Shown here: in pieces, positions 1 to 64,000 of the stretch
Position numbering within the stretch: the first letter of the stretch is position 1
Layout: each line of letters opens with the position of its first letter
Assembly: GCF_032444005.1 (NCBI RefSeq)
Contig: NC_091285.1
Coordinates: 54,932,001-54,996,000, forward strand
Direction: 5' to 3'
Source: Ranitomeya imitator
Taxonomy: Eukaryota
DNA: 64,000 bases
Notes under the pieces: model-generated
The model's input: only the letters and a program-made list of their open reading frames with translations
Databases searched by the model: none
What the model was told of the DNA's origin: nothing
Position numbers and translations under genes: made by a program

Positions 1-2793
1 CAGGGGTACACGGGCAGCAGTGGTCTGGTCAGTGGAAGTCTAGTGGAAGGAGTGACCGCAGACAGGCATCGAAGGCCTAAAATAATAACACATGGCTGTA
101 GGCAATTTTAAATTGGTTCCAGGGGTACACGGACAGCAGTGGTGTGGTCAGTGGAGGCCTAGTGGAAGGAGTCACCGCAGACAGGCATCGAAGGCCTAAA
201 ATAATAACACATGGCTGTAGGCAATTTTAAATTGGTTCCAGGGGTACACGGGCAGCAGTGACCTGGTCAGTGTAGTAGTAGTTGAAAGAATGGACCGCAG
301 ACAGGCATCGAAGGCCTAAAATAAAAAAATTGGGCTGGCTGTAGGCAATTTTAAATTGGTTCCAGGGGTACACGGGCAGCAGTGACCTGGTCAGTGTAGT
401 AGTAGTTGAAAGAATGGACCGCAGACAGGCATCGAAGGCCTAAAATAAAAAAATTGGGCTGGCTGTAGGCAATTTTAAATTGGTTCCAGGGGTACACGGG
501 CAGCAGTGACCTGGTCAGTGTAGTAGTAGTTGAAAGAATGGACCGCAGACAGGCATCGAAGGCCTAACATAACAAACTTGGGCTGGCTGTAGGCACTTTT
601 AAATTGGTTCCAGGGGTACACGGGCAGCAGTGGTCTGGTCAGTGGAAGTCTAGTGGAAGGAGTGACCGCAGACAGGCTTCCAAGGCCTAACATAACAAAC
701 TTGGGCTGGCTGTAGGCACTTTTAAATTGGTTCCAGGGGTACACGGGCAGCAGTGACCTGGTCAGTGTAGTAGTAGTTGAAAGAATGGACCGCAGACAGG
801 CATCGAAGGCCTAAAATAAAAAAATTGGGCTGGCTGTAGGCAATTTTAAATTGGTTCCAGGGGTACACGGGCAGCAGTGACCTGGTCAGTGTAGTAGTAG
901 TTGAAAGAATGGACCGCAGACAGGCATCGAAGGCCTAAAATAAAAAAATTGGGCTGGCTGTAGGCAATTTTAAATTGGTTCCAGGGGTACACGGGCAGCA
1001 GTGACCTGGTCAGTGTAGTAGTAGTTGAAAGAATGGACCGCAGACAGGCATCGAAGGCCTAAAATAAAAAAATTGGGCTGGCTGTAGGCAATTTTAAATT
1101 GGTTCCAGGGGTACACGGGCAGCAGTGACCTGGTCAGTGTAGTAGTAGTTGAAAGAATGGACCGCAGACAGGCATCGAAGGCCTAAAATAAAAAAATTGG
1201 GCTGGCTGTAGGCAATTTTAAATTGGTTCCAGGGGTACACGGGCAGCAGTGACCTGGTCAGTGTAGTAGTAGTTGAAAGAATGGACCGCAGACAGGCATC
1301 GAAGGCCTAAAATAAAAAAATTGGGCTGGCTGTAGGCAATTTTAAATTGGTTCCAGGGGTACACGGGCAGCAGTGGTGTGGTCAGTGGAGGCCTAGTGGA
1401 AGGAGTGACCGCAGACAGGCATCGAAGGCCTAAAATAATAACACATGGCTGTAGGCACTTTTAAATTGGTTCCAGGGGTACACGGGCAGCAGTGGTCTGG
1501 TCAGTGGAAGTCTAGTGGAAGGAGTGACCGCAGACAGGCTTCGAAGGCCTAACATAACAAAATTGGGCTGGCTGTAGGCACTTTAAATTGGTTCCAGGGG
1601 TACATGGGCAGCAGTGTATGGTCAGTGGAAGTCTAGTGGAAGGAGTGACGGCAGACAGTCTTCGAAGGCCTAACATAACAAAATTGGGCTGACTGTAGGC
1701 ACTTTTAAATTGGTTCCAGGGGTACACGGGCAGCAGTGACCTGGTCAGTGTAGTAGTAGTTGAAAGAATGGACCGCAGACAGGCATCGAAGGCCTAAAAT
1801 AAAAAAATTGGGCTGGCTGTAGGCAATTTTAAATTGGTTCCAGGGGTACACGGGCAGCAGTGACCTGGTCAGTGTAGTAGTAGTTGAAAGAATGGACCGC
1901 AGACAGGCATCGAAGGCCTAAAATAAAAAAATTGGGCTGGCTGTAGGCAATTTTAAATTGGTTCCAGGGGTACACGGGCAGCAGTGACCTGGTCAGTGTA
2001 GTAGTAGTTGAAAGAATGGACCGCAGACAGGCATCGAAGGCCTAAAATAAAAAAATTGGGCTGGCTGTAGGCAATTTTAAATTGGTTCCAGGGGTACACG
2101 GGCAGCAGTGACCTGGTCAGTGTAGTAGTAGTTGAAAGAATGGACCGCAGACAGGCATCGAAGGCCTAAAATAAAAAAATTGGGCTGGCTGTAGGCAATT
2201 TTAAATTGGTTCCAGGGGTACACGGGCAGCAGTGACCTGGTCAGTGTAGTAGTAGTTGAAAGAATGGACCGCAGACAGGCATCGAAGGCCTAAAATAAAA
2301 AAATTGGGCTGGCTGTAGGCAATTTTAAATTGGTTCCAGGGGTACACGGGCAGCAGTGGTGTGGTCAGTGGAGGCCTAGTGGAAGGAGTGACCGCAGACA
2401 GGCATCGAAGGCCTAAAATAATAACACATGGCTGTAGGCACTTTTAAATTGGTTCCAGGGGTACACGGGCAGCAGTGGTCTGGTCAGTGGAAGTCTAGTG
2501 GAAGGAGTGACCGCAGACAGGCTTCGAAGGCCTAACATAACAAAATTGGGCTGGCTGTAGGCACTTTAAATTGGTTCCAGGGGTACATGGGCAGCAGTGT
2601 ATGGTCAGTGGAAGTCTAGTGGAAGGAGTGACGGCAGACAGTCTTCGAAGGCCTAACATAACAAAATTGGGCTGACTGTAGGCACTTTTAAATTGGTTCC
2701 AGGGTAACACGGCCAGCAGTGGCCTGGTCAGTGTAGTAGTTGTAGAAAGAAGGGACCGCAGACAGGCTTCGAAGGCCTAACATAACAAAAATG
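1..2793. repeat. Tandem array of ~119-124 bp units (~23 copies), 3' of the element 1 transposase
   Basis: caggggtacacgggcagcagtg recurs at 1, 120, 239, 363, 487, 611, 734, 858 and onward; several recurrent unit variants. Confidence 0.97.
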
Positions 2794-3249
2794 TCAAAAC
2801 AATGGTATTGTCAGTGCCAGGCATTGAAGGATGTCAGCGGCTAGACTACACATTGGTGAAGCTGTGAGAGATAATTTTGCTAGTGGTAGAGCACTGTTTG
2901 AGCTGGGGGGGGGAACTGTCTTGTGGCCGGCGGTACAGGCACAGGGCCCCTCATATTACAACGGTGTGTCTGACGTTGGGTGCGCACCACCACCGCCAGA
3001 GACACTTTATTGTACTATGAGGGACCCAGTGGCAGTGCCGTCGACCAAAAGCGGCCACACCCACCTCTTCAGACAAACAGCACTCTCAAGGGTCCAAGCG
3101 CAAAGTGGCGATAGCACGGCCCCGTGTGGGGAGTTTGGCCATTTCGTGAGGTGGAAACATGTCGTATGCTGGACAATCAGGTGAAGAAAATTACGAGATT
3201 GGAAAAGTCATTCAGAATAGTCCACAGGCAAGACCTTTTCATAGGAAAG

Positions 3250-6200
3250 CTAGGTGTCAGCCGGGCAGGGTGGGGCAAAAGATTTTGAAATCCAGTTGTG
3301 GTTCATTTTAATGAAGGTTAGATCATCTACATTTTGGGTAGCCAGACGAGTCCTTTTTTCTGTTAGTATTGAACCTGCAGCACTGAATACTCTTTCTGAT
3401 AGGACACTAGCTGCCGGGCAAGCAAGCTCCTGCAATGCATATTCTGCCAATTCTGGCCAGGTGTCTAATTTGGATGCCCAGTAATCAAATGGGAATGACG
3501 GTTGAGGGAGAACGTCGATAAGGGATGAAAAATAGTTTGTAACCATACTGGACAAATGTTGTCTCCTGTCACTTTGAATTGATGCTGCAGTACCTGTCCT
3601 GTCTGCGGTCATAGAAAAATCACTCCACAACCTGGTCAGAAAACCCCTCTGTCCAACGCCACTTCTGATTTCTGCCCCTCTAACACCTCTGGTCTGCTGG
3701 CCCCTGGAGCTCGTGTGAGAACGATCACGGGCGCTGTGTGCAGGGAATGCCAGAAGCAAACGGTCAACAAGAGTTGATTGTTTTGTTGCTAATATTAGTT
3801 CCAAGTTCTCATGTGGCATAATATTTTGCAATTTGCCTTTATAGCGAGGATCAAGGAGGCAGGCCAACCAGTAATCGTCATCGTTCATCATTTTTGTAAT
3901 GCGTGTGTCCCTTTTGAGGATACGCAAGGCATAATCCGCCATGTGGGCCAAAGTTCCCGTTGTCAAATCTGCGGTTGTGCTTGGTTGAGGGGCAGTTGCA
4001 GGCAAATCTACGTCACTTGTGTCCCTCAAAAAACCAGAACCCGGCCTTGCCACGCCACCAATTTCCCGTGCCCCCGGGAAAGCTTCCTCATTAAAAATAT
4101 ACTCATCCCCATCATCCTCCTCATCCTCCACCTCCTCTTCGCCCGGTACCTCGTCATGTACACTGCCCTGACCAGACAATCGCTGACTGTCATCAAGGCT
4201 TTCCTCTTCCTCTGGTGCAGACGCCTGATCCTTTATGTGCGTCAAACTTTGCATCAGCAGACGCATTAGGGGGATGCTCATGCTTATTATGGCGTTGTCT
4301 GCACTAACCAGCCGTGTGCATTCCTCAAAACACTGAAGGACTTGACACATGTCTTGAATCTTCGACCACTGCACACCTGACAACTCCATGTCTGCCATCC
4401 TACTGCCTGCCCGTGTATGTGTATCCTCCCACAAAAACATAACAGCCCGCCTCTGTTCGCACAGTCTCTGAAGCATGTGCAGTGTTGAGTTCCACCTTGT
4501 TGCAACGTCTATGATTAGGCGATGCTGGGGAAGGTTCAAAGAACGCTGATAGGTCTGCATACGGCTGGAGTGTACAGGCGAACGGCGGATATGTGCGCAA
4601 AGTCCACGCACTTTGAGGAGCAGGTCGGATAACCCCGGATAACTTTTCAGGAAGCACTGCACCACCAGGTTTAAGGTGTGAGCCAGGCAAGGAATGTGTT
4701 TCAGTTGGGAAAGGGAGATGGCAGCCATGAAATTCCTTCCGTTATCACTCACTACCTTGCCTGCCTCAAGATCTACAGTGCCCAGCCACGACTGCGTTTC
4801 TTGCTGCAAGAACTCGGACAGAACTTCCGCGGTGTGTCTATTGTCGCCCAAACACTTCATAGCCAATACAGCCTGCTGACGTATGCCAGTAGCTGCCCCA
4901 TAATGGGAGACCTGGTGTGCAACAGTGGCAGGTGCGGATGGAGTGTTTGTGCGACTGCGGTCTGTGGACGAGCTCTTGCTTCTGCAGGAGGACGAGGAGG
5001 AGGAGGAGGAGGGGGTGCGAACGGCTACAGACAACTGTTTACTAGACCGTGGGCTAGGCAGAACTGTCCCAAACTTGCTGTCCCCTGTGGACCCTGAATC
5101 CACCACATTTACCCAGTGTGCCGTGATGGACACGTAACGTCCCTGGCCATGCCTACTGGTCCATGCATCTGTTGTCAGGTGCACCTTTGTGCTCACAGAT
5201 TGCCTGAGTGCATGGACGATGCGCTCTTTAACATGCTGGTGGAGGGCTGGGATGGCTTTTCTGGAAAAAAAGTGTCGACTGGGTAGCTCGTAGCGTGGTA
5301 CAGCGTAGTCCATCAGGTCTTTGAAAGCTTCGCTTTCAACTAACCGGTAGGGCATCATCTCTAACGAGATTAGTCTAGCTATGTGGGCGTTCAAACCCTG
5401 TGTACGCGGATGCGAGGCTAAGTATTTCCTTTTTCTAACCATAGTCTCATGTAGGGTGAGCTGGACTGGAGAGCTGGAGATCGTGGAACTAGCGGGGGTG
5501 CCGGTGGACATGGCAGACTGAGAGACGGTGGGAGATGGTATTGTTGCCGCCGGTGCCCTAGATGCAGTGTTTCCTACTACGAAACTGGTGATTCCCTGAC
5601 CCTGACTGCTTTGGCCTGGCAAAGATACCTGCACAGATACAGCAGGTGGTGCGCTAAATGGTGGTCCTACACTGCCGGAAGGGATGTTGCGTTGATGACT
5701 AGCTTCATTGGCCGAGGGTGCAACAACCTTAAGGGACGTTTGGTAGTTAGTCCAAGCTTTCAAATGCATGGTGGTTAAATGTCTATGCATGCAACTAGTA
5801 TTGAGACTTTTCAGATTCTGACCTCTGCTTAAGGAAGTAGAACATTTTTGACAGATGACTTTGCGCTGATCAATTGGATGTTGTTTAAAAAAATGCCAGA
5901 CTGCACTCTTTCTAGCATCGGATACCTTTTCAGGCATTGCAGACTGAGCTTTAACCGGATGGCCACGCTGTCCTCCACCAGGTTTTGGCTTTGCCACGCG
6001 TTTTGGGCAAGATACGGGCCCGGCAGATGGAACCTGTGGCGATGTTGATGCCTGCTGCGGCCCCTCCTCCTCCTCTGCTTCAGAACTGCTGCCGCCTGCA
6101 CCCTGTTCCCCCAATGGCTGCCAATCGGGGTCAAGAACTGGGTCATCTAATAACTCTTCTTGTACCTCCTGCGCAACTTCGTCTGTGTCACCGTGTCGTT

Positions 6201-6825
6201 CGGTGGTATAGCGTTCGTGATGGGGCAACATAGTCTCATCAGGGTCTGATTCTTGATCAGCACCCTGCGAGGGCAATGTTGTGGTCTGAGTCAAAGGACC
6301 AGCATAGTAGTCTGGCTGTGGCTGTGCGTCAGTGCACTCCATGTCAGATTCAATTTGTAATGGGCATGGACTGTTAACTGCTTCACTTTCTAAGCCAGGG
6401 ACGGTATGTGTAAAGAGCTCCATGGAGTAACCCGTTGTGTCGCCTGCTGCATTCTTCTCTGTTGTTGTTTTTGCTGAAGAGGACAAGGAAGTGACTTGTC
6501 CCTGACCGTGAACATCCACTAACGACGCGCTGCTTTTACTTTTACCAGTTTCACGAGATGAGGCAAAAGAGCTAGAGGCTGAGTCAGCAAGATAAGCCAA
6601 AACTTGCTCTTGCTGCTCCGGCTTTAAAAGCGGTTTTCCTAATCCCAGAAAAGGGAGCGTTCGAGGCCTTGTGTAGCCGGACGACGAACCTGGCTCCACA
6701 GCTCCAGACTTAGGTGCAATATTTTTTCCCCCACGACCACCTGATGCTCCACCACTACCACTACCCTCATTACCAGCTGACAATGAACGCCCCCGGCCAC
6801 GACCTCTTCCACTAGACTTCCTCAT
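3250..6825 (-). CDS. hAT-superfamily transposase, 1191 aa, intronless (ZBED-like)
   Basis: BED finger (VWHFF..C..C..H..H); TTDAWTS (D1); VSDNGRN (D2); CLAHTLNL (CxxH); TRWNST; C-terminal dimerisation region WPELAEYALQELACPAASVLSERVFS (E). No stops or frameshifts. Confidence 0.95.
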   Translation of the reverse strand: MRKSSGRGRGRGRSLSAGNEGSGSGGASGGRGGKNIAPKSGAVEPGSSSGYTRPRTLPFLGLGKPLLKPEQQEQVLAYLADSASSSFASSRETGKSKSSASLVDVHGQGQVTSLSSSAKTTTEKNAAGDTTGYSMELFTHTVPGLESEAVNSPCPLQIESDMECTDAQPQPDYYAGPLTQTTTLPSQGADQESDPDETMLPHHERYTTERHGDTDEVAQEVQEELLDDPVLDPDWQPLGEQGAGGSSSEAEEEEGPQQASTSPQVPSAGPVSCPKRVAKPKPGGGQRGHPVKAQSAMPEKVSDARKSAVWHFFKQHPIDQRKVICQKCSTSLSRGQNLKSLNTSCMHRHLTTMHLKAWTNYQTSLKVVAPSANEASHQRNIPSGSVGPPFSAPPAVSVQVSLPGQSSQGQGITSFVVGNTASRAPAATIPSPTVSQSAMSTGTPASSTISSSPVQLTLHETMVRKRKYLASHPRTQGLNAHIARLISLEMMPYRLVESEAFKDLMDYAVPRYELPSRHFFSRKAIPALHQHVKERIVHALRQSVSTKVHLTTDAWTSRHGQGRYVSITAHWVNVVDSGSTGDSKFGTVLPSPRSSKQLSVAVRTPSSSSSSSSCRSKSSSTDRSRTNTPSAPATVAHQVSHYGAATGIRQQAVLAMKCLGDNRHTAEVLSEFLQQETQSWLGTVDLEAGKVVSDNGRNFMAAISLSQLKHIPCLAHTLNLVVQCFLKSYPGLSDLLLKVRGLCAHIRRSPVHSSRMQTYQRSLNLPQHRLIIDVATRWNSTLHMLQRLCEQRRAVMFLWEDTHTRAGSRMADMELSGVQWSKIQDMCQVLQCFEECTRLVSADNAIISMSIPLMRLLMQSLTHIKDQASAPEEEESLDDSQRLSGQGSVHDEVPGEEEVEDEEDDGDEYIFNEEAFPGAREIGGVARPGSGFLRDTSDVDLPATAPQPSTTADLTTGTLAHMADYALRILKRDTRITKMMNDDDYWLACLLDPRYKGKLQNIMPHENLELILATKQSTLVDRLLLAFPAHSARDRSHTSSRGQQTRGVRGAEIRSGVGQRGFLTRLWSDFSMTADRTGTAASIQSDRRQHLSSMVTNYFSSLIDVLPQPSFPFDYWASKLDTWPELAEYALQELACPAASVLSERVFSAAGSILTEKRTRLATQNVDDLTFIKMNHNWISKSFAPPCPADT

Positions 6826-7189
6826 TGTTTTAAAAACGTAACCAAACTAACGTTATTTGTTGCAGTCACACAACTTACACGGTGAGCTATAACTTCTGTA
6901 TGATTTAGCTACCCCTTTACAGGTTGGTGAGACCACAGCGAAAATCAGGCCCAATGTTACACACTCTTTTTTTGGTGGCTGCAAATTAGAGAGATGCCCC
7001 ACACGCAGGACTGTCACTGAAGCACAAATGTTAATATTAATGTCACACTATTATTTTTTTTTTATTTTTATTTTTTTCAGGAACACTTTAGAAACCCCCC
7101 AAAAAAAAAAAAATAGATTTTTGCAGGGAGAATTTAGAAAACAAATGTAACAAACTATATGCTTTCTATGGGCCACTGAGTGAGAGATG

Positions 7190-9164
7190 ACGCACACAGG
7201 AATCAGGAGTGGCACACAAGCCCAGAGGCCAATATTTTTCTACCAATGATTGATGGAGTTATTTTCTCTGGTAGATTTTGGAACCCAAATCAAGGAAAAA
7301 AAATGTAGGCTTTCTATGGACCACAATTGGAGAGAGAGAGAGAGAGAGATGGCACACCCAGGAGTCAAGACTGGCACACAAGCAGAAAGGCCAATATTAA
7401 TCTCCCACTGTTTTTTTTGGTTGTTTTTTTTTTTTTTTTTTTCAGGGAGACTTTAGAAAAAAAAATAATAAAAAAAATATGATTTTATCAGGAAGAATTT
7501 AGAAACCAAATAAAATAAAATGATTTTTTCAGGGAGAATTTATAAAACAAATAAAACCAAAAATAGGCGTTCTATGGCCCACTGACTGAGAGATGACGCA
7601 CCCAGGAGTCAAGACTGGCACACAAGCAGAAAGGCCAATATTAATCTCCCACTGTTTTTTTTGGTTGTTTTTTTTTTTTTTTTTTTCAGGGAGACTTTAG
7701 AAAAAAAAATAATAAAAAAAATATGATTTTATCAGGAAGAATTTAGAAACCAAATAAAATAAAATGATTTTTTCAGGGAGAATTTATAAAACAAATAAAA
7801 CCAAAAATAGGCGTTCTATGGCCCACTGACTGAGAGATGACGCACCCAGGAGTCAAGACTGGCACACAAGCAGAAAGGCCAATATTAATCTCCCACTGTT
7901 TTTTTTGGTTGTTTTTTTTTTTTTTTTTTCAGGGAGACTTTAGAAAAAAAAATAATAAAAAAAATATGATTTTATCAGGAAGAATTTAGAAACCAAATAA
8001 AATAAAATGATTTTTTCAGGGAGAATTTATAAAACAAATAAAACCAAAAATAGGCGTTCTATGGCCCACTGACTGAGAGATGACGCACCCAGGAGTCAAG
8101 ACTGGCACACAAGCAGAAAGGCCAATATTAATCTCCCACTGTTTTTTTTGGTTGTTTTTTTTTTTTTTTTTTTCAGGGAGACTTTAGAAAAAAAAATAAT
8201 AAAAAAAATATGATTTTATCAGGAAGAATTTAGAAACCAAATAAAATAAAATGATTTTTTCAGGGAGAATTTAGAAAACAAATAAAACCAAAAATAGGCG
8301 TTCTATGGCCCACTGACTGAGAGATGACGCACCCAGGAGTCAAGACTGGCACACAAGCAGAAAGGCCAATATTAATCTCCCACTGTTTTTTTTGGTTGTT
8401 TTTTTTTTTTTTTTTTCAGGGAGACTTTAGAAAAAAAAATAATAAAAAAAATATGATTTTATCAGGAAGAATTTAGAAACCAAATAAAATAAAATGATTT
8501 TTTCAGGGAGAATTTATAAAACAAATAAAACCAAAAATAGGCGTTCTATGGCCCACTGACTGAGAGATGACGCACCCAGGAGTCAAGACTGGCACACAAG
8601 CAGAAAGGCCAATATTAATCTCCCACTGTTTTTTTTTTTTTTTTCAGGGAGACTTTAGAAAAAAAAATAATAAAAAAAATATGATTTTATCAGGAAGAAT
8701 TTAGAAACCAAATAAAATAAAATGATTTTTTCAGGGAGAATTTATAAAACAAATAAAACCAAAAATAGGCGTTCTATGGCCCACTGACTGAGAGATGACG
8801 CACCCAGGAGTCAAGACTGGCACACAAGCAGAAAGGCCAATATTAATCTCCCACTGTTTTTTTTTTTTTTTTTCAGGGAGACTTTAGAAAAAAAAATAAT
8901 AAAAAAAATATGATTTTATCAGGAAGAATTTAGAAACCAAATAAAATAAAATAATTTTTTCAGGGAGAATTTAGAAAACAAATAAAACCAAAAATAGGCG
9001 TTCTATGGCCCACTGACTGAGAGATGACGCACACAGGAGTCAGGAGTGGCACACAAACCCAGAGGCCAATATTTTTCTACCAATGATTGATGTAGTTATT
9101 TTCTCTGGTAGATTTTAGAACCCAAATCAAGGAAAAAAAATATAGGCTTTCTATGGACCACAAT

Positions 9165-9221
<57 letters not shown>

Positions 9222-9480
9222 CACCCAGGAGTCAAGACTGGCACACAAGCAGAAAGGCCAATATTAATCTCCCACTGTTTTTTTGGTTGTTTTTTTTTTT
9301 TTTTTTTTTCAGGGAGACTTTAGAAATAAAAATAATAAAAAAAATATGATTTTATCAGGAAGAATTTAGAAACCAAATAAAATAAAATGATTTTTTCAGG
9401 GAGAATTTAGAAAACAAATAAAACCAAAAATATGCGTTCTATGGCCCACTGACTGAGAGAGAGAGAGAGATGGAACGCTT
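7190..9480. repeat. Tandem array of ~228-244 bp units with poly(T)/poly(A) tracts and an (AG)n run at ~9167-9216
   Basis: ggagtcaagactggcacacaagcagaaaggccaatattaatctccc recurs at 7605, 7849, 8092, 8336, 8579 and 8807. Confidence 0.95.
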
Positions 9481-9559
9481 AGTACTGGCACACAAGCCCA
9501 AAGGGCAATATTAATCTCCCTTTTTTTTTCCAGGGAGAATTTCTGAAACCCAAAAAAAA

Positions 9560-10520
9560 AATAAAATAGGCTTTCTATGGCCCACTATTTGTGAGAGAGA
9601 TGGGACGCTCAGGACTGGCACAGATGGCACGCTCAGGACTGGCACAGAAGCCCAGAGGCCAATATTAATCTCCCTTTTTTTCTGGGAGAATTTATAAAAC
9701 CAAAAAAATATTTAAATAGGCTTTCTATGGCCCACTATTTGTGAGAGAGATGGCACGCTCAGGACTGGCACAGATGGCACGCTCACAACTGGCACAGAAG
9801 CCCAGAGGCCAATATTAATCTCCCTTTTTTTCTGGGAGAATTTATAAAACCAAAAAAATATTTAAATAGGCTTTCTATGGCCCACTATTTGTGAGAGAGA
9901 TGGCACGCTCAGGACTGGCACAGATGGCACGCTCACAACTGGCACACAAGCCCAGAGGCCAATATTAATCTCCCTTTTTTCAGGGAAAATTTATAAAACC
10001 AAAAAAAAAATTAAATAGGCTTTCTATGGCCCACTATTTGTGAGAGAGATGGCACGCTCAGGACTGGCACAGATGGCACGCTCACAACTGGCACACAAGC
10101 CCAGAGGCCAATATTAATCTCCCTTTTTTCAGGGAAAATTTATAAAACCAAAAAAAAAATTAAATAGGCTTTCTATGGCCCACTATTTGTGAGAGAGATG
10201 GGACGCTCAGGACTGGCACAGATGGCACGCTCAGGACTGGCACAGAAGCCCAGAGGCCAATATTAATCTCCCTTTTTTTCAGGGAGAATTTATAAAACCC
10301 AAAAAAAAATAAAATAGGCTTTCTATGGCCCACTATTTGTGAGAGAGATGGCACACTCAGGACTGGCACACAAGCCCAAAGGCCAATATTAATCTCCCAC
10401 TGTATTTTTATCAGGGAGAATTTATACACCCCACAAAAAAAAATACAGAAAAATGAAAAGGCTTTCTATGGCCCACTATGTGAGAGAGATGGCACACACA
10501 GGGATGGCACTCTAGCAGAA
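9560..10520. repeat. Tandem array of ~150 bp units related to the 244-bp array
   Basis: ctatggcccactatttgtgagagagatg recurs at ~9579, 9729, 9879, 10028, 10177, 10327 and 10470, and shares motifs with the 244-bp unit. Confidence 0.93.
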
Positions 10521-11039
10521 ATGCCAAATTGCCAATCTTAATCTCCCACCAAAAAAAAAAAAAAAAAAAAAACAGGGAATGTCCTACAATTACTATCTCC
10601 CTGCCTGCAGTAATCTCAGCCAGGTATGGCAGGCAGCTACTATCTCCCTGCCTGCAGTAATCTCAGCCAGGTATGGCAGGCAGCAATAAGGAGTGGACTG
10701 ATGCACAAATGAAATAAAAAGTGTGGACAAACAAAAAAGATAGCTGTGCAGAAAGGAAGGAACAAGAGGATTTGTGCTTTGAAAAAAGCAGTTGGTTTGC
10801 ACAGCGGCGTACACACAGCAATGCAGCTATCAGGGAGCCTTCTAGGGCAGCCCAATGAGCTACAGCGCTGAGGGGAAAAAAAAAAAAAAAAAAAATTCCA
10901 CTGTCCCTGCACACCGAGGGTGGTGTTGGACAGTGCAAATCGCTGCAGCACAAGCGGTTTTGTGGTTAATGGACCCTGCCTAACGCTATCCCTGCTTCTG
11001 ACAAAGCGGCAGCAACCTCTCCCTAAGCTCAGATCAGCA

Positions 11040-11195
11040 GCAGTAAGATGGCGGTCGGCGGGAACGCCTCTTTATAGCCCCTGTGACGTCGCAGACAGCA
11101 AGCCAATCACTGCAATGCCCTTCTCTAAGATGGTGGGGACCAGGACCTATGTCATCACGCTGCCCACACTCTGCGTTTACCTTCATTGGCTGAGA
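11040..11195 (-). promoter_or_regulatory. Putative internal Pol II promoter of hAT element 1
   Basis: Read on the minus strand: CCAAT (11189-11185), ATTGG (11107-11103), GACGTCA (11090-11084), TATAAA (11076-11071), CGCCATCTT YY1-like (11053-11045). The same order is seen in element 2. Confidence 0.6.
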
Positions 11196-11406
11196 AATGG
11201 CGCTTTTCGCGTCATTGAAACGCGACTTTGGCGCGAAAGTCGCGTACCGCATGGCCGACCCCGCACAGGGGTCGGATCGGGTTTCATGAAACCCCGACTT
11301 AGCCAAAAGTCGGCGACTTTTGAAAATGTTCGACCCGTTTCGCTCAACCCTACTCACAACAATAGTATCAACATTAACCAATATACTGCAAGTCTAGCTT
11401 TCATAC

Positions 11407-13782
11407 CTGTACATTGCTGATCTTGGGAAGGTGGACATTTGTTGGATCTGTTCCATGAGCAGAATCATCAGTGTCTATGAGATTCTCTGTGGGGACGTTC
11501 TGCACTGGTTTCAGATAAGCGATTTCATTCTGCTTGGAGTCCAGAGTCACACACACATCATAGGAGAATGGGAAAGGTAAACTGGTATCACTGATCTCAG
11601 AAGGACATCCCAGGGTGAACTGAGGATACACGTTTCTATTGAAAGCATCAAAGGATGTTGGACTGTGAGTTTTTCGGCATTTAGCGATGACTGTGATTAA
11701 CACTATGACAATGAATAACAGAGAGATCAGACCTATAGCTATTACAAGGTAGAATGTGGTATTGGAGACAGTTGCTGAGTTATTGGGTTGACGTCTTATT
11801 TCTGGCACAACTTGCTGAAAATTTTCTGCTACAACCAAGTTCAAAGTTGCTGTAGATGACAGAGATGGTACGCCATTATCTTTGACCAGAACTACAATTT
11901 TTTGTCTTAATGTTTCTATATCTGGAAGATCTCTTCCAATTCTGATTTCACCAGTATATTGCCCAATGGATAAAATAGAAGGATCGGGAACTTGTAGTAA
12001 GTGATAGGAGAGCCAGGCGTTGTGTCCAGAGTCAGCGTCCACTGCAATCACTTTGGTGACTAGATAACCTTTCTCAGCAGAGTGAGGAATATACTCAAAT
12101 AATGCTGATCCCTCAGTGTCTGGTGATGGGTAGAGGATCTTCGGAGCATTATCATTCTTATCAATGACACATATCCTCACTGTGACATTACTGCTTAGAG
12201 GAGGAGATCCACTGTCTTTAGCCATCACCTGGAACTGAAATTCCCGCAACTGTTCATAGTCAAATGATCTCTGGGCGAAGAGAACTCCAGACATTGAGTT
12301 TATGGAGACATAAGATGTCACTGGGATGTCATCAATATTTTGGCTAATGATGGTATAAGTGACTCTAGCGTTCTCATTTTCATCCAGGTCAGACGCATGA
12401 ATATTCTGTATTGATGCTCCTGCTGGAATGTGCTCTAGAATATGAGAAATATAAAAAGGTTTTCCAAAAACTGGTTCATTATCATTCACATCTGAGACAG
12501 TAATGTGAACTGTTTTCTTAGTGACCATTGGAGGAGAGCCTTCATCTTCTGCTATAAGTGTGATGTTGTATGCTGACGTCGTCTCTCTGTCAAGTTCTCC
12601 TGCAGTTACAAGCTTGTAATAATTATTAGATGATGGAACTAGTTTAAATGCCTTTATTTCTGTTATTTGACAGTTCACTTCTCCATATTTCCCAGAATCC
12701 AAATCCTTTACATTAATCAATGCTACGAGCGTCCCAGGTGAAGAATCCTCTGGAATTGGAGTAGACAGTGACGTAATCGTTATCTCAGGAGCATTGTCGT
12801 TAAGATCCAAAATTTGTATAGAGACAGTACATTTGGAAACTAGACCTCCACCATCAGTAGCTTTCACCATCATCTCATAGGTCTGTGCTGTTTCATAGTC
12901 TAGTTTTCCTATAATTTTTATGATCCCACTCTGAGAATCAATAGTAAATACTTGTTTTGCACTTTCAGGAATGTGACTAAATGAATATGAGATTTCTGCA
13001 TTGGATCCTTCATCCTTATCGCTGGCGTTCAATTGTAAAGCCACATATCCAATTGGAAAATCTTCATTTAAACTAACTTTATAATTTTTTTGACTAAATA
13101 CTGGATAATTGTCATTTATATCCTGAACTTCAATCTTTATCATGGCAGTTCCAGTTTTAATTCTTTTTCCTCCATCAGAAGCAGTTAAAATAAATTCAAA
13201 TTTTTGCTGCTTTTCACGATCCAAAGAATGCACTAAGGTAAGTTCTGGATTTTCCATGTCTGATTTTTCCACCAGTGAGAAGTATGAATTGGGACTTAGA
13301 CTATAGCTTTGTAAAGAATTGGTGCCTAAATCTGGATCTCGCGCATGTTCTAAAACAAATCTTGCTCCAGGCAATGAAGATTCACTTATTCTTAGATTAA
13401 ATATTTCATTTGGAAAACTTGGTGGGTTATCATTTATATCTTGGATTTCAATTTTTGCAGAAAAAACATTTACTGGATTTTCGGCTAAAATCTCAAGATC
13501 CAGAAAGCAGCTCAGCTCTGCCCCACAGATCTCCTCCCTGTCTATCCTGTCACTCACATATAAATTACCATTTTCTGCGCTGATATTGAAACAATTTCTG
13601 CTGTGATGAGAAACAATCCTTAACTTTCTCATTTTAAGGTTGCTGCTGTCCAATCCTAAATCTTCTGCAACGTTCCCAATGATAGAATTTAGCTTCAGCT
13701 CCTCTAGAATTGAGTAGTAGAACTGATTAGGAGCAGCCATAGAAAAGAAACCAAAGTAGAAAAATAGTACTTGCCAAGCCAT
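11407..13782 (-). CDS. pcdhg: Clustered protocadherin (gamma-like) variable exon A
   Basis: Signal peptide MAWQVLFF, six cadherin repeats (DRE, DxNDN, DxD motifs), TM helix and cytoplasmic segment. Ends CAG|GTATGA at 11407/11406; the ORF track runs on to a stop at 11401. The symbol is family-level only. Confidence 0.95.
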
Positions 13783-13967
13783 GTCCTGGGTATAGTAAAA
13801 TCCTGAATTCTTGCAGTTGTTTTCTTAGAATTCAAATAAAGATAAAAAAATGAAGGGTAATACGATCAGAGACACAGCCTTGCTTCCTTTTCCGATATGC
13901 AATGTCTGGATATTATAGAAAAATCACTAGCTCCACACACTGTTCAGATAGATTTTGAAATTGTTAG

Positions 13968-13987
13968 ACAACAGCACCACCATGAGG
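13968..13987 (-). promoter_or_regulatory. CSE/CTCF-like promoter motif of exon A
   Basis: CCTCATGGTGGTGCTGTTGT; resembles the CTCF core and sits at a similar distance upstream of all six exons. Confidence 0.7.
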
Positions 13988-14598
13988 AAAAAGAAAAATG
14001 CTACAAATAAGAATTGCACACTAAAAAAAATTATCATTAGAAAAATGTTTTTACTTTATTATTTACCTTTTCATTTTGCAGAATAGGCAACTTTTCCTTA
14101 CTAAGATACGACGAAATTGTTAAATCTTTTATGTTAAGTTTGCTATCATTATTATTAAAATCTATTTAGTTAGTAAATTACACTACGGAAATAAAACAAT
14201 TTTTCTATATCTATTTTGTAACTATATTTATGTGCCATATATACCATGTTTCATATAATCTGACCCTTTAATCTGTTTTTTTTCTATGAGTTTCCTCAAC
14301 TTTTATATGTTTGTTTTATATCATTTTTGTGGAAAGCTATGTTTATTAAAATTGCTATTTTATTATGATGAAGTGTACAACATCTGCTTTCCATGTAGAA
14401 TTGGGCACTGTATCATTTACTATGATTGGCACATATTTCCTTTTTATTTTTTTTGCATTTTTTTTATAACCCAATGTGTAACCAGACCAGAATAATCTGT
14501 TGCTTAACTGCAGTCTCAGCTGTTCTTTATATTTTACCATTACACTCATATGGCTTAACTTACTTATTTTATGTTCCTGAATGAGACTAACATTTTAA

Positions 14599-17158
14599 CC
14601 CCTTTGAGATGGAGCCTGTTTTCACCTTCATGCCCAAGCCAATTTTTACAATTCTGACCACTGTCACTTTATGATATAATAAACCTGGAATGCTTCAACG
14701 GAACCTGGTGATTCTGAGTTTTCTCGTGACATATTGCATTTTATGATACTGGTAAAATTTCTTTAATATGATTTGCGTTTATGTGTGAAAAAAATGGAAA
14801 TTTGGCAAAACATTTTGTAAATTTTGCAATTTTCAAACTTTTAATTTTTCTGCCCTTAAATCAGAGTCATACCGCACAAAATAGTTAAGAAATAACACTT
14901 CCATATGTCTACTTTACATCAGCACAATTTTGTAAACATAATTTTTGTTAGGAAGTTATAAGGGTTAAAAGTTGACCAGCAATTTTTAATTTTTACAACA
15001 AAATTTGCAAAATCCTTTTTTTTAGGGACCACATCACACTTAAAGTGACTTTGAGGGGCCTATATGACAGACAATGCCCCAAAATGACACCATTTTAAAA
15101 ACTGCACTCCTCAAGGTACTCAAAAGCACATTCAAGAAGTTTAATAACCCTTCAGATGCTTCACAGGAACTTTTGGAATGTGGTAGGAAAAAATAAACAT
15201 TTATTTTTCATTCACAAAAATTTTCTTTAGACCTAATTTTTTTTTACTTTTGCAAAGGTAACAGGAGAAAATGGACCATACGTTTTGTTGTGACATTTCT
15301 CCTGAGCATGCCGATACTTCATATGTGGGGGAAAACTACTGTTTTGGCGCACGGCAGGGTTCAGACGGAAGTAGCACCATTTGACTTTTAGAATGCAAAA
15401 TTTGCTGAAATCATTTGCAAACACCATGCCGTGTTTGGAGAGTCCCCGATGTGCCTAAAAAGTGGAAGCCCAAACAAGTGACCCCAATTTGGAAACTAGA
15501 CCCTTTAGGGATCTTATCTAGATGTGTGGTAAGCACCTTGAACACCCAATACTTCAAAAACGTTTATAACGTAGAGCCATGGAAATAAAAAAAAATCACA
15601 TTTTTCCCAAATAAATCTTTTAAGCTCCAAATTTTGCATTTACATAAAGGTAACATGAGAAATTGCACAATACAATTTTTTGTGCAATTTCTCCTCAGTA
15701 CGCCGCTACCCAATATGTGAAGGGAAACAACTGTTTGGGCGCACGGCAGGACTTGAAAGGGAAACAGCGCCATTTGACTTTTGAAATGCAAAATTTGATG
15801 GAACAATTAGCGGACACCATGTTGTATTTGAAGAGCCCCTGATGTGCCTAAACAGTGGAAACTGCCCACAATTGACACCACTTTGGAAACTAGACCCCTT
15901 CTAGAACTTATCTAGAAGTGTATTGACCACCTTGAACCCACTGGTGCTTCACAGAAGTTTATAGCATAGAGCCGTGGAAATAAAATAAATCACATTTTTT
16001 CCCAAATAAATGTATTTTAGCTCCATATTTTGCATTTTCATAAGAGTAACAAGAGAAATTGCTTCATACAATTTGTTATGCAATTTCTCCTGAGTACGCC
16101 AATACCACATATGTGGGGGAATACTACTGTTTGGGTGCACAGCAGGGCTTGGAAGGGAAGGAGCGCCATTTGACTTTTTGAATGCAAAATTTGATGGAAT
16201 AATTAGTGGATGCCATATCGCGTTTGAAAAGCACCTGATGCACCTAAACAGTAGAAACCCCCACAAGTGACACCATTTTGAAAAATATACCCCTTTGGGA
16301 CCTTATCTAGATGTTTATTGAGCACCTTGAATCCTCAGGTGCTTCACATATATTTGTAACGTTAAGCTGTGAAAATAAAAAAAATCACATTTTCCTGCAA
16401 AAAACAAACTATTTTACCTACAAATTTTGTATTTTCCTAAGGGCAAAAGTAGAAAATGGACCCCAAAGTTTGTTGTGCAATTTCTTCTGAATTCACTGAT
16501 ACCCCATATGTGGTCGAAAACTACTTTTGAGGCACAGTGCAAAGCTCAGAAGGGAAGTAGCATCATATTACAGTGCAGATTTTGCTGCACTGATTTGAGG
16601 GTGCCATGTGACATTGGCAGAGCCCCTGCGGTGCCAGAACAGCAGAACCCCACATAATTGACCCCATTTTACCAATTAAACCGCTCAATAAATTCATCTA
16701 GGGGTGTAGTGATTATATTGACACCACAGGTGTGTCACAAACTTTTATACCAATGGGTAGTGAAGAAAAAATAATTTACATTTTTATGAACAAGATTGTG
16801 TGTTAGCCCCACACTGGGAAATGGGTAAAAATGGCATCAAAATTTGTCCTACAATTTCTGCTGAATGTAGAAATCCCTCATATGTGGCTGTACAGTACTA
16901 CTTTGCCATACGGAGTGAATTAAGAGGGACAAAGCGCCATTTGTCTCCGGTAGCGCAGATTTTCCTAGACTAGTTTGTGGATTCCATATAAAGAGCCCCT
17001 AAGTGCTAGAAAAGCAGAATTCCCCCTCAAGTGACCACATTTTGGAAATTATAACCCTTTGGAATTTATCTACAGATGTAGTGACGTTTTTGACTCCATT
17101 GGTGTTTTCCAGAAACAGGCAGCAGTGGATGTTGCTGAGTAAAAATTGCAAACTGCTG
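14599..17158. mobile_element. Non-autonomous DNA element, piggyBac-like, with ~390-bp internal subrepeats
   Basis: Starts TTAA|CCCCTT. A degenerate motif (aagtgaccccattttggaaactagaccc) recurs at ~15083, 15477, 15870, 16266, 16657 and 17030. The right terminus was not found. Confidence 0.5.
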
Positions 17159-17159
17159 T

Positions 17160-17470
17160 TGCAGCGCCCCAGGGTCCTGGTCATTGCAGTAATATCATTC
17201 TCCTCTAGGGGGAGTGATGTTACGTCTGAAGGCAATAAAGGAGATCATTTTACCAGGTATCACAAACCACACAACACACTTCACACTCCAGTCCACCAGG
17301 GGGAGCCATGCTCCTATTTATTAGGGCACTTCTCACAATTAGGTAAAACTGGTGGTCTGGATAGGAAGTTAGGCAGAAGCTGTCTGGGCTTCACCCAGTG
17401 AGCTGCTATCTGAGCTCTGCTCAGGTAGTTGGTCCCTGACAGGGGTGGGACTGTCAGAGGCCTAAACAGA
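17160..17470 (+). mobile_element. LTR fragment, same family as 35421-36551
   Basis: tgcagcgccccagggtcctggtcattgcagtaatatc resembles the reverse complement of the 36551 end (tgtaacaccccaggtaaccggttgttacagtgatgttg). Confidence 0.5.
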
Positions 17471-18147
17471 AGGTCACGGAGCTGCATTTTAAAGGCTTTT
17501 CCCAAGTTATCTATCAGCAGTGCACCGCCCGGTTTCTTGTTTGTGGTGGGTGGAGTGATCTTCATTGACAGCTGGAATTATGGTGCCGCTAGCCCAAACT
17601 GTAAACTCTCTGAGGCTGCAAGCAGAGGCAGCTTAGCTTTTGTAACATAAGAGAAGTGCAGGGGCACTAAAGCTGGCACATCCAGCAATCCAGACAACTT
17701 CAAAGCAGCACTTGCAAACTCTTTTAAAATCAAAGTATTTGGAATCTAACAAGTAAAATGTGTTAAATCCAAGTGGATCTGATAGCGCCTATAGTACTTT
17801 GATTTAACAACAATTTACTCATTAGTTGCCAAATACTTTGTTTGCTAATATTTCTGCAACAGGAGGCAAATTATACAAAAAGTGTTTTGTTCTACTCTGC
17901 AGCCACTATTACATTGTGTATCCAGTTCAGCATAAAAATTGATGAAATGTACTCTTTAAGGAGAACTGTGTTGGACAGCAAACAGTACCATCTGATACTC
18001 ATGGTCTCCACTGTTAATAACTGTTTTGACTACCATATGTCTAGTAGACCCCTATGATTAGATATAGTAGGCATAGAACGGCTATAGAAGGTGGATGCTC
18101 CTTGGCAGATTTATAGATATAAGAAGATAAAACTAGGCACTTTCTAG

Positions 18148-19083
18148 TAGGGTTGAGCGACCTTTACTTTCATAGGATTGGGTCGGGTTTCACGAAAAAA
18201 AAGTCGGGGTCGGGGTCGGCCGAAACCTGAAACCCAATGCAGTGCATTGGGTTTCCATGGTTCACAGGGTCTGAAGGAGCGGAAACTCTCCTTCAGGCCC
18301 TGTGATCCATATTTTAGTGTAAAATAAAGAATTAAAATAAAAAATATCACAATACTTACCCTCTGACGCGCCCTGGTACTAACCGGGAACCTTCCTTCCT
18401 TAGAATCAGCCTTCCAGGACCTTGCGGTGATGTCGCGGTGACGTCGCGGCTTGTGATTGGCTGGGCGGCCGCCCATGTGACCGCTCGCGCGACCAATCAC
18501 AAGCCGCGACGTCACCGCGAAGTCACCGAAGGTCCTGGAAGGGCTGATTCTTAGGAAGGAAGGCTGCCGGAAAGAAGCAGGGTGCGTCCGAGGGTGAGTA
18601 TATACCTAATAGGAATATACTCACCCTCGGACGCGCCCTGCTTCTTTCCGGCAGCCTTCCTTCCTAAGAATCAGCCCTTCCAGGACCTTCGGTGACGTCG
18701 CGGCTTGTGATTGGTCGCGTGAGCGGTCACATGGGCGGCCGCGCGGCCAATCACAAGCCGCGACGTCACCGCGACGTCACCGCAAGGTCCTGGAAGGCTG
18801 ATTCTAAGGAAGGAAGGTTCCCGGTTAGTACCAGGGCGCGTCAGAGGGTAAGTATTGCGATATTTTTTATTTTAATTCTTTATTTTACACTTAAATCTGA
18901 ATTCCAATACCAATTCCCGATATAAACATATCGGGAATCGGTATCGGAATTCCGATTCTAGATTCAAAAGATCGCCGACTTCATGGCCGACCCCACACAG
19001 GGGTCGGGTCGGGTTTCATGAAATCCGACCTTGCCAAAAGTCGGCGACTTTTGAATATTTTCGACCCGTTTTGCTCAACCCTA
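18148..19083. mobile_element. hAT MITE (936 bp) with 8-bp TSD and a large internal palindrome
   Basis: TIRs TAGGGTTGAGCGA / TTGCTCAACCCTA; perfect TSD CTTTCTAG at 18140-18147 and 19084-19091. Confidence 0.95.
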
Positions 19084-19704
19084 CTTTCTAGTTGACCCCT
19101 GGACATATTAGAATTCAGGTTGTATCTTCTAAACAAATAAAAAAAGATGTGAATGGACCCCAAGATATAGATATCCAACATTGCTTACTAGAGCTACAAT
19201 ATTGCTTTCTGTCACATTACAATTTCATGATATTATTATGAATGTACAGCATCAAAACAAATTGAACTGTAACTTAGATTTTTCTTAAAAGAGATTTCTG
19301 ACAAGCAAATCACAAAGTTGCCAGGTTTGGTGAAATTCAAAAAATTTGACACAATTTCAATTTGCATCAAAGTGATTTCATCATCTCTGTTAGCGAGGAA
19401 AGTGATTTGACCACAGACAATATCTTAAAATAAATGCTTCCACATGCAGAAATTAAAAGCTAGTATGGTTTACAGTATATTGTTACTTTAAGGAAATGTG
19501 TGGTTCAACCTTTAATACTATAATTACAAGACCATGGAAGTAAAACAGTAAAAATATATTTAATATTATAAATGTAAATTCTTATTACAGCTCATTTTCA
19601 TATGCCTAGTCTACTTTAAATGTCCTATGCAACTTACAAGAAAGTAGCTTGATATAATACCTATTTCAGAAGTTTGAAGAACATAGATAAAAACTCTACC
19701 TTAC

Positions 19705-22074
19705 CTGTGTAGTTTGTTCAGAAGGCCCACTATTATTAACAACCGTAGAATCACCAGTTTCTATGAGATTCTCTGTGGGGACGTTCTGCACTGGTTTCAG
19801 ATAAGCGATTTCATTCTGCTTGGAGTCCAGAGTCACACACACATCATATGAGAATGGGAAAGGTAAACTGGTATCACTGATCTCAGAAGGACATCCCAGG
19901 GTGAACTGAGGATACACGTTTCTATTGAAAGCATCAAAGGATGTTGGACTGTGAGTTTTTCTGCATTTAGCGATGACTGTGATTAACACTGTGACAATGA
20001 ATAACAGAGAGATCAGACCTATAGCTACTACAAGGTAGAATGTGGTATTGGAGGCAGTTGCTGAGTTATTGGGTTGACGTCTTATTTCTGGCACAACTTG
20101 CTGAAAATTTTCTGCCACAACCAAGTTCAAAGTGACTGTAGATGACAGAGATGGTACGCCATTATCTTTTACTAGGACTACAATCTTTTGCCTTAAAGTT
20201 TCTATATCTGGAAGATCTCTTCCGATTCTGATTTCCCCAGTATATTGACCAATGGTTAAAATGGAAGGATCGGGAACTTGTAGTAAGTGATAGGAGAGCC
20301 AGGCGTTGTGTCCAGAGTCAGCGTCCACTGCAATCACTTTGGTGACTAGATAACCTTTCTCAGCAGAGTGAGGAATAAACTCAAATAATGCTGATCCCTC
20401 AGTGTCTGGTGATGGGTAGAGGATCTTCGGAGCATTATCATTCTTATCAATGATACATATCCTCACTGTGACATTACTGCTTAGAGGAGGAGATCCACTG
20501 TCTTTAGCCATCACCTGGAACTGAAATTCCCGCAACTGTTCATAGTCAAATGATCTCTGGGCGTAGAGAACTCCTGTCATTGAGTTTATGGAGACATAAG
20601 ATGTTACTGGAATGTCATCAATATTTTGGCTAATGATGGTATAAGTGACCCTAGCATTCTCATTTTCATCCAGGTCAGATGCATGAATATTCTGTATTGA
20701 TGCTCCTGCTGGAATGTGCTCTAGAATATGAGAAATATAAAAAGGTTTTCCAAAAACTGGTTCATTATCATTCACATCTGAGACAGTAATGTGAACTGTT
20801 TTCTTAGTGACCATTGGAGGAGAGCCTTCATCTTCTGCTATGATTGTGATGTTGTATGCTGACGTCGTCTCTCTGTCAAGTTCTCCTGCAGTTACAAGCT
20901 TGTAATAATTATTGGACGATGGAGCTAACTTAAGTGCCTTCATTTCTGTTATTTGACAGTTCACGTCTCCATTTTTACCAGAATCCAAATCCTTTACATT
21001 AATCAATGCTACGAGCGTCCCAGGTGCAGAATCCTCTGGAATTGGAGTAGACAGTGACGTAATCGTTATCTCAGGAGCATTGTCGTTAAGATCCAAAATT
21101 TGTATTGGAACAGAACATTTTGCAACTAGACCTCCACCATCAGTAGCTTCCACCGTCAATTCATAGGTCTGTGCTGTTTCATAGTCTAGTTTTCCTATTG
21201 TCTTAATGACTCCAGTTTGAGAATCAATAGTAAATACTTGTTTTGCACTTTCAGGAATGTGACTAAATGAATATGAAATTTCTGCATTGGATCCTTCATC
21301 TTTATCACTGGCGTTCAATTGTAAAGCTACATATCCAATTGGTAAGTTTTCATCTAAACTAATTTTATAATGTTTTAGACTAAATACTGGATAATTGTCA
21401 TTTATGTCTTGAACATCAATCTTGATAATTGCAATTCCAGTTTTGATAGGTTTTCCTCCATCGGAAGCAGCTAAAATAAATTCATATCGTTGCTGCTTTT
21501 CACGATCCAAAGATTGCACTAAGGTAAGTTCAAGATATTCTATTCCAATCTCATGTTTTTCCACCAATGAAAAGTATAAATTGGGACTTAGACTATAACT
21601 TTGTAAAGAATTGGTGCCTAAATCTGGATCTCGCGCATGTTCTAAAACAAATCTTGCTCCAGGCAATGAAGATTCACTTATTCTTAGATTAAATATTTCA
21701 TTTGGGAAGATTGGCGGATTATCATTTATATCTTGGATTTCAACTTGAACAGAATAAACATTTACTGGATTTTCTGCCAAAATTTCAAGATCTAGAAAGC
21801 AGCTCTGCTCTGCCCCACAGATCTCCTCCCTGTCTATCCTGTCACTGACATATAAATTACCATTTTCTGCGCTGATATTGAAATAATTTCTGCTGTGATG
21901 AGAAACAATCCTTAACTTTCTCATTTTAAGGTTGCTGCTGTCCAATCCCAAATCTTCTGCAACGTTCCCAATGATAGAATTTAGCTTCAGCTCCTCTAGA
22001 ATTGAGTAGTAGAACTGATTAGGAGCAGCCATAGAAAAGAAACCAAAGTAGAAGAATAGTACTTGCCAAGCCAT
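19705..22074 (-). CDS. pcdhg: Clustered protocadherin (gamma-like) variable exon B
   Basis: ATG of MAWQ at 22074 (the ORF-track start at 22182 is a TTG); full EC1-6, TM and cytoplasmic segment; donor CAG|GTAAGG at 19705/19704. Confidence 0.95.
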
Positions 22075-22283
22075 GTCCTGGGTATAGTAAAAAGCCGAAT
22101 TCTTGCAGCTGGACTCCAAATAGCTTCCAAATAAAGCTAAAAACTGGAGGTTATTATCCAAAACACAATACAAGAGAGACAAACAGAAATCCAGCCTTGC
22201 TCCTTGTCCTGATCTGCAATGTCTGTGCTTTTAAAGAATTACAAGCGCCACACACTATTCGAATGACTTATGCGTATTGTTAG

Positions 22284-22303
22284 GTAATACCACCATCATG
22301 AGG
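22284..22303 (-). promoter_or_regulatory. CSE/CTCF-like promoter motif of exon B
   Basis: CCTCATGATGGTGGTATTAC. Confidence 0.6.
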
Positions 22304-22729
22304 AAAAATGTAGGTTCTACCAGCAAACGTTCCTCAAGAAATATTATAACGGTAAATAGTACAACCAGAATGTAGACAGAATCTAGACAATATATAAAGT
22401 AGAACGATCAAACAGGGGGCACAACATATATGTAGATCTCTTTGTCATTGGGATTCTACATAATACTTTGTTGTGCCACCTGTTTGATTGTTCTACTTTA
22501 TATATTGTCTAGATTCTGTCTACATTCTGGTTGTACTAATTACCATTTGTACTGCCTCATCTATTTATTATTTGTTATTTTTTTAATATTAAATCTAATT
22601 GTGAATTTTTGTTTTACTATTTGTATCCCAGTCCCAAGAAGGTCTGAGTCAAGACCGAAACGTAACATAACCATTGGGATTGTTATACTTCAAATAAATG
22701 TAACTTGATGCTGATTTTTGAGCGTCAGA

Positions 22730-23250
22730 ATTTTCTTAAAAGTATTTGCTAGGATTGGTATCCTTTCTCTGTGCACCATATTGTGGTCTACGGAGTGAGG
22801 TGTATCATAATAGATCGCTATCTTGTTATAGCCTTCTCCTGCTTTATAGGCCTCTACCACTTTCATGCTTGCTTAGAAGAACCCATGGCTGCTGTTTTTT
22901 GGCACAAGATTGCAGGAGGTTTTATAAAGCTTGGAAATCTGCATCACTGGGCCTTTCCTTATGATCATAGTGAACAAGCCATAACCCTAACAGGCTAATT
23001 AGGGACTGAAACCTTGGTCAAAGTTGTTTAAGCACACAAATTTCCAAGGGTGCCCAAACGTTTGCATCGGCCCATTTTCCTTTTTGACATTTTTTAAATG
23101 TAAGTAATTGCAATATGTTTTTCTATTTTTTCCTAAAATACAAATAAAATTTGTCATCTTTAACTTTTGCCCTTTTAGAGATCATTTCATCTTCAACTTT
23201 TTTAACTGTTTAAAATAACAGTAGTTTTGAATTAAACTTTTACATGCCAC
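22730..23250 (-). mobile_element. Truncated Tc1-like fragment (5' end and start of transposase)
   Basis: Minus strand has a gcaaacgtttgggcaccc TIR-like segment, then an ATG at 22886 with decayed MGSSKQ...VVEAYKAGEGY-type coding. Confidence 0.55.
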
Positions 23251-23807
23251 TTTAGATAGTTTTATTCACATAATTCATAAAGCAATTGATATAGCCCTAG
23301 AAAACAGTTCAACAGCAATTAGTTCCTCTCCTAAGTCCGCCATACTCTCTTTAAACAGCAGATACATAATCATCTACAGGACACTACAGGATCAGAAATA
23401 TTTAATAAACCAGTCACTCTTAGTAGTAAAATTACTGAACTTTATCTCCATATATTTTCATTCCATATCCAATGTACACAGAACTTCAGCATCACTGTTG
23501 TACTGCTGCCTGATTCAATGAAGCCCTCTGTTATGCAAAGTTTTGGCTGATCAAAGCTTCTTGCTCTTACACATAAGCCACATATACATTAAAACAAATG
23601 CTTACACATTTTCATTTCATCTCTAAGTAGAACCTGAGTTGTGAAATTAATGTATCGTATGTGATTGGGTTTTGCATCATCTTGGTGTAGTTTTACTGTT
23701 TTAATAGTTCATATAACATTTTATAAACTCTTTGCCTATGAACATTAAATAAAATAGACTAAAACCAGTTCTACGGTTTTTCAAACTAAGTGAAAAATAT
23801 ATCTTAC

Positions 23808-26213
23808 CTGTGTAACTTGTTCAGTAGACACATTGCCACCGACAATGACAGAGTCACCAGTATCTATGAGATTCTCTGTGGGGACGTTCTGCACTGGTTT
23901 CAGATAAGCGATTTCATTCTGCTTGGAGTCCAGAGTCACACACACATCATATGAGAATGGGAAAGGTAAACTGGTATCACTGATCTCAGAAGGACATCCC
24001 AGGGTGAACTGAGGATACACGTTTCTACTGTAAGGCCCAAATGATGGTGGCATACTTGACTTCCGACACTTAATAATAACTGCAATCAATACTGTTATAA
24101 TGAACAATAAGGAAATCAGAGATATGGCGATTACAAGGTAGAAGGTAGCATTAGAAGGAATACTTGATGTACTTGGATGACGCTTTATCTCTGGTAAAAC
24201 TTGCTGAAAGGTTTCTGCCATGACTAAAGTTATAGAGACTGTAGATGACAGAGATGGAACACCATTATCTTTAACCAGAACCACAACTTTTTGCCTCAAA
24301 GACTCTATATCTGGAAGATCTTGTCCAATCCTGATTTCCCCAGTATATTGACCAATGGTGAATAATGAAGGATCGGGAACTTGTAGTAAGTGATAGGAGA
24401 GCCAGGCATTGTGTCCAGAGTCAGCGTCCACTGCAATCACTTTGGTGACTAGATAACCTTTCTCAGCAGAGTGAGGAATAAACTCAAATAATGCTGATCC
24501 CTCAGTGTCTGGTGATGGGTAGAGGATCTTCGGAGCATTATCATTCTTATCAATGATGCATATCCTCACCGTGACATTACTGCTTAGAGCAGGAGATCCA
24601 CTGTCTTTAGCCATCACCTGGAACTGAAATTCCCGCAACTGTTCATAGTCAAATAATCTCTGGGCGTAGAGAACTCCAGTCATTGAGTTTATGGAAACAT
24701 AAGAAGATACCGGAATATTATCTATATCTATATTTAATATGGAATATATTATCCGAGCATTTTCACTGTCATCTGGGTCTGATGCATGGACACGAAGCAC
24801 TGAAGCTCCCGCTGTGGTTTGCTCCAAAATGTAAGCAGTATAAACAGATTTTTCAAAATTTGGTGAATTGTCATTGGTATCTGAAACAATTATATGTACT
24901 GTTTTCTTTGTGAGCATTGGAGGAGATCCTTCATCCTCAGCAATGATTGTGATGTTATAGGTAGATATTTTCTCTCTATCAAAGTACGCTGCTGTCACAA
25001 GTTTGTAGTAATTATTAGATGATGGAATCAATGTAAATGTAATAGTTTCTGATATTTGACACGTAACATCACCATTTTTCCCAGAATCTAAATCCTTAAC
25101 ATGAATTAATGCCACAAGTGTCCCGGGTACCGAATCCTCTGGAATAGGTGTTGATAGTGAAGCGAGCATTACTTCTGGGGCATTATCATTGACATCGTCA
25201 ATCTGTATTATTAGAGTACATTTGGCAAGAAGTCCTCCACCATCTGTAGCTTTGACAGTCATCTGGTAAGTTTTCGTTATTTCATAATCCAGTTCTCCTT
25301 TTGTGTTAATGGCTCCAGATTGAGAATCCAAAATAAAAACATCAAGTGCTTTTTCAGGAATATGATTAAATGAATATGTAACTTCCCCATTGGATCCTTC
25401 ATCTTTGTCTGTGGCATTGAGTTGAAGGACAAGAGAACCAAGTGGAGAATTTTCACTTAAATGGATTCTATAAGTATCTTGACTAAAAACAGGATAATTG
25501 TCATTTGCGTCTTGTACAACAATTGTAATGCATGCAGTTCCAGTTTTCAGAGGTTTTCCACCATCAGATGCCGTTAGAATTAATGTATATTGTTTTTGCT
25601 TTTCACGATCCAGACTTTGTTCCAAGATCAGCTCAGGATGTTTTGTTCCTTCGCTGTCAGTTTTTTCCAATAAGGAGAAATATGAATTTGAGCTCAAAGT
25701 ATAGCTCTGTAAGGAATTAGTGCCAATATCTGGATCAAGCGCATTTCCCAAAATAAAACTTGAACCGGGAGAAGCGGACTCGCTTATTCTCAGCTCCAAC
25801 ACATCGTGAGAAAATGTTGGTGAATTATCATTAATATCTTGGATTTCAATCTTGACCGGATAAACATTCACAGGATTTTCAGCCAGAATCTCAAGGTCCA
25901 TGATGCAGATCTGCTCGGACCCGCACAGCTCTTCTCTATCTATCCGGTCACTTACATATAAGTTTCCATTTTCTAAACTCACGTTGAAATAATTCCTGTT
26001 ATTATGAGAAACAATTCTTAACTTTCTGATTTCTAATTCATTGGTAGTTAATCCCAAATCTTTCACTAAATTCCCAACTGCAGCATTTATCTTCATCTCT
26101 TCTGGAATCGAATAGTGGAGTGGATTAGAAGCAGCCACAGAAAATAAAGTAAAGCAGAGAAATAATACTTGCCAAGCCATGCTGTCTATAGAAGAGGAGT
26201 CTTCACTTTCCAT
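23808..26213 (-). CDS. pcdhg: Clustered protocadherin (gamma-like) variable exon C
   Basis: ATG at 26213 (MESEDSS), second in-frame ATG at 26180; EC1-6, TM, cytoplasmic segment; donor CAG|GTAAGA at 23808/23807. Confidence 0.95.
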
Positions 26214-26383
26214 AAGAATCCAAGGAAAACTGTAATGTTTAATCCTGAATTATAGGAAGAAAAGTGTCCACATACAAAGAGCAGGAGTGGGAATGCCACT
26301 ATCCTTGTCTAGGGTCTGCTGTGTATGAATATAGTAAGTATCCGCAGCTCCACACAGAATATTCCGCTTCTCTGCCATCTTAT

Positions 26384-26403
26384 CCAACACTGACATCATG
26401 AGG
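26384..26403 (-). promoter_or_regulatory. CSE/CTCF-like promoter motif of exon C
   Basis: CCTCATGATGTCAGTGTTGG. Confidence 0.72.
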
Positions 26404-27689
26404 CGAAATGTAAGAATTACAAATCCATTTTTATAAAACTAAGAATATTCTTATATTAGATTACTCTTTTAACTTGTTAGTTTATAAATTGAAAAAAACG
26501 TAGCAAATAACAAAATTATATGTTTTAACTATTTTTGAATAGACAGTTCCAATGATTCTGTGATTCTTAAGTTGTATCTATGCAAAAAACAAATAATTGT
26601 ATATATTAAAAAAAATGTATCAATTTATGTATTACACCCTGACATAGAGTAAGAACTGGCACATCCATAGAAGTCACCAGAATAACACAATGCTCAAAAG
26701 TGTTAAAGTGCCGTATTGGATAAAAAGGCTTGAAAGAATACTTACCAAGTAATGAACAATTTTCAGGAGAAAGACAACAATATTACCTCTGTAACAAAAT
26801 CTACCTAAAGTGCACAGATAATAGTGCAATGTAATGGCCTGAAAAAAAATCCATTTCATTATTTACATTATTTGAAGCTTTAATATCCATAAAAGATAAA
26901 TAAAATGGACATTTAATAGTGAAAGAAGTGTTAGAAGGTCCTATACATCTTTGCAAAAAAAAGGTCTAATATCAAAAAGTAATATTGCACTAGGACTTGA
27001 TTTAAAAACTGATTTTTTTAATACGGCATCTGTGTAGACAAACAACAAACCTCATTCAACCTCACTTTGCAGTCTTGGGTTGGTTTTTATGACCATGTAT
27101 ATTTCTATTTAGTAGCCTACACAATGTGTGTTAGTATAAAGTTGGGGACAGATGGGAGAATGCACGACTTTCTCAATATTCAGGGTTTGGAAGACCTTAT
27201 TGCTACCAATTCATCAATCTGCCCTTTAATTTCCAAGTAAAGCTTATATCACCAGCTTACATATTGTTTTCAGAATGTATATACATTTTTTAACTATAAA
27301 ACAAAACATTGTACATACCAAGTGTATTTTGTTTAGTATGATGCAGGGAATGTAACAGCCATTTTGTGGTGAATCAGGATAGTGAGAGAACATCCTAGCT
27401 TACAGCTAAGCCATAGAAAGAGGGAGAGAAAGCTACAAAATACTGACTAAACATTACAGATAGTGTCTGGCAGCCAAGCAGTGAAGAACAGTAACAATCG
27501 GTTTACCCATAGGTCACTTTGATATTATTTTGGTTGTGTTTGTATTAAAGAACTTAAAGGGAATCTGATAGTGGTAAAAATCCTTTTTTGAAGATGTCCA
27601 CCACATTAGCTTTGCACCAGTCACTGGGTACAGTACCAGCAATAACTGAAATCTTGGATGCAGCACATCCGGGCCCAAGTCCTTGTTCA

Positions 27690-27949
27690 TGTGGTTAGCA
27701 CTGCAGCCTTGCAGCGCTGGAGTCCTGGGTTCAAACCCCCCGAGGACAACATCTGCAAGGAGTGTGTATGTTGTCCCCGTGTTTGCGTGGGTTTCCTCTA
27801 TGTTCTTTGGTTTCCTCCCACATTGAAAAGACATACTGATAGGGAATTTAGATTGTGAGCCCCATCGGGGACAGCGATGATTATATGTGTAAACTGTAAA
27901 GTGCTGCAGAATATGTTAGCGCTATATAAAAATAAAGATTATTATTATT
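27690..27949 (+). mobile_element. tRNA-derived SINE (V-SINE-like), 5' truncated
   Basis: A-box remnant tggttagc, B-box gggttcaaacc (27727-27737), gggtttcctc...ggtttcctcccaca core, tail gcgctatataaaaataaag(att)n. Confidence 0.75.
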
Positions 27950-28894
27950 CTTATTGTTCTTATTTAGCTCCACTAAGGTTCCTGTAAACCACTGTAAAAC
28001 ATGGACACCGTGATGGCACAGGAGTTGTATTTTACAACCTCTATCATACACCCCATTCATACAGCAGCCACCAAAGATAACTGTAATTCTATCTCTTTAA
28101 CAAGTTAGTTGCCTTGGCCAATTCTGACCACTGCATCTATGTGGTTAGATAAAGAGGTCTCCATTTATCACCCGGTTGGCTCCCAGTGACAGAACTGCAG
28201 GATCCCACTGGGCTTCTGCTGCATAAGTCCACCATCTTTATACCCAAAGTAGGCTCTGTCAGATGTTGACATTACCATCAAGGCTTCATACGGTCAAATG
28301 AAAGCAATTTAATCAACTATAAATATTTTATAGCAGCATCCATAACGACCATAATTATACAATTAACACATTATTTATCCCACATAATGACTGATGTAAT
28401 TAAAAAATAATCAAAATTGCTATTTTTTATTCATATCACTTGAATAAAACAGAACTAAAAATTATTTAAAAAGTTATACAGTATGCACCTCAAAATAATA
28501 CCAATGACAAAAATACTTTTCCTCTTGGAACGCAATGAAATGTAAACAAATTATTGAGTAAAAACTACTGACGTAATTATAAGGCACCAAAGAATTTAAC
28601 CCTTGGAAAGTTTTCATTTTTTTGCTTACATTTTTCTCTACCCCTTTTTTCAAGAGGCATAACTTTTTTTTCCCCCAACATAGCCATATGAGGGTTTTTT
28701 TTCTCTGCGGGTCAAGTTGAAATTTTGAAATACAGCAATCAGTTTACCATATCATCAACTGGAAAATTCTAAGTTAATTTTTGTATTTTGTTTTTACAAT
28801 GTTCAAAGTGCAATTGAGAATAGTGGTAAAACATTAATCTCCAGGTTAGAATAATTATGGCGATATCAAGAATGTTTAGGTTTTTTGTTGACTC

Positions 28895-29340
28895 TAAGGA
28901 GTTTTCCCACTGACAACATTCATTTTTATTAATAGATCTTGGCACAAAAATAAGTTCCGCAATTGGATGTGTTATAAAAAATTTTCCTGTGCTGAGATAA
29001 TCTTATAAATGTGCCCCTGCTGTGTACTGTGTAAAGCCTGTGTCTGACCGTACAGGGACATGGTCTGATCATACCACAGCTCCTGGGCAGGGGAGGAAGC
29101 AAAAGAGTTTATACAGACTGGACAGTAGGGGAGGAATCAAAAAAGTATACAGACAAGACAGCATGGAATCACAGCTGATTCTTTCTGTGAGGTAAAACAT
29201 GTCCCTGACTGTAGTAGAACAAGCAGTAAATGCTTTACCTCACATAAAGAATCAGCTGTGATCCCATGCTGTCTTGTCTGTAAACTCTCTTTTGCTTCTT
29301 CCCTTGCCCAAGAGCTGTGGTATGATCAGACCATATTCCT
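28895..29340. mobile_element. Palindromic MITE remnant (T2/Kolobok-like)
   Basis: Inverted arms catggtctgatcataccacagctc... (~29058) and ...gagctgtggtatgatcagaccat (~29335), centred near 29210. The family assignment is tentative. Confidence 0.55.
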
Positions 29341-30132
29341 ACATGTTTTTTAACATTGTTAATAGCAAGAAGAATCCCTCATGCCACCTGTGGAACATCT
29401 ATACTGATCCTATAGGACCAATTTTTTACAGTTTTCTCTGAGTTTTATCATTCAGCATATTTCCCATTCCTGGATTTATTTACATATATTTATCAATTAT
29501 CCCCACACATTGAAACTATGCACATGATTTATCCATATTGCCTTAGCTGAAAGGGGCTTCCAAATTTAAGTGCCAACTGGACATCCCTTCATATCTACAT
29601 TTGTGCAATATTTCTCCTCAAACTACCTGTCAGTAAAGTAGCGATAGCGCACAGATATTGCCTTTTCATAAGCTATGTTATTAAACAGCAAATGGAACTA
29701 TAGACAACATAGAAACACTATGGAGTCAATTCAGTAATATTTTAGGACATAAAATGACCTTAGCGAGTCATAATAATTTTGCGCAATTTGGAAGTTGCGC
29801 AAAATATTGCAACATTTGGCGATTACGAGTCAGTCTCTAGTAGCTATGCTAACATAAGAGTAACATGGGCGCCAGTCAAATTCATGAAAAGTTAAAACTT
29901 CAGAAATGTACTCCGAGCCTTGACTGGATTACATTTCCAGTGGGGGCACATGCCGTAAAATAAATGCGCACAATTCATTAAAGAAGTTTGAGTCGCTTAA
30001 TGAATTCAGTGCACTGTACTCAAGCAAGCCCCATTATTAATATTGGCATGCACAAGTCCAGTCTTAATGAATTGTCCCCTAAGAGTGAATTTATAATAAT
30101 ATAATTTTCAAACATAATTTTCTGCTTCCTAC

Positions 30133-32514
30133 CTGGATATTGTTGCTTGAAGGCAAACTGACATTTACAGAATCAGTTCCAGGAGCTGCAACTTCGGTGT
30201 CTATGAGATTCTCTGTGGGGACGTTCTGCACTGGTTTCAGATAAGCGATTTCATTCTGCTTGGAGTCCAGAGTCACACACACATCATATGAGAATGGGAA
30301 AGGTAAACTGGTATCACTGATCTCAGAAGGACATCCCAGGGTGAACTGAGGATACACATTTCTATTGAAAGCATCAAAGGATGTTGGACTGTGAGTTTTT
30401 CTGCATTTAGCGATGACTGTGATTAACACTGTGACAATGAATAGCAGAGAGATCAGGCCTATAGCTATTACAAGGTGGAATGTGGTATTGGAGACAGTTG
30501 CTGAGTTATTGGGTTGTCTCCTTATTTCTGGCACAACTTGCTGAAAATTGTCAGCCACAACTAAGTTCAAAGTGACTGTAGATGACAGAGCTGGGACTCC
30601 ATTATCTTTCACCAGAACCACAAGTTTTTGTCTTAAAGACTCTGTATCTTGAAGATCTCGTCCAATCCTGATTTCCCCAGTATATTGGCCAATGGTGAAT
30701 AATGAAGGATCGGGAACTTGTAGTAAGTGATAGGAGAGCCAGGAGTTGTGTCCAGAGTCAGCGTCCACTGCAATCACTTTGGTGACTAGATAACCTTTCT
30801 CAGCAGAGTGAGGAATAAACTCAAATAATGCTGATCCCTCAGTGTCTGGTGATGGGTAGAGGATCTTCGGAGCATTATCATTCTTATCAATGATACATAT
30901 CCTCACTGTGACATTACTGCTTAGAGGAGGAGATCCACTGTCTTTAGCCATCACCTGGAACTGAAATTCCCGCAACTGTTCATAGTCAAAGGATCTCTGG
31001 GCATACAGAACTCCGGTCATTGAGTTTATGGAAACATAAGATGTCACTGGGATGTCATCAATATTTCTGTTGATAATAGTATACATGACCCTAGCGTTCT
31101 CATTTTCATCCAGGTCAGATGCATGAATATTCTGTATTGATGTTCCTGCTGGAATGTGCTCTGGAATGTAGGAAATATAAAGGGGTTTATCAAAGACTGG
31201 TTCATTATCATTCACATCCGAGACAGAAATGTGAACTGTTTTCTTAGTGACCATTGGAGGAGAGCCTTCATCTTCTGCTATGATTGTGATGTTGTATGCT
31301 GACATAATCTCTCTGTCAAGTTCTCCTGCAGTTACAAGCTTGAAATAATTATTAGATGATGGAACTAGTTTGAGTGTCTTTATTTCGGTTATTTCACAGT
31401 TCACCTCTCCATATTTTCCTGAATCCAAATCCTTTACATTAATTAAAGCCACAAGAGTCCCAAGTCCAGAGTCCTCTGGAATTGGAGTAGACAGTGACGC
31501 AATCGTTATCTCAGGAGCATTGTCATTGACATCCATAATATTTATTAAGACAGAACTTTGTGCAATTAGTCCTCCACCATCAGAGGCTTCTACTGTAATT
31601 TCATAAGTTTGAGTTGTTTCAAAGTCCAGCTCACCTTTGGTCTTGATGATCCCAGTTTGAGAATCCATAGTGAACACTTTTAGAGCATTTTCCGGGATAT
31701 GACTAAACGAATATGAAATTTCTGCATTGGATCCTTCATCTTTATCAGTAGCATTTAGATGAACAACTAGATAATTGATTGGTAAGTTTTCATCTAAACT
31801 CACTTCATAATTATTTTGACTGAATACTGGATAATTGTCATTAGCATCCTGAACCAAAACCCTGACTACTGCTGTTCCAGATCTCATAGGTTTTCCTCCA
31901 TCAAAAGCAGTCAATGTCAGTTCATATTTTTGCTGCATCTCACGATCTAATGATTGCACTAAGCTGAGTTCTGGATATTCCCTTTGTGATTCAGATTTTT
32001 CTACCAATGAAAAATATGGATTGGGAGTAAGATTATAATTATGTAAAGAATTAGATCCTAAATCTGGATCTCGAGCATTCCCAAGAACAAACCGTGCTCC
32101 AGGCAAGGCAGATTCACTGATCCGCACAGTAAAGCTATCCTTTGAAAAACTTGGCGGGTTGTCATTTATATCTTGGATTTCAATTTTTAAAGGAAAAACA
32201 TTTACTGGATTTTCCGCCAAGATTTCAAGATCTAGAAAGCAGCTCGGCTCTGCCCCACAGATCTCCTCCCTGTCTATCCTGTCACTGACATATAAATTAC
32301 CATTTTCTGCGCTGATATTGAAATAATTTCTGCTGTGATGAGAAACAATCCTTAACTTTCTCATTTTAAGGTTACTACTGTCCAATCCTAAATCTTCTGC
32401 AACGTTCCCAATGATAGAATTTAGCTTCAGCTCCTCTAGAATTGAGTAGTAGAACTGATTAGGAGCAGCCATAGAAAAGAAACCAAAGTAGAAGAATAGT
32501 ACTTGCCAAGCCAT
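30133..32514 (-). CDS. pcdhg: Clustered protocadherin (gamma-like) variable exon D
   Basis: ATG at 32514; EC1-6, TM, cytoplasmic segment; donor CAG|GTAGGA at 30133/30132. Confidence 0.95.
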
Positions 32515-32721
32515 GTCCTGGGTATAGTAAAAAGCCGAATTCTTGCAATTGTTTTCTTAGCATCCAAATAAAGATTAAAATTGGAGGTTATTATCCAACA
32601 CACAAAATAATGGAGATCTTCAAGAACATAGCCTTGCTTCTTGTCCAGATCTGCAATTTCTGTGTATTAAAAAAATATCACTAGCGCCTCATGCTGTTAG
32701 AACGTTTCTGTAAAGTGTTAG

Positions 32722-32741
32722 GCAACAGCACCATCATGAGG
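32722..32741 (-). promoter_or_regulatory. CSE/CTCF-like promoter motif of exon D
   Basis: CCTCATGATGGTGCTGTTGC. Confidence 0.72.
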
Positions 32742-34684
32742 ATATATTCAGGTACTACAAATAAACTGTATAAAATGGGAACCATTACAATATTTAGAAA
32801 ATATTTATAATCAATGTACTTATTTATAGAATATTAGCAATCAAATTAGAAATAATTATTATATGTATTTGAAAATCTTTGAACCTTCAATATGTTAGCG
32901 TTAGTGAAATGTTATTGGTGTAAATAAACTAATACATATGTTTTAGACATATTTCTTAATTTTCACTAATTATAAACAAATATTAATAAAACACATAATA
33001 AAAAAAATTGTTAAATATGTGCTGCACTGGAGGTATAAAATGTCATCTGAAATATAAAGGACTGTGTTTGCTTTTTATTCCTTTATATTTATATTCCTTT
33101 ATTCATTTACCGTATATTTCCTGCCTCATATTTATTGGTCAATACTCAGGCATAACCTTTTATAATATCTTATTATACAATAGATTCAGCAAAGTTTTAT
33201 GACTTCAGTATTAATGAAAGGCACAAAGGGAGTGTGGACACAGTATTACACAATGAATCCAATTTATTGTAAATCACCTAGTTAGGATTTATTGATATAA
33301 CCTAGAAAAATTAAATTAGATATCGAAAACACCTAAATTAGGCTTTATTTTACAGATATCTAATAATATATTTCTTGCTGTTTTACATATTTTAGCAAAT
33401 ATTTTTTATGGTATGTGTTATGGACGGTAAACAAATGCTTTTATTTCTTATTAGAAGAAGCTCCAGAGGCAGACAAAAGTTTATTGAGGATCTTTCGAAA
33501 AAAATATGAAATCAAATATATTGAATAGCAAGTAGAATTTTAGCCTTAATTACTATATTACTATTTACTATTTTACTACTACTATTTTCAACAATTGATA
33601 CTATAGATATTTCCTTTTGCTCGTATAAGACATATATATCTATGAAATGGAAGAGAACGCTTGTAAAATAAGAATGAGGACAACACAAACTAACAAGTAG
33701 TTATTGGTCACACAATTTAAGTCTTACTTGTGAGCCCCAACAAGCGCAAACACAAACATTATGAATAGGCAATGCACGCACACATTGCTGACATAGAAAA
33801 ATGTGATTCATATAACTGTCTTGAACTGTAAAAGTTTAATGGGGTATTCTCATACTGTCTCCAGCCAAGTAATTTCTATAGAGCAGTCAGCAGCTCGCCT
33901 TCCTCAATCTCAGCTCCTGACCAAGGTGCTCTTATCAGTCTTGAGGAATCAGAATCTCACTTCGCACAATATCGTCAGTTTCCAGAGTTGCTCTGCACTT
34001 GAACTAGGTCACTCTGTAATGACTCTACGTAAGAGTTTCACTTTTTGCATTCAAGAACTGAAATAAATTAACTTTTTAATGATATTCTAGTTTTGTGAGA
34101 AGCACCTGTATAAGATTATCTCAGCAAAGAAACATTTATTTTAAAAACATCCAATTGTGCAAATTGTTATTTGTCAAAAGTCTGTTGATTAAAATGTGTA
34201 TTAAAAATAACTTTGTTGGTGGTAAAACCCTTTAAGGCTAAACAAACTGCACAATTCGAACTACAAAGCTATGAAAACGATTTTGATCTCCCCATAATAG
34301 GGGGAAAAAATTCATATCTCCAAATATAAAAATCAGTAATAAATTCCTGCATCAACACCCAATCTCTTTCAATCTAGTAACTCCATCTTGTGATAATATA
34401 GTTTTTACAAAGCCATCTAGTCCACTCTTGAACTTTGTCAATAAATCTATATTTACAAACTTGTGCTTCAGAAAGTCTCACTTAACTTTCTGTATAGAGT
34501 AAAAGGGTTACTTCCTAAAAAAAAAAAAAAAAAAAATGGCTGATTGCTAGGGTTCCAATTGTTCAGACCCCGATGTTCTCAAGATCTGAGCTCTGGAACC
34601 AAAAGAACGAGGAACTCTGCAGCTCCATCCTAACTGGATCAAAAGAACATGTGCTCAGCCTTTGAACAATTCATTGTCTATGGG

Positions 34685-36710
34685 TGTTAGGGTTGGCGGA
34701 TTGCACTAAATAAATTTAATAATGAAATGCAATCACAACCCGAGGTCCACCATGCAGAGATGTAAAACTGCAGCTAATGTGAACAATGGTGGAACACATA
34801 GCGAGCGATTGCTAGCTTGCACTGAGTTACACGTCACTCAATGAACAGCACACAAAGTTGTGTGAGTCTCACACAGAATCAGAACAGATGCTCTGCTATA
34901 GAGCTGTGACATTCACACACAGTAACAAAACAGATGCTCTGCAATAGAGCTGTGTCACTCGCACACAGTAACAAAGAATATATGACGCTAGATACGATCC
35001 CTGTTAACCTCACAGGGGATCAAAGCTCACTAACAGGTCAAGTAGCAAACAGTGGTCACACGGTTAGCAGCAGCACTTAACCAACTCCTCTCCAGATGGG
35101 CCAGAATTCTAATGGCTAGATGCCAGCCCTGAATCCATGCAAGCAAACTCCTCTCTGGAGGTGCTGGAATCCTAATGGCTTAGCGCTGACCCTGAACACA
35201 TGCTGACAGAAACCACACTGTTGCTATGTCTCATTCTCACATGGAAAGAGGTTGTTACTAGTGCATCGGCATGCGCCACTGAGAGCCTTTTATACAAAAA
35301 GCTCAAGTCCAGTCAGACAGGACTGAGTATGCTCAGTAGGGTGATTTCTGGACTTAATCTCCAGAGCGTTCGCTCATCGCTGCCTACTGCTGGTTACCAT
35401 AGGCTTGACTGAAGAGCCAGTGGAATGCCTGTCTGGGCCGTGGCGTATTCGGTACCAGGTCCGGTCACTCTTAAAGGGGATGTCACAGTGGCTGCGACCC
35501 AGTCCGTGGCCCTGGGCGCCCAATTAAAGAGGAATGGTCTTTTAAGGGGAATTGTGAATAAAGTCTATTATTTGTGATGCCACCTATGGTTCTCGGCCAG
35601 TAGGACCCGAAGACACTTAAAGGAGTCCTCTGGGGTGATGATATGGATAGATGTGACGCTTCCCACTGGTGAAGCGGGGTCCCCAGCACTCCCAAAGTGT
35701 GTGGCAAAGATGGTGTATGCCGACGAATAAGTGGAGGACACAAGTTGTAAAGTCTTTATCTGGTTTACTGTCGTTAGCAAGCCACAGACCTGGGTAACAG
35801 GCACAGGTGTCCTGTGGTCTAGCCAGCTCCGAGGCAATGGGAGAATCTCCTTCCCAGCTGAGGTCCGTGAGCCTTCCCTCTTTGCACTGTTATATGAGGT
35901 CTCTGCTGCCTGAAGCTTTCCAACAAGGTCCTCGTTCTTTCCCCTATGCTGGGACAGGCACCTGCATGACGGGCAGCTTGAGCCATTTTACAGGGACTCT
36001 ATCATGCCCCGGGCTCTTCAGGTGCTGCTGTGTCTCAGATGTGGTGTCGGCCAATTACATACAGTTTTGGCCCTCCGGTTCTACTCTATGTCTTAGAGTC
36101 CCACAAAAGCCTCAAGCTCCTGGTATCCGGCTGCTGCACTCTGGTTCTGAGGGTGTCCGATCCCAGTTCCCCTCTGAGCCCTTTGTCTCTCCTTTGCTCC
36201 TTCCCTCTGTAGCTCCATCACATACAACCCTTCAGGTTCTCTCACTCCTTCCAGAGGCTGCAGCTCCCTTGTAGCTGCTCGGCCTCTCTGTCTGCTCTCA
36301 GTACCAGACTTCCTTCTCCTTCAGTGTCTCTATCAGACTGTCCTCACTCCTCCTCCAGGTCAGGATACATATAGCTCAGGGAAGCTCCCCTGAATCCGGG
36401 TCCTGAGCTCCCCCTCCTGGCTTGGATTTGGAAAGTGTTATGTGTGGGTGCCTTACCTGGTAAAGAGAACTCCATTGCCTCCAAGCATGATATTACCCTA
36501 ACCGAAGGGAAGGCAACATCACTGTAACAACCGGTTACCTGGGGTGTTACACCAGCAGTAACCAGACAAATATCATGAGCCTGAGCAAGATGCGAGGACT
36601 GACGTCTATGCTTAGCAGCACCCACAGCGGCCAAAGCTGGATGGGAGACCGAAGATGCAGGCAAGGCTTGGAATCTACCCTGTGCAGTGGGAGAATCCCA
36701 GCTCCTAGCA
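34685..36710. mobile_element. Solo-LTR-like element (family 1), interrupted by another LTR
   Basis: TGTTAG...CCTAGCA; shares blocks with 44044-45415 (gaggtccaccatgcagagat; atgctcagtagg; cagcagtaaccaga); flanks ATGGG/ATGGC. Confidence 0.65.
35421..36551 (-). mobile_element. Solo LTR (family 2), 1131 bp, nested in the family 1 LTR
   Basis: TG...CA ends; 4-bp TSD CCAG at 35417-35420 and 36552-36555; the host sequence resumes after the TSD. Confidence 0.75.
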
Positions 36711-37194
36711 ATGGCCTGCTGTGATATTTTTAGCAGTTCCATAAATAACAAAAATGTGGTAATTGAGCTTGCAAACCTATGCTCCATTTAAGTTGGGGTG
36801 GTGTCCTGTTCTTTGAGTTCTGGAGCTGTAATTCAAGGATCACCGAAGATCCCATTGGTAAAATTCCCAGTAAGCAGCAAATAGGAAATAACTAGCTTTT
36901 TTTTTTAGAGAATAACGCTTTAAAGGTGAAGGTGATATATGATATTAGTTATATATTGCTCCTATTGAATTAAACTTCATTCATGATTAGTCCAACCAAA
37001 AACAACAGTTGAGTACAATATTTTTACAAATTGTAGTCTTAGCGTACCAGTGGACATATAAAATAAATATTTTTCTAAATGACTTAAAGTTTCTAGAATG
37101 TGATTAAAAGGAAATATAATCATAAAATAATTCATAAACTTGTTAAAATACATTAAAAAATTAAGTTTTAAGAATAAAGTAAGAAGCAACTTAC

Positions 37195-39600
37195 CTGTGT
37201 AACTTGTTCAGTAGGCATATTTCCACCAACAATAACAGAATCATCAGTGTCTATGAGATTCTCTGTGGGGACGTTCTGCACTGGTTTCAGATAAGCGATT
37301 TCATTCTGCTTGGAGTCCAGAGTCACACACACATCATAGGAGAATGGGAAAGGTAAACTGGTATCACTGATCTCAGAAGGACATCCCAGGGTGAACTGAG
37401 GATACACGTTTCTATTGAAAGCATCAAAGGATGTTGGACTGTGAGTTTTTCGGCATTTAGCGATGACTGTGATTAACACTGTGACAATGAATAACAGAGA
37501 GATCAGGCCTATAGCTATTACAAGGTAGAATGTGGTATTGGAGACAGTTGCTGAGTTATTGAGTTGTCTTCTTATTTCTGGTACAACTTGTTGAAAATTT
37601 TCAGCCATAACTAAGTTCAAAGTGACCGTAGATGACAGAGATGGGACTCCATTATCCTTCACCAGAACCACAAGTTTTTGTCTCAATGACTCTGTGTCTG
37701 GAAGATCTCGTCCAATCCTGATTTCCCCAGTATATTGGCCAATGTTGAATAATGAAGGATCGGGAACTTGTAGTAAGTGATAGGAGAGCCAGGCGTTGTG
37801 TCCAGAGTCAGCATCCACTGCAATCACTTTGGTGACTAGATAACCTTTCTCAGCAGAGTGAGGAATAAACTCAAATAATGCTGATCCCTCAGTGTCTGGT
37901 GATGGGTAGAGGATCTTTGGAGCATTATCATTCTTATCAATGATACATATCCTCACTGTGACATTACTGCTTAGAGGAGGAGATCCACTGTCTTTAGCCA
38001 TCACCTGGAACTGAAATTCCCGCAACTGTTCATAGTCAAATGATCTCTGGGCATAAATTTCCCCAGTAATTGAGTTGATGGAGACATATGACGTAACTGG
38101 AATATTATCTATATTTGAATTAATAATTGAGTGAATTATCTCAGCATTTTCATTATCGTCTCGGTCTGATGCATACACAGCGTGCAGTGCGGTTCCTGCT
38201 TGAGTATGCTCTGGAGTATAAACAATATAAATTGGTTTATCAAAACGTGGGAAATTGTCATTTATATCAAATATGACAATATACATTATCTTCTCTGTAA
38301 CCATTTGAGGGGATCCTCCATCTTCACAAATAGCTGTGATGTTATAGCTTGAATTTTTCTCTCTATCCAAATGAGTTGCAGTCACAAGTTTGTAATAATT
38401 GTTAGATGATGGGGTCAATGTAAATGTAATAGTTTCTGAAATTTGACACGTAACTTCCCCATTTCTCCCAGAGTCTAAATCTGTAATATGAATTAATGCC
38501 ACAAGTGTTCCAGGTGCCGAATCCTCTGGAATAGGGTTTGATAGTGAAGCGAGCATTATTTCCGGAGCATTATCATTGACATCCTCAATCTGTATTATTA
38601 CGGTACATTTGGCTCCGAGGCCGCCACCATCTGTGGCTTCCACAGTCATCTCATAACTTTTTGCTGATTCATAGTCTAATTCTCCTTTAGTTCGAATTAT
38701 ACCGGTTTCTGTATTCATACTAAATACATTATTGACTTTCTCAGACATATGACTGAATGAATATGTAACTTCCCCATTGGATCCTTCATCTTCGTCTGTG
38801 GCATTGAGTTGAAGAACAAGAGAACCAAGTGGTGAATTTTCATTTAGATGGATTCTATAGGCATCCTGACTAAATACAGGATAATTGTCATTTGCGTCTT
38901 GTACAACAATTGTAATGCATGCAGTTCCAGTTTTCAGAGGATTTCCGCCATCAGATGCCGTCAGAATTAATGTATATTGCTTTTGCTTTTCACGATCCAG
39001 ACTTTGCGCCAAGATCAGCTCAGGATGTTTTTTTCCTTCAGTGTCAGTTTTTACTTTTAAAGAAAACTGTAGATTAGGGTCTAAAGTATAACTCTGTAAG
39101 GAATTAGTGCCAATATCTGGGTCAAGTGCATTTCCCAGAATAAAACGTGAACCCGGAGAAGCGGACTCGCTTATCCCTAGCTGAAATAAATTCTTAAAAA
39201 ATGTTGGTGAATTATCATTAATATCTTGGATTTCAATCTTGACTGGATAAACATTCACAGGATTTTCAGCCAGAATCTCAAGGTCCATGACGCAGATCTG
39301 CTCGGACCCGCACAGCTCTTCTCTATCTATCCGGTCACTTACATATAAATTTCCATTTTCTAAACTCACGTTGAAATAATTCCTGTTATTATGAGAAACA
39401 ATTCTTAATTTTCTGATTTCTAATTCATTGGTAGTTAATCCCAAATCTTTCACTAAATTCCCAACTGCGGCATTTATCTTCATCTCTTCTGGAATCGAAT
39501 AGTGGAGTGGATTAGAAGCAGCCACAGAAAATAAAGTAAAGCAGAGAAATAATACTTGCCAAGCCATGCTGTCTATAGAAGAGGAGTCTTCACTTTCCAT
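37195..39600 (-). CDS. pcdhg: Clustered protocadherin (gamma-like) variable exon E
   Basis: ATG at 39600, second in-frame ATG at 39567; EC1-6, TM, cytoplasmic segment; donor CAG|GTAAGT at 37195/37194. Confidence 0.95.
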
Positions 39601-39770
39601 AAGAATCCAAGGAAAACTGTAATGTTTAATCCTGAATTATAGGAAGAAAAGTGTCCACATACAAAGAGCAGGAGTGGGAATGCCACTATCCTTGTCTAGG
39701 GTCTGCTGTGTATGAATATAGTAAGTATCCGCAGCTCCACACGGAATATTCCGCTTCTCTGCCATCTTAT

Positions 39771-39790
39771 CCAACACTGACATCATGAGG
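39771..39790 (-). promoter_or_regulatory. CSE/CTCF-like promoter motif of exon E
   Basis: CCTCATGATGTCAGTGTTGG, identical to the motif of exon C. Confidence 0.72.
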
Positions 39791-40585
39791 CGAAATGTAA
39801 GAACTGCCATTCCATTGAAAAAAAATAACAATTTGACTTTATAAAGGTCTTCTAAATTTTTTTTTATAAAGTAGAAAATGTTATACATGCTGCAACATAT
39901 TTTTACAATTGTAGGCATTTTCCTACATTAGAAATGGAAAGCACTTACAGAACAGGTACAGAATATTTCTATTCAATTGAATTTAACTTTTTTAAATTCA
40001 TTTTGTTTTCTTTTCTTTTTTAATTCTTTTTGCCTGCCTTAACGTTTTAATGTTTATGTTAAAAATAACATTAGTTCTAAAATGCTTCTTAATGCTGCAA
40101 CGTGCCTTCCTTATGGTGGAACTTGCAATAAATAAAATAATAAATTCAAATGTCTATAATCATTTTCTGATGATGGACCATTTCTTTATCACTTGCATAA
40201 TGACAATATATAATGTACTGTATGAACAAAGAAATGATATCAACTGCAATATTATTCACCATAGTACGCACAAAATTGAAATAGACGGAGTAAAACATAA
40301 ACTCAATATAATATATAGTACAAGACTCAAAATTACTAAGCATAAAAATTATCTTTATAAAACATGATTAAACATACATATACATAAATGGATTAAGCAA
40401 CATGCAAAATGTGCATCGGGTCATGGGTGGCTAGCCGGTCTTTAGTATTCCTTTGCTTTGGTAATATTTTGTTTAGTTTTTTGTCCATTACGGGCAGTTT
40501 ATAACTGATGGATTTTGGTACCACGTTTGTCTACATATTTTTCTTATCCATATACATTCTGTTTTTCTATTTAACTGTGGATATA

Positions 40586-42130
40586 CACTACTGTTCAAAG
40601 TTTAGGGTCACCCAGACAATTTTGTGTTTTCCTTGAAAACTCATACTCTTATTAATGAAATGAGTTGCCAAATGAATTGAAAATCTTGCCCAGACATTGA
40701 CAAGGTTAAAAAAAAGATTTTTATTTAATAATTTTCTCCTTCAAACTTCACTTTCGTCAAAGAATGCTCCCTTTGCAGCAATTACAGCATTGCAGACCTT
40801 TGGCATTCTAGCAGTTAATTTGCTAAGGTAATCTTGAGAAATTTCACCCCGTGCTTCCAGAAGTCCCTCCCACAAGTTGGTTTGGCTTGATGGGCACTTT
40901 TTGCGTACCATACAGTCAAGCTGCTCCCACAACAGTTCAGTGGGGTTGAGATCTGGTGATTGTGTTGGCAACTCCATTACAGATAGAATACCAGCTGCCT
41001 GCTTCTTCCCTAAATACTTCTTGCATAATTTGGAGGTGTGCTTTGGGTCATTGTCCTGTTGTAGGATGAAATTGGCCCGAATCAAACGCTGTCCACAGGG
41101 TATGGCATGGCGTTGCAAAATGGAGTGATAGCCTTCCTTATTCAAAATCCCTTTTACCTTGTACAAATCTCCCACTTTACCAGCACCAAAGCAACCCCAG
41201 ACCATCACATTACCTCCACAATGCTTTACAGATGGCATCAGGCACTCTTCCAGCATCTTTTCAGTTGTTCTGCGTCTCACAAATGTTCTTCTGCGTGATC
41301 CAAACATCTCAAACTTGGATTCGTCTGTCCATAACACTATTTTCCAATCTTCCTCTGTCCAATGTCTGTGTTGTTCTGCCTATGTTAATCTTTCCCATTT
41401 GTTAGCCAGACATAGCTTTTTCTTTGCCACTGTGCCCTGAAGGCCTGCATCCCGGAGTCGCCTCTTCACTGTAGACGTTGACACTGGCGTTTTGCGTGTA
41501 CTATTTAATGAAGCTGCCAGTTGAGGACCTGTGAGGCGTCGACTTCTCAAACTACAGACTCTAATGTACTTGTCTTGTTGCTCAGTTGTGCAGCGGGGCC
41601 TCCCACTTCTCTTTCTACTCTGGTAAGAGCCTGGTTGTGCTCTCCTCTGAAGGGAGTAGTACACACCGTTGTAGGAAATCTTCAGTTTCTTGGCAATTTC
41701 TCGCATGGAATAGCCTTCATTTCTAAGAACAAGAATAGACTGTTGAGTTTCACATGAAAGTTCTTTTTCTTCTGGCCATTTTGAGAGTTTAATGGAACCT
41801 ACAAATGTAATGCTCCAGATTCTCAACTAGCTCAAAGGAAGGTCAGGTTTATAGGTTCTCTATTCAGCCAAACTGTTTTCATCTGTGCTAACATACTTGC
41901 ACAAGGGTTTTCAAGGCTATTCTAACCATCCATTAGTCTTCTTACACAGTTAGCAAGCACAAAGAACACTAGAGTGATGGTTGTTGGAAATGGGCCTCTA
42001 TACAGCTATGAAAGTATTGTATTACAAACTAGACATTTGCAGCTAGAATAGTTATTTACCACATGTAACAGTGCTTTTCTTTCAAAAATAAGGAAATTTC
42101 TAAGTGACCCTAAACTTTTGAAAGGTATTG
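40586..42130 (-). mobile_element. Full-length but decayed Tc1 transposon (DD34E)
   Basis: TIRs CACTACTGTTCAAAGTTTAGGGTCAC / GTGACCCTAAACTTTTGAAAGGTATTG, flanked by TA on both sides. Confidence 0.92.
40741..41779 (-). pseudogene. Tc1 transposase pseudogene
   Basis: WTDESKFE, QQDNDPKHT and SPDLNPTE motifs. The ATG at 41779 is followed by a +1 frameshift at about codon 5; in-frame TAG at 41380-41382. Confidence 0.9.
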
Positions 42131-42829
42131 TATACATTTATATATTTATACTGATCAGGCTGTCTCCCTTACTTCTAATACTTATGTGCAGAGTCACTTT
42201 TTTCGAAATGGTTTTCTAACAATCATGAACTTGTTTTTATGCTTAATAGTTTTGAGCCTTTTACCATTTTTAGATTATATTGACTTTATGTCTTATACTT
42301 TTTTTGCACTTTTTGCAGATTGGGTATGTTAATATTTACAGGTGTTACTATAGACATTACTTCTTAGGAGTCTTGCTATATGATTGTATGATTTTCCATG
42401 AATAAAATAGGCAGATGTCAGATTATTAGTATTGCTGTTAGAGAACATATTAACTTATGGTTCAAATATTTCATGAAGCCTAACAATAGCTTTAAACTGC
42501 ATCCCTCAAATCTTCTGAACATTGTCATAGAAAGTTGCTAGGTAGTCATTATCTATACAGTTACCAACATTGAAGAAATTAGGAAGACATTTTCCCTGAA
42601 TAGCAGATTAATTTATTCTCATGAGCATCTATTCAGACTATATTAAATGTTTGTGTTCCATCTATAAGTTAGGTAAATGTCCTCTCTAACATCATCCGCC
42701 ATCACTACAGAATCCATTCCCTGCACTGACATTTGGAATTTCAAGATCTAAGAGAACAGGTTGGAACCAATAGTAATAAAAAAAAGAGATGGACTATATG
42801 ATAATTTATAGAAAAAGATAAGGAGCCTT

Positions 42830-43320
42830 ATGTTGGAATAGGAGGAAGGGTTATGCAGAGATGGTGATTTGGGGGAGGTGTGAGAAGTAGGGTGTGGTAG
42901 GGTCGAATCTTTACAAATCCAGGGAAACCATATTTTGAGGAATTGGGGGTGAATGTTGGATTCCCAACTGTATAGTCCTTCTAGATGTTGTGTTAGGGGG
43001 ATTTTATCTACCCACTTGGAAAGCATGGGAGGACTTGTCTGTTTCCAGCATAATGGCATCAGGAGTTTAGCAGCTCCGAATAAGCATGCTAAGAGGTCAT
43101 GCTTTTTGGATTTGAAATGATTCAAGAGACTGGATAGTAGAACTACTGTAGGGGTTTGAGTATGTCTAATAATCCATAAATCTCTTAAAGTCAATTCTGT
43201 CTCCTTGCAAAATTGTTTTAATTTAGGGCAAAACTAGAAAATATGTGAAAGAGTTCCTTTGTGAGAGTTGCATCTCCAGCATATATTTGAGTCAGTTAGA
43301 CCAAAGTGGTGTAATAGTTC
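42830..43320 (-). mobile_element. L1-type LINE ORF2 C-terminal fragment
   Basis: Translates CWRCNSHKGTLSHIF*FCPKLKQF (CCHC knuckle), then AAKLLMPLCWK..PP..W..I...E..F..IW.PW. Confidence 0.75.
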
Positions 43321-44043
43321 ACTTTAGTTATTTATTAACCCATCGTCCACCACACCCCATCTGGTGTATGTAAATAAAACACATGACTCCTTGTAACTTG
43401 AGTAAAATGGTAGCAGAAGCCTTTATTGATTACAATTAAAGCCCGCAGTGCCCGCAACAATGTTAACCTCACAACTTTATAAATAATGTAAACTTTATAT
43501 GTATGTAACAGGTTACTAGGTCTAGGACAGAGACAAAACCTCACAACCATAAGTATCTCTGGCCGCACTACACCAGCCCAGAAAGTAAGGTATTAATATC
43601 ACATAATTAATACCCCTAACCTAGCAGGACTCACATCCGCAAGTTATATTGGGCAGGAACTGAAGTCATTATTCCCAAAAGTACCTTCCATCCGAAGGAC
43701 ATCACAATTAATAAGCTTTTATGCCAGACCGATCACCCGCTGGGGTGACAGAAAACACACTGCAGTAATGTCCAATGCCAATATCTTTTCTTGCATTTTC
43801 TAAAATCAATAGTGTTGAATTTCTTTCATCCTGGATTGTTATGGTTTTGGATAAAAAGTGGTTGGTCTGATTTGCTCCACTACTTATTTTAGGAGATACA
43901 AGGAAAAGATGTATGGCATGTGACATTATTGCAATATAGATAGTATTACTTTTCCATATGGGTTTTATTAAGGTGTAATTGGAGTTGTATAACATAAATT
44001 ACTCTTATTTGTCTGAAAATTAGGAAATTGGTACTAATATGGT

Positions 44044-45415
44044 TGTTAAGGCTAGCAGAACGCACCGAATAATATAAAGGAGGCTATCAGGTGCATTCGC
44101 AGCCCGGGGTCCACCGTGCAGAGATTTTACCTGCTGCTCAGTAATGGCGGACAGTATATGGCAGTATAATAGAAAGCACACACGGGTTAGCGTCACCCGG
44201 TATGTAAGGAGAAGGGCCCTGTTGTGTCACAGGACCACAATACCACAGAATGAACGGTAGTGTTTTGTCACGGGACTCTGCCCCAAGGACACAGGGTTAG
44301 AGTTCTTCTAAATCCACTAATAGTCGGTGCCTCACCTGCGGTGCCAAGGAAAACTAAACAATAATTGATTTAGCACACTGAGTGCATGCAGCGCCACTCT
44401 GGTGGATGACAATAACTGCCCTAACTAGGGACAGGAAAGTGCACTAGTTGAGCATGGCGCCGCACTGGCGAATGCTGCTTATGACGCTGTAGGATCGTGC
44501 CTCGTGTTGGATGGCACTAACTGGTGCTAGTCAGCTCCAAACACTCAAACCACATACGACATAGTAACATAGTAACATAGTTAGTAAGGCCGAAAAAAGA
44601 CATTTGTCCATCCAGTTCAGCCTATATTCCATCATAATAAATCCCCAGATCTACATCCTTCTACAGAACCTAATAATTGTATGATACAATATTGTTCTGC
44701 TCCAGGAAGACATCCAGGCCTCTCTTGAACCCCTCGACTGAGTTCGCCACCACCACCTCCTCAGGCAAGCAATTCCAGATTCTCACTGCCCTAACAGTAA
44801 AGAATCCTCTTCTATGTTAGTGGAAAAACCTTCTCTCCTCCAGATGAAAAGAATGCCCCCTTGTGCCCATCACCTTCCTTGGTATAAACAGATCCTCAGA
44901 GAGATATTTGTATTGTCCCCTTATATACTTATACATGGTTATTAGATCGCCCCTCAGTCGTCTTTTTTCTAGACTAAATAAACACTAGGGAAGGGGTTGA
45001 TTTGGAGCTTTCACCAGATACCATACTCACATCCACACACTCACAATTTTAGCTTATATTAGTGCATGGCAAAGCGGCCAACCTTTAATAGTTGCAGCTT
45101 TCTGGGACCTTGCCAGTGGTCCAATCGAAGCCGCTTGAGGACCTGGGCTTGTGACCTCCGACCTCCAATGAGAAGTCATCCCACGGGCATGCTCAGTAGG
45201 CAAAAAGCAGGATTTACTGCCCAGGAGCGTCTGCTCGCTGCTGACCAATGCTGGTTACAATAGCTGAACCTGGGACAGCAGCAGTAACCAGAGCAAGACG
45301 CTGGGACCTCCATCTCTGCTGAGCAGGCTCCTCTGCAGTTGGGGAAGAAGGGGAGACTGCAGAGGACATGGCTCGAGATTCCCCCTGTGCAGCGGCGGGA
45401 ACTCGACACCTAACA
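44044..45415. mobile_element. Solo-LTR-like element (family 1), interrupted by a CR1 fragment
   Basis: TGTTA...TAACA ends; flanks ATGGT/ATGAT (5-bp TSD with one mismatch); homologous to 34685-36710. Confidence 0.7.
44560..44981 (-). mobile_element. CR1 LINE 3' end
   Basis: Translates LFSLEKRRLRGDLITMYKY...TRGHSF...FFTVRAVRIWNCLPEEVV; tail is the (CATAGTAA)n repeat on plus. Confidence 0.92.
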
Positions 45416-45886
45416 ATGATACATTTTCCATTTAGCTTTTAGGAATATACGCAGTCTTTATAGTGTGAATAGATCTATATTCATATTGTTTGTCAAGGTA
45501 CCAATATTATATCTATGTTTATGAAACCAAACATTAAGATGAGAATCAAAGACTGCAGAAACAGTTTTTCATTTAGTAACAAACAAACATTTTAGGAAAC
45601 ATTTTTTAAATAAAAAAATAATAGAACCAATCACAATTTACAATATATGGTGCAATTGACAGTTCAGAACAATGGCAAGCATATAGTACTGGCCCGAAAA
45701 GTGCGCTCTCCAGTAGTATTAGTGGAGAACAGGGGCTCTATTGCTGACTTGATGCCACTTCAACAAGCTAGTCAGGATTAGAACAGCACATACCATTGCT
45801 TGTAAGCACGCTGTATACCTGGCCACCCCTGGTAGACTGCAGCAGTGATCGATAACCAAGACAGGCAGAATTAAAAATCTATTTAA

Positions 45887-46295
45887 AGGAAACCTGTTAC
45901 GTAAAAAAATGCAGATGTGAGGTTAAGATGCTGGTTAATAGCATTCTGACACCAACTGCCTGAAGGAAATAACATTTATTCCTCCAAACAGCGTTCTGTT
46001 TAGTCATAAGGATGGCACCATTGTGGGTTCAGTTACCACCCTGGGTATAGATAGAAACATCTGTATCGGTGCCCCGACACTGACAGCCAACCGTAATGAT
46101 GACCCAACCATCAGTCAATGCCAGGGACATGATTAAAACCATTGATCTCATTCTGATCTCTTTGCACAGAACAGTGAAGCTCATTTCCTCCCGGCAGTGG
46201 GGCTCTCAGTGCAGCAGCTGCATGGTGTCAGAATGCTATTAAACTGCACATTAACCATACCTGCTAATAATGTTATTTTACATCACAGCTTCCCA
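45887..46295. mobile_element. T2/Kolobok-like MITE
   Basis: TTAA|AGGAAACCTG...CAGCTTCCCA|TTAA; internal inverted arms ttaatagcattctgacacca / tggtgtcagaatgctattaa. Confidence 0.6.
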
Positions 46296-46874
46296 TTAAA
46301 TATGCTAATGTCCTTAAGAGTGAAGATTTTTAATAAGTCTTACAACCACTTTTAAATTTTAACCATTACTTGTGTTGCTACCAACCCTTTAAAGAGTTCA
46401 TGATGACTAAACTTCTGTAGCTTTTGATAAAACTATCAGCATATACTAAATTAAATCTAAATGTTGACAATGAGTAAAAATATGAAAAAAACACTGAATG
46501 AAAGATATTTGTAATTGAGGAATCCTATCATTATCACATTTTAGAATATTAAACTCGCTAACATAGAAGAGAGAGGTACATGCTCAGTCTAAAAACATGG
46601 AGATTAAAATTATTCACTTGGTACTTATGTCTTGTTTCATGAAATAGAATGCATTACTATGCTTGGGGGCCTAGTTTCATTTTTTTGTATCAGGAGGGGT
46701 AAGTAGTGTAGTTATTTTGTTAACCTGCATCATGTTTTATCTGAAATCTCTAAGCAATATATTTTCATTTAATTGTATACTACATGTCTGAGTAAATGGA
46801 ACATTATAGTTGGATATCTATTTTCTCATTTTTTCCCTACTGTAAAAATGGTCTAATTTAAAAGTATATATACA

Positions 46875-48153
46875 CTGTATATACTTGAGTATAAGCCGAC
46901 CCGTGTATATCCTGACCCCCCTAATTTTGCCACAAAAAACTGAGAAAACTTAATGACTCGAGTATAAGCCGAGGGTGGGAAATGCAGTAGCTATCGGGAA
47001 ATGTCAAAAGTAAAAATAGGTACCAATAAAAGTAAAATTAATTGAGACATCAGTAGGTTAAGTGTTTTTGAATATCCATATTGAATCAGGAGCCCCATAT
47101 AATGCTCCATACAGATTATAATGGGCCCCATAAGATGCTCCATATTAAAATATGCCCATATAATCCTGCATAAAGGTTAATAATGGCCCCATAAGATGCT
47201 CCATAGACACATTTGCCCAATATAATGCTGCACAAATGCTGATTATGGCCCCATAAGATGCTCCATAAAGATATTTGCCCCATATAGTGCTGCACAAACC
47301 TTGATTATGGCCCCATTAGATGCTCCATACAGACACTTGCCCCATATACCGTAATGCTCCACAAACGTTAATTATGGCCCCATACAGACACTTGCCCCAT
47401 ATAGTGCTGCATAAACATTATGGCCCCATACAGACACTTGCCCCATATAGTGCTTCACAGACGTTAATTATGGCCCCATACAGACACTTGCCCCATATAG
47501 TGCTGCACAAACGTTATGGCCCCATAGATGCTCCATACAGACACTTGCCCCATTTGCTGTTGCTGCGATAAAAAAAATCACATACTCACCTCTCCGTTGC
47601 TCAGGCCCTAGGCACTTTCAATAGTCACCTGCTCCTCGTTCCGGCGCAGCTCCATCTTCCGCGTCTTCTGCACTGACGTTCAAGCAGAGGGCACGCACTA
47701 ACCACGTCATCGCGCCCTCTGACCTGAGTGTCACAGCAGAAGACGCTGAAGACAGAGCGGCGCCGGAATGAGGAGCAGGTGAATATCGTGCAGCGCAGTG
47801 CTCCCCCTCCCCGTTATACTCACCTGTCCCTGGCGCTGTGCAGTCCCTGCTTCCCGGCACCGCAACTTCTTCCTGTACTGAGCGGTCACCGTTACCACTC
47901 CTATAGAGGTGGAGCCGCATATTCATTACTGTAATGAGCGGTACCATGTGACCGCTCAGTACAGGAAAAAGCTGGGGCGCCAGCAAGCCGGGGACCTGCA
48001 GGGACCGCGCCAGGAGTAGGTGAGTATAATTAGACAGCCCCCGCTCCCCCTCCCCTGCCGACCCCTGGGTATGACTCGAGTATAAGCTGAGAGGGGGACT
48101 TTCAGCCCCAAAAAATGGGCTGAAAATCTCGGCTTATACTCGAGTATATACGG
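46875..48153. mobile_element. Non-autonomous Tc1/mariner-class (Tc2/pogo-like) element with internal ~50-bp repeats and a GC-rich hairpin
   Basis: TIRs C(T/C)GTATATACT(T/C)GAGTATAAGCCGA; TA at the right flank, CA at the left. Repeats at ~47090-47560; palindrome at 47816-48027. Confidence 0.8.
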
Positions 48154-48405
48154 TATATGGAGATAATCCGACTAATATCCATCATATACACTTTTATTTG
48201 ACATGTTAATTATCAAATGAATGTTCTCCTCGTCTAATAAACTCACAAAATTTACGCATTCTTCATAAACTTAAGAAACATGTCAACTATAAAACTATAC
48301 AAACATCCTTTTACAAAATATATGAAATTGTGCGAGTAACTAAACAAATATTATATCAATATCTATAATATATTTGCATAATTTTAAAATTAGATTGCTT
48401 CCTAC

Positions 48406-50784
48406 CTGGACATTGTTGCTTGCAGACAAGATGGCACTTGTAGAATCATTTCCAGGAGCTGCAACTTCGGTGTCTATGAGATTCTCTGTGGGGACGTTCT
48501 GCACTGGTTTCAGATAAGCGATTTCATTCTGCTTGGAGTCCAGAGTCACACACACATCATATGAGAATGGGAAAGGTAAACTGGTATCACTGATCTCAGA
48601 AGGACATCCCAGGGTGAACTGAGGGTACACGTTTCTATTGAAAGCATCAAAGGATGTTGGACTGTGAGTTTTTCTGCATTTAGCGATGACTGTGATTAAC
48701 ACTGTGACAATGAATAGCAGAGAGATCAGGCCTATAGCTATTACAAGGTAGAATGTGGTATTGGAGACAGTTGCTGAGTTATTGGGTTGTCTCCTTATTT
48801 CTGGCACAACTTGCTGAAAATTGTCAGCCACAACTAAGTTCAAAGTGACCGTAGATGACAGAGCTGGGACTCCATTATCTTTCACCAGGACCACAAGTTT
48901 TTGTCTCAAAGGCCCTGTATCTGGAAGATCTCGTCCAATCCTGATTTCCCCAGTATATTGGCCAATGGTGAATAATGAAGGATCGGGAACTTGTAGTAAG
49001 TGATAGGAGAGCCAGGCGTTGTGTCCAGAGTCAGCGTCCACTGCAATCACTTTGGTGACTAGATAACCTTTCTCAGCAGAGTGAGGAATAAACTCAAATA
49101 ATGCTGATCCCTCAGTGTCTGGTGATGGGTAGAGGATCTTCGGAGCATTATCATTCTTATCAATGATGCATATCCTCACTGTGACATTACTGCTTAGAGG
49201 AGGAGATCCACTGTCTTTAGCCATCACCTGGAACTGAAATTCCCGCAACTGTTCATAGTCAAATGATCTCTGGGCATAGAGAACTCCGGTCATTGAGTTT
49301 ATGGAAACATAAGATGTCACTGGAATGTCATCAATATTTTGGTTAATGATAGAATAAGTGACCCTAGCGTTCTCATTTCCATCCAGGTCAGAGGCATGAA
49401 TATTCTGTATTGATGTTCCTGCTGGAATGTGCTCTGGAATGTAGGAAATATAAAGGGGTTTATCAAAGACTGGTTGATTATCATTTACATCCGAGACAGT
49501 AATGTGAACTGTTTTCTTAGTGACCATTGGAGGAGAGCCTTCATCTTCTGCCGTAATTGTGATGTTGTATGCTGACATAATCTCTCTGTCAAGTTCTCCT
49601 GCAGTTACAAGCTTGTAATAATTATTGGAGGATGGAACTATTTTAATTGCCTTTAGCTCAGTTACTTGACAGTTCACCTCTCCATATTTTCCTGAATCCA
49701 AATCCTTCACATTAATTAGAGCCACAAGAGTCCCAAGTTTAGAATTCTCTGGAATTGGAGTAGACAGTGATGCAATCGTTATCTCCGGAGCATTGTCATT
49801 AAGGTCCACTATGTATATTAGAACAGAACATTGGGTGACTAGTCCTCCACCATCAGCAGCTTCCACCGTCATCTCATACATCTGTGTTGCCTCAAAGTCC
49901 AGTTCACGTATTGTGGTAATGGCTCCAGTTTGTGAATCAATGGTGAACACTTGCAGAGCATTTTCGGAAATATGACTAAATGAATATGAGATTTCTGCAT
50001 TGGATCCTTCATCTTTATCGCTGGCATTGAAATGTAAAACTACATATCCAATTGGTAAGTTTTCTTCTAAACTCACTTTATACATTTTTTGGCTGAATAC
50101 TGGGTAGTTATCATTTACGTCCTGAACAAAAATCTTGACAATGGCAGTTCCACTTTTCACAGGTTTGCCGCCATCACATGCAGTTAAAATTAATTCATAT
50201 TTTTGCTGCTTTTCCCGATCTAGAGGCTGCAATAATATAAGTTCTGGATATTCTTTTCCTGATTCAGATTGTTCAACCAATGAGAAATGTTGGTTGGGGC
50301 TTAAAGTATAACTCTGTAAAGAATTGGTGCCTAAATCTGGATCCCGAGCATTGCCAAGAGCAAATTGTGCCCCGGGAGATGCAGATTCACTAATCCCAAT
50401 ATTAAAAGTATCCTTATAAAAACTTGGTGGGTTATCATTTATATCTTGGATTTCAACTTGAACAGAAAAAACATTTACTGGATTTTCAGCTAAAATTTCA
50501 AGATCCAGAAAGCAGCTCTGCTCGGACTCACAGATCTCCTCCCTGTCTATCCGGTCACTGACATATAAATGACCATTTTGTGCGCTGATATTGAAATAAT
50601 TTCTGCTGTGATGAGAAACAATCCTTAAATTTCTCACTTTAAGGTTGCTGCTGTCCAATCCTAAATCTTCTGCAACGTTCCCAATAAGAGAATTTAGCTT
50701 CAGCTCCTCTAGAATTGAGTAGTAGAACTGATTAGGAGCAGCCATAGAAAAGAAACCAAAGTAGAATAGTACTTGCCAAGCCAT
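48406..50784 (-). CDS. pcdhg: Clustered protocadherin (gamma-like) variable exon F
   Basis: ATG at 50784; one codon shorter in the signal peptide than A/B/D; EC1-6, TM, cytoplasmic segment; donor CAG|GTAGGA at 48406/48405. Confidence 0.95.
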
Positions 50785-50987
50785 GTCCTGGGTATAGTAA
50801 AAGATGATGCTTTGTAGCTATTTTCTTAGAATCAAAATAAAGATAACATATAAAAGATGGTATCCAAAACACAATATATGGAGACATACAAAAATACAGC
50901 CTTGCTTCTTGTCCAGACCTGGATGTACTGTACTAGAAAAAATCACTAGCTCCACACAGTGTTCAAATTCCTTCTATGTTTTGTTAG

Positions 50988-51007
50988 GCAAAAGCACCAC
51001 CATGTGG
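50988..51007 (-). promoter_or_regulatory. CSE/CTCF-like promoter motif of exon F
   Basis: CCACATGGTGGTGCTTTTGC. Confidence 0.68.
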
Positions 51008-51184
51008 AGAAAATGAAGAATGGCAATTCAGCTTTTATTTCACATAAAATCTTGTGTTTTTTATATATTCCATATAGAACAATATATATAAATATATTTC
51101 AATATTGTATTTTATTGATTATTTTTATACGTAGATAGATATCTTCAGTAGTGGGTGCAATGAAAAGCAGCTGAAGTGATGCTT

Positions 51185-51185
<1 letters not shown>

Positions 51186-51230
<45 letters not shown>

Positions 51231-51414
51231 AATATATATATATATATATTATTATTATTATTATTTATTTATATAGCACCATTGATTCCATGGTGCTGTA
51301 CATGAGAAGGGGTTACATACAAGTTACAAATATCACATACAGTAAACAAACTAACAATGACGGACTGATACAGAGGGGCGAGGACACTGCCCTTGCGGGC
51401 TTACATTCTACAGT

Positions 51415-51465
<51 letters not shown>

Positions 51466-51473
51466 GTCGCGTC
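51186..51473. repeat. (TA)n microsatellites flanking an L2-like LINE 3' tail (~51246-51412, minus strand)
   Basis: Two (TA)n runs. Between them the minus strand reads gtagaatgtaagcccgcaagggcag...ggtgctatataaataaat(aat)n. Confidence 0.7.
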
Positions 51474-52244
51474 TGCCATTTTCTACCGCACATGTGTGGC
51501 CGAAACTCCCCCCATCCTCCCCGGACTTCAGAATGGGCAGCGGATGCGTTGAAAAACTGCATCCGCTGCCCAGGTCGGGGCACAAATTTCACAACGTGCG
51601 TCAGTAGTCCCATCGTACGATGCCTCCACACACGCACAGACCCCCGGCAGCCCGCACAAAGCCCCAGCAGCCCGCACAGAGCCTCTCAGCCCGCACAGAG
51701 CCGCGGGAGACCTGTACAGACCACTGGCAGCATGCACAGAGCCCCGGCAGCCCGCACAGAGCCCCGGCAGCCCGCACAGAGCCCCGGCAGGCCCGTACAG
51801 ACCCCCGGCAGGTCCACACAGAGCCCCGGCAGGCCCACACAGAGCCCCGGCAGGCCCGCACAGACCCCCGGCAGCCTGCACAGAGCCCCGGCAGCCCACA
51901 CAGACCCCCCTGGCAGCCCACACAGACCCCCGGCAGCCCGCATAGAGCCCCAGCAGGCCCGCACAGAGCCCCGGCAGGCCCACACAGAGCCCCGGCAGGC
52001 CCGCACAGACCCTGCCCGCACACACAGACAAGCAGTGTCCGCCCACGCACCGCCCACACTCTTTCCCCCTCTGGAACAGGATGTAGAAGGACAAAAAGGG
52101 CTTATTTACATTCCGATATTTGTGTCCCATTGACTTGCATTGGTATCGGGTATCAGTATCGGCGATATCCGATATTTTTTGGATATCGGCCGATCCAATC
52201 CGATACCGATACTTCTGGATATCGGAAGGTATCGCTCAACACTA
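51474..52244. mobile_element. Truncated/composite non-autonomous element ending in a hAT TIR, with a 20-21 bp GC-rich minisatellite (~51637-52020)
   Basis: Right TIR cgctcaacacta ends at 52244, with gtatcgg/ccgatac subterminal repeats like element 2. No left TIR was found. Confidence 0.65.
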
Positions 52245-52311
52245 GTCACCACTCTTCAGAGTCACCATGTCTCGTGCTGTGCAGCGGAACCAAAAGTGTC
52301 TGTAGGCAAAG

Positions 52312-52980
52312 TGTCACGCCGTAAGCGGCGATAATGGGGCAGGACGGTGTACTGGGACCCGCACCTGCCCCTACCACTATAATGGGGCCCTGGCTTTCCC
52401 TTATCTCAGGAGTACCTATGATGGTTAGGAGACCTGAGCCACCAGCGTATCCCTGTCTCCTGTGCAGGCCCTATCAGTGGCCCCCTCTCCCCCCAAAGGA
52501 GGTGGACTGCACCAGTGTAATAATACAACAATTAACAGGGTATACAGACAAGGTAACTAAAAGTCTCAAACTCACCAAATGCTCACACAACCACAGAGGG
52601 TACACATAGAAGGGAAGAGAAGGAGAAAACTAGGAAGGAAAACAGGGTTAACATGCAACCAAAACAGCAGACACCAATCTCTGTAAATAAACCTCCAACA
52701 CCAACACTATGCTCCTTCAACCTCCAAGCCAAGCAGTAGAACTAATCACTGACAATAGCTGAAGTCAGGACTGGGTCTATATAGAGGATCAGATTACAAA
52801 ATCCACTTCAGCTGAGAGAGACCCAGCTCTCAGCAACTCAGCAATAAGGTTAACTCCTGCACTGCTGGCACAAAGCAGCCAGGTCAGAATACAGGTGAAG
52901 AGCTTCTGTTCAATGTGAGTGAACGAGGCCCAGAGCGCTGTGGTTCTCTGGAACCTCTCTGTCGTGGTAGCCCCGTGACA
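52312..52980. mobile_element. Solo LTR (family 3), 669 bp
   Basis: TGTCAC...GTGACA ends; perfect 5-bp TSD CAAAG at 52307-52311 and 52981-52985. Confidence 0.88.
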
Positions 52981-53405
52981 CAAAGTTTATGGAGCATCAG
53001 AATGAGGTTCCATAGCTTTTGGTCGTCTCATCCCTTCATTATCTACGAGATCCAGTTATGTAAGTAAAGTTGCGGCTTTTCTTGGTACTGCAACTAAATC
53101 AATAAATAGGACCAAGCTGTAATGCTGGATACAGCTGTGGTTATATGTTATATAGGCGTGTTACACTCCCCTCACTTCTTGTAACCTACAAGTGTACAAA
53201 GATATTATACAGTCACCATGTGACAAGTGGGCCTGTGTAACTTCAAATGCCAGGGCTGAATTTTAGTCCCAGTGCGGCCCTGGCCGTGCCTATTGGGTCC
53301 TTTCACAGTGACTCCTGGCTCCAAGGTGCCGCTGTGCCACAGGTAGATTATGGACAAAGTACATGTAATTCTCTGCCCTCCGGTTCTGCTCTGTGTATTA
53401 TAATC

Positions 53406-56400
53406 CAGGGGTGGAATAAGGGTAGCCAGGGCCCCGGGCTGTTCAGACACTGTGGGCCCCCCCCGGGTCATGTGACGGGGGTCATGTGACGGGGGTCATG
53501 TGACGGGGGTCATGATATACCCGAACCAGATTATTCCAGAAAAATGGCCGGGCCCTACTCTACTGTAACCTATTAAATATTTGGTAGAATCTGCAATACA
53601 ATTTAGGTATATTTTGACCAATAATATCACATACAAGGAACAAATACCACTGCCCCCCGCCCCATGACCAGACCACAAATTACATCCACAGTGATCGAAT
53701 AATATCACATAGAAGGAACAAATACCACCGCACCATGACCAGACCACAAATTACAACCACAGTGATCGAATAATATCACATACAAGGAACAAATACCACC
53801 GCACCATGTCAAGACCACATATTACCACCACATAGTGACTGAATACTACAATACTGATCAGTAAAAAACAACAACACAATACTATCACCATAAGTGCCAG
53901 TATTCACAGGAGATCTGTACTTAGTATGCAGTGTCTGTGTAGAGGTAATACAGAGATCACTGGTGACATTATACACAGGACCTCTATATAGTATACAGTG
54001 TATAGTGTCAGTGTATAGGTAACACTGACTCACCAGTGACATCTCTAGGTGAAGTCCTTCATCTTTCATCCAGCACAGACCGCCATAATTTCTTCCAGCC
54101 AGGACTCGTTTCTGCAGGAAATAACACAGTTATCTCGAGCTCCGCTTGTAGAAGACATTACTTAATTTTTCACAACTTCTACATTACACCACATGAAGAA
54201 AAAAAGGCGATATAGTGTCACTCTGCACAGTAACAGGACCGACCCCCATTTAAAACAGTATACTCAAAAAATAAAATAAATACATCACTGCAGTAATAAT
54301 ATCCCTTAATTAGCCCCTATGGTAATAATATTCCACATCCTGGCCCCGTGTGTCTCATTCCTGGCTCCAGCCATATGTTCTCGCATCCTGCCCTCATGAG
54401 TATCCATTCTACCCCATATGATCTCCACATCCTGCCCCATATGTCTCCATCGTATCCATCCTGCCCCATGATCCCATCCTGCCCCATGTCTTTCATTCTG
54501 CCCCATGTCTCCAATCATGCCCCGTGTCTACATTCTGCCCATGCCTCCAGTCCTGCCCCCAGTGTGTCCAGCAATCTGCCCCAGTATGTCCAGCATATTG
54601 CCCCAGTGTCCAGCAATCTGCCCCAGTGTCTCCAGCATATTGCCCCCAGTGTGTCCAGCATTGCCCCCAGACAGTGTGTCCAGCAATCTGCCCCAGTGTG
54701 TCCAGCAATCTGCCCCAGTGTGTCCAGCATATTACCCCCAGTGTGTCCAGCAATCTGCCCCAGTATGTCCAGCATTGCCCCAGTGTCCTCCAGCAATCTG
54801 TCCCAGTGTCCTCCAGCAATCTGCCCCAGTGTCCTCCAGCCATCTGCCCCAGTGTCCTCCAGCCATCTGCCCCAGTGTCCTCCAGCCATCTGCCCGTGTC
54901 CTCCAGCCATCTGCCCCAGTGTCCTCCAGCCATCTGCCCCAGTGTCCTCCAGCCATCTGCCCCAGTGTCCTCCAGCATTGCCCCAGTGTCCTCCAGCCAT
55001 ATGCCCCAGTGTCCTCCAGCCATCTGCCCCAGTGTCCTCCAGCCATCTGCCCCAGTGTCCTCCAGCCATCTGCCCGTGTCCTCCAGCCATCTGCCCCAGT
55101 GTCTTCCAGCCATCTGCCCCAGTGTCCTCCAGCCATCTGCCCCAGTGTCCTCCAGCCATCTGCCCCAGTGTCCTCCAACAATCTGCTCCAGTGTCCTCCA
55201 GCAATCTGCCCCAGTGTCCTCCAGCATATTGCCCCCAGTGTGTCCAGCATTGCCCCCAGACAGTGTGTCCAGCAATCTGCCCCAGTGTGTCCAGCAATCT
55301 GCCCCAGTGTGTCCAGCATATTACCCCCAGTGTGTCCAGCAATCTGCCCCAGTATGTCCAGCATTGCCCCAGTGTCCTCCAGCAATCTGCCCCAGTGTCC
55401 TCCAGCAATCTGCCCCAGTGTCCTCCAGCCATCTGCCCCAGTGTCCTCCAGCCATCTGCCCCAGTGTCCTCCAGCCATCTGCCCCAGTGTCCTCCAGCCA
55501 TCTGCCCGTGTCCTCCAGCCATCTGCCCCAGTGTCCTCCAGCCATCTGCCCCAGTGTCCTCCAGCCATCTGCCCCAGTGTCCTCCAGCAATCTGCCCCAG
55601 TGTCCTCCAGCATTGCCCCAGTGTCCTCCAGCCATCTGCCCCAGTGTCCTCCAGCCATCTGCCCCAGTGTCCTCCAGCCATCTGCCCGTGTCCTCCAGCC
55701 ATCTGCCCCAGTGTCCTCCAGCCATCTGCCCCAGTGTCCTCCAGCCATCTGCCCCAGTGTCCTCCAGCCATCTGCCCCAGTGTCCTCCAGCAATCTGCCC
55801 CAGTGTCCTCCAGCAATCTGCCCCAGTGTCCTCCAGCAATCTGCCCCAGTGTCCTCCAGCCATCTGCCCCAGTGTCCTCCAGCCATCTGCCCCAGTGTCC
55901 TCCAGCAATCTGCCCCAGTGTCCTCCAGCCATCTGCCCCAGTGTCCTCCAGCCATCTGCCCCAGTGTCCTCCAGCCATCTGCCCCAGTGTCCTCCAGCAA
56001 TCTGCCCCAGTGTCCTCCAGCAATCTGCCCCAGTGTCCTCCAGCAATCTGCCCCAGTGTCCTCCAGCAATCTGCCCTAGTGTCCTCCAGCAATCTGCCCC
56101 AGTGTCCTCCAGCAATCTGCCCCAGTGTCCTCCAGCAATCTGCCCCAGTGTCCTCCAGCATTGCCCCAGTGTCCTCCAGCCATCTGCCCCAGTGTCCTCC
56201 AGCCATCTGCCCCAGTGTCCTCCAGCCATCTGCCCCAGTGTCCTCCAGCCATCTGCCCCAGTGTCCTCCAGCAATCTGCCCCAGTGTCCTCCAGCATTGC
56301 GCTCAGTGTGTCCACCATTATAAAAAAAACAAAAAAAAAACCAAGCAGCCTCCTCACCTGTCCGCACTCCAGGCGGCGAGCTCCCGGCAGCAGCGCACAC

Positions 56401-56761
56401 TCGCCGGCGACTGACAATGACGTCAGACGCCGGCGACGTGTGCGCCTGCGGCCGACATCAGCCGCCAGCCTCCAATTGGCTGGCGGCTGTTGTTAACTAT
56501 TGACATGCGGGAGCGCGCCCGCACGTCAATAGGAAACCGCCGCAGCGCTGGAAGGAGCCCGGTGAGCAGATGAGAAGGGGCCCGATGCGGGCCCCCTCTC
56601 TCTGCCCACCGGGTACGGCGGGGGGGCACATAAATGCCAGTGGCGGCCGCCGGCATTCACAGATGATTATCAGAGGGTCAATCTGTGCGGTAGCCCAGGG
56701 CCCCCCAGACCACTGGGCCCTGGGCTACCGCCCATATTGACCCTCCGATAATCCGCCCCTG
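53406..56761. mobile_element. Non-autonomous hAT element (3356 bp) carrying a minisatellite
   Basis: TIRs CAGGGGTGGAATA / TAATCCGCCCCTG; perfect 8-bp TSD TTATAATC at 53398-53405 and 56762-56769. Confidence 0.9.
54430..56300. repeat. 23-bp minisatellite (gccccagtgtcctccagccatct)n
   Basis: Dozens of near-identical units with ccat/caat variants; this array is the source of several spurious long ORFs. Confidence 0.97.
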
Positions 56762-57154
56762 TTATAATCCACATAAGCCTCGGGCTCCTGATACCCAGAT
56801 TCTATGCTCTGACTCCGTGGAAACGTTCTCGTAGCCTCCTGGAGTCCTGTATATCTCCTCTGTGCTTCCTTCCTGTCTGTCCTCGCACACAGACTTTCTG
56901 TACAGACTAAACTCACTAAGCCTCCAAACCAGGATCTTTATTCAGGGAAGCTGCCCTAAAACAGGGTTTTGAGCTTCCCCTCCTGGCCTGGATTTGGAAG
57001 GTGTTGTATGTGTGATAACTAGTGTTGAGCATTCCGATACCGCAAGTATCGGGTATCGGCCGATATTTGCAGTATCGGAATTCCGATACCGAATTCCGAT
57101 ACTTCCCGCGTATCGGATACCGGAATCGGAAGTTCCCAGAATTCAAATTGAACG

Positions 57155-57295
57155 CAGCAGCCAATGAGGAATGAATGAAAGTGTGGGCACATCCTGTTTA
57201 GCATGGTGGGCATGTAAGTACTGGCAAGGCTGGGATTGGCTGCTGAAATGATGTCACTCTGCACTATAAAAAAGCGCTGCCGCCATTTTGTGCTC
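57155..57295 (+). promoter_or_regulatory. Putative internal Pol II promoter of hAT element 2
   Basis: CCAAT 57161, ATTGG 57235, TGATGTCA 57249, TATAAA 57265, CGCCATTTT (YY1-like) 57281. Confidence 0.6.
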
Positions 57296-57559
57296 ACTCT
57301 GCTGTGATTTCAGTTAGGGACAGGACGCTGTGTTCTAACTGAGGGCCAGTTGAGCTTGCTAATTGCTTTATTTTCCTTTCCAAAGGCTAATTTAGCAAAA
57401 CGCTGTGTTCTTCACTGTTCACCTTGCTCTTGCCTTGCAGCGCTGTTTTAACAGCGTTCGGCAAGGTCTCTGTGTGTGTGTGTGCAGCTCACTCTGTAGT
57501 CTGTGTGCAGCCATATACCCGGTTGTATTCAGCTCAGGGGGGGTTCACACTGCCTCACA

Positions 57560-58790
57560 CAGTTGTTCTTTTTTGCTCTTAGTGCAGCCTGCTGCACATT
57601 TTTTCTCAAATTTCCTATTAGTGTTTTTCCACCAGTCTCCAGCTCTATTGTGGAAAAACACTACATAGGATAACCTAGAGGGGGGTTTTAGGGCCTTGCA
57701 GCGCCGTTTACGGCTGTCTGCACGGTCTCCGTGTGAGCCCAGCTCGCCCTGCAGTCTGTGTGCAGCCATAGCCGGTTGGATTCAGCTCAGGGTTCGTTAC
57801 TGGCTCATACCTTGAGAAAAATTTTCCTTTTTTTCAAATAGTGCAGCCTGTTTAAAATTTGAAAAAAAAAATTCCTATTAGTGTCTTTCCACTCGTATCC
57901 AGCTAAATAGTGGAAAAACACTATATAGGATAACCTAGAGGAGGGTTTTTTGGCCTTGCAGCGCCGTTTACGGCTGTCTGCACGGTCTCCGTGTGAGCCC
58001 AGCTCGCCCTGTAGTCTGTGTGCAGCCATAGCCGGTTGGATTCAGCTCAGGGTTCGTTACTGGCTCATACCTTGAGAAAAATTTTCCTTTTTTTTCAAAT
58101 AGTGCAGCCTGTTTAAAATTTGAAAAAAAAAAAATCCTATTAGTGTCTTTCCACTCGTATCCAGCTAAATAGTGGAAAAACACTATATAGGATAACCTAG
58201 AGGAGGGTTTTTTGGCCTTGCAGCGCCGTTTACGGCTGTCTGCACGGTCTCCGTGTGAGCCCAGCTCGCCCTGTAGTCTGTGTGCAGCCATAGCCGGTTG
58301 GATTCAGCTCAGGGTTCGTTACTGGCTCATACCTTGAGAAAAATTTTCCTTTTTTTGAAATAGTGCAGCCTGTTTAAAATTTGAAAAAAAAAAATTCCTA
58401 TTAGTGTCTTTCCACCAGTCTCCAGCTCAATTGTGGAAAAACACTACATAGGGTAACCTAGAGGGGTTTTTTTGGGCCTTGCAGCGCCGTTTACGGCTGT
58501 CTGCACGGTCTCTGTGTGAGCGCAGCTCGCCCTGTAGTCTGTGTGCAGCCATAGCCGGTTGGATTCAGCTCAGGGTGCGTTACTGCCTCATACCTTGAAA
58601 AACAATTTCCTTTTTTTCAAATAGTGCAGCCAGTTTAAAATTTGAAAAAAAAAATTCCTATTAGTGTCTTTCCACTTGTATCCAGCTAAATAGTGGAAAA
58701 ACACTATATAGGATAACCTAGAGGAGGGTTTTTTGGCCTTGCAGCGCCGTTTACGGCTGTCTGCACGGTCTCCGTGTGATTTAAACTAGC
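57560..58790. repeat. Tandem array of ~260 bp units (~5 copies) upstream of the element 2 transposase
   Basis: gcgccgtttacggctgtctgcacgg at 57701, 57961, 58223, 58484 and 58744. Confidence 0.95.
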
Positions 58791-58992
58791 TCTGTAGCCC
58801 GATCTGCACCAAAAAAAAAGTTAAGTTCACCAAACACAACTTAACACTTGTGTAGGCCACATTTGAAAAATAATAAAGTTTAGTCCACAATTTACAACAT
58901 TAGTGTTTCTTACACCTGTTAGGAGGAGCATTACAGGAATAAGCACACTAAGGCCTTAGTACTTTTCTGCTTATCTTTATCTGTCAACCAAG

Positions 58993-61900
58993 ATGAAGAG
59001 GGCAGGGAGTAAGGCACGTGGGCGTGGGCGCGGAGCAGGGAGAGGACGTGGTGATTCTGTGCCTGCTGCGGGCGCCGGTGACTCGTCGTCACTCAGTTTC
59101 AGCAGGGAACAGTCCTTCATGCGCAGCTTTGTCGGAGAGCGCCGTGCACCGCTGCTGCGTGAAGACCAAATTGAAGCCGTTGTCGGGTGGATGGCAGCTA
59201 ACGCCTCGGCATCGACTTCAGTTAGTGCCACATCCTCTCAGGCACAGAGCACTGGAGAGCAGCCATCTGTCTCTTCACCACCTGCCAAATTGGCCAGGCA
59301 GTCAGAGAGCCCAGGACAGGAGCCGTCTCTACTTCTGTTCTCTGAATCTCTTGGCTTGGAAACAGGGGGCCAGCCAAGCAGCATTGGAGAAATGGAAGAA
59401 GAGGCAGTGTGCAGTGATGCCCAACACCTTTTTCTCTCTGACTCTGAAGAGGCAGGTGGGCCAGTGCCTCCGGTGACCACAGCGCAGTACGCATCTGATG
59501 ATGAAACTCAGGTGCCGCTTTCTCGTGCGTACTGTGCTGCTGAGACTACCCAGGAGGAGCAGTTGGTGGCAGAGGGTAGTGGAGATGATGAGGTCCTTGA
59601 CCCATCGTGGCGTGAGGAACAGGAAGGTGGTGGGAGCAGCTCAGAGGAAGAGCTTCCTCTTACGGGCCAAAGAGGGAGAGGGAGGGGGAAGACTGCGGAG
59701 CCTGTAGCCTCCACTTTGGCACCCGTTAGGAGCCTGTCTCTTTCCAAAGCCAAAAAGGGCGCTCCCAAGACTTGCAGTGCCTGGTCCTTTTTTGACACAG
59801 TTGCAGATGACATTTGTTTTGTCAAATGCAAGCTGTGTCATCAGAAAGTAAAAAGAGGGAAAAATGTCAGCAACCTCAATACCACAAATATGTGGAAACA
59901 TGTGCGGACCAGGCACGCGGTGGAGTTACAGAAACACACTGAAGATGTAGGCCAACCAACAGCGGCAGCTACCACCTCTTCAGCTCGTGTTGCCTCTTCC
60001 TCCAGCTCACGCACAGCTGGTTTGGCTTCCTCCCAGAGACCTTGTGTAATTCCACCCACAGCACCACCTTCCCAGTCATCCTCACACTCCCAGTCTACTC
60101 TACAGCCATCGGTAGTACAGGCATGGGAGAAAAGGCGGGCATTCTCGGCCAACCACCCCCGAGCACAGGCTCTGAATGCAGGCATTGCCAAACTGTTGTC
60201 CCTGGAAATGCTCTCGTTCAGGCTGGTGGAGACTGACAGCTTCCGTGACTTGATGGCATTGGCAGTCCCACAGTACAAGGTGCCCAGCCGCTTTTACTTC
60301 AGCAGGCAGGCTGTCCCTGCCCTGCACAGGCATGTTGAGGCAAACATAAAACATGCGCTACTGAACGCCGTCAGTAGCAAGGTCCACCTCACCACCGATG
60401 CGTGGACCAGTCAGCATGGACAGGGGCGATATGTTTCCCTCACTGCCCATTGGGTTAATGTTGTTGAGCCAGGTACAGATCGTGCGAGTGGCGCAGGACG
60501 TGTCCTGCCCACTCCAAGGATTGCAGGAATCCAGTCTGTACGCATCGACTCCTCCTCTTACACCAGTTCCTCTGATTCCTCTCTGCAGGATCCGTCACAG
60601 TCCACCCCCACATGGACCCGTGAACGTTTACCTATGACCGACATGAGCACAGCCGTGGCCAAACGTCAGCAGGCCGTCTTGAAACTAGTTTCATTGGGGC
60701 ATCGAAGCCACACAGCGCAGGAGCTCTGGAATGCCATCAAGCAGGAGAGCGATGTGTGGTTACTGCCAGCGAATCTCCAGCCAGGCATGGTAGTGTGTGA
60801 CAATGGCCGAAATCTGGTGGCAGCTTTGGCCCTTGGCAACCTCACTCACATCCCATGTCTGGCACATGTGCTCAATTTGGTTGTGCAGAGTTTTCTGAGG
60901 GACTATCCGGATCTTGATGCCCTGCTGCACAAGGTCCGCCTAGAGTGTGCTCACTTGCGGCGTTCCAGCTTGGCCAGATCCCGCATTGCTGCTCTGCAGC
61001 GCAGATTCCGCCTTCCGGAACACCGCATCATATGTGACCTACCTACCCGGTGGAATTCCACGTTACATATGTTGGAGCGGTTGTGTGAGCAGCAGCAAGC
61101 AGTTATGGAGTACCAGCTGCATCAGGCGCAAAGAAGTCGCAGTCAGCGCCGATCAGACTTCACAACCACAGAGTGGGCCACTCTGAAGGACGTCTGCCAG
61201 GTTTTGCGTCCTTTTGATTATTCCACGCGGATGGCAAGTGCAGATGATGCACTAGTCATCATGACTGTCCCCCTTATCTGCCTGCTTCAGCAAACTTTGC
61301 AAGGGTTAAGGGATGATGTGGTGGAAGAGGTGGAGGATGAGGAGTCACCTTTTCCATCAGCTTCTGGAGAGTCAGCGCCACGTGGTTCCTCACAAAGGGG
61401 TACACAGGGGCCAATTTGTGAGGAGGATGAGGAGGAGTCAATGGACGAGGAAGAGCTCCGTCCAGAGGAGGGAGCGACACAATTGTCCAGTGGTCAGTGT
61501 GTACAGCGAGGGTTGGGTGATGACGAGCGGGCAGAGATCATGTCTCAAGCAGGGGACAGCGTTTCTGGGCCGGTTGGCACTCTGCAGCACATGGTGGATT
61601 TTATGCTGCAGTGCCTGAGAAACGACCGCCGCATCGACCACATTCTCAACATGCCTGATTATTGGGTGTTCACCCTCCTCGATCCTCGCTACCGGGACAA
61701 CGTCCAAAACCTCATCCCTGCGTTGACCCGGGAGCGTAAATTGCGAGAGTACCACGACACACTGGTGAATTCCATCATCTTCTCCTGTCCAACTGAGAGG
61801 AGTGCTGCTAGTGCTTTACAAAGCAGCTCAGTGCGTCGAGGCAGTGGGGGAGGCTCTGCCCAAAGAGGGAGCAGAAGCAGTGCCTCTGCCCAAGGCAAGC

Positions 61901-62289
61901 CGAGTATGGCACAACTCTGGCACACTTTTGTGTGCCCGCCCCAAATGTCTACACCATCACCGGCGGCTCCAGTCAGCAGGAGGCAACGGTTCCGTCAGAT
62001 GGTGACAGACTACATGGCTTGCCCTCTTACTGTACTCCCCGACGGCTCTTCCCCGTTCAAGTTTTGGGTCTCTAAGCTGGATACATGGCCAGAGCTAAGC
62101 CAGTATGCATTGGAGGTGCTGGCTTGCCCTGCGGCTAGTGTCTTATCGGAACGTGTCTTTAGTGCCGCAGGTGGTGTACTAACAGACCGTCGCATGCGAC
62201 TATCCTCCGATAACGTTGACCGGCTTACTTTCCTGAAAATGAACCAGGCCTGGATCTCGCAGGAATTTGCCACTCCTCTGCCTGATTAA
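58993..62289 (+). CDS. hAT-superfamily transposase, 1098 aa, intronless (ZBED-like)
   Basis: BED finger (AWSFF..C..C..H..H); TTDAWTS; VCDNGRN; CLAHVLNL; TRWNST; WPELSQYALEVLACPAASVLSERVFS. Intact. Confidence 0.95.
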   Translation: MKRAGSKARGRGRGAGRGRGDSVPAAGAGDSSSLSFSREQSFMRSFVGERRAPLLREDQIEAVVGWMAANASASTSVSATSSQAQSTGEQPSVSSPPAKLARQSESPGQEPSLLLFSESLGLETGGQPSSIGEMEEEAVCSDAQHLFLSDSEEAGGPVPPVTTAQYASDDETQVPLSRAYCAAETTQEEQLVAEGSGDDEVLDPSWREEQEGGGSSSEEELPLTGQRGRGRGKTAEPVASTLAPVRSLSLSKAKKGAPKTCSAWSFFDTVADDICFVKCKLCHQKVKRGKNVSNLNTTNMWKHVRTRHAVELQKHTEDVGQPTAAATTSSARVASSSSSRTAGLASSQRPCVIPPTAPPSQSSSHSQSTLQPSVVQAWEKRRAFSANHPRAQALNAGIAKLLSLEMLSFRLVETDSFRDLMALAVPQYKVPSRFYFSRQAVPALHRHVEANIKHALLNAVSSKVHLTTDAWTSQHGQGRYVSLTAHWVNVVEPGTDRASGAGRVLPTPRIAGIQSVRIDSSSYTSSSDSSLQDPSQSTPTWTRERLPMTDMSTAVAKRQQAVLKLVSLGHRSHTAQELWNAIKQESDVWLLPANLQPGMVVCDNGRNLVAALALGNLTHIPCLAHVLNLVVQSFLRDYPDLDALLHKVRLECAHLRRSSLARSRIAALQRRFRLPEHRIICDLPTRWNSTLHMLERLCEQQQAVMEYQLHQAQRSRSQRRSDFTTTEWATLKDVCQVLRPFDYSTRMASADDALVIMTVPLICLLQQTLQGLRDDVVEEVEDEESPFPSASGESAPRGSSQRGTQGPICEEDEEESMDEEELRPEEGATQLSSGQCVQRGLGDDERAEIMSQAGDSVSGPVGTLQHMVDFMLQCLRNDRRIDHILNMPDYWVFTLLDPRYRDNVQNLIPALTRERKLREYHDTLVNSIIFSCPTERSAASALQSSSVRRGSGGGSAQRGSRSSASAQGKPSMAQLWHTFVCPPQMSTPSPAAPVSRRQRFRQMVTDYMACPLTVLPDGSSPFKFWVSKLDTWPELSQYALEVLACPAASVLSERVFSAAGGVLTDRRMRLSSDNVDRLTFLKMNQAWISQEFATPLPD

Positions 62290-62400
62290 TTAATTGGGTG
62301 TCATCCAGGTCTTCTGCTGTGTTCATCTTTCTACCACCTGAACTGCTATTCCTGGGCTCCAACACCGCCAGTTGCGGCTCAGAAGTGCAGGCTGCACAGT

Positions 62401-63362
62401 CGTTTGTTACTGAAAGAGCCATCTTGTGCAGCAGTAATGCTGCACAAGGAAAAGGTAGCTATTTTTTTTTGGCTCCTTGCACACGCAGAACTTAACACTT
62501 ATAAAATGTGTTCACTGATACCGTTATACCGTCCCGGAGCTGGGACTTTCCTTCGTAATGTGACGCAGCACAGCCGTCATTCCTACCCCCTTGGTGCCAT
62601 GCGCTGCCTCCTCAGCGTTGTTTTAAGCTGTCACGGAGCCTGCGCTGTTCTGTTATCCCTTGGCCATGCCCTATTTGCGCTGCCTGTCTTCTGACATAAT
62701 TTGGTGTCAGGCTGGCTGCGCCTGTGCGGCCGCGCTGCCATAGATCCCGCCTCGCAGTGTCTTCTGATTGAGTCACACTGCGGGCCTGGGATCCATGGGC
62801 ATGCGCAGTGCATATCTTCCCCTCGGGCTCTCGCTCATTTCCCTCCGCCTTCTTTAGACTGTGCGCCATCAGCTGATCCCTAATAGCATGCCACGGCCGT
62901 GACAACGCACAGTCTGAAGAAGAGGGAAGGAGGGGAGTGAGAGTCGAGGATATGCACTGTGCATGCCCATGGATCCAAGGCCCGCAGTGGGATTACGTTA
63001 GACGAGACTGCGAGGTGGGATCTGGAGCAGCGTGGACGCAAAGGCACTGACAGCCTGACACCAAATTATGTCAGAAGACAGGCAGCGCTAATTGGGCATG
63101 GCCAAGGGCTAACAGAACAGCGCAGGCTCCGTGACAGCTTAAAACAACGCTGAGGAGGCAGCACACGGCACCAAGGGGATAGGAATGACAGCTGTGCTGT
63201 GTCCCATTACGAAGGAAATTTGCACCTCCGTGACGGTTTAACGGTATAAGGGGACACATTTTTAGTGTTTACTTCTGTGTTTGCAAGGAGCATAATTAAA
63301 AGAGCAACCTTTTCATTTTGCATCCTTAGCGCTGCACAAGATGGCTCTTTCAGCTACAAACG
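62401..63362. repeat. Long imperfect inverted repeat (~465-bp arms, ~40-nt loop at 62866-62905)
   Basis: cgtttgttactgaaagagccatcttgtgcagc pairs with gctgcacaagatggctctttcagctacaaacg; pairing continues inward to agactgtgcg / cgcacagtct. Confidence 0.92.
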
Positions 63363-63435
63363 TCTTGGGGGGGGGGGTTAAGGGTTCCCTTTCAACTTGC
63401 TCCAATCAGGCTTCGGCCTACACTCTGTTCCTCTG

Positions 63436-64000
63436 CTCCTCCTGCTGTCCCTGGGCTCTAACACCGCCAGTTGGTGCCTGGAAGTGCTGTGTGCACAGTC
63501 AACAGTCGCTCCTCTGTTATTGGGGTTCAGTAACGTCAGCTGATCCCCAGCTGTGTGTGCGGTAATACCTCCAATCTGCTCCTCCTGCTGTCCCTGGGCT
63601 CTAACACCGCCAGTTGGTGCCTGGAAGTGCTGTGTGCACAGTCAACAGTCGCTCCTCTGTTATTGGGGTTCAGTAACGTCAGCTGATCCCCAGCTGTGTG
63701 TGCGGTAATACCTCCAATCTGCTCCTCCTGCTGTCCCTGGGCTCTAACACCGCCAGTTGGTGCCTGGAAGTGCTGTGTGCACAGTCAACAGTCGCTCCTC
63801 TGTTATTGGGGTTCAGTAACGTCAGCTGATCCCCAGCTGTGTGTGCGGTAATACCTCCAATCTGCTCCTCCTGCTGTCCCTGGGCTCTAACACCGCCAGT
63901 TGGTGCCTGGAAGTGCTGTGTGCACAGTCAACAGTCGCTCCTCTGTTATTGGGGTTCAGTAACGTCAGCTGATCCCCAGCTGTGTGTGCGGTAATACCTC
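63436..64000. repeat. Tandem array of 143-bp units (at least 4 copies, continues off the window), 3' of the element 2 transposase
   Basis: ctcctcctgctgtccctgggctctaacaccgcc at 63436, 63579, 63722 and 63865; units are essentially identical. Confidence 0.97.

Follow-up and report, generated by a model that had tools for sequence, protein, structure and literature searches.

Two distantly related hAT transposons with tandem arrays on either side of an apparently intact transposase gene at a poison frog protocadherin locus

Results

Locus and parts of the two elements

The window, i.e. the whole stretch of 64,000 nucleotides that was analysed, contains the clustered-protocadherin locus of the poison frog Ranitomeya, with one hAT element at either edge. 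It is free of N. Element 1 is read from the minus strand and has the following parts.

11353-11360: candidate target duplication CTCACAAC, one flank visible
11342-11352, minus: 5' terminal inverted repeat TAGGGTTGAGC, read as TAGGGTTGAGCG ending at 11352 (motif search, stop of contig coverage)
11155-11352, minus: subterminal region with AAGTCG / GTCGG short repeats, likely binding sites of the BED domain (motif density)
11071-11189, minus: promoter-like block with CCAAT (11185-11189), inverted CCAAT (11103-11107) and TATAAA (11071-11076)
6826-11154, minus: ATG-free leader, 4330 nt, ending at the transposase start codon (longest ATG-free run of the minus strand)
7000-10574, minus: leader repeat block, including degenerate units at either edge (repeat search)
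9468-10370, minus: 150-bp array, 6 copies, related to the 244-bp array (repeat search)
9167-9216, minus: (GA)25 within the leader repeat block
7344-9073, minus: 244-bp array, 7.2 copies (repeat search)
3250-6825, minus: transposase ORF, 1191 aa, without stops (ORF list, domain search)
1-2792, minus: 3' array of a 124-bp unit, at least 22.7 copies, running off the window (repeat search)

Element 2 is read from the plus strand.

57012-57019: candidate target duplication GTGATAAC, one flank visible
57020-57140, plus: 5' terminal repeat TAGTGTTGAGC, read as TAGTGTTGAGCA from 57020 on, with subterminal CCGATAC repeats (motif search)
57161-57270, plus: promoter-like block with CCAAT (57161-57165), inverted CCAAT (57235-57239) and TATAAA (57265-57270)
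57252-58992, plus: ATG-free leader, 1742 nt, ending at the start codon (longest ATG-free run of the plus strand)
57440-58779, plus: leader array of a 260-bp unit, the homogeneous part (57608-58779) with 4.5 copies (repeat search)
58993-62289, plus: transposase ORF, 1098 aa, with BED, DDE and hAT dimerisation domains (ORF list, domain search)
62343-62401, plus: degenerate first unit of the 143-bp type, directly 3' of the stop codon, 81% identical to the unit
62398-63365, plus: 968-bp foldback (palindromic) insertion in the trailer, arms of 322 nt at 87% and 112 nt at 79%
63432-64000, plus: 3' array of a 143-bp unit, at least 4 copies at 100% identity, running off the window (repeat search)

All parts listed in an earlier, sequence-only reading of this DNA were recovered at the positions assigned to them there. 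Its list of arrays held as well, although the 150-bp array at 9468-10370 had not been listed separately. The leader repeats of element 1 were present as described, but the true extent of the family is wider, about 7000-10574. In the 3' region of element 2 the 143-bp array was found as reported, together with the 968-bp foldback insertion, which that reading lacked and which splits the degenerate 143-type unit at 62343-62401. The 100% identity of the 143-bp units could reflect either very recent expansion or an assembler that smoothed the sequence. The 124-bp array of element 1 has a higher-order period of 8 units (about 983 bp). Tandem arrays make up 28-56% of the visible element.

Because the window ends before the far ends with their second terminal repeats and duplications, the sizes of at least 11,352 bp (element 1) and at least 6,981 bp (element 2) are lower bounds. 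As neither 3' end nor a matching duplication lies within it, full length and the internal position of the 124-bp and 143-bp arrays are putative. At the far ends, a 3' terminal repeat GCTCAACCCTA or GCTCAACACTA would be expected, followed by CTCACAAC or GTGATAAC.

Assignment to the hAT superfamily

The proposal that both elements are hATs with an intact-looking transposase was borne out by the presence of a BED domain, DDE motifs and a hAT dimerisation domain. Both ORFs matched Pfam PF02892 (zf-BED) and PF05699 (hAT dimerisation). In the transposase of element 1, a BED finger is accompanied by a DDE core (TTDAWTS, DNGRN, CLAH, TRWNST, SERVFS) and the hAT dimerisation domain. The alignment with Hermes spans DNGRN, CLAH, TRWNST and SERVFS, and TTDAWTS is conserved. 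In both proteins (1.1-1.2 kaa) the N-terminus is extended by about 300 aa of low complexity. The exact sequence of either ORF was absent from the collection examined. Full-length relatives measured 1059-1146 aa, and a quick tree gave multiple paralogous transposase lineages per species. A metagenome scan with the transposase profile returned 25 loci, the close ones among them (L001-L003, up to 4.2 kb) consisting of the ORF only. No second gene was found in the arrays, and Rfam and tRNA scans were empty.

The terminal repeat TAG(G/T)GTTGAGC is common to both elements, and each has subterminal short repeats. Over the first 120-200 bp, AAGTCG/GTCGG or CCGATAC motifs reach 20-74 per kb (AAGTCG in the subterminal region of element 1, 25 per kb), against 0 in the arrays. 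Amplified transposase-binding sites were ruled out as the origin of the arrays by this lack of subterminal motifs. In the flanking octamers GTTGTGAG (element 1), GTGATAAC and CTTTCTAG, three sites only, the second base is T and the seventh A; a preference for nTnnnnAn targets has been reported for Hermes (PMC10368747).

Absence of ATG from the leaders

No ATG-free run in the window is longer than the leader of element 1 on the minus strand or that of element 2 on the plus strand. The runs start 14-80 nt upstream of the TATA box and stop at the transposase ATG. ATG was the only trinucleotide absent from both leaders, with none observed against 68 expected in element 1 and 18 in element 2. When the arrays were collapsed to a single unit, 28 and 8 were expected, giving Poisson P values of 5e-13 (element 1) and 3e-4 (element 2). 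The antisense strands of the leaders contain 85 and 16 ATG, respectively, and trailers, ORFs and subterminal regions contain 9-26 per kb. The absence extends to the unique leader (~1.1 kb in element 1, 0.57 kb in element 2) and to unit variants that are diverged 20-32% from one another. Since ATG is missing from the TATA box to the start codon, the leader arrays are probably transcribed as 5'UTR of the transposase mRNA and kept without upstream start codons. Selection against ATG after amplification was not significant in the homogeneous arrays, where only 27 and 15 substitution events were available. None of the 15 copy variants among those listed creates an ATG, versus ~0.8 expected, ~5% of random changes being of this kind.

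The arrays could instead lie in an intron of the 5' leader or upstream of a promoter close to the ATG. They would then be missing from the mature mRNA, and the lack of ATG would be a by-product of the amplification of units that happened to have none. The leaders, at 1.7-4.3 kb, are of unusual length, and acceptor-like sequences were noted, by eye only, ~70-170 nt upstream of both ATGs. CT..AC ends, by which a minus-strand intron would be recognised, were nevertheless found in none of the 15 joints listed of 61. The 260-nt leader unit of element 2 has a strong predicted RNA fold (-93 kcal/mol, z -5.9), and so stable a fold is a poor match for easy scanning by ribosomes. The undetectable selection within the homogeneous arrays also agrees with a by-product, but ATG is equally absent from the unique leader and from the diverged units, and the depletion remains in the collapsed leaders at the P values given above. 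In two independent lineages the runs reach from beside the TATA box to the exact start codon, and avoidance of ATG on one strand has no cause in intronic or untranscribed DNA. We consider an intronic or untranscribed position of the arrays unlikely.

Comparison of the two elements

The transposases of elements 1 and 2 are 36% identical. Despite this distance, the CCAAT / ATTGG / TATAAA block has the same order in both; outside the terminal and promoter blocks, no alignable non-coding DNA was found between them. The common layout that had been proposed (end, promoter, leader array, ORF, trailer array) is present in both elements. The arrays had been described as dissimilar, and no similarity was detected even with 7-base words. 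At 36% transposase identity and with unalignable non-coding DNA, dissimilar arrays are expected from plain divergence and are uninformative on the suggested turnover of sequence at fixed array positions.

That the same layout is retained at this level of protein identity might indicate that the arrays are selected functional modules (for example a translational brake on transposase, a source of small RNAs, or spacers required by the geometry of the transpososome), which would explain their occurrence at the same places in two lineages. The putative constraint on the ATG-free 5'UTR that holds the leader arrays and the highly structured unit of element 2 would agree with such a role. However, sequence, unit length and folding are all unshared (z -0.8 for the 244-nt unit versus -5.9 for the 260-nt unit), and transposase-binding motifs are absent from the arrays. 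A neutral account, in which arrays survive only where they are tolerated, already explains the layout, and selection for function appears improbable as its cause.

Related copies and abundance

Element 1 was found in 20 sequencing runs from 9 studies. The runs consist of assembled contigs, none recorded as RNA, and contig placement covers the 5' half of the element (6001-11352). Over these positions, 1,842 to 15,287 public contigs per run were placed, from three organisms (A-C). Coverage stops sharply at 11352, where heterogeneous loose ends begin, and almost nothing extends past 11400. The 5' arrays of the element-1 family thus occur beyond this single copy, at high multiplicity in all three organisms. 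Contigs of organism B span the ATG-proximal junction of the unique leader with the repeat block (6898-7201) and show 0-1 mismatch there. Judged by summed contig depths, each element might contain more array in organism A than in B, but depths are not readable as copy number. Arrays of the element-1 family are at least 90% identical across organisms A-C, which argues against rapid turnover within this family.

Within the window, a non-autonomous member of the same family was located.

18140-19091, strand not assigned: non-autonomous element-1-family member (936 bp) including target duplications, terminal repeats at 18148-18158 and 19073-19083

The member itself (18148-19083) has a perfect 8-bp target duplication, CTTTCTAG, at each side, and its right end is ~92% identical to the 5' end of element 1 over ~103 bp. 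A related hAT 3' end at 52244 has an array of 21-bp units just within its subterminal region; the partner end of this fragment was searched for and not found. No free array units outside both elements were present in the 45-kb interior of the window.

It is quite unlikely that all arrays, or the 3' arrays alone, lie outside the mobile unit, as they would if they had expanded locally after insertion, were a neighbouring satellite beside a truncated element, or were assembly artefacts confined to these two copies. The far ends are beyond the window, both 3' arrays run off its edges, and the 143-bp units are 100% identical. The 5' block, on the other hand, is multi-copy in three organisms and its junction to the unique pre-ATG leader is conserved. 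On the 3' side, no terminal repeat occurs between stop codon and array in either element, the degenerate 143-type unit directly follows the stop codon of element 2, and the hAT 3' end at 52244 likewise has its array inside the subterminal region.

That the ORFs are domesticated host genes and no transposons is hardly credible: public annotation does give the names ZBED4-like or ZBED6-like to relatives in Ranitomeya, Dendrobates, Phyllobates, Anomaloglossus and other frogs, but terminal repeats, subterminal repeats and 8-bp duplications are present, the very high contig multiplicity ends exactly at the terminal repeat, flanks are heterogeneous at other copies, and many paralogous lineages occur per species.

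Discussion

Both elements are a real though unusual version of a known kind of transposon. They belong to two distantly related lineages, each with an apparently intact hAT transposase, and the protocadherin cluster lies between them. In our view they are probably autonomous elements from two separate lineages, both old, within a group of Ac-type hATs that is found across frogs and moves by the mechanism outlined below, and the label 'ZBED4/6-like' in genome annotation is a mislabel for this group.

Transcription of the transposase mRNA would start from the CCAAT/TATA promoter, about 250-280 bp inward of the 5' end. A leader of 1.7-4.3 kb, arrays included, would be retained in the mRNA, and scanning to the first AUG would lead to the transposase start. 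If the copies are still active, the BED + DDE transposase would bind at the subterminal short repeats and cut at the 11-bp terminal repeats, with reinsertion giving 8-bp duplications at nTnnnnAn-type targets. The arrays may have been born and have expanded within the elements through slippage, unequal exchange or error-prone gap repair; the 8-unit higher-order period of the 124-bp array is as expected for growth in place. Only two intervals that would be dispensable to a hAT hold arrays, namely from promoter to ATG and from stop codon to the 3' subterminal region. In the former, array units would have to lack ATG. Each jump would move the arrays to a new locus.

The layout shared by the two lineages may merely mark the two insertion-tolerant intervals of a hAT. 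The proposed role of the elements as mobile satellite seeders is plausible, the route from transposon to satellite being a known one. Rather doubtful, though worth stating, is a stronger version, in which the 5'UTR has been made into an expandable AUG-free array that contributes to how the element works, such as by setting transposase translation, and that has been copied along with the 3' arrays to thousands of loci. If that were true, these hATs would represent a measurable share of poison-frog genome gigantism and a satellite seed bank.

An element of at least 11 kb with an intact gene and a high copy number illustrates the size that cut-and-paste transposons can attain in a 6-7 Gb genome. 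The lack of ATG in the leader is a mark of selection that can be read from sequence only, and it puts kilobases of tandem repeat in what is probably a functional region of an mRNA. It also provides a simple, testable rule for which repeat units can expand there and a handle for recognising copies that may be active. These hATs are concrete candidates for the spread of satellite seeds by DNA transposons in amphibian genomes.

Autonomous hAT elements typically measure 3-5 kb, and the leader of maize Ac is about 650 nt, its first AUG being the transposase start. With hATs of the Ac, Hermes and Tol2 type the frog elements share 11-bp terminal repeats starting with TAG, clustered subterminal repeats, and a transposase that combines a BED finger with a DDE core (CxxH and RW motifs) and a C-terminal hAT dimerisation domain. 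They differ in being 28-56% array, in the ~300-aa N-terminal extension of the 1.1-1.2-kaa transposase, and in an AUG-free leader of 1.7-4.3 kb that is mostly array. The 8-bp duplications at nTnnnnAn-like targets are again as in Hermes, whereas element 1 measures at least 11.4 kb and Hermes about 3 kb (PMC10368747). Vertebrate ZBED4 and ZBED6, which are domesticated hAT genes, have the same BED finger and hAT core at a similar protein length; unlike them, the frog sequences occur in many copies, have terminal repeats at their boundaries and were inserted with duplication of the target.

In poison frogs, hAT DNA reaches hundreds of megabases, amounting to 255 Mb in Oophaga pumilio (PMC6278860) and to 3.9% of the assembly in Dendrobates tinctorius (10.1101/2023.11.06.565769); a hAT structure with arrays on both sides is not described in either report. 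Transposon-born tandem repeats that are spread by copies and can seed satellite-like DNA are known from Xenopus (Xmix MITE / Xstir and miDNA4; PMC9659126), and in Drosophila virilis tandem repeats arising inside the DNA transposon Tetris spread with its copies (PMC4079207). No free arrays were found outside the frog elements within this window. The carriers Xmix MITE / Xstir, miDNA4 and Tetris are non-autonomous or foldback elements; the frog carrier, in contrast, is a hAT that appears to be autonomous and has its intact gene between arrays, one block of which would lie in a constrained 5'UTR.

Two array-bearing hAT elements

Both hAT transposons, element 1 at the left edge of the window and element 2 at the right edge, had been described in the sequence-only reading as oversized, with tandem arrays on both sides of the transposase. 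This layout was confirmed for each by Tandem Repeats Finder, by the listed ORFs and by inspection of the sequence. The excess size was borne out as a lower bound, with 11,352 bp of element 1 and 6,981 bp of element 2 visible, of which arrays made up 56% and 28%, respectively; the distal end of each element falls beyond the window.

Features of elements 1 and 2
Element 1 (minus strand)
ends at 11352: terminal repeat TAGGGTTGAGCG
11189-11071: promoter-like block
6826-11154: ATG-free leader, 4330 nt
~7000-10574: leader repeat block
6825..3250: transposase ORF, 1191 aa
1-2792: 3' array, 124-bp unit, at least 22.7 copies, continuing past the window edge
Element 2 (plus strand)
starts at 57020: terminal repeat TAGTGTTGAGCA
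57161-57270: promoter-like block
57252-58992: ATG-free leader, 1742 nt
57440-58779: 260-bp array family
58993-62289: transposase ORF, 1098 aa
62343-62401: degenerate 143-type unit, directly after the stop codon
62398-63365: foldback (hairpin) insertion, 968 bp, in the trailer (the stretch after the stop codon)
distal trailer: 3' array, 143-bp unit, at least 4 identical copies, continuing past the window edge

The leader block of element 1 contained two arrays, one of 244-bp units (7.2 copies) and one of 150-bp units (6 copies), as well as (GA)25. With 68-81% likeness between their units, the two arrays are assigned to one repeat family with degenerate edge units. In the trailer, 457 bp of unique DNA separated the ORF from the 124-bp array. 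This array had an 8-unit period of ~983 bp, seen in recurrent unit lengths (124,121,119,123,124,124,124,124) and in identity, which was higher at offset 983 (94.9%) than at offset 124 (93.3%). A single AATAAA was located at 3006-3011, 239 nt past the stop codon; because this sole trailer signal precedes the 124-bp array, the array may lie outside the mRNA. No AATAAA was found in the part of the element 2 trailer within the window, where the foldback insertion interrupts the first 143-type unit.

Transposase identity

Both ORFs contained zf-BED and hAT dimerisation domains and similar, basic N-termini of RGRGRG type, and both start codons had a purine at -3. Alignment to the Hermes transposase extended over DNGRN (second catalytic Asp), CLAH (CxxH), TRWNST (RW) and SERVFS (catalytic Glu), and the first Asp motif, TTDAWTS, was kept in both transposases and their relatives. 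The frog relatives, publicly annotated as 'ZBED4/6-like', came from Dendrobatidae, Aromobatidae, Leptodactylidae, Hylidae, Hyperoliidae, Megophryidae and Xenopus. Overall identity between the two transposases was 36%. In a quick tree, on which their placement rests, they formed separate lineages within one well-supported clade, with sequences from other frog families falling between them.

Leaders free of ATG

The longest ATG-free run on each strand of the 64-kb window was the leader of that strand's hAT, the stretch from promoter block to transposase ATG. In both elements the run started 14-80 nt ahead of the TATA box and stopped at the transposase start codon. Of all 64 trinucleotides, ATG alone was absent from both leaders, whose antisense strands contained 85 (element 1) and 16 (element 2). 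Dinucleotide-preserving shuffles gave expectations of 68 and 18 ATG; when a single unit of every array was kept, the expectations were still 28 and 8 (Poisson P = 5e-13 and P = 3e-4). Elsewhere, subterminal regions, ORFs and trailers had 9-26 ATG per kb. We read the leaders as being under selection against upstream start codons, which would imply that the entire leader with its arrays is present in the mature mRNA and scanned. The homogeneous arrays had so few substitutions that selection following their amplification could not be demonstrated. In RNA folding, the leader unit of element 2 was very stable and that of element 1 was not. CCAAT, inverted CCAAT and TATAAA occurred in the same order and at similar spacing in both elements, and the ATG-free leaders lend support to the putative promoter assignment. 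Such leaders were present in two hAT lineages, both within one window.

Abundance and family-wide 5' arrays of element 1

Twenty public runs from 9 studies, under four coded organism labels, contained 42-97% of sampled words of 2793-11352; some were as small as 7-13 million letters. For four runs, two from organism A and one each from B and C, contigs were placed on 6001-12000 at 90% likeness. Each run yielded 1,842 to 15,287 contigs on 6001-11352, where contig depth is not copy number because all runs were assembled contigs. Almost none extended past 11400, and in two of the four runs heterogeneous loose ends began exactly at 11352. This pile-up, with its stop and loose ends, shows that element 1 is very abundant and upholds the boundary proposed at 11352. 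At 6898-7201, where unique pre-ATG leader gives way to the first repeat units, contigs of organism B ran across with 0-1 mismatch. Since the 5' array bins were covered in all three organisms, these 5' arrays are a property of the family and not of one copy.

The sequence-only reading had also found the arrays of the two elements dissimilar, and comparison of every element 1 array with every element 2 array gave no resemblance. Nor did the non-coding DNA of the two elements align outside the ends and promoter blocks, as expected because neutral DNA should not align at 36% protein identity. The family arrays of element 1 were common to the three organisms at ≥90% likeness, which argues against fast array turnover in this family. 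Retention of arrays solely at sites in a hAT that can accommodate added DNA would be a simpler reading than conserved positions with sequence turnover.

Ends, target sites and surroundings

Related hAT sequences
18148-19083: non-autonomous hAT, 936 bp, both terminal repeats
~51470-52244: solo hAT 3' end, terminal repeat …CGCTCAACACTA at 52234-52244, CCGATA-type subterminal repeats

The 936-bp element was flanked by a perfect 8-bp target duplication, CTTTCTAG, and one of its ends was ~92% identical to the 5' end of element 1 over ~103 bp. Its interior is mostly a large nested palindrome (~18290-18880). The right arm bears CCGATA-type motifs typical of the element 2 subterminal region, so the element is possibly chimeric, with parts from two families. 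The solo end carried a 21-bp array (18 copies, 51633-52029) directly internal to it; neither a partner end nor a matching duplication was found for it. Short motifs, AAGTCG/GTCGG for element 1 and CCGATAC for element 2, were clustered in the first 120-200 bp and missing from the arrays, the pattern expected of putative BED-domain binding sites (PMC10368747).

Arrays outside the hATs
15257-16529: tandem array, 396-bp unit, 3.2 copies
47092-47526: tandem array, 46-62-bp units
54557-56295: GC-rich minisatellite, 23-bp unit, ~77 copies

The window contained no undetermined bases (N). On the minus strand, 11401-50784 held six single-exon ORFs of 793-828 aa, corresponding to protocadherin variable exons. 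Because these carry Cadherin_2, five cadherin repeats and a protocadherin C-terminal domain, the interior is identified from its domain content as a clustered protocadherin locus. Protein matches of the window, with identities of 100% and 73-94%, were to Ranitomeya imitator and R. variabilis, which places the source among the Ranitomeya poison frogs. Arrays occupied ~9% of the interior versus 28-56% of the hATs. The 23-bp minisatellite, 0.7 kb from the end of element 2, gives rise to spurious ORFs, 260-690 aa long, in multiple frames. The two hATs lie in opposite orientation at the edges of the cluster with their 5' ends pointing towards it, probably by coincidence given the hAT copy number.

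Comparison with known systems

Papers on poison-frog genomes describe abundant hAT DNA and do not describe the array-bearing structure. Array-bearing hATs are a real, unusual form of a known kind of transposon. The flanking octamers GTTGTGAG, GTGATAAC and CTTTCTAG all matched nTnnnnAn, the target preference of Hermes (PMC10368747), a pattern common to Hermes and the window hATs at the three sites here. No free array units were found outside the elements in the window. Satellite seeding by these hATs, as had been proposed, is plausible and would match the known routes of Xstir/Xmix, miDNA4 and Tetris (PMC9659126, PMC4079207).
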